Source of the DNA: an uncultured virus (IMG/VR IMGVR_UViG_3300002773_000047)
Taxonomy: Duplodnaviria > Heunggongvirae > Uroviricota > Caudoviricetes
Virus record (IMG/VR): IMGVR_UViG_3300002773_000047
Length of the DNA stretch: 20,000 bases
Strand: one strand, 5' to 3'
In this document: one piece after another, positions 1-20,000 of the stretch
Layout: every line of letters begins with the position of its first letter
Position numbering within the stretch: position 1 is the first letter of the stretch
The notes under the pieces: model-generated
Seen by the model: the letters and a program-made list of their open reading frames with translations, nothing else
What the model was told of the DNA's origin: nothing
Database searches by the model: none
Program-made: the position numbers and the translations under genes

Positions 1-294
1 GCGGTGGTGGCTGACGCCGAGATGCAGTCGCGCTTCGCCGACATGAATACCCGGACCAACATCGCCTACGCGCAGATGCAGATTAGCGAGTACACCGCCC
101 GCATGCAGAACGCGGTGCAGCAAGCTCAGATCGCGCTGGAAGCCGCCAAGGCGCTGGGCCAGTACACCGCGCAGCTCGCGGCGGGTGCGATGTCGGCGAT
201 GCATGTGTCCGCAGGCATCACTGGGCAGGGATCGGCGTCGACGCAGGAAAACAAGAGCACCAGCACCCAGACCAGCTACAACTACAGCTACTGA
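1..294 (+). CDS. 3' end of a putative phage virion/structural protein (5' truncated by window edge)
   Basis: Frame open from base 1 to TGA at 292-294; strong GC3 bias; Ala/Gln-rich helical sequence ending STSTQTSYNYSY; same orientation as the downstream phage late genes. Confidence 0.7.
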   Translation, partial: AVVADAEMQSRFADMNTRTNIAYAQMQISEYTARMQNAVQQAQIALEAAKALGQYTAQLAAGAMSAMHVSAGITGQGSASTQENKSTSTQTSYNYSY

Positions 295-301
295 CCTGAA
301 T

Positions 302-970
302 TCAGGGGCACTGGAGTCGATCCCCGATCTTCTGGCAAACGCGGCCACTCGGGTCCGTGAAGTAGGGGGAATTCCCCTGCTGCCAATTGATGCCCCCTTG
401 GTTGTCGTAACACGCTCCGCCGCGGCAGTCAGTGATGATGCGCGGCGCTTCGGGCGGCTGGGTGTTGGGAGTGGGGTGCGGCGGGCTAGGCGTGCGGTCA
501 GCCACCGCTCGCGCGCGAGTCGCAGCAATGTTCGTTCCGCACGCGGCATCAACTTTCAGTTCTGCGGACCTCACAGGAGCCGAGGCAGGGCCCGGGTGAT
601 TTCCGCGAGCAACCTCCAACTTCACCTTGCTCGTGGCAAGGTCAAGGTCGCGCTGCGCCGCGCGGCACTTTGCCTCGTCGACGGCGGCACCCGGGCCACC
701 AGCTGTGCGGCCGCCGCTGCCTCCGATGATTGTTGCTCCCGGTGCTGGTTGATCGCGTCGCTGATCGTCGTCACGCATCCGCGCGGCGGTATTGCGCTCT
801 GTTGATGCGTCGAGCACGTTGGCCGTGGTGTTCACGCGCGAATCGGCGGCGCCGGCCGGACAGGGGCCGTCACCGTATGTGACCTTCCCGTTCGGCAGGG
901 TGCACTTCGTGACCTGCGCTGAAGCACAGCATGAGGCCAGGACCAGGGCCAAAAAGACGAACCGTTTCAT
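302..970 (-). CDS. DUF4124-like exported protein, 222 aa (accessory/moron gene)
   Basis: ATG at 970 preceded by GGAGGT; signal-peptide-like MKRFVFLALVLASCCASA followed by QVTKCTLPNGKVTYGDGPCP, typical of DUF4124 N-termini; Cys-paired C-terminal domain. Confidence 0.75.
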   Translation of the reverse strand: MKRFVFLALVLASCCASAQVTKCTLPNGKVTYGDGPCPAGAADSRVNTTANVLDASTERNTAARMRDDDQRRDQPAPGATIIGGSGGRTAGGPGAAVDEAKCRAAQRDLDLATSKVKLEVARGNHPGPASAPVRSAELKVDAACGTNIAATRARAVADRTPSPPHPTPNTQPPEAPRIITDCRGGACYDNQGGINWQQGNSPYFTDPSGRVCQKIGDRLQCP

Positions 971-1007
971 GTCGCCCACCTCCAATTTTTGCGAAATGTT
1001 ACTCGCA

Positions 1008-1048
1008 CCCCCGTGGGGTTCGACTGGCGCGCCGGCTCTCCGAAAAAT
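1008..1048 (+). promoter_or_regulatory. Phage late-promoter-like motif, copy 1
   Basis: CCCCCGTGGGGTTCGAC (1008-1024); TCGACT -35-like, 17-nt spacer, AAAAAT -10-like (1043-1048); same architecture at 3119 and 16724. Confidence 0.7.
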
Positions 1049-1077
1049 GGCGCGCATCGAGATCGAGAGGTAGACCC

Positions 1078-3096
1078 ATGCACGGCTTCAAACCCGCCCC
1101 CAAGCGCGCCCATGCGCAACACCTTGCCGAGGGAGGCCTTGTGCGCGGCTTGGTGCGCAAAGTGATGGGCATTCCCGAGCCCTCAGACACGGGCGCCGCG
1201 GCGCCGGCGGCCACACCAGCTGCGCCGCCTCCCGCGCCAGCGCCGGCCCCCGAGAAGGCGATCACCCAGTACGCGGGCATGGGCGCCACCGAGCGTCGCA
1301 TGAAGGCCATGGGCCTGAAAGACGGTGGGCCGGTGCGTGGGCCAGGCACCGGCACCTCCGACAGCATCGAAACCGAGGTTCGACCGGGCAGCTACATCAT
1401 GCCGGCGGACTCCACCGAGCAGCTTGGCGAGGACGGCGTGGCCGCATTGGGCTTCAGCCCGGAGAAGGTGCCGGTGAACCTGAGCAACGGCGAATACCAA
1501 CTGCCGCCCGAGCAGGTACATGCTGTCGGCGTGGAGGCGCTCGACGCGATCAAGGACGCTACCCATGCATCGGCCCCAGGCCCGCGCGGTTTCGCGCCGA
1601 GCGCGGCCGAACCGCCGGTATTCTTCGCCGACGGTGGGCTGGTTGATGAAGATCCCCGTAAGGCGCGCAACCCGCCATCCGCTGCTTCACTGGATGTCAG
1701 CGCCAGCATCCCTGCGCCCTTGCCGATGCTGACGGCCTCGCTGCCGCCCAGTCCGCAGGCGCTGCAGCTGGCCGCCAACGAGAGGGCTGCAGCCACGCCC
1801 GCACCGGCGCCCTCATCGCAGACGAGCCCACTGGCCCAGACCCAAGGGGCTGCATTCGGCGTATTCAGGCGTGAGCCGACGGCGGGGACGCGAGGCGGCA
1901 TGATGCAGCCCTACGTTGCAACCGGCCCCGCGTCGTTCGAGCCAGCAAAGGTGCAGGAGGGCACAGGACGGCTCGATGCATTCAACGATCCGCGCTCGAC
2001 GTTGTTCAAGGGCGAGGCTGATGCGGCACCTGCGCCGACCAGCCGGGGATTCGCCGGTGTGGGCGAAGGCTGGGGCAGTGGCGCGAAGCCTGTGGCAACG
2101 ACCGTCGCCCCGGCAGCGGCGCCTGCAGTACGCCCGACTGCCGCGCCTGTAGCTGCGCCGATCGCACCTGCTATCTCGAACGATGCGCCCGCGAGCGCGG
2201 CGGCAACGGCCGCGAGCCAGGTCATGCCGGGCGTGTTCAGGCAGGGCAACAGCTACGGCGACTCGCCGGCCGCTGCCGCGGCGGGCTTCGCGCCACGCTC
2301 GGCGCCGAGCGCGCAGAACATGGCTGCGGCCGACGCGCTCGAGGCGCGTGGCATCGCAGAGCGAGCCGGTGAGCGGGCTGCTGTAGCTGGAGGCTCGGCA
2401 GCTGGGTTCGCACCTGGTAACGGCCTGACGGTGATCGGAGACGACACCCACGCGGATCGTGTGCGCCGGAGCGCGTTCGGCGCGGCGAGCACGCCGTACC
2501 GAGGATCGCCAAACGGACAGCTCACAGCCAACCAGGTGCGTGTGCTGGCCGGCATGGACGAGGCAAACGGTCGAAACGCGCTCCAGCGCGACACCACCGC
2601 CGCGAACAATGCCGCTTCGCTGGAGCGCGAAGCGATCCAGCAGGCTGGCGCATCCGGCCGGACAGCGGTGCAGGAGGCGGGCGCCAATGTTCGCGCGGGC
2701 GCTACCAACGATGTGCAGCGTGGCGAACTGGCCCTGCGGCAGGAGGCACAGGGGTTTCAAACTCGCGGCGCCCAGCGCGTGGAGAAGCTGTACGAGCAGT
2801 ACGAGAAGGCCAAGCCCGAGGAGCGGGCGGCCATCGCAGAGCAGATCCGCACGATGACGGGCAAGGAGCACCCGAGCCGCTTCACCGTGGTGCCCGGCGG
2901 GCAGGAAATCGACCCGACCACCCAGCAATCCGTCACGAGGCCGGCGCGCGTCTTCAACAACCAGACCGGACAGTTCGTCGAGCAGGGTCAGGCGCCGCGA
3001 GCAGGCCTCCCTCCGGGGATGACCCGACAGGTTGGCACGTCCAACGGGAAGCCGGTCTACGAGGATGCACAGGGCAAACGGTTCATCGGCGGCTGA
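1078..3096 (+). CDS. Ala/Pro-rich phage protein, 672 aa, putative internal virion/ejection protein
   Basis: ATG 1078 with GAGAGG at 1065-1070; contains DGGPVRGPGTGTSDSI and FADGG motifs familiar from phage tape-measure/internal virion proteins; directly upstream of the giant virion gene. Confidence 0.75.
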   Translation: MHGFKPAPKRAHAQHLAEGGLVRGLVRKVMGIPEPSDTGAAAPAATPAAPPPAPAPAPEKAITQYAGMGATERRMKAMGLKDGGPVRGPGTGTSDSIETEVRPGSYIMPADSTEQLGEDGVAALGFSPEKVPVNLSNGEYQLPPEQVHAVGVEALDAIKDATHASAPGPRGFAPSAAEPPVFFADGGLVDEDPRKARNPPSAASLDVSASIPAPLPMLTASLPPSPQALQLAANERAAATPAPAPSSQTSPLAQTQGAAFGVFRREPTAGTRGGMMQPYVATGPASFEPAKVQEGTGRLDAFNDPRSTLFKGEADAAPAPTSRGFAGVGEGWGSGAKPVATTVAPAAAPAVRPTAAPVAAPIAPAISNDAPASAAATAASQVMPGVFRQGNSYGDSPAAAAAGFAPRSAPSAQNMAAADALEARGIAERAGERAAVAGGSAAGFAPGNGLTVIGDDTHADRVRRSAFGAASTPYRGSPNGQLTANQVRVLAGMDEANGRNALQRDTTAANNAASLEREAIQQAGASGRTAVQEAGANVRAGATNDVQRGELALRQEAQGFQTRGAQRVEKLYEQYEKAKPEERAAIAEQIRTMTGKEHPSRFTVVPGGQEIDPTTQQSVTRPARVFNNQTGQFVEQGQAPRAGLPPGMTRQVGTSNGKPVYEDAQGKRFIGG

Positions 3097-3118
3097 TGAC
3101 AGGGCGCTGCAGAGCGCT

Positions 3119-3159
3119 CCCCTGTAGGGTTCGACGCACAGAGCGCCCGTCGGAAGACT
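3119..3159 (+). promoter_or_regulatory. Phage late-promoter-like motif, copy 2
   Basis: CCCCTGTAGGGTTCGAC (3119-3135); TCGACG, 17-nt spacer, AAGACT (3154-3159); ATG of the giant gene 7 nt downstream with no clear Shine-Dalgarno. Confidence 0.7.
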
Positions 3160-3165
3160 GGCGCA

Positions 3166-6100
3166 ATGGCTGGCGAAACTCTCAAGCCCTTCGACGGGCA
3201 ACTCGATACCACACCGCACAACCTCACCCCGTTCGCGGGTGAGCTCGATCCGCCCGATGCAAAGCGCACCGTGCTCGGCACCGCAAAGGATGTCGGGGTC
3301 ACGGCGCTGAAGGGCGCGGTCGGCTTGCCGCAGAGCTTCGTCGGCCTGGCCGACATCGTGACGGGTGGCCGCGCTGGCAAAGCTCTGGAGCAGGCTGGAG
3401 TCGGCTTCGAGGAGACACAGAAGTTCCTCGACGACCAGTACTCCGACGCACAGAAGGCCGCCAATCGCAAGGTGCAGGCAGCCGATGGCTTCGTCGATAC
3501 GGCCAAGACCATGCTGGAGAACCCCAGCACCATCGCTACCAGCGTGGGCGAGTCGATCCCGCAGATGCTCGGCGGCGCAGGTGTGGCGCGCGGTCTGCTC
3601 AAGGTCGCACCCAAGGTGGCGCCTGCCATCGCTGGTGCCATCGGCGAGGGCGTGCTGGGCGCCGGCTCGCAAGCAGAGCAGATCCGCCAAGAGACGCAAG
3701 ACGGGTTGCTCACGCCGAAACAGGCGGCCTTGTCCGCCGCGACCGGCGCTGCGACTGCCGGCTTCGGTGCGCTCGGCGGCCGGCTCGCGCAGCGGCTCGG
3801 TATCGGTGACGCCGACACGATGCTGGCGCAGGGTGCAATCCATGGCGCCGGGCCGGCTTCTCAGCGCTCACTCGCGCGCCAGGTCGGCGCAGGCATCCTG
3901 TCCGAGGGCGTGCTCGAAGAGCTGCCGCAGTCGATGTCCGAGCAGGCGCTGCAGAACCTCGCGCTGGACAAGCCCGTCGGAGAAGGTGTCGGCAAGGCCG
4001 CCGCCGCCGGGTTGCTCGCAGGCGGTGCCATGGGCGGCGGTGCCGCGCTGTTGCACGGCGCGACTGGTCAGCATGCCCCGAATCGGGCGGAGCCCGGTAG
4101 CGCGGAGCGCGTGCCCGGCGAGCAGCTCTCGCTGTTGCCGGTGGACGAAGCTCCGGCAGCCGCGGCGGCGAACGAGCTGCCCGCCGTTGCGGGCGGCCTG
4201 GCCAGCGTGCAGCGCACCTTCGATCCGCGCGACCCGGCCAGCCGGCCGCCGCTGGATGTGATGCCCACGGCCCCCACCGATGGAGTGGAGTTCGAGGCGG
4301 CGCCACAGGGCGCACGCGAGTTCAGCACGGGCAACCTTTCGCTCGCTGATGAAGCGCAGCCCGTGCGCCCCTCCGAAAAGATGGGGCTGGACCCTGCTGC
4401 AGGCCCGCTGTCCACTGCCGCCGCGATGGCGGTGGATGGTGGCGCGCACGACGTGATGAACGCGGCCGCTCAACTCGCCGCTCAGACCGAAGCCGCCGAC
4501 GGCAAGGGCACGAAGCCGGCAGCAGCTTCTCCGGCACCCGCCAGTGTGCCGATGGCGAACGTCAACGCCGAAACCGGCGAGATCTCCGGACAACCGCAAG
4601 ACCGAGAGGCCGAACTGCGGGCACGCCTGGAGTTCGTGCGCCAACAGGCCGCGTCGAACGGCTGGGACCAGCGCCTGATCGCCGAGCGCGACAGCGCGCG
4701 AGCTGAACTGGCCGCACTTGCGCCCGCTGCCGCAGCGCCGACCAGCGTGCAGGAGGGCATCGCTCAAGCGCGCGCCCGCCGCGCAGCGCCCGAATCCGCA
4801 CCGCAACCCAAAGGAGAAGCCCTTGGCACTCAAGCCGACCAAGCCCAGCAAGCAGGCACGCAACAAGCGCCGGCAGGAACAGAAGCGCCAGCAGCTGAGC
4901 CAATCGCGTCCGCCACAACGCTGACGCCCGCGCCGGCAGCACCGGCTGTATCGAACGCGAAGCGCGAGAAGGCGGTGCGCCGCGTGGAAGAAGGGCGCGC
5001 ATGGTTCTTGTCCCGCGACAAGGCGCTGTCCTTCGTGGACACGTCGGGCCTCGCGGACACGCACGAAGTGGTGCCGGACAACCGCCGTTTCGTTGTGCAG
5101 GCCAAGGCCGAACAGCCGGCACAGGATGCGCAGCCGCAAACCGCTGCGCCGGCCGATCAGCTGGCGGACTTGCGCCGCCGACGCGCCGAGGCCGAGCCGG
5201 GCACGCCCCTGCGCCGCGACATCGATAACGACATCGCGGCGTTGGAGCGCGAACAGCAGCAAGCAGTTCGCCGGCCTGAAGCGGTAGCGCCGGTGGATGC
5301 TGCGGCGAACGAAGCCGCCACCAGCCCGCAGAACGACCTGCCCGAGCCTAGTCAGGCCCAGAAAGAGGCGGGCAACTACAAGATGGGCCACCTGTCCGGT
5401 GACGAGGTACAGGGCCTGCGCATCAGCGTGGAGAACCCGCACGGCAGCACGCGCAGCGGCACCTCGCCGGACGGGACCGAGTGGAGCAACACGATGGCCG
5501 CACACTACGGCTACGTGAAGGGCTCCGAGGCAGCAGACGGCGACCACGTGGATGTGTTCGTCGGGCCGGCAGCCGCGACAGCACCGACGGTCTACGTGGT
5601 GGACCAGATCAACGCGGATGGCTCCTACGACGAGGCCAAGGCGCTGATGGGGTTCAACAGCGAAGCCGAGGCCTTGGCCGCCTACAAGGGGAGCTACAAC
5701 AAGGGCTGGAAGGTCGGTCCGGTCACCGCGATGTCGATGGACGACTTCAAGGCTGCGCTCGCGGACGGGCGCCTGAAGAAGCCGCTCTCGCCCACATTGA
5801 GCGAGCCCGTGCGCGAATCCTCGCCCGCTCCAGCAGCGCAGCGCGCTACGACGATGGAGACGGCGCGCACCGCGCTGGCTTCGTACTTCGATTGGTATCT
5901 CAGCCGCAATCCGAAGGCATCCCGCCCGATGGGCGGGATCTATCAGGGCAACAGCTTCACGCTCGACGCCGGCGGCGCGCCATTCACGAAGGCGGGCCAG
6001 GTACAGGTGAACGGCTTTAAGGAACTGACCTTCAACTACACGGCCGCGTGGAAAGAGGCTCAGTCGCGCGCCGCCGCAGCAGCGCCGGCCGCCGCCCCGA

Positions 6101-9100
6101 TTGCTGCTACCAAAGCAGGAGACGAAAATGGACGAAATGCAGGAACTGTACCGACCGAACGACTACCCGCCGCCGATCAAGGAAGCGATGCGCGCGATGC
6201 CGGCGCTGGCGACCGAGATCGCCAACCGGTGGATGCTCGGGTGGCCGAAGCGGGTGAAGGCGCTGATCGAGGCGAGCGAGTTCCTGCCGGCGCTGAAGGA
6301 GCAGGAGGAGGCCGAGCGGAGAGCGTACAGCGACTCCGGGAATCGGCACCTGGCGAGGCACGAGATAGCCGAGCTGTACGGCCTGAGCGACAGTCCGCCG
6401 ACGCTGTAGCCGACCCGGCGACCGCCGAGGCCTCGCCAAAGCCCGAGCTCGACCAGTCGGGCGACCACACGCTGGATGCCGACGATATCGGCAAGGGTGG
6501 GCTCACCAAGAAGTACCGCGACAACATCGCTGCCATCCGCATCCTGAAGGCGCTCGCCAGCGAGAGCCGCAAGGCCACCCCGGAGGAGCGCAAGCAGATC
6601 GCGCGCTACGTCGGCTGGGGTGCGCTGAAGGGCGTGTTCGACCCGCAGAACAAGCAGTGGGCCAAGGAATTCGCCGAGCTGCGCGAGTTGTTGACCGATG
6701 CCGAGTACAAGGCCGCTCGCGCGTCGATGCTGAACGCGCACTACACGGCGCCGGTGGTGGTCAACGGCATCTACGATGCGCTCGAGCGCATGGGGTTCAC
6801 CGCTGGCCGCATTCTCGAACCGGCGGTGGGAACCGGCAACTTCTTCGGCCTGATGCCCGCGAGCATGCGCAAGCGCTCGCAGCTGCATGGCGTGGAGCTG
6901 GACCCGCTCACCAGCCAGATCGCGGCGGCGCTGTATCCGAGCGCCAAGGTGGCGCGGGCCACCGCGTTCCAGGACTTCCAGGCCCCGTCCGAGTACTTCG
7001 ACCTGGCGGTGGGCAATCCGCCATTCGGCTCGGAGCCCATCGTCGATGACGACCGCTCGCCGTATTCGGGTTTCTCGATCCACAACTACTTCTTCGCCAA
7101 GAGCATCGACAAGCTGCGCCCCGGTGGCCTGCTGACGATGGTGGTGTCGCACAACTTCCTTGACGCCAAGAACGAAGCAGCACGGCAGTGGATCGCCGAT
7201 CGGGCCAACCTGGTGGCAGCGGTCCGGCTGCCGCGAACCGTGTTCAAGGAGAACGCCGGCACCGACGTGGTGACCGACATCGTGGTGCTCCAGAAGAAAA
7301 CGGAATCCGAGCGCGCGAGCGGATTGGGCGATGCGGCGTGGGTGAAGGCCGGCCAGCAGACCCTGACCAACCCGAAGACCGGCGAGGCGACGCAGCACAA
7401 CGTCAGCAGCTACTTCCTGACCAATCCCGATGCGGTGCTGGGCACGCCGGCGGCGGCCGGCGGGATGTATCGCCTGGGCGAGTACACCGTGGAGCCCTCC
7501 GGCGATCTGGCGCAACAGCTGAAGGCATGGGCCACCGCGCTCCCGGAAGACCTCTATCAGCCTGTGGAGCGCACGCACGAGCAGGAAGCTGCCGACGTGG
7601 TGGTGCCTGACGGTGTGAAGGTTGGTTCGTTCTACGTGGACGACAGCGGCCGCGTGCAGATGCGCGGCCCGGATTCGCTGGGCAATCGAACGGCAGAGCC
7701 GTGGACGCCGCCCAACGCGAAGGCTGCCGAGCGCATGAAGGGGATGGTTGGCCTGCGCGACGCGCTGCGAGCACAGATGCGCCTGGAGCGCTCCCCGGAC
7801 TCTACCGACGGACAGATCGAGCAGCACCGCCGCGAGTTGAATCGCCTCTATGACGGGTTCCAGAGCAAGTACGGCTACCTGAACGACCCGACCAACCGCC
7901 GCATCTTCCTGGACGACACCGAGTCGGCCCTGGTGCTGGCGCTGGAGTTCGACTACGACCGTGGCGTGAGCAAGGCGGTGGCCGAGCGCGAGGACATCGA
8001 GCCGCGTGCGCCCAAGGCAATCAAGGCCGACATCTTCGCGCGGCGCGTGATGTTCCCGCCCGCGGACAACATCAAGGTGAGCAACGCCAAGGACGCGCTG
8101 CTGGCCAGCCTGAACTACAAGGGCCGGCTGGATGCCGACTACATGGCGACGCTGTACGACAAGTCACCGGCCCAGATCGTGTCGGAACTTGGTGACGTGG
8201 TGTATGCCGACCCGGTGAACGGGCTCGTGATGGCCGACGAATATCTGTCGGGCGACGTGAAGACGAAGCTGGCCGAAGCAGAGGCCGCCGCGCGTGACGA
8301 CCCGGCGCTTCGCCGCAACGTGGAGGCCCTGCGCAAGGTCATTCCGGCCGACAAGCGGCCGAGCGAGATCCACGCGGCCATGGGCGCGGCTTTCATACCG
8401 TCGGAACTATTCCAGCAATTCGCCAAGGAAGTGACCGGCGCCGACGCGCGCGTCACCTACCTGCGCGCCACCGGTCAATGGCTGGTGGACTACACGTCCC
8501 AGCCCAACCCGGCGCTCAACACGGCGAAGTGGGGCATTGGCAGGATGACCGCGCAGAACATCTTCATGCGCACGATGGCCGGCCAGGGCGTGGTGGTCAC
8601 GGACACCATCCGCGACCCGAACGGTGGTACCCGCACCGTGGTGCTGGAGAAGGAAACGGAGGCCGCGCGCGAGAAGCAGGCCGCGATGAAGGCCGAATGG
8701 CAGCGCTGGCTGTGGAGCGACCCTGAGCGCGCCGACCGTGTGGCGGGCATCTACAACGACAAGATGAACCGCATCGTGGTGCGGCGCTTCGATGGCTCGC
8801 ATATGACCTTCCCGGGCATGTCGCCCGCGATGGAGTTGCTGCCGCACCAGAAAGATGCCGTATGGCGCGCGCTTCAGCAGCGCCAGATCCTGCTGGATCA
8901 CGTCGTCGGTGCTGGCAAGACCTTCGAGGTTGTGGCTGCCATCATGGAAATGCGCCGGCTGGGCATTGCGCGCAAGCCGATCGTCACGGTGCCCAACCAC
9001 CTCACCCTGCAGTGGCGCAGCGAGTTCTCGCGCCTCTACCCGGCGGCCAACGTGCTGGCGGCCACGCCCGACGACTTCACCAAGGGCAATCGGGAGAAGT

Positions 9101-12100
9101 TCTTCTCCAAGATCGTCACCGGCGACTGGGATGCCGTCATCATCGGCCATTCCAGCCTGAAGAGGATCGCGCTGCCGGCCGAGACAGAAAAGGCCGTGCT
9201 GGAAGAGCAGATTACCGAGTTGGCCGACAGCATCGGCGAAATGAAGCGCGCCCGCGGCGACCGGAATGTCGTGCGCGACATGGAGAGCATCAAGGCCCGT
9301 CTGGAAGCCCGCATGAAGCAGCGCGTGCAAGCCCTTGGCGAGCGCGACAAGGTAGTGACCTTCGACGAGCTCGGCGTCGATGCTTTCGCCATCGACGAGC
9401 TGCACGAGTTCAAGAACCTCTTCTACAACTCCACCATGGAGCGCGTGCCCGGCATGGGCAACCCCGGCGGCTCGGACAAGGCGTTCGACCTGTTCGTGAA
9501 GGCGCAGTACCTCTTCGACGCGCTGGGGGACAAGGCGCCGCTGATGGGCGCGACCGGCACGCCGGTTTCCAACAGCCTGGTGGAAATGTTCAATATGCAG
9601 CGGTTCCTGCAGTACCCGACGCTGAAGGCGCAGGGCCTGCACGTCTTCGACGCCTGGGCCAAGCAGTTCGGCAGCGTGGAATCGCTGTACGAGGTGTCGC
9701 CGTCTGGGACCGGCTACCGCCAGGCCTCGCGCTTCGCCAAGTTCAAGAACCTGCCGGCGCTGATGGGCATGTACCAGACCTTCGCCGACACGGTGACGCT
9801 GGACGATCTGAAGGCGCAAGAGGAAGCCCGAGGCCGCACATTCCCGGTGCCGCAGGTGGCCGGCGGCCGCCCGGTGAACGTGGTGGCGAAGCGCTCGCCG
9901 GAGGTGGCCAACTTCATGGGCGTGCCGCAACTGGACATCCAGGGCGGGCGAGTGCAGTTCGGGTTCAACCCGGCCGCTGGGGAGCGCGCAGTTATCGAGA
10001 AGGCCGAGGACGGCAACAGCTGGCGCGCCGAAACCCGCGTGCCGCAGCCCGACGAGAAGGAGATTCGGCAGCTGATCGGCTCGGCCAAGACCGAAGAGGA
10101 TGCCAAGCTGCTGGTGGTCGAAGCCGCCCTGTCGCCCAAGATCAAGGTGGACCCGAAGTCGATCCTCGGCCAGTTCGCCGACCTGAAGCGGCTGACGAAG
10201 GAAACGAAGGGGAAGGTCAACGCGCTGTCGCTGACCGGCCAAGCCAACAAGGCGGGCTTGGACTTCCGCCTGATCGACCCGTCGGCGCCCGACTTCGAGG
10301 GCTCGAAGATCAATCTCGCCGTCGACCGCATGCTGGGCACCTACCAGAAGTGGACCAGCGACCGAGGAACGCAACTGGTCTTCTGCGACCTGTCCGTGCC
10401 CCTCTCGGCACGCAGCGGCTTCGGCAGCAAGGAGCGGCGCGTGTACGTGCGAGACGACGGCGCCCTGGTGCACAAGAAGGGCACCATGCACACGGTTCGC
10501 GGCCACGAAGACTTGCCGTTCTTCGTGGTGAAGGAGGGCGGCAAGGACGCCAAGGCCTTCGCCATCTACGACGCCGCCACGGGCTTGCGCGTGCACACCG
10601 GCCTGCCGGCCAAGGGCATTGCGACCGACTGGGCGGCGCAGGCCCTGAACGACGACGGCCGCCGCCAGCGCTGGATCGACGCCCGCGACCGCATCGGCGA
10701 CCTCCAGCAGGACGAGATCGACGACTACAACAACGCCAACGAGATCGACACCGAGGAAACCGAATCGATCTCGCTGGCCGACATCGCAGGCATGTCGGGA
10801 GCCACCGCGTTCTCGGTGTACGACGACATCAAGGGCAAGTTGATGGCGCGCGGCGTGCCGGAGCGCGAAATCGCCTTCATCCACGACTACAACACGCCCG
10901 CAGCGAAGGACAAGCTGTTCAAGGCGGTGAATCGGGGCGACATCCGCTTCCTGCTGGGCTCCACGCCGAAGATGGGCGCCGGCACCAACGTGCAGGAGCG
11001 CCTGGTCGGGCTGCATCACATCGACGCGCCCTGGCGCCCGAGCGACCTGGAGCAACGCGAGGGCCGCATCATCCGCCGCGGCAATGCGCTCTATGCTCGT
11101 GACCCGGATGGTTTCGAGGTGGAAATCTACCGCTACGCCACCGAGCAGACCTACGACACCCGCCGGTGGCAGATCCTGGAGCACAAGGCTCGCGGCATCG
11201 AGCAGCTGCGTAAGTACGACGGCACCCTCAACGAGATCGACGACATCGAGGGGGAGGCCGCCAACGCGGCCGACATGAAGGCCGCCGCCTCGGGCGACCC
11301 GCTCATCCTGGAAGAAACACGGCTACGCAACGATGTGCGCCGCCTCGAATCACTGCAAGCCTCCCACGCGGACGAAACGGCTTCGATGGTGCGCCAGGCG
11401 CGCGACCAACAACGCTTCGCGCAAGACTGGGGCCCGAAGGAGCTGGAAACGTTCCGAGGTCTGCAGGCTGCCGCCGAGGCCAACCCGGTGCCCAAGGATG
11501 GCTTCGCTGGCCTGACCGTTGCCGGGAAGACGATCACCGACCGCGAAGCGGCTATCAAGGCCGTCAAGCGGGGCATCGATCGTGTGTTCGTAAGCGGCGG
11601 GCAGGAGGAGTTCCAGTACCGAGGCGTGACCTTCATGCTGGAAGGCACGCCCGACCACGTGGAGCTCAATTCGCCCACCGGTGGGCTGGATTCCTATCGG
11701 CCGGCCAGGGACGTGCTGCCGTCGGCGGCGGGCATCCTGACCCGCTTCGGCAACTACATCAACCGTCTCCCGGCGCACATCGTCGACCTCGATGCGAAGA
11801 TCACGGAAGCGAAGCAGGCGGCAGTGCAATTGCGCGAGCAGGCCGGCAAGCCATTCGCCCAGGCGAAGGAGCTGGAGTCAGCACGCGAGGCACATCGCCG
11901 GGTGCAGCGCCGGCTCGTGGCGAAGGGGCCGGACATCCCGCTGAACCAGCGACCCGCCCTGCAGAAGGCCATGGCCGAGCAGCGCCAGCAGCTCATCGAG
12001 CAGGGGTTCGGGGATACGCTCGAGGAGTTCGGCGGTGGCGCCGACGATGCGCAGTTCCGCCGGGACGGGACCGAAATGCTGTCGCCCGAGGCAGCCAGAG

Positions 12101-15100
12101 CCATGCGGGCGCTCCTGCCTAACTACTCGCCGCAGGCTCGCGCACAGGCTGTAGCGTCTGTGACCAAGACGGTGGAGGCGATCCGCGCAGGCTGGGGCAA
12201 CGGGCCCGAGGTGATCGTGGCGTTCGACATGGGTGACCCGGTTGTGCCCGAGGCGGCCCGCCGCGCGGACCTGAAGCAGCGCAGCGGCGGCGCACGGGGC
12301 GCTCCCGAGGGCTTCTACTACCGTGGCAAGGCCTACTTGATGGCCTCGCGGCTGCCCACGGCCAACGATGCGGCGCGCGTGCTCTTTCACGAAGTACTCG
12401 GCCACCACGGGCTGCGCGGCCAGTTCGGCAAGGGGCTGGACGACGTGCTGAACCAGATCGGCACCATGCGCCGCGCTGACGTGGACGCGAAGATCAAGGA
12501 ATACGGGCTGCGCGGCGTCAACAAGCTCGACCGGCGCGCCGCGGCGGAGGAAGTCCTGGCCGAAATGGCGCAGACACACCCCGAGCTGCACTTCGTGCGC
12601 CGCGCCATCGCCGCGATCCGCACCTGGCTGCGCCAGCACGTGCCGGGTTTCAGCAACCTGCGGATGACGGACGACGAGATCGTGCGCAACTTCATCCTGC
12701 CGGCTCGGCGCTTCGTTGAGCAGGGCGGCCCGGACGACGGGCCCGGCGACGGGCTGCGCTTCAGCCGTGGTGACGCAGGCCCCGCCTCGACCAACAGCCT
12801 CGATACCCCCATCGCCGCCAACGACGAAGGTGTAGCGAACTTCTGGCACTGGTACAGTGGGCAGGATGGAAGCCTCAAAGACACCCGAAGCAGCACGCAA
12901 GGATCTGGAGGAACTGCTGGCGGAGCTGCCGCCGGTGGGCCCGGCCGAGATGGCGGCGCACCTGGGCGACTCGGACCCGTTGATGCGCAAGGCCGCCCGC
13001 TCGTATTTTTCCACGGCACGCGAGACGACTTCACCGCGTTCGATACCGAGCACCCAAACCGAAAAGACGTAGGCTGGCTCGGCCGCGGCGTCTACGGTGC
13101 GAGCGACCCGGCGGACGCCAACTACTATGCCGGCGCCAAGCGCGGAGGCGGTGGGCAGCGCGTCATGCCGCTGTATTTCGCGGTCACGAACCCCTACGTT
13201 GCCACGCCGGAGATCAAGGCCCGGCTGAAGCGGGCCACGCAGGCCCAGGTCGATCGCTTCACGGCGAACCTGCGCGCGATGGGGCATGACGGCGTGACGC
13301 TCACTGTCGAAGATGGCTCGGTGGAGATCGTCGCGTTCGATCCCAGCCAGGTGAAATCGGCCATCGGCAACAGTGGGGCATTCGACGCTGGCACCTCGGA
13401 CATCCGGTTCAGCCGATCCACGGTGCAGGACTTCGCCAAGAAGGCCACCGCCGAGCTCAATAAGACTTTCAATGCGCCCGGCAAGTTGTCTTGGTGGCAC
13501 AAGACCGTGGGCACCATGTACAACCTCGCGGAGCGTTCGCCAGCCTTCAAGGCGGTGTTCGACTCAGCGCAAGGGTTCGTCGACGACGTGAGCTTCTACG
13601 CCAACGACGCGGCCGAACTGGCGCCCAAGCTGCTGCCGAAGCTGGAGACGTGGCGCGATATCAAGAAAGCGCCGGTGGCCGCGGCCGACAACGCCGCAGT
13701 GGCGAAGCCGGTCTTCGAAGGCACGCTGACCTGGGCGCGAGACGAACAGGGCATGCCGGTACCGGTGCAGTCGCTCATCGACGCGGCGGCCGAGCTGTCG
13801 GCCGACCAGAAGGCGCAGCGCCTGCTGCGAAACGGGCAGATCGACGAGCGCATGCTGAAGGCATGGCAGGGCATGCCAATGGAATCCTATGAGAAGGCCA
13901 TCAGCACGCGCTTCGAGTCGCGCATGCTGCAGCCGGGCGTCGTCTGGACCGATGCGGAGCTGCGCTCCATGTTCAAGCTCACGGACGACCAGATCGCGCT
14001 CTACCACGAGTTCCGCGAGACGACCGACCGAAGCCTGGACACGATGGCACGCGCCGACATGCTGCGTTTCGTGGGCGACGATGCCAAGGGCATGCGTGGC
14101 ATGGTGATGGATGCGCCGGACGCCCAAGCGGCGGCCGTGCTGCTGCGCGATCACCTGGTGCAGTTGGCCAACGAGCAGCCTGACCGCGCGACTCAGATCC
14201 TGAACACCGCCAACGGCATCATCGACCGAGCCGACAAGGTGCGCGAGCTGCAGGCCCGCGGGTATGCGCCGCTGTCGCGCTTCGGCCGCTACTCGGTCGA
14301 CGTGGTGGACGCTGCCGGGGAGCGGCAGTACTTCGGCCTGTTCGAGACGGCGCGCGAGGCCAACAACATGGCCGCCCAGATGCGGGAAGAGTTCGGCGAT
14401 GCCACCGTCACCCAAGGCACGCTCTCGGAGGAGGCCTTCAAGCTCTTCGCTGGCGTGACGCCCGAGACGCTGGAACTCTTCGGCAATGCCCTTGGCCTCG
14501 ATTCGACCGGCGAAAGCGCGCAGGACCAGGCTTTCCAGGAATACCTGCGGCTGACGAAGACCAACCGCAGCGCAATGCGGCGGCTGATCCATCGCAAGGG
14601 CATCGCCGGTTTCAGCGAAGACGTGGGCCGCGTGCTGGCTTCCTTCATCTACTCGAACGCGCGCCAGACGGCCGCCGGCCTGCACATGGGCGACCTCGGC
14701 GAGGCGGTGCAGGCCATCCCGAAGGAACAGGGCGAGCTGAAAGATGCCGCCGTGCGCCTGGCCGACTATGTGAAGAACCCGCAGGAGGAGGCGCAGGCGG
14801 TGCGCGGGCTGCTGTTCGCGCAGTACCTGGGCGGCTCGGTCGCGTCGGCGTTCGTGAACATGACCCAGCCTATCGCTGTGACGATGCCGTGGCTGAGCCA
14901 GTACGGCGGCGCGCGCGCCGCGGCCGCGCAGATCGGCCGGGCGGCCAAGAACATCGCCACGCGCGGCTTCGAGTACGAACCGGATCTCGCCGCGGCGCTC
15001 AAGCGCGCCGAGGACGAGGGCACCGTGAGCCCGCAGGAGGTGCATCAGCTGATGGCGCAGGCGCGCGGCGCGAGCTCCCTGCGCTCCGGCGACGGCACGC

Positions 15101-16293
15101 GCGGCGGCGAGCTGCGCGCGATGGGCCAGAACGCACTGTCGCGCCTGTCGCTGGCCTGGGGGAAGCTCTTCGGCGCCGCCGAGCAGGTGAACCGCCGCAT
15201 CACGTTCGTCGCGGCCTACCGCACGGCGAAGGCGCAGGGCATCGATGACCCGGCAGGGTTCGCTCGCAAGGCGATCACCGAAACGCAGTTCCTCTACTCG
15301 AAGGCGAACAAGATGGAGTGGGGCAGGGGGGCGATCGGCGGAACGCTGATGACCTTCAAGACCTACTCGGTGGCCTACCTCGAGCTGCTGCACCGCATGT
15401 ACACGCAGGGCGGGCCCGAGGGCAAGCGCGCCGCGCTGCTGGCGCTGGGCATGCTGATGCTGATGGGCGGCGCCGGCGGCCTGCCGTTCGAGGAAGACCT
15501 GGAGGATGCGGTCGACGCGCTGGCGCAGATGCTTGGCTACAACTTCTCGACGAAGAAGGCCCGCCAGGAATTCCTGGAGAGCCTGCTGCCGAAGTCGATC
15601 GCGCAGTTCATCGACAAGGGCGTGAGCGGTCTGCCCGGCGCGCCTCTGGACGTGTCGGGCCGCCTTGGCATGGGGAACCTCATCCCCGGCACCGGCCTGC
15701 TGCTGGAGAAGACCAGCCACGCGCGCGACCTGCTGGAGATCGCGGGCCCGGCCGGCGACTTCGCCAGCCGCATCCTCTCCGGCGGTCGCAGCATGCTCAC
15801 CGGCGACGTGGGCGCCGGACTGCTGGAAATGTCGCCCGCAGCGGTGCGCAACGCGGCCAAGGGCGTGGACATGGCCGCGACTGGCATGTACCGGGATGCC
15901 AAGGGCTACAAGGTGCTGGACACGAACACGCTGGAGGCGGCCCTCAAGGGCATCGGCTTCCAGCCGAACAGCGTGGCCACCATCCAGGAGGCGAACGGCA
16001 TCAACCAGGGCGCGAAGGCGTTCTACAACCTGCGTGCGCAGGAGATCCGGGCGCTGTGGGCACAGGGCATCTTCGAGGGCGATCAGCAGAAGGTGCAGGA
16101 AGCTCGCGACCAGGTGGCCGCGTGGAACCGGAAGAACCCCGAGCAGCCGATGCTGGTGCGCATCCCCGACGTGATGCGCCGGGTGCGCGAGATGCGCAAG
16201 TCCAAGGATGAGCGGATCGCCGATACCGCGCCGCGTGTGATGCGTGCTCAGATGCGGGAGGATCTGGCCCGGGCTCGAGCTTCTGAAGCCTGA
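3166..16293 (+). CDS. Giant (4375 aa) DarB-like polyvalent phage protein: Gly/Ala-rich N-terminus, pyrophosphatase-like domain, N6-adenine DNA methyltransferase, SNF2/SF2 helicase, HExxH metallopeptidase, ART-like domain, PLxRFG C-terminal region
   Basis: Uninterrupted ORF. HYGY...DGDHVDVF at ~5300-5780; MTase ILEPAVGTGNF (~6811) and NPPF (7015-7026); Walker A HVVGAGKT (8899-8922), DELH (9394-9405), ATGTP, PWRPSDLEQREGR (~11030); HEVLGH (12388-12405); VDAQGRPLVFFHGT...GRGVY (~12980-13100); PLSRFG (14269-14286). The MTase+SNF2 fusion is the architecture of phage P1 DarB. Confidence 0.92.
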   Translation: MAGETLKPFDGQLDTTPHNLTPFAGELDPPDAKRTVLGTAKDVGVTALKGAVGLPQSFVGLADIVTGGRAGKALEQAGVGFEETQKFLDDQYSDAQKAANRKVQAADGFVDTAKTMLENPSTIATSVGESIPQMLGGAGVARGLLKVAPKVAPAIAGAIGEGVLGAGSQAEQIRQETQDGLLTPKQAALSAATGAATAGFGALGGRLAQRLGIGDADTMLAQGAIHGAGPASQRSLARQVGAGILSEGVLEELPQSMSEQALQNLALDKPVGEGVGKAAAAGLLAGGAMGGGAALLHGATGQHAPNRAEPGSAERVPGEQLSLLPVDEAPAAAAANELPAVAGGLASVQRTFDPRDPASRPPLDVMPTAPTDGVEFEAAPQGAREFSTGNLSLADEAQPVRPSEKMGLDPAAGPLSTAAAMAVDGGAHDVMNAAAQLAAQTEAADGKGTKPAAASPAPASVPMANVNAETGEISGQPQDREAELRARLEFVRQQAASNGWDQRLIAERDSARAELAALAPAAAAPTSVQEGIAQARARRAAPESAPQPKGEALGTQADQAQQAGTQQAPAGTEAPAAEPIASATTLTPAPAAPAVSNAKREKAVRRVEEGRAWFLSRDKALSFVDTSGLADTHEVVPDNRRFVVQAKAEQPAQDAQPQTAAPADQLADLRRRRAEAEPGTPLRRDIDNDIAALEREQQQAVRRPEAVAPVDAAANEAATSPQNDLPEPSQAQKEAGNYKMGHLSGDEVQGLRISVENPHGSTRSGTSPDGTEWSNTMAAHYGYVKGSEAADGDHVDVFVGPAAATAPTVYVVDQINADGSYDEAKALMGFNSEAEALAAYKGSYNKGWKVGPVTAMSMDDFKAALADGRLKKPLSPTLSEPVRESSPAPAAQRATTMETARTALASYFDWYLSRNPKASRPMGGIYQGNSFTLDAGGAPFTKAGQVQVNGFKELTFNYTAAWKEAQSRAAAAAPAAAPIAATKAGDENGRNAGTVPTERLPAADQGSDARDAGAGDRDRQPVDARVAEAGEGADRGERVPAGAEGAGGGRAESVQRLRESAPGEARDSRAVRPERQSADAVADPATAEASPKPELDQSGDHTLDADDIGKGGLTKKYRDNIAAIRILKALASESRKATPEERKQIARYVGWGALKGVFDPQNKQWAKEFAELRELLTDAEYKAARASMLNAHYTAPVVVNGIYDALERMGFTAGRILEPAVGTGNFFGLMPASMRKRSQLHGVELDPLTSQIAAALYPSAKVARATAFQDFQAPSEYFDLAVGNPPFGSEPIVDDDRSPYSGFSIHNYFFAKSIDKLRPGGLLTMVVSHNFLDAKNEAARQWIADRANLVAAVRLPRTVFKENAGTDVVTDIVVLQKKTESERASGLGDAAWVKAGQQTLTNPKTGEATQHNVSSYFLTNPDAVLGTPAAAGGMYRLGEYTVEPSGDLAQQLKAWATALPEDLYQPVERTHEQEAADVVVPDGVKVGSFYVDDSGRVQMRGPDSLGNRTAEPWTPPNAKAAERMKGMVGLRDALRAQMRLERSPDSTDGQIEQHRRELNRLYDGFQSKYGYLNDPTNRRIFLDDTESALVLALEFDYDRGVSKAVAEREDIEPRAPKAIKADIFARRVMFPPADNIKVSNAKDALLASLNYKGRLDADYMATLYDKSPAQIVSELGDVVYADPVNGLVMADEYLSGDVKTKLAEAEAAARDDPALRRNVEALRKVIPADKRPSEIHAAMGAAFIPSELFQQFAKEVTGADARVTYLRATGQWLVDYTSQPNPALNTAKWGIGRMTAQNIFMRTMAGQGVVVTDTIRDPNGGTRTVVLEKETEAAREKQAAMKAEWQRWLWSDPERADRVAGIYNDKMNRIVVRRFDGSHMTFPGMSPAMELLPHQKDAVWRALQQRQILLDHVVGAGKTFEVVAAIMEMRRLGIARKPIVTVPNHLTLQWRSEFSRLYPAANVLAATPDDFTKGNREKFFSKIVTGDWDAVIIGHSSLKRIALPAETEKAVLEEQITELADSIGEMKRARGDRNVVRDMESIKARLEARMKQRVQALGERDKVVTFDELGVDAFAIDELHEFKNLFYNSTMERVPGMGNPGGSDKAFDLFVKAQYLFDALGDKAPLMGATGTPVSNSLVEMFNMQRFLQYPTLKAQGLHVFDAWAKQFGSVESLYEVSPSGTGYRQASRFAKFKNLPALMGMYQTFADTVTLDDLKAQEEARGRTFPVPQVAGGRPVNVVAKRSPEVANFMGVPQLDIQGGRVQFGFNPAAGERAVIEKAEDGNSWRAETRVPQPDEKEIRQLIGSAKTEEDAKLLVVEAALSPKIKVDPKSILGQFADLKRLTKETKGKVNALSLTGQANKAGLDFRLIDPSAPDFEGSKINLAVDRMLGTYQKWTSDRGTQLVFCDLSVPLSARSGFGSKERRVYVRDDGALVHKKGTMHTVRGHEDLPFFVVKEGGKDAKAFAIYDAATGLRVHTGLPAKGIATDWAAQALNDDGRRQRWIDARDRIGDLQQDEIDDYNNANEIDTEETESISLADIAGMSGATAFSVYDDIKGKLMARGVPEREIAFIHDYNTPAAKDKLFKAVNRGDIRFLLGSTPKMGAGTNVQERLVGLHHIDAPWRPSDLEQREGRIIRRGNALYARDPDGFEVEIYRYATEQTYDTRRWQILEHKARGIEQLRKYDGTLNEIDDIEGEAANAADMKAAASGDPLILEETRLRNDVRRLESLQASHADETASMVRQARDQQRFAQDWGPKELETFRGLQAAAEANPVPKDGFAGLTVAGKTITDREAAIKAVKRGIDRVFVSGGQEEFQYRGVTFMLEGTPDHVELNSPTGGLDSYRPARDVLPSAAGILTRFGNYINRLPAHIVDLDAKITEAKQAAVQLREQAGKPFAQAKELESAREAHRRVQRRLVAKGPDIPLNQRPALQKAMAEQRQQLIEQGFGDTLEEFGGGADDAQFRRDGTEMLSPEAARAMRALLPNYSPQARAQAVASVTKTVEAIRAGWGNGPEVIVAFDMGDPVVPEAARRADLKQRSGGARGAPEGFYYRGKAYLMASRLPTANDAARVLFHEVLGHHGLRGQFGKGLDDVLNQIGTMRRADVDAKIKEYGLRGVNKLDRRAAAEEVLAEMAQTHPELHFVRRAIAAIRTWLRQHVPGFSNLRMTDDEIVRNFILPARRFVEQGGPDDGPGDGLRFSRGDAGPASTNSLDTPIAANDEGVANFWHWYSGQDGSLKDTRSSTQGSGGTAGGAAAGGPGRDGGAPGRLGPVDAQGRPLVFFHGTRDDFTAFDTEHPNRKDVGWLGRGVYGASDPADANYYAGAKRGGGGQRVMPLYFAVTNPYVATPEIKARLKRATQAQVDRFTANLRAMGHDGVTLTVEDGSVEIVAFDPSQVKSAIGNSGAFDAGTSDIRFSRSTVQDFAKKATAELNKTFNAPGKLSWWHKTVGTMYNLAERSPAFKAVFDSAQGFVDDVSFYANDAAELAPKLLPKLETWRDIKKAPVAAADNAAVAKPVFEGTLTWARDEQGMPVPVQSLIDAAAELSADQKAQRLLRNGQIDERMLKAWQGMPMESYEKAISTRFESRMLQPGVVWTDAELRSMFKLTDDQIALYHEFRETTDRSLDTMARADMLRFVGDDAKGMRGMVMDAPDAQAAAVLLRDHLVQLANEQPDRATQILNTANGIIDRADKVRELQARGYAPLSRFGRYSVDVVDAAGERQYFGLFETAREANNMAAQMREEFGDATVTQGTLSEEAFKLFAGVTPETLELFGNALGLDSTGESAQDQAFQEYLRLTKTNRSAMRRLIHRKGIAGFSEDVGRVLASFIYSNARQTAAGLHMGDLGEAVQAIPKEQGELKDAAVRLADYVKNPQEEAQAVRGLLFAQYLGGSVASAFVNMTQPIAVTMPWLSQYGGARAAAAQIGRAAKNIATRGFEYEPDLAAALKRAEDEGTVSPQEVHQLMAQARGASSLRSGDGTRGGELRAMGQNALSRLSLAWGKLFGAAEQVNRRITFVAAYRTAKAQGIDDPAGFARKAITETQFLYSKANKMEWGRGAIGGTLMTFKTYSVAYLELLHRMYTQGGPEGKRAALLALGMLMLMGGAGGLPFEEDLEDAVDALAQMLGYNFSTKKARQEFLESLLPKSIAQFIDKGVSGLPGAPLDVSGRLGMGNLIPGTGLLLEKTSHARDLLEIAGPAGDFASRILSGGRSMLTGDVGAGLLEMSPAAVRNAAKGVDMAATGMYRDAKGYKVLDTNTLEAALKGIGFQPNSVATIQEANGINQGAKAFYNLRAQEIRALWAQGIFEGDQQKVQEARDQVAAWNRKNPEQPMLVRIPDVMRRVREMRKSKDERIADTAPRVMRAQMREDLARARASEA
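4823..4924 (+). CDS. Putative nested small basic peptide (33 aa, MALKPTKPSKQARNKRRQEQKRQQLSQSRPPQR) in the +1 frame of the giant gene
   Basis: AAAGGAG at 4810-4816, 6-nt spacer, TTG start; nested codons mostly G/C-ending while the giant frame here uses many CAA/GCA/GGA/ACA codons. Confidence 0.45.
   Translation: MALKPTKPSKQARNKRRQEQKRQQLSQSRPPQR
6128..6409 (+). CDS. Nested hypothetical protein (93 aa, MDEMQELYRPNDYPPPIKEAM...GLSDSPPTL) in the +1 frame of the giant gene
   Basis: AGGAG at 6117-6121, 6-nt spacer, ATG; by hand count 85 of 93 codons end in G/C; globular helical-looking sequence, while the giant frame is a low-complexity G/R/D/A linker with rare codons (CTA, CGA, GGA). Confidence 0.8.
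   Translation: MDEMQELYRPNDYPPPIKEAMRAMPALATEIANRWMLGWPKRVKALIEASEFLPALKEQEEAERRAYSDSGNRHLARHEIAELYGLSDSPPTL
12850..12858 (+). promoter_or_regulatory. Putative internal extended -10 promoter (TGGTACAGT)
   Basis: TGn-TACAGT matches the extended -10 pattern; the ATG of a nested ORF begins 8 nt after it (12866). Confidence 0.4.
12866..13072 (+). CDS. Nested hypothetical protein (68 aa, MEASKTPEAARKDLEELLAELPPVGPAEMAAHLGDSDPLMRKAARSYF...) in the +1 frame of the giant gene
   Basis: Amphipathic helical sequence; core codons almost all G/C-ending; giant frame reads as a 39-aa Gly-rich insert (QDGS...RLGP) between NFWHWYSG and VDAQGRPLVFFHGT; upstream extended -10. Confidence 0.55.
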   Translation: MEASKTPEAARKDLEELLAELPPVGPAEMAAHLGDSDPLMRKAARSYFSTARETTSPRSIPSTQTEKT

Positions 16294-16294
16294 A

Positions 16295-16660
16295 TCAGCC
16301 GGGGAAGCCGTTGTCGCGGAGCACCTGACGGCCCGGCGTGGTCATGGCCAGATTCCCGTTTTTGTCACGAGCGATCCAACCAGCCATCTCGAAGCCTTGG
16401 ATCGCTTCCCCAGTGACCTGTCGGGTCTTTTGGTTCCAGTGGTGCAGTGCCTCTATGAGTGGCGAGATTTGTCTCGCAGGGGGTTGGGGTTTGTAGTCCG
16501 CAAGATCGGGGAGTTCATCGATCGGTGGCTTGCATCCACGCTGGATATAAATGTGGGGATCGAGGGCGTAATTGCCGCCGGCCGTATCGACAACCTGCAC
16601 ATTGACGATCGTTCCGTCTTTCAGCCTCTGGACGTAGAGGCCGGTGTAGCTGCTGCTCAT
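16295..16660 (-). CDS. Hypothetical protein, 121 aa (accessory/moron gene)
   Basis: ATG at 16660 preceded by AGGAG; fills the gap between the giant gene and lysis cassette; lower GC than flanks; plausible two-domain protein, the C-terminal part weakly resembling a winged helix (GWIARDKNGNLAMTTPGRQVL). Confidence 0.7.
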   Translation of the reverse strand: MSSSYTGLYVQRLKDGTIVNVQVVDTAGGNYALDPHIYIQRGCKPPIDELPDLADYKPQPPARQISPLIEALHHWNQKTRQVTGEAIQGFEMAGWIARDKNGNLAMTTPGRQVLRDNGFPG

Positions 16661-16723
16661 GCGCTGTCTCCTGTAGGGCTTCCAGTGTCCCACATGGCGG
16701 ACGCTTTCTGGTTGCGTACCAAC

Positions 16724-16764
16724 CCCCTCTGGGGTTCGACCGTTGGCGCTCAGCTCGGAATCAT
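16724..16764 (+). promoter_or_regulatory. Phage late-promoter-like motif, copy 3
   Basis: CCCCTCTGGGGTTCGAC (16724-16740); TCGACC, 17-nt spacer, AATCAT (16759-16764); holin ATG 9 nt downstream. Confidence 0.7.
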
Positions 16765-16772
16765 CTGGGCTC

Positions 16773-17042
16773 ATGCGCAACGAAACCATCGACACCTTGG
16801 CCGCCGTGGGCGGAAAAGCAACTGCCACCGGCGTAGGCATGACCAGCGTCGGCTGGTTCCTCTCGAACGAATTCTTCGGGCTGGTCGGCGCATTCGTTGC
16901 CGTCGCGGGCCTGCTGGTCGCTTGGTACTACAAGCGTGAGGCAAACCGGCGCCAGGTCGTCGAACATGAGCTGCGCGTTGCTCGCCTTCGCCTTGGCATG
17001 CGTTCCGACACCGATCTCGGCGAACTGGGTAGGGACGACTGA
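16773..17042 (+). CDS. Phage holin (89 aa)
   Basis: Small protein with a weakly hydrophobic first segment and strong TM segment FFGLVGAFVAVAGLLVAWYY followed by a charged tail; TGATG-coupled to the endolysin. Confidence 0.8.
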   Translation: MRNETIDTLAAVGGKATATGVGMTSVGWFLSNEFFGLVGAFVAVAGLLVAWYYKREANRRQVVEHELRVARLRLGMRSDTDLGELGRDD

Positions 17043-17593
17043 TGAAGGGCGTGCGCATCGCAGTAGCCGCGCTGACGCTCTCGGCGGCTGGCTTCGCCGC
17101 CTGGGTGCAGCACGAAGGCACGGGGCCCATCGCAGTCCGCTCGGATGGCGTCGAGGTGCTGAAGCCCTACATCCCGACCGAGGGCGATGTCCCCACCATC
17201 GGCCACGGATCGACGCGCTACGAAGGCGGCACGCGCGTGACGCTCGCTGATCCGCCCATCACGCGCCGTCGCGCTGAAGAGCTCGCGCGCAACCTCAACC
17301 GCGTCGAAGAGCGGCGCTTCGCCGCCTCGTTGCCCGGTGTGAGCATGACGCAGGAGGAGTTCGACCTCTACATCGACTTCGTGGGCCAGTACGGGATGTC
17401 GAACTGGTCGGGCTCAAGCATGCGGCGTGCTCTGCTCGCCGGCCAGCCGCGGGCCGCCTGCGATGCGCTGCTCAACTGGCGCTTCCAGGCCGGTCGGGAC
17501 TGCAAGCTGCCACAGAACTGGGGCCCGAAAGGCTGCAAGGGCGTGTGGCTACGACAGCAGGCGCGGCACCAAGCCTGCATTGCTGCGCAGTAG
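17042..17593 (+). CDS. Endolysin, GH24 phage lysozyme, probable SAR type
   Basis: Ala/Gly-rich N-terminal hydrophobic segment followed by HEG, then PYIPTEGDVPTIGHGST (E...D...T triad), ACDALLNW and C-terminal GVWLR...C. Confidence 0.9.
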   Translation: MKGVRIAVAALTLSAAGFAAWVQHEGTGPIAVRSDGVEVLKPYIPTEGDVPTIGHGSTRYEGGTRVTLADPPITRRRAEELARNLNRVEERRFAASLPGVSMTQEEFDLYIDFVGQYGMSNWSGSSMRRALLAGQPRAACDALLNWRFQAGRDCKLPQNWGPKGCKGVWLRQQARHQACIAAQ

Positions 17594-17602
17594 GGGGAAA
17601 CG

Positions 17603-18124
17603 ATGCTGCCCGACTTCAAGACTCCTCTGCTGTGGGTGCTCGGCCTCGCTCTCGTCGCCACACTGGCCACGGCCGGCATCGAGCGCACGCGCGCAGCTGG
17701 TGCTCGCGCTGATGCTACGACCGCGCGCAAGGATCTCGCCGACTACCGTGCTTCGCAGGCCGAATCCGGCCGTCTGGCCGAGCGCGCCGCGCGCACCCAA
17801 GAACAGACCTGGCGCGCTCGCGTCGATGGAGTGATTCAAGATGGTCAAAAACAGATTGCCCGTGCTCGGGACGATGCTGGCCGTGCTGGTGCTGCTGAAC
17901 GCCGGCTGCGCGAACAGCTTGACGCCTATCGCGCCGCCGTCCGCGCAGCCACCACAGCGCCCGCGGCTGCCGGCGGAAGCCCGCCAGCCGAAGCCGCCCT
18001 CGATCTGCTCACCGACCTGCTCAGCGGGAGTGGAACGGCTCTTCGGGAGCTGGGGCAGTTCGCTGACGCTGCCCACAGCGCCGGCACCATCTGCGAGCGG
18101 TACGCCGACTCCACAGAGCCCTGA
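17603..18124 (+). CDS. Rz: Rz-like inner-membrane spanin (DUF2514-like)
   Basis: GGGGG RBS-like run; N-terminal TM helix, coiled-coil body, C-terminal GTICERYAD; follows the endolysin. Confidence 0.85.
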   Translation: MLPDFKTPLLWVLGLALVATLATAGIERTRAAGARADATTARKDLADYRASQAESGRLAERAARTQEQTWRARVDGVIQDGQKQIARARDDAGRAGAAERRLREQLDAYRAAVRAATTAPAAAGGSPPAEAALDLLTDLLSGSGTALRELGQFADAAHSAGTICERYADSTEP

Positions 18125-18131
18125 GAACTAG
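17841..18131 (+). CDS. Rz1: Rz1-like outer-membrane lipoprotein spanin overlapping Rz in the +1 frame
   Basis: GGAG at 17828-17831; signal peptide with lipobox LNAGC; Pro-rich mature region with CSPTC; classic Rz/Rz1 overlap. Confidence 0.85.
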   Translation: MVKNRLPVLGTMLAVLVLLNAGCANSLTPIAPPSAQPPQRPRLPAEARQPKPPSICSPTCSAGVERLFGSWGSSLTLPTAPAPSASGTPTPQSPEN

Positions 18132-18154
18132 CCCCAGCAGCGCTGGGCCTGCAC

Positions 18155-18664
18155 CTACCGCCTTTCGGCAATGGCGCGAGCGACGAGCTGCAGCGCCTCT
18201 TCTGCCGTTGAGGCAACCATCACCGAGCGCGCCAGCATGAGGTTCATCGATAGCCCGAAGTCCTCGACGGCCAGGCCATCCGCGTCACGCAGCATGCCTT
18301 TGTCATCGCGCTGGGCGCTTGGAACTCGGGCCGCATAGTCGCCAGGCGGCAGGCCGTAGCCGATCACAGGCAGGCCCAGCGCCACGGCCGCGCCCACCTC
18401 GAACACTGTTCCTGAATCGGGCTCAGCGCCTCGGAACGGCGCGAGATTTGCCACCACACCGTCGGCAGATCGCAGCATCGCGATGTTGCTGGCGTAGATG
18501 CTGTGCGGTGACGTGGTGGGCGTGATCGACTCGTCGAAGGGGGCCAGCGCCTGAAGCCCAATGCGTTCGCACGCGGCCGCGAGCAGGGCGAAGTAATGCG
18601 CGGCGTCGGGCCGGAAGACATCGGGGCCGGCCAGGTAGACGCGAGGGCGCGAGGAGGAGCTCAT
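18155..18664 (-). CDS. Nucleoside 2-deoxyribosyltransferase / nucleotide N-glycosidase family protein (169 aa)
   Basis: VYLAGPDVF, ADGVVANL, DSGTVFEVGAAVALG (catalytic Glu) and NLML motifs; start taken at MSSSSRPRVYLAGP. Confidence 0.88.
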   Translation of the reverse strand: MSSSSRPRVYLAGPDVFRPDAAHYFALLAAACERIGLQALAPFDESITPTTSPHSIYASNIAMLRSADGVVANLAPFRGAEPDSGTVFEVGAAVALGLPVIGYGLPPGDYAARVPSAQRDDKGMLRDADGLAVEDFGLSMNLMLARSVMVASTAEEALQLVARAIAERR

Positions 18665-18731
18665 CTGCCAAGTATGCCGCTCGAGCAACGCCAGGGGCAG
18701 AATGCCGCCCAACTCATTGAGCACCCATGCC

Positions 18732-19202
18732 ATGGCAAATTTTCCTCGGGCTTTTGTGAAATTCCTGCCGAAGCGTCAGCGTATTGCATGGTCACGTCGC
18801 GTGACGAAAGAGGCTTACGAAAAGGATCTTGCTGAAGCCAAAGCCGCAAAGGACTGGAAGCTGGTGCAAGACCTGAAATCGCGACGCATGTTTGAGCTCC
18901 GGCTTATCGACGAGGAAGAGGGTGAGTTTCTGACGGGGAAGTTGGTAGCCGAGGCGCACAAATTTGTTGTCCCCCTTCCGTCCAAGAGAACGGAAGCCGG
19001 CCAAGAGTCTGAGTTCTGGTACCAGGGGACAGAGACGGGGCAGTGGATACTGACCATCAAGGCGCAACGGGATCTCCGCGATGAAATCCGCCGCGAGAAA
19101 AAAGCGCGGCATGAATCGCGATTTCTTTGGACTTCTTGGATCTCGGCGTTGACGGGGTTGCTGGGGGTCGTGACGGGCCTTGTAGCGCTTCTTAAAAAGT
19201 GA
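18732..19202 (+). CDS. Hypothetical protein with C-terminal transmembrane anchor (156 aa)
   Basis: Long ORF in a visibly lower-GC segment; charged helical body and terminal WISALTGLLGVVTGLVALLKK; start uncertain (18702 or 18732). Confidence 0.7.
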   Translation: MANFPRAFVKFLPKRQRIAWSRRVTKEAYEKDLAEAKAAKDWKLVQDLKSRRMFELRLIDEEEGEFLTGKLVAEAHKFVVPLPSKRTEAGQESEFWYQGTETGQWILTIKAQRDLRDEIRREKKARHESRFLWTSWISALTGLLGVVTGLVALLKK

Positions 19203-19321
19203 AGTGACGGGCCTGAACCGCGGGAACGAAGGGCTGGGATGCCACGCCAGAGCGAGGCTGAAAGACTGCTAGAATTCCCACCAACGCAGCCGTAACCCGC
19301 ATGGATGTTGGTTCGACGCCA

Positions 19322-19370
19322 CAGATTGTGATTCTGGTCGTCGTGGGTTCGAGTCCCATCAGCCACCCCA
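19322..19370 (+). repeat. attR: duplicated 3' portion of tRNA-His(GTG)
   Basis: CAGA-TTGTGAT-TCTG anticodon arm, GTGGG-TTCGAGT-CCCAT T arm, CAGCCACCCCA 3' end; no matching 5' acceptor strand or D arm upstream. Confidence 0.88.
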
Positions 19371-19384
19371 AAAAATATCTCCTT

Positions 19385-19406
19385 GCCGCTATTGCGCAAT
19401 AGCGGC
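19385..19406. repeat. Perfect 22-bp palindrome GCCGCTATTGCGCAATAGCGGC
   Basis: Self-complementary over 22 nt, just downstream of the tRNA fragment. Confidence 0.8.
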
Positions 19407-19420
19407 GTTCAAAGGATCTC

Positions 19421-19450
19421 GACGCCGGGCTTGTCCCGGCGTTGTCATTT
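19421..19450 (+). terminator. Probable intrinsic terminator of the original tRNA-His locus
   Basis: ACGCCGGG-CTTGT-CCCGGCGT stem-loop followed by TGTCATTT. Confidence 0.5.
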
Positions 19451-19655
19451 CCGGCCGTCGCATCTCCTGTTGCCTGCGCGCCGAAGACTCTTTTTCCATC
19501 CTGCCTGCATATAAGACGTCAACCGCGGCGTGCACTTTACGTTGCGAGTTGTTGCACTAATGCAATGCGCCGCCAATTTTTTCGCGTGGTAAGGCACTTG
19601 TGGCAAATGTAAACTGAATTAAAATCGCCCCGTTTTCAATTCCAGGAGTCCAACA

Positions 19656-20000
19656 ATGGCTTCGACCCTCGCCGATATCAATTCCCAGATCAAGAAGCAT
19701 GACGAGCAGATTGCGCAATTGCGCAAGCAGGCCGAAGACCTGCGCAACCAGGAGCGCGCTGGTGTGATCGAGGAGTTGCGCAGGAAGATTGCCGAATATG
19801 GTTTGACCGCTTCCGATCTGAAGCTGACCGGCCGCGTGGGCTCCGCCAAGCGCAGCGCAACTGCTGCGCCGGCCAAGGCGGCTGCTAAATATCGCAGCCC
19901 GACCGGCGAAACCTGGTCTGGCGGCCGCGGCCGCAAGCCGCGCTGGGTGACCGAGGCATTGGCCGCGGGCAAGTCGCTTTCCGATTACGAGATCAAGTAA
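19656..20000 (+). CDS. hns: H-NS family nucleoid-associated protein (114 aa), host gene
   Basis: AGGAG RBS; N-terminal coiled coil; KYRSPTGETWSGGRGRKPRWV DNA-binding signature; TAA at 19998-20000. Confidence 0.93.
   Translation: MASTLADINSQIKKHDEQIAQLRKQAEDLRNQERAGVIEELRRKIAEYGLTASDLKLTGRVGSAKRSATAAPAKAAAKYRSPTGETWSGGRGRKPRWVTEALAAGKSLSDYEIK

Follow-up and report, generated by a model that had tools for sequence, protein, structure and literature searches.

The window, a stretch of 20,000 nucleotides, carries on its plus strand a giant gene that comes from a provirus record of 64,641 bases and is followed downstream by a lysis cassette (Table 1). In the encoded protein the Pfam cut-offs are passed by InPase (residues 730–865), an Eco57I-type methylase (approximately residues 1262–1355), SNF2/ResIII (residues 1889–2016) and ART-PolyVal (residues 3273–3406), with Helicase_C falling just under its cut-off (23.2 versus 23.5 bits). 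With effector domains of several unrelated kinds on a single chain, in a phage or conjugative element, the product is a polyvalent protein. Polyvalent proteins of phages and conjugative elements are the subject of Iyer, Burroughs, Anand, de Souza and Aravind (2017; PMC5512222), and like those in the part of that article at hand, the giant gene joins InPase, Eco57I-type methylase, SNF2 helicase and ART-PolyVal, plus a DarB-like C-terminal region. The same part of the article does not describe out-of-frame genes inside polyvalent genes: in a word search overlap, frameshift, internal start and linker go unmentioned, while ‘nested’ and ‘reading frame’ occur in unrelated senses.

Three shorter ORFs that a preliminary description had placed within the giant gene (ORF1, ORF2 and ORF3) are all found in the sequence, on the plus strand and in the +1 frame relative to the 3166–16293 frame, as are the start signals named for them, AAAGGAG, AGGAG, and an extended -10-like element with ATG. 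Each is wholly contained in a longer same-strand ORF of a different frame, an architecture of the Rz/Rz1 type. Each was also said to lie ahead of or within an enzymatic domain, and this is so: ORF1 lies ∼145 residues before InPase, ORF2 before the methylase module, and ORF3 before ART, overlapping the first ART residues.

Table 1. Features of the giant gene and of the +1 ORFs that it contains
Feature	Coordinates	Strand	Remarks
Giant polyvalent virion gene, 4375 aa	3166..16293	+	N-terminal region, InPase, Eco57I-type N6 methylase, SNF2-type helicase, ART-PolyVal, DarB-like C-terminal region
ORF1, +1 ORF, 33 aa	4823..4924	+	TTG start, pI 12, K/R/Q-rich; AAAGGAG at 4810-4816, six bases before TTG 4823
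Shine-Dalgarno core AGGAG, inside giant frame	6117..6121	+	Six bases upstream of ORF2 ATG 6128
Giant-frame reading of the ORF2 bases	6127..6408	+	A/R/G/E/D-rich linker from InPase region to methylase module, judged by composition, dN/dS and openness
ORF2, predicted embedded +1 gene, 93 aa	6128..6409	+	10.7 kDa, pI 5.2, modelled as five-helix protein; TAG stop 6407-6409
Conserved giant-frame motif ADPATAEASPKPELDQ	6409..6460	+	Directly after ORF2 stop, leading into methylase module (DIGKGGLTKKYRDN...)
TGgTACAGT, extended -10-like, possible leaderless start	12850..12858	+	Ends 8 bases before ORF3 ATG 12866; conserved in L056
ORF3, +1 ORF, 68 aa	12866..13072	+	ATG start; first 43 codons (12866-12994) under +1-frame purifying selection

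Base composition singles out the same three places. Across the giant gene, GC at the first codon position minus GC at the third has a mean of -0.16 (sd 0.17) and exceeds 0.2 in three regions only (4696–4960, 6040–6451 and 12850–13045); a codon-usage likelihood scan, run on the identical copy L049, picks these three regions and no others. At 6136–6256 the GC content at giant-frame codon positions 1, 2 and 3 is 0.92–0.98, 0.62–0.68 and 0.44–0.48, which is the coding signature of the +1 frame. The shift of G/C bias into the nested frames, as first described, is therefore both genuine and specific, with the two scans agreeing that three stretches of the giant gene stand out and that these are the three ORFs. 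ORF length by itself is not exceptional in the giant gene: open +1 stretches of at least 68 codons number 19, where 500 codon shuffles average 17.5, and those of at least 100 codons number six, where the shuffles average 7.0. That equally long stretches are as frequent in shuffles suits the view that the +1 ORFs are untranslated chance open frames, whose composition shift simply follows from having low-complexity Ala/Gly/Pro/Gln linkers at a genomic GC content of 67%; ORF1 and ORF3 do lie within visibly low-complexity giant-frame linkers, and ORF1 is without homologues beyond close relatives, its peptide being itself of low complexity and resembling an off-frame read. We nevertheless consider chance frames highly improbable. 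For ORF2 they are excluded by 119 homologues, free-standing copies, a dN/dS near 0.1, a conserved Shine-Dalgarno core and ATG, and a confident fold. At ORF3 the third positions of the giant frame have hardly moved (2 changes over 43 codons, as against 16 over 62 and 23 over 76 in the two flanks), and yet its first positions change at a neutral rate, which a composition artefact does not predict.

All 119 candidate homologues of ORF2 (∼90 aa; range 51–163 aa) match at E ≤ 0.001, with identity down to 42%. They have in common conserved motifs and an MQxLY start, which in the window is the second ATG of ORF2, at 6137, and the free copies begin at this same Met. Our locus set consists of the window, phage 8P and 80 fetched loci, 82 in all. 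ORF2 is embedded in a giant or large methylase-helicase gene at 51 of these and free-standing at the other 31. The embedded copies are nested in homologous giant ORFs of 3000–5100 aa (41 loci), near the 5′ edge of methylase-helicase ORFs of 2200–2750 aa (8 loci) or at the 3′ edge of an ORF (2 loci, one contig seen twice); at least 31 distinct embedded copies, spanning 39% to 70% GC, can be read in both frames. The methylase module follows ORF2 directly at 48 of 50 embedded loci, the remaining two stopping at a contig edge, and lies within 10 kb of a free-standing ORF2 at one locus in 31. Neighbours of the free copies include a MobA/VirD2 relaxase with LPD7, a TraA-like helicase, KfrA, Rv2179c-like exonucleases and metallophosphoesterases. 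On plasmids the methylase-helicase frame begins 15–60 codons upstream of the small gene, and two RefSeq plasmids have a methylase frame that runs without a stop through the annotated small gene, back to an MQLDLFG start. Free and embedded copies interleave in the tree of the family, whose starred branches force at least four changes of state. Two loci (L073 and L018) have a second ORF2 paralogue in tandem. Among further +1 islands with protein-like sequence, a ‘VPFYAK’ ORF is shared by L004 and L059, and others are seen in L065 and L004.

In its own frame ORF2 has a dN/dS (NG86 throughout) of 0.07–0.15 within the window's clade (window versus L054: dN 0.020, dS 0.286). The median for nested copies is 0.32 over 241 pairs, a count of pairs that are not independent because the nested loci are mutually related, and the value for free copies is 0.10 over 57 pairs. 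Over the same bases the giant frame gives 3–8 in the window's clade, with a median of 1.5. Openness of the giant frame was assessed for 31 distinct nested copies by synonymous resampling, with the small protein and the codon usage of the locus held fixed. The chance of an open giant frame across ORF2 is 0.19 in the window's clade and 0.0016 in L057, and for each of four loci of 39% GC (L060–L063) the frame was open in 0 of 5000 resamplings. Taken together, these values put the openness of the host frame beyond chance. Judged from the sequences, the giant frame across ORF2 is a linker whose sole constraint is freedom from stops. Frame-wise composition, dN/dS and a search for homologues had been proposed among the checks on the nested genes, and for ORF2 they bear the proposal out, with the +1 frame under purifying selection and free-standing homologues in existence.

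The start signals are conserved as well. Of 38 distinct embedded copies, 33 have a Shine-Dalgarno core at -17 to -4, whereas positions drawn at random from these giant ORFs give a background of 0.11, and the start codon is ATG in all distinct copies except two, a GTG in one nested sequence seen twice (L010/L071) and a TTG, script-assigned, in the free copy L024. Programmed ribosomal frameshifting into the ORF2 frame, yielding a truncated N-terminal product that ends in the ORF2 domain, would fit a single mRNA carrying both frames and the openness of the window's +1 frame for 33 codons ahead of the ORF2 ATG (span 6029–6409). It fits poorly with free-standing homologues that begin at the same Met, with a core and ATG conserved inside the giant frame, and with the several nested loci (e.g. 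L063, L073 and L001) where the +1 frame is closed only 5–15 codons before the ATG; we give it very little credence.

The AlphaFold2 model of the ORF2 protein has five helices (pLDDT 87, pTM 0.77), and the proteins of the family are small and mildly acidic, with a median pI of 4.6–5.6. For ORF2, Pfam returned no family at E ≤ 0.01 and NCBIfam no match to the window's protein; the best E-value was 0.46 in PHROGs and likewise 0.46 in a profile search of PDB sequences. Foldseek found no match to the model at E ≤ 0.001 in PDB or BFVD, and VIA-align, over 48,161 chains, gave a top Z of 4.7, which is under the level that the tool treats as meaningful for helical bundles.

Selection on the small frame, a giant frame held open, conserved start signals, free-standing homologues and a fixed place before the methylase module together argue that ORF2 is a real embedded gene, with both frames maintained. 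Free-standing homologues and a predicted fold that appears real indicate that the small gene is older than its host linker: as read from sequence and model, ORF2 is a small gene in its own right, which codes for a folded and mildly acidic protein and has been engulfed by the frame of a linker. Engulfment would have come about by fusion or read-through and is apparently already present in the plasmid methylase-helicase genes. The ORF2 protein would be made from its own Shine-Dalgarno sequence and ATG on the same late mRNA as the giant protein, and ribosomes in the giant frame would read its bases as an A/R/G/E/D-rich linker joining the upstream modules to the methylase-helicase module. The preliminary description had the polyvalent gene absorbing small genes by reading through them. 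For ORF2 this is strongly favoured by a free-standing ∼90-aa gene with embedded +1 copies, purifying selection, its own Shine-Dalgarno sequence and ATG, and a stop-free, unconstrained host linker; at ORF3 the frame switch is clear but involves few substitutions in a narrow clade, and at ORF1 the signal is weak.

Embedded genes of phages include lambda Rz1 inside Rz, and phiX174 E inside D and B inside A. Each is a complete same-strand gene in another frame with its own ribosome-binding site, both products of the pair are needed, and of the two genes the embedded one is considered the younger, having arisen by overprinting, with constrained proteins made from both frames. ORF2 is likewise a small gene inside a larger same-strand gene, in another frame and with its own ribosome-binding site. 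Unlike those cases it appears to be the older gene, the host frame over it being a new, sequence-unconstrained linker of a multi-domain protein. On these comparisons, the architecture is a new form of phage embedded gene, in which a linker-coding frame has taken in an older small gene. For bacteria and viruses, overprinting and gene families remodelled out of frame are described, a frame being replaced by, or born within, an existing gene (PMC8788219, PMC8227390). In the portions of those articles at hand, the resemblance is that one DNA stretch has two frames and the frame in use shifts in evolution, and the difference is that at ORF2 both readings coexist.

At ORF3 the evidence comes from close relatives. 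Between the window and L002, the differences over 12866–12994 number 1, 2 and 9 at +1-frame positions 1, 2 and 3, corresponding to 9 synonymous per 33 sites versus 3 nonsynonymous per 96 sites in that frame; the flanks have the reverse pattern (1, 16, 4 and 0, 23, 3). In four closer relatives the differences are without exception synonymous in the +1 frame. The last 25 codons, which overlap the start of ART-PolyVal, follow giant-frame selection. Outside relatives of at least 90% identity, a search of the whole library gave no ORF3 homologues, returning ORF3 itself and, via a HEAT-like stretch, repeat proteins. At this site L056, the next relative, carries a +1 ORF with an N-terminal part of no detectable similarity, and the single-sequence model of ORF3 is poor (pLDDT 68, pTM 0.29). 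The bases of the -10-like element also encode a conserved giant-frame WYS, so that its promoter and protein readings are inseparable; a sigma-70 consensus scan of 3100–16400 found no full promoter. At ORF1 the differences by position over 4811–4921 are 2, 5, 9 / 2, 5, 10 / 4, 5, 11, with 2, 15, 3 upstream, and the ORF is absent from L056. This apparent selection could be mimicry by first-position A/T/P/S exchanges in an Ala/Pro/Thr/Gln linker, and we regard ORF1 as a doubtful third embedded gene.

ORF1 and ORF3 might instead be scars, formerly read in what is now the +1 frame (as an engulfed gene fragment or through a compensated frameshift pair in a linker) and today serving the giant frame only. 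With 33 and 43 constrained codons they are short, they are limited to one clade of relatives at least 90% identical, L056 has replaced both linkers, no family was found for ORF3, and the ORF3 tail runs into the ART domain until the first stop. A dead scar, however, predicts changes spread evenly over codon positions since the window and L002 split, while in ORF3 9 of 12 fall at the +1 third position and just 3 at the 86 first and second positions (skew P ∼0.004, binomial); moreover ATG and stop are retained in every relative that has the segment. We think scars a possible but rather unlikely account, and lean towards reading ORF3 as another embedded gene, the second after ORF2, limited to its clade and placed in front of the ART domain.

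In pairs of the VirE1/VirE2 type, the gene of a small acidic chaperone lies just upstream of the gene for its partner, a large DNA-binding protein that is translocated. ORF2 shares these circumstances, its product being small, mildly acidic (pI about 5) and helical, and its gene lying immediately 5′ to the methylase-helicase module, part of a large DNA-acting protein thought to be delivered to another cell, or beside relaxases. It differs in being without sequence or fold similarity to VirE1 and in lying inside the reading frame of its putative client, not ahead of it. By analogy with the small acidic chaperones of translocated DNA-binding proteins, the ORF2 protein may be a cis-encoded escort or inhibitor, through which the adjacent DNA-acting module, or the neighbouring relaxase on conjugative elements, would be held inert or transfer-competent in the producing cell; we offer this role as a tentative guess. 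The preliminary description had suggested, as its alternative, that the nested genes may encode regulators or inhibitors of the giant protein's own domains. That 30 of 31 free copies have no methylase-helicase neighbour counts against a function depending wholly on such a module. Their setting amid relaxase, exonuclease and phosphoesterase genes of conjugative elements would suit a job independent of the giant protein, ORF2 being an anti-defence or establishment factor of mobile elements that acts on its own and rides in the linker simply to be co-expressed, and so would the small, mildly acidic protein and the several swaps between embedded and free states in the tree. Yet ORF2 has the methylase module immediately behind it at 48 of 50 embedded loci, and plasmid ORF2 is engulfed in the N-terminal leader of the methylase gene itself. 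So tight a placement would be odd for an unrelated passenger, and such independence, while conceivable, seems to us improbable.

The whole explanation, which we hold to be very likely, is that of a polyvalent virion gene with at least one true gene-within-a-gene, the embedded ORF2, taken together with the guess of an escort and the gradings of ORF3 and ORF1 given above. The expectation that standard annotation would miss all three ORFs holds for phage records, as in that of phage 8P, where the giant gene is the sole annotation at this site, but not for two RefSeq plasmids, in which an ORF2-type gene is annotated and the start of the methylase gene is placed downstream of it. Since a conserved 90-residue gene lies in the shifted frame and stands alone on plasmids, routine annotation overlooks what is very probably a real protein in the giant gene. 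More speculatively, and with the odds in our view well against it, it may be a general habit of giant polyvalent genes, in phages and plasmids alike, to conceal small genes out of frame in the linkers between their domains, each for an escort, immunity or inhibitor protein of the effector domain that follows. If so, genes in linkers would be paired with effectors, the ORF2 family with the methylase-helicase module and ORF3 with the ADP-ribosyltransferase; the linker-encoded proteins would be made in the producer cell and left behind when the polyprotein is delivered; and the +1 islands in relatives (L073, L018, L004, L059 and L065) would be further members.

The giant gene is read as a single ORF with a GC content of 64–72%, and the window in which it lies is part of a provirus record of 64,641 bases. 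The stretch is contained in 20 DNA metagenome runs, with no RNA run among those listed. Because of its set of Pfam domains, the PHROGs matches of the C-terminal third of its product (including ‘DarB-like antirestriction’) and the endolysin and Rz-like spanin genes downstream, the giant gene counts as a gene for a polyvalent virion protein, as Iyer et al. 2017 (PMC5512222) use the term. The spanin gene is itself overlapped in its +1 frame by an ORF that lies where an Rz1-type partner is usually found and ends 7 bases beyond the spanin gene.

The preliminary description had placed three small ORFs (ORF1, ORF2 and ORF3) in the +1 frame of the giant gene and had seen the codon-position bias move into each of them. 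The coordinates proved correct, and GC at giant-frame position 1 minus GC at position 3 exceeds 0.2 only at 4696–4960, 6040–6451 and 12850–13045. At 6136–6256 the GC at the three giant-frame positions is 0.92–0.98, 0.62–0.68 and 0.44–0.48, which is the genome's usual coding pattern shifted by one base. A codon-usage likelihood scan of L049, an identical copy of the giant gene, flagged the same three regions and nothing else. In 39 related giant ORFs all flags fell at the +1 offset and 0 at +2, the scan being blind at low GC (L060–L063, L066, L077 and L081 were unflagged despite the presence of ORF2). Length of the +1 ORFs is unremarkable: the giant gene has 19 open stretches of at least 68 codons, and 500 codon shuffles give 17.5 on average.

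Features of the window and of related loci
Sequence	Coordinates	Feature	Detail
Window	3166-16293 (+)	Giant gene	4375 aa
Giant protein	residues 730-865	InPase	Pfam
Giant protein	residues ~1262-1355	Eco57I-type N6 methylase	Pfam
Giant protein	residues 1889-2016	SNF2/ResIII	Pfam
Giant protein	residues 2566-2639	Helicase_C	Pfam
Giant protein	residues 3273-3406	ART-PolyVal	Pfam
Window	4823-4924	ORF1	+1 frame
Window	6128-6409	ORF2	+1 frame
Window	6409-6460	KPELDQS	degenerate motif
Window	12866-13072	ORF3	+1 frame
Window	12911-13021	ORF3 residues 16-52	repeat-like match
Window	17603-18124	Rz-like spanin gene	phrog_312
Window	17841-18131	Spanin-overlapping ORF	96 aa
L009	9968-10141	ORF2-family remnant	44 aa
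L073	9680-9961	Second ORF2-family paralogue	+1 frame
L018	2058-2408	Second ORF2-family paralogue	+1 frame
L004	11183-11548	Island common with L059	+1 frame
L059	17246-17530	Island common with L004	+1 frame
L065	2989-3318	Island	+1 frame
L065	3862-4161	Island	+1 frame
L004	8069-8323	Island	+1 frame
L016	9820-	Methylase-helicase gene	plasmid
L020		Methylase-helicase gene	plasmid
L047		Methylase-helicase gene	plasmid
L089	1323-	Methylase-helicase gene	plasmid
L090	5568-	Methylase-helicase gene	plasmid

ORF2 is a real gene. In Pseudomonas phage 8P, tblastn finds a homologue with 76.7% identity in the +1 frame of a 5145-aa ‘structural protein’, its ATG and TAG positioned as in the window. In the protein database there are 119 homologues, of 51–163 aa and with identity down to 42%, with a common start, MQxLY, and shared motifs including IANRWMLGWPKRV and HLARHEI. 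Fetched loci (80) were classed together with the window and 8P: ORF2 is nested in ORFs of 3000–5100 aa at 41 loci, lies near the 5′ edge of methylase-helicase ORFs of 2200–2750 aa at eight and at a 3′ edge at two (the same contig, sighted twice), and is free-standing at 31. The free-standing relatives that had been proposed as a check on all three peptides exist for ORF2. ORF3 is carried only by relatives with DNA identity of at least 90%. A remnant of the family is found in Pseudomonas aestuarii (L009), and in L048 the match is limited to the C-terminal third, a truncated or partial copy.

The comparison of dN/dS in both frames, suggested in the preliminary description, supports ORF2: values in its own frame are 0.07–0.15 within the clade of the window and, for free copies, 0.10, whereas the same columns read in the giant frame give 3–8, much as the non-coding shadow frame does in free copies. 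The giant-frame amino-acid sequence is therefore free of selection there. When ORF2 synonymous codons were resampled using the codon usage of each locus, the giant frame was open in 19% of resamplings in the clade of the window and in 0.16% at the locus L057. At each of four loci of 39% GC it was open in 0 of 5000, although all four are open in reality; both frames are therefore maintained over ORF2. Of 38 distinct embedded copies, 33 have an SD core 4–17 bases 5′ of the start; the background, taken from randomly chosen positions in these giant ORFs, is 11%.

The methylase module is directly 3′ of embedded ORF2 in 48 of 50 loci, the remaining two stopping at a contig edge, and the sequence upstream differs between loci. 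At the 5′-edge loci the large gene starts 15–60 codons 5′ of ORF2, often with an N-terminus like M..QLDLFG, and then reads through it. Five plasmid methylase-helicase genes (L016, L020, L047, L089 and L090) begin with M(M)QLDLFG or something close to it, upstream of the embedded homologue; L020 and L047 have a KPQLDLF-like motif after the embedded stop as well, and KPELDQS is its counterpart in the window. The QLDLF-type motif is similar to QL[SD]LF, the consensus for beta-clamp binding. In one contig, sighted as L003 and L058, the giant frame ends 488 bases 3′ of the embedded gene and methylase and helicase homology goes on, which may reflect a frameshift or a real split.

Among free copies, 30 of 31 are without a methylase-helicase within 10 kb; their neighbours are MobA/VirD2 relaxases with LPD7, TraA-like helicase, KfrA, Rv2179c-like exonucleases and metallophosphoesterases. 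In a tree built from 66 distinct family proteins, rough in resolution for its few columns, embedded and free states are intermixed, and the starred branches require at least four changes; 13 rows were left out (ten as duplicates, the window among them, and L009, L040 and L048 by length). An existing small gene was swallowed by the linker, rather than a new gene being born within an old one. Phages offer classic cases of embedded +1 genes, among them Rz/Rz1 and those of phiX174; ORF2 is likewise an embedded +1 gene of a phage but differs in that the small gene is the older one, which makes the evolutionary direction unusual.

In two RefSeq plasmids, NZ_CP026547.1 (L089) and NZ_CP021369.1 (L090), the ORF2 homologue is annotated as hypothetical and the annotated start of the ‘N-6 DNA methylase’ is 177 and 303 bases, respectively, 3′ of the small gene. 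In both, the methylase frame runs without a stop through the small gene from MQLDLFG, and it is open for 450 and 430 bases 5′ of the small gene; judged from these reading frames, the large methylase gene is probably annotated too short.

The AlphaFold2 model of the ORF2 protein is confident (pLDDT 87, pTM 0.77) and has five helices. ORF2 has no family in Pfam, PHROGs or NCBIfam and no sequence match in PDB; fold searches with the model (Foldseek against PDB and BFVD, VIA-align wide) gave nothing clearly above background, and a protein atlas search returned only unnamed clusters of its own family. The family is mildly acidic (median pI 4.6–5.6). Because of this charge, the small size, the fixed site before the methylase-helicase module and the relaxase neighbours, we tentatively propose that the protein is an escort or inhibitor, either of the DNA-acting module next to it or, on conjugative elements, of the relaxase, a proposal we think likelier to be wrong than right. 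That it is instead an independent anti-defence factor seems to us about equally probable. Complex prediction of ORF2 with the first 830 residues 3′ of it gave ‘no answer’ (score 0.00), bearing on neither side.

For ORF3 the signal is divided along its length. Over 12866–12994 (43 codons) the window and L002, a related prophage of Variovorax paradoxus NBRC 15149, differ at 1, 2 and 9 positions of +1-frame codon positions 1, 2 and 3; the same changes are 9 synonymous and 3 nonsynonymous in the +1 frame and, read in the giant frame, 1.5 and 10.5. Ordinary giant-frame selection is seen in the flanks, where the differences are 1, 16, 4 and 0, 23, 3. The 9/12 skew has a binomial p of ∼0.004 by our own arithmetic, and the 86 first and second codon positions, with 3 changes, are far below the flank rate. 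In four closer relatives all changes in this N-terminal part are +1-synonymous, including one at a first codon position (L055). In the final 25 codons, where ORF3 overlaps the ART domain, changes follow the giant frame. The single-sequence model is weak. A whole-library search with ORF3 returned itself and four repeat-type proteins, and no family. ORF3 residues 16–52 match 15 repeats of the 840-aa protein P0122 (summed E 1.9e-16) and three other proteins over a repeat-like stretch, …HLGDSDPLMRKAA…; we take the stretch to be HEAT-repeat-like, and the four matches over it were not accepted as homologues. The more distant relative L056 has a different linker at this site, with a +1 ORF lacking similarity to the N-terminal part; its BLASTP similarity is only in the ART-overlapping tail. 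The sequence TGgTACAGT ends 8 bases 5′ of the ORF3 ATG, but these bases also spell a conserved WYS in the giant protein, so that nothing follows from their conservation. A sigma-70 consensus scan of 3100–16400, whose reach does not extend to extended -10 promoters, found 0 promoter-like sites.

ORF1 encodes a peptide of 33 aa (pI 12) with a TTG start. Differences at +1 positions 1, 2 and 3 are 2, 5, 9 against L054, 2, 5, 10 against L055 and 4, 5, 11 against L002, and upstream of ORF1 they lean to the giant-frame third position. These three relatives retain the +1 stop and the AAGGAG-TTG but not the C-terminal half of the peptide; ORF1 is absent from L056. The substitution pattern is no more than suggestive of an embedded gene, and the skew could come from first-position Ala/Thr/Pro/Ser exchanges in such a linker. 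A metagenome scan with the window's ART domain found five near-identical loci and one at 32%; with no relatives of intermediate divergence, the ORF3 and ORF1 tests are confined to close relatives.

Other giant genes have further +1 islands. L073 and L018 carry a second, diverged ORF2-family paralogue (IANRWMRDWP...) just 5′ of the main copy, so that some giant genes have two tandem hidden copies. An island common to two distant giant genes, L004 and L059 (…RLRA.LC.VPFYAK.AA…), overlaps the C-terminal end of the Pfam LPD37 matches in both, and may be either a second embedded family or a place where both frames are conserved. Two islands in L065 and another in L004 have in-frame-like codon usage and protein-like sequence with ATG, for example MQQSIPLVYEFEMTVPQALKHL… in L065. 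Given these, gene-in-giant-gene architecture may be general. Searches of the literature on nested or overlapping genes in polyvalent proteins, PLxRFG and phage 8P found nothing relevant, and neither they nor a word search of PMC5512222 gave an account of out-of-frame genes within polyvalent genes.

The annotation blind spot works both ways: the small gene is lost in phage records, and the methylase-helicase gene is shortened in plasmid records. Frame-wise codon-usage scanning of giant genes is a cheap route that should reveal more hidden genes of the ORF2 kind. ORF2 itself is a well-supported overlapping gene of a bacterial virus, with dozens of sequences, a wide GC range and a readable evolutionary direction, and it represents an untouched family of at least 119 members, linked to the DNA-entry toolkits that phages and conjugative elements carry.

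Follow-up and report, generated by a model that had tools for sequence, protein, structure and literature searches.

Long conserved out-of-frame overlaps in bacteria and phages are, to our knowledge, rare and mostly anecdotal, as for Rz/Rz1, phiX174 and traI/traH. In IncP-1 plasmids (RP4/R751), TraH, a relaxosome-stabilising protein, is encoded inside the gene of the relaxase TraI; in R751 (locus L056 of our set) traH is located at 13103-13495 and traI at 12798-15041, with an offset of 1546 nt, and traH overlies a G/R/A/P/D-rich linker of TraI (aa ~516-646), between the LPD7 (421-509) and the TraI-like C (655-740) domains. The Rz/Rz1 spanins are likewise encoded by a +1 gene inside another phage gene, and both products are functional, being the two subunits of one complex of known function. 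VirE1, a small acidic secretion chaperone, is encoded next to its substrate VirE2. A further group is that of the polyvalent proteins, which includes DarB of phage P1 (Iyer, Burroughs, Anand, de Souza, Aravind 2017; PMC5512222); a text search of that paper turned up no reference to a gene embedded out of frame, and literature searches on polyvalent or DarB genes with overlapping or embedded genes returned no description of such an arrangement.

The window analysed here is a stretch of 20,000 nucleotides from an uncultured member of the Caudoviricetes (IMG/VR IMGVR_UViG_3300002773_000047), a provirus record with an endolysin and an Rz-like spanin, in which a gene for a 93-aa protein, hereafter S, is embedded in a giant gene (Table 1).

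The embedded gene and its giant host

Table 1. Coordinates of S and of the features of the giant gene within the window.
Feature	Position (nt)	Strand	Basis and remarks
Giant ORF, 4375 aa; polyvalent, DarB-like virion or anti-defence protein	3166..16293	+	ORF list, Pfam, PHROG
InPase domain, last recognised domain before S	5353..5760	+	Pfam PF18823, E 2.8e-47, aa 730-865; nucleotide coordinates converted from residue numbers
Shine-Dalgarno (SD)-like AGGAG	6117..6121	+	6-nt spacer before S ATG
S, embedded 93-aa gene	6128..6409	+	Frame +1 of giant ORF; translation, GC3, homologues
Giant-frame linker over S, aa 988-1081	6127..6408	+	Composition, A/R/G/E/D-rich
Methyltransferase (MTase) module start, aa 1086-1700	6421..8265	+	tblastn against related loci, alignment
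SNF2-type helicase module	8830..11082	+	Pfam ResIII 1889-2002, SNF2-rel_dom 1904-2016, Helicase_C 2566-2639
ART-PolyVal ADP-ribosyltransferase domain	12982..13383	+	Pfam PF18760, E 1.7e-24, aa 3273-3406

The giant gene is polyvalent, since InPase, Eco57I MTase, SNF2/Helicase_C and ART-PolyVal domains are found in one polypeptide. It is also DarB-like, by its MTase and helicase modules and its matches to giant PHROG families, including phrog_10089 'DarB-like antirestriction' (E 1.2e-38 for one part of the protein and 9.7e-42 for another); an antirestriction function is predicted. The MTase module, which contains Eco57I/MTS Pfam matches (Eco57I methylase at aa 1262-1355), shares 52-87% identity with related loci over about 600 aa (tblastn), and this inter-locus homology starts 12 nt past the S stop. 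GC3 in the giant frame is 0.8-0.98 along the ORF, linkers excepted. Two other flips of the GC3 frame, at 4666-4965 and 12916-13065, were considered as further nested genes and rejected, as they correspond to Ala/Pro/Gly-rich linkers whose +1 frame carries stops.

S starts with ATG at 6128-6130 and ends with TAG at 6407-6409. The AGGAG, 6-nt spacer and ATG claimed by the earlier note, as well as its 93-aa frame, were recovered in the sequence and its translation, and the giant frame across S does read GDENGRNAGTVPTERLPAADQGSDARDAG... as quoted there. Counting also reproduced the 85 G/C-ending codons among the 93 of S; for the giant frame, the same bases give 41 of 94. Two of the S codons end in T. 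Computed over 150 nt at a time, GC3 is 0.98 for the nested and 0.46 for the giant frame at 6166-6315, and on both sides of S it is 0.84-0.92 in the giant frame. The giant-frame linker over S (A19 R15 G14 E9 D9 V7 P6 S5, L2 and zero I, F, W, Y and M) is weakly conserved relative to S. We observed no sigma-70-like promoter in 5400-7000 and nothing unusual in RNA structure around the S start (z -1.4), and a search for RNA runs containing 5400-7400 returned none. The ORF list contains many +1 ORFs of S-like length in the window, which is unremarkable at 68% GC; it is the codon-position signal, together with its homologues and its conservation among related giant genes, that puts S well beyond chance.

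The S family and its neighbourhoods

S has 119 homologous matches of 51-163 aa, and an exhaustive HMM search gave 136 family representatives, none of which is an in-frame fusion of S to a giant protein. With these homologues and a +1 ORF conserved in related giant genes, neither of the absences that the earlier note had named as evidence against S was observed. The longest credible family match has 264 aa; the two longer ones, of 697 and 1193 aa, are repeat proteins unrelated to S, in which no more than the final 30-40 positions of the profile are matched.

The S protein is small and acidic (pI 5.2), contains the motifs IANRWMLGWP and HLARHEI, and is modelled by AF2 as five helices (pLDDT 82.4, pTM 0.70). 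S is matched by no family of Pfam, NCBIfam or PADLOC, the sole match in PHROGs has an E value of 0.46, and the matches in the ESM Atlas are to unnamed clusters only. By sequence, the single match in the PDB is a weak one, to the helix-turn-helix regulator AlpA (7xya_G; E 0.055 over 38 residues). By structure, Foldseek with the AF2 model against PDB and BFVD retrieved nothing at E<=0.001, and the best Z that VIA-align reached over 48,161 chains was 4.8, within the noise for a helical protein; the values against ECF sigma factors (Z 3.1-4.2) are under that level. A complex prediction of S with the N-terminal 615 aa of the MTase scored 0.00, controls were not run, and the result weighs neither way.

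In many loci S is free-standing, the other frames there carry stops, and the start of the downstream gene overlaps the S stop. The MTase-helicase is linked to S in 17 of 52 genome loci; elsewhere S stands after MOBP relaxases and before DEDD/RNase H-like, phosphoesterase and HAD genes. In the plasmid loci, a MOBP relaxase with LPD7 is located directly upstream of S; LPD7 has no Pfam match in the giant protein of the window. Downstream of S, all-against-all clustering of ORF fragments recognised either an MTase-helicase or an RNase H-like class, and it identified no universal neighbour beyond these two. Since S precedes such different genes and close S relatives differ in their downstream gene, S is not MTase-specific. 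The tie to the MTase-helicase module put forward in the earlier note is thus borne out in part, for 35 of 36 viral loci, the 36th ending inside S, and for 17 of 52 genome loci.

Both reading frames are maintained across S

The S ORF lies wholly inside a longer ORF of the same strand and of a different frame in the window, in the cultured Pseudomonas phage 8P, in 17 genome loci and in 36 viral loci; in phage 8P, it is unannotated within a 5145-aa CDS annotated as 'structural protein'. The giant frame is open across S in 18/18 MTase-linked cases (the window and 17 genome loci, two of them identical), with 1.2 open frames expected from the codon usage of the longest ORF of each locus and 3.8 from permutation of the synonymous codons of S itself, and in 36/36 loci on viral contigs, with about 9.4 expected as the sum of per-locus probabilities; since loci share ancestry, these are not independent trials, some genome loci being duplicates and some viral loci near-copies of the window or of each other (five with S DNA identical to that of another locus). 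Openness is individually significant at low GC content: in L004 (Acinetobacter, 39% GC) P=0.007, in L028 (39% GC) the giant frame was open in 0/600 permutations, and in four viral loci at 39-41% GC P<=0.01. The phase of S relative to the giant frame is +1 in 16/17 genome loci, and in L036 the frame apparently changes and the MTase homology then goes on in phase with S; on the viral contigs, the MTase is in phase +2 in 35/36 loci, the 36th ending inside S.

The codons of S follow the same trend. T-ending codons are less frequent in S than in the host gene (0.15 vs 0.40 in L004, 0.10 vs 0.31 in L022). The -1 frame of S in the MTase-linked L022 has 0 stops, and in its close S relatives L035, L038 and L040, which are RNase H-linked, the same frame has 1-2 stops arising from T-ending codons.

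Amino-acid constraint is seen in the S frame. Between the window and L001 (Variovorax paradoxus NBRC 15149), differences at the first, second and third codon positions of S number 6, 4 and 25, and among the nested loci identity is 0.505 for S and 0.331 for the giant frame, S being higher in 136/136 pairs. An SD-like motif is found 5-10 nt before the S ATG/GTG in 18/18 nested copies, against 100/1017 (9.8%) of the ATG triplets elsewhere in the giant ORFs. Both frames are maintained, and the start signals of S are conserved. The proposal that the nested frame is the older one and the giant frame secondary is borne out by the free-standing copies of S, by the third-position substitutions and by the higher identity of S in every pair.

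The giant frame could be kept open for the sake of its own product, the peptide encoded in -1 over S (...DRxRQPLDAGLAxxG...) being a functional module that serves, for instance, as a processing site or as a signal for packaging or translocation, which we consider unlikely. This frame is open in 10/31 loci that have a downstream start at the S stop, where openness is not needed (2.1-4.2 expected), and in L034 an ORF reads through S in the -1 frame and ends in a KfrB domain. Because of this excess, part of the openness may reflect the codon habit of S or recent nested descent; S is poor in T at third positions also in loci without need for an open -1 frame. However, giant-frame identity is far below that of S in all pairs, third-position changes in S bring radical changes in the giant frame (R/G, V/L), and the apparent motif is a shadow of the invariant ANRWMLGWP of S. 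N-terminal extensions of RNase H-like/HAD genes through S, considered in L018, L015 and L032, were rejected, as the normal start of the family lies at the S stop.

Programmed frameshifting in place of initiation at S, either by a +1 shift just before S, which would give an N-terminal fragment with S at its end, or by a -1 shift near the end of S into the MTase-helicase, seems improbable to us. The constant phase described above would fit such a mechanism, and the purine-rich SD-like element upstream of S could in principle stimulate a shift, as an SD-like element does in prfB. Nevertheless, S is free-standing with its own start in many loci, the SD-like motif stands at initiation spacing before ATG/GTG in all 18 copies, stops in the S frame occur a few codons 5' of the start in some nested loci (e.g. 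L028), and an X XXY YYZ heptamer in the S frame is present in 0/17 loci. In addition, the giant frame has no stop anywhere along S, and a -1 shift close to the S stop would not require this.

That the giant ORF is an artefact of three genes (for an N-terminal protein, S and the MTase-helicase), left open by chance or by an assembly error, is very improbable, although long open alternative frames are common at 68% GC and, for the window alone, permutation within S gives P(open)=0.19. The upstream coding frame has no stop until 16293 and must therefore read through S, the frame is open in all MTase-linked and viral loci, including the genomes of 39-41% GC (P<=0.01), and phage 8P is annotated with a single CDS. 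Contigs from independent public DNA runs cover 5900-6700 with 6-7 substitutions and 0 insertions/deletions, which rules out an assembly error as the source of the phase between the two frames. It is scarcely credible that S is a dead relic persisting in the nested loci through recent fusion, with the giant frame alone functional: a homologue in MAG P0121 has a scrambled middle part, but nested copies at identities down to 41-50% keep an intact ORF, motifs, SD and start, and their substitutions are biased to third positions.

Proposed history and role, and comparison with known systems

We consider it probable that an embedded S gene, a giant-frame linker, a fusion across S and an action of S in trans together explain these loci. 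S would be translated from its own SD and ATG on the giant mRNA, and the same 282 bases would serve, in the giant frame, as a disordered A/R/G/E/D-rich linker from the InPase-containing N-terminal part to the MTase-helicase part. The ancestral S would have been free-standing and translationally coupled to the next gene, whose start overlapped the S stop in -1 phase. In the MTase-helicase lineage, the downstream frame would have been extended upstream through S in this phase, reaching the upstream genes in phages, and would thereby have fused the flanking genes into one polypeptide and left S intact. Selection would afterwards exclude stops from the -1 frame of S, T-ending S codons being avoided before codons that start with A or G.

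S itself would be synthesised as a protein of its own, small, acidic and helical. It may work in trans on the transferred multidomain protein, as a partner that helps its assembly, stabilises it or behaves like a chaperone, a role comparable to that of TraH for TraI, and this would explain the lack of in-frame fusions. Such a role is plausible in view of the size, charge and gene coupling of S and of the TraH analogy, and none of the fold and family matches points to it. The earlier note had likewise proposed S as a partner or chaperone of the MTase-helicase module, or else as its inhibitor, and here too no match of fold or family names a function.

More tentatively, S could be an obligatory free subunit for the folding, packaging or delivery of giant anti-defence proteins that pass from cell to cell and of MOBP relaxase-linked payload enzymes, with polyvalent proteins built by fusing its neighbours across it in a different frame because S has to remain unfused, a possibility that we regard as doubtful. 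If true, S would correspond in function to TraH and to secretion chaperones and be common to phages and plasmids, alternative-frame read-through of an intervening gene would be a general and overlooked route to multidomain giants, and gene callers would systematically overlook such embedded cofactors. Should the giant protein depend on S for its packaging or delivery, S would add a new component to the counter-defence delivery of phages and plasmids.

The comparative support for this out-of-frame overlap is unusually broad. An unnamed family, missed by standard annotation, is embedded in anti-defence giants of a group of beta- and gammaproteobacterial phages, one of them cultured, and its free-standing relatives on plasmids seem to show the ancestral state. 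The arrangement suggests a concrete way in which polyvalent proteins may be built, by fusion across a gene that is retained, and it offers a clean experimental handle, since single-base changes can kill either frame and be silent in the other.

Compared by description only, S resembles VirE1 in being small, acidic, helical, and directly upstream of and translationally coupled to a protein that is delivered into another cell. The window has its own spanin pair, an Rz-like ORF (17603-18124; phrog_312) that contains an Rz1-like, lipobox- and Pro-rich ORF (17841-18131). S shares with Rz/Rz1 the position of a +1 gene inside another phage gene; unlike in that pair, S overlaps no more than a linker of its host and also occurs free-standing elsewhere. 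The host of S belongs to the polyvalent proteins, but S differs from polyvalent domains in being a companion gene and never a domain of the polypeptide.

IncP-1 traH is the closest analogue of S, and not a homologue: hhalign of the S alignment against R751 TraH gave a probability of 0.2%, and TraH is Cys-rich with a Pro-rich N-terminus, whereas S has five helices and W-rich motifs. The host also differs, being a virion polyvalent protein for phage S and a relaxase for traH, and traH lies inside the relaxase gene, whereas S, in relaxase loci, lies downstream of the relaxase ORF. What the two systems have in common is the arrangement itself, in which the gene of a small acidic protein lies wholly inside the gene of a multidomain transferred protein, on the same strand and in frame +1.

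S and the giant gene that encloses it

The window covers the first 20 kb of a provirus record of 64.6 kb, read on the minus strand, and its products include an endolysin, an Rz-like spanin and further phage proteins (PHROG matches). Its giant ORF contains, according to Pfam, InPase, Eco57I-type N6-methyltransferase, SNF2 helicase and ART-PolyVal domains and is matched by giant PHROG families, 'DarB-like antirestriction' among them, and thus encodes a polyvalent protein as defined in PMC5512222. The nested 93-aa gene, here named S, lies in frame +1 of this ORF, after the InPase domain and before the methyltransferase module, which begins where homology among relatives starts.

Features of the window and their positions
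Feature	Position	Strand	Remarks
721-aa ORF immediately 5' of the giant gene	931-3096	+	phrog_11341 (unknown function), E 6e-100; short stretch resembling tape-measure
Giant ORF	3166-16293	+	4375 codons; largest feature of the window (ORF list)
GC3 flip	4666-4965		Rejected as nested gene
InPase domain	aa 730-865 of giant ORF		
AGGAG of S	6117-6121	+	Six-base spacer follows; read from sequence
S	6128-6409	+	ATG at 6128, TAG at 6407-6409; read from sequence
Methyltransferase module, start	6421 (aa 1086)	+	
GC3 flip	12916-13065		Rejected as nested gene
Rz-like ORF	17603-18124	+	phrog_312, E 7.8e-26
96-aa ORF	17841-18131	+	Frame +1 inside the Rz-like ORF; lipobox LLNAGC, Pro-rich tail as typical of Rz1

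Every sequence signal that the earlier note had described for S was recovered: the AGGAG, the spacer and the ATG, both translations as quoted there, and the bias towards codons ending in G/C (85/93 in S versus 41/94 in the giant frame). In 150-nt windows, the share of such codons (GC3) at 6166-6315 is 0.98 in the nested frame versus 0.46 in the giant frame, and along the giant ORF a conserved alternative-frame ORF and a GC3 flip coincide at S only. The two other flips considered are Ala/Pro/Gly-rich linkers with stops in the +1 frame. In contigs of independent public DNA runs that cover 5900-6700 there are 6-7 substitutions but no indel, so the relation of the two frames is not an assembly error. 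Of the three polymorphisms that other runs show inside S, by our reading, two leave the S protein unchanged and alter the giant one, and the third does the opposite. An unannotated S, 77% identical to that of the window and with the same GC3 flip (0.84 versus 0.43), is also held in frame +1 by the 5145-aa CDS of the cultured Pseudomonas phage 8P (MT152150), annotated 'structural protein'. The Rz-like ORF and the 96-aa ORF within it are a classical embedded spanin pair, and the window therefore contains two unrelated out-of-frame embedded genes.

The S family and its genomic neighbours

The earlier note had taken S for a true protein, and homologues were indeed found, 119 of them (51-163 aa, identity down to ~42%) by a word-indexed search and 136 at E<=0.001 by an HMM search run exhaustively on 1.84 billion representatives. 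Nearly all HMM matches have ~90 aa and the longest credible one has 264 aa; two longer ones (697 and 1193 aa) are repeat proteins, matched over the last 30-40 profile positions only, and were set aside as spurious. Giant proteins therefore never carry S as an in-frame domain. Invariant or near-invariant positions are Y13, A32-N-R-W35, G38-W-P40, Q59, E63, H74-L-A-x-H-E79 and a C-terminal PP. The protein is acidic (pI 5.16; family median 5.64, with 75 of 120 members below 6), and AlphaFold2, with 120 sequences, gave a confident five-helix model (pLDDT 82.4, pTM 0.70). Searches with S gave no match in Pfam, NCBIfam and PADLOC, and only E 0.46 at best in PHROGs; the model had no significant neighbour in the PDB and BFVD (best Z 4.8; none by Foldseek at E<=0.001). 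The sole sequence lead, to be taken as a lead only, is a helix-turn-helix-like match to AlpA (7xya_G) over 38 residues, with an E of 0.055.

All 52 S loci (one genome per species) belong to beta-/gammaproteobacteria or to MAGs binned with them. The link of S to the methyltransferase-helicase module, proposed in the earlier note, is seen in part of them: this module follows S in 17 of the 52, and the others differ, about 15 having a DEDD/RNase H-like gene (phrog_2259), often succeeded by a metallophosphoesterase. Of the 17 methyltransferase-linked loci, 16 keep the phase seen in the window, with S in +1 of the giant frame. In one MAG locus, L036, methyltransferase homology follows the phase of S and not phase +2: the frame appears to change downstream of S (~4400-4527), perhaps by a frameshift mutation or by misassembly of the MAG. 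Locus L002 has one in-frame stop in its methyltransferase region (locus position 4752).

Upstream of S, the RNase H-like loci carry MOBP relaxases with LPD7 and KfrB domains, KfrA, or other plasmid proteins. Their downstream gene starts at the normal N-terminus of its family (M-L-I/V-F-I/L-D-T-E-F), and this start abuts or overlaps the S stop, mostly in the -1 phase, a textbook case of translational coupling. PLSDB holds two S-bearing plasmids, one of them with an N-6 DNA methylase gene after S. In the S tree, methyltransferase-linked and RNase H-linked copies are interleaved, which means that S passes from one payload to another. The MAG locus L034 shows yet another, third type of host gene: here an ORF (3271-4410, +) reads through S (4001-4339) in the -1 frame and ends in a KfrB domain (aa 323-367) beginning at the end of the S homology, a topology like that of traH in traI; a C5-methylase-KfrB protein is encoded after it. 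Loci L022 and L023 are identical over 8.3 kb, yet one is assigned to a Gallionellaceae MAG and the other to a 'Candidatus Paceibacterota' MAG, both from one site series. Probably a single element was binned twice, which makes its CPR assignment doubtful.

Constraint on the two frames

Among 17 nested copies, mean identity is 0.505 in the S frame versus 0.331 in the giant frame, and the S frame is the higher in 136/136 pairs. In close pairs, differences fall mainly at the third codon position of S (positions 1, 2 and 3: 6, 4 and 25 between the window and L001; 4, 5 and 21 between L017 and L020; 8, 7 and 16 between L002 and L003). On these comparisons, amino-acid constraint sits in the S frame. 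Since third positions of S are first positions of the giant frame, the latter takes radical replacements (R/G and V/L in the shadow of ANRWMLGWP); its 94-residue peptide over S (A19 R15 G14 E9 D9 V7 P6 S5, two leucines, no aromatics) is a flexible linker by its composition.

The -1 frame of S is kept open. In the window and at least 10 genome loci it runs on without a break into long coding sequence at either end, and in L022/L023, L026, L028, L036 and L049 the methyltransferase-helicase ORF starts 50-400 nt 5' of S and encloses it. Openness was compared with two nulls, one resampling synonymous codons with the usage of the longest ORF of each locus, the other permuting the synonymous codons of S itself. 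For loci that are related by descent, the frame is open in 18/18 methyltransferase-linked cases (1.2 and 3.8 expected, respectively) and in 10/31 other loci (2.1 and 4.2). Two cases with only 39% GC are significant individually: L004, from Acinetobacter, is open with P=0.007 under the conservative null, and for L028 none of 600 permutations was open. In IMG/VR viral contigs the frame is open in 36/36 S loci, with ~9.4 expected from per-locus probabilities summed by hand. These loci too are related by descent: in five, S DNA is shared unchanged with another locus, several nearly duplicate the window, and one or more coincides with a genome locus (L002, on a contig of 59,826 bases in both). Most are open across the whole 6-kb locus; the methyltransferase is in phase +2 in 35/36, the remaining one being cut off inside S.

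T-ending codons are rarer in S than in the host gene (0.15 versus 0.40 in L004, 0.10 versus 0.31 in L022, 0.02 versus 0.17 in L013), which suffices alone to keep T|AA, T|AG and T|GA out of the -1 frame. Stop avoidance would be expected, because any such stop would truncate a methyltransferase-helicase with an upstream start. Selection for an open giant frame is supported by a natural contrast: no -1 stop occurs in methyltransferase-linked L022, whereas L035, L038 and L040, which are close to it in S but RNase H-linked, contain 1-2, each from a T-ending codon. S is also T-poor relative to the longest ORF in loci of the other kind (L030, 0.04 versus 0.29; L031, 0.09 versus 0.36; L035, 0.03 versus 0.26), although nothing there needs the -1 frame; this and their open frames could be due to a recent origin from nested forms, to acquisition from GC-rich hosts or to some additional constraint.

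An SD-like motif lies 5-10 nt before an ATG/GTG at the family N-terminus in 18/18 nested copies (the window, 16 distinct methyltransferase-linked genome loci and phage 8P), against 100/1017 (9.8%) of the other ATG triplets in these giant ORFs. Frameshifting into S is much less likely than independent initiation, since no -1 slippery heptamer was found in the S frame of the 17 loci checked and, in some nested loci, S-frame stops lie just 5' of the S start. Neither a sigma-70-like promoter nor unusual RNA structure was detected 5' of S. Presumably S is translated from the mRNA of the giant gene.

Proposed history and known systems

The loci can be arranged in three stages: a free-standing S at whose stop the next gene begins; a downstream ORF starting just 5' of S and enclosing it; and a single ORF with thousands of codons on either side. 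This series fits a history in which the downstream frame would have extended upstream through S in its existing phase, upstream genes then being fused on in phages. In three loci where the methyltransferase-helicase ORF is unfused to upstream genes (L026, L036 and L049), it starts 20-55 nt before the start of S and has a short N-terminal peptide with an LF/IF motif (MENGQNGLFD, MAGEQSSIFEE and MKNERQANLFG); the two starts, in two frames, are ~60 nt apart at most. S remains under purifying selection, with its ribosome-binding site kept, and one DNA stretch would give two products, a spacer within the giant protein and S itself, small, acidic and helical. We regard this embedding and fusion as highly probable.

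Its neighbours fuse freely and S is never fused in frame, which suggests that its function requires it to be a molecule of its own. Tentatively, and by analogy, S may act in trans on the delivered multidomain protein or its neighbours, as a partner in assembly or of chaperone type.

Embedded out-of-frame genes are already known (Rz/Rz1, traI/traH, phiX174), as are polyvalent proteins. New are the S family, its nesting throughout an entire clade of giant anti-defence genes in phages, and the path, visible here, by which genes can fuse over one that is kept between them. A limited search, by terms in PMC5512222 and in open-access full text, found no description of the S arrangement, which does not prove its absence. 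According to a passage in PMC7314908, TraH of RP4/R751 stabilises the relaxosome. Like S, TraH is acidic and encoded in frame +1 inside a larger gene, in its case within the linker that joins the LPD7 domain of the relaxase TraI to its C-terminal domain; the two proteins are not homologous, and TraH offers the best analogy for S.
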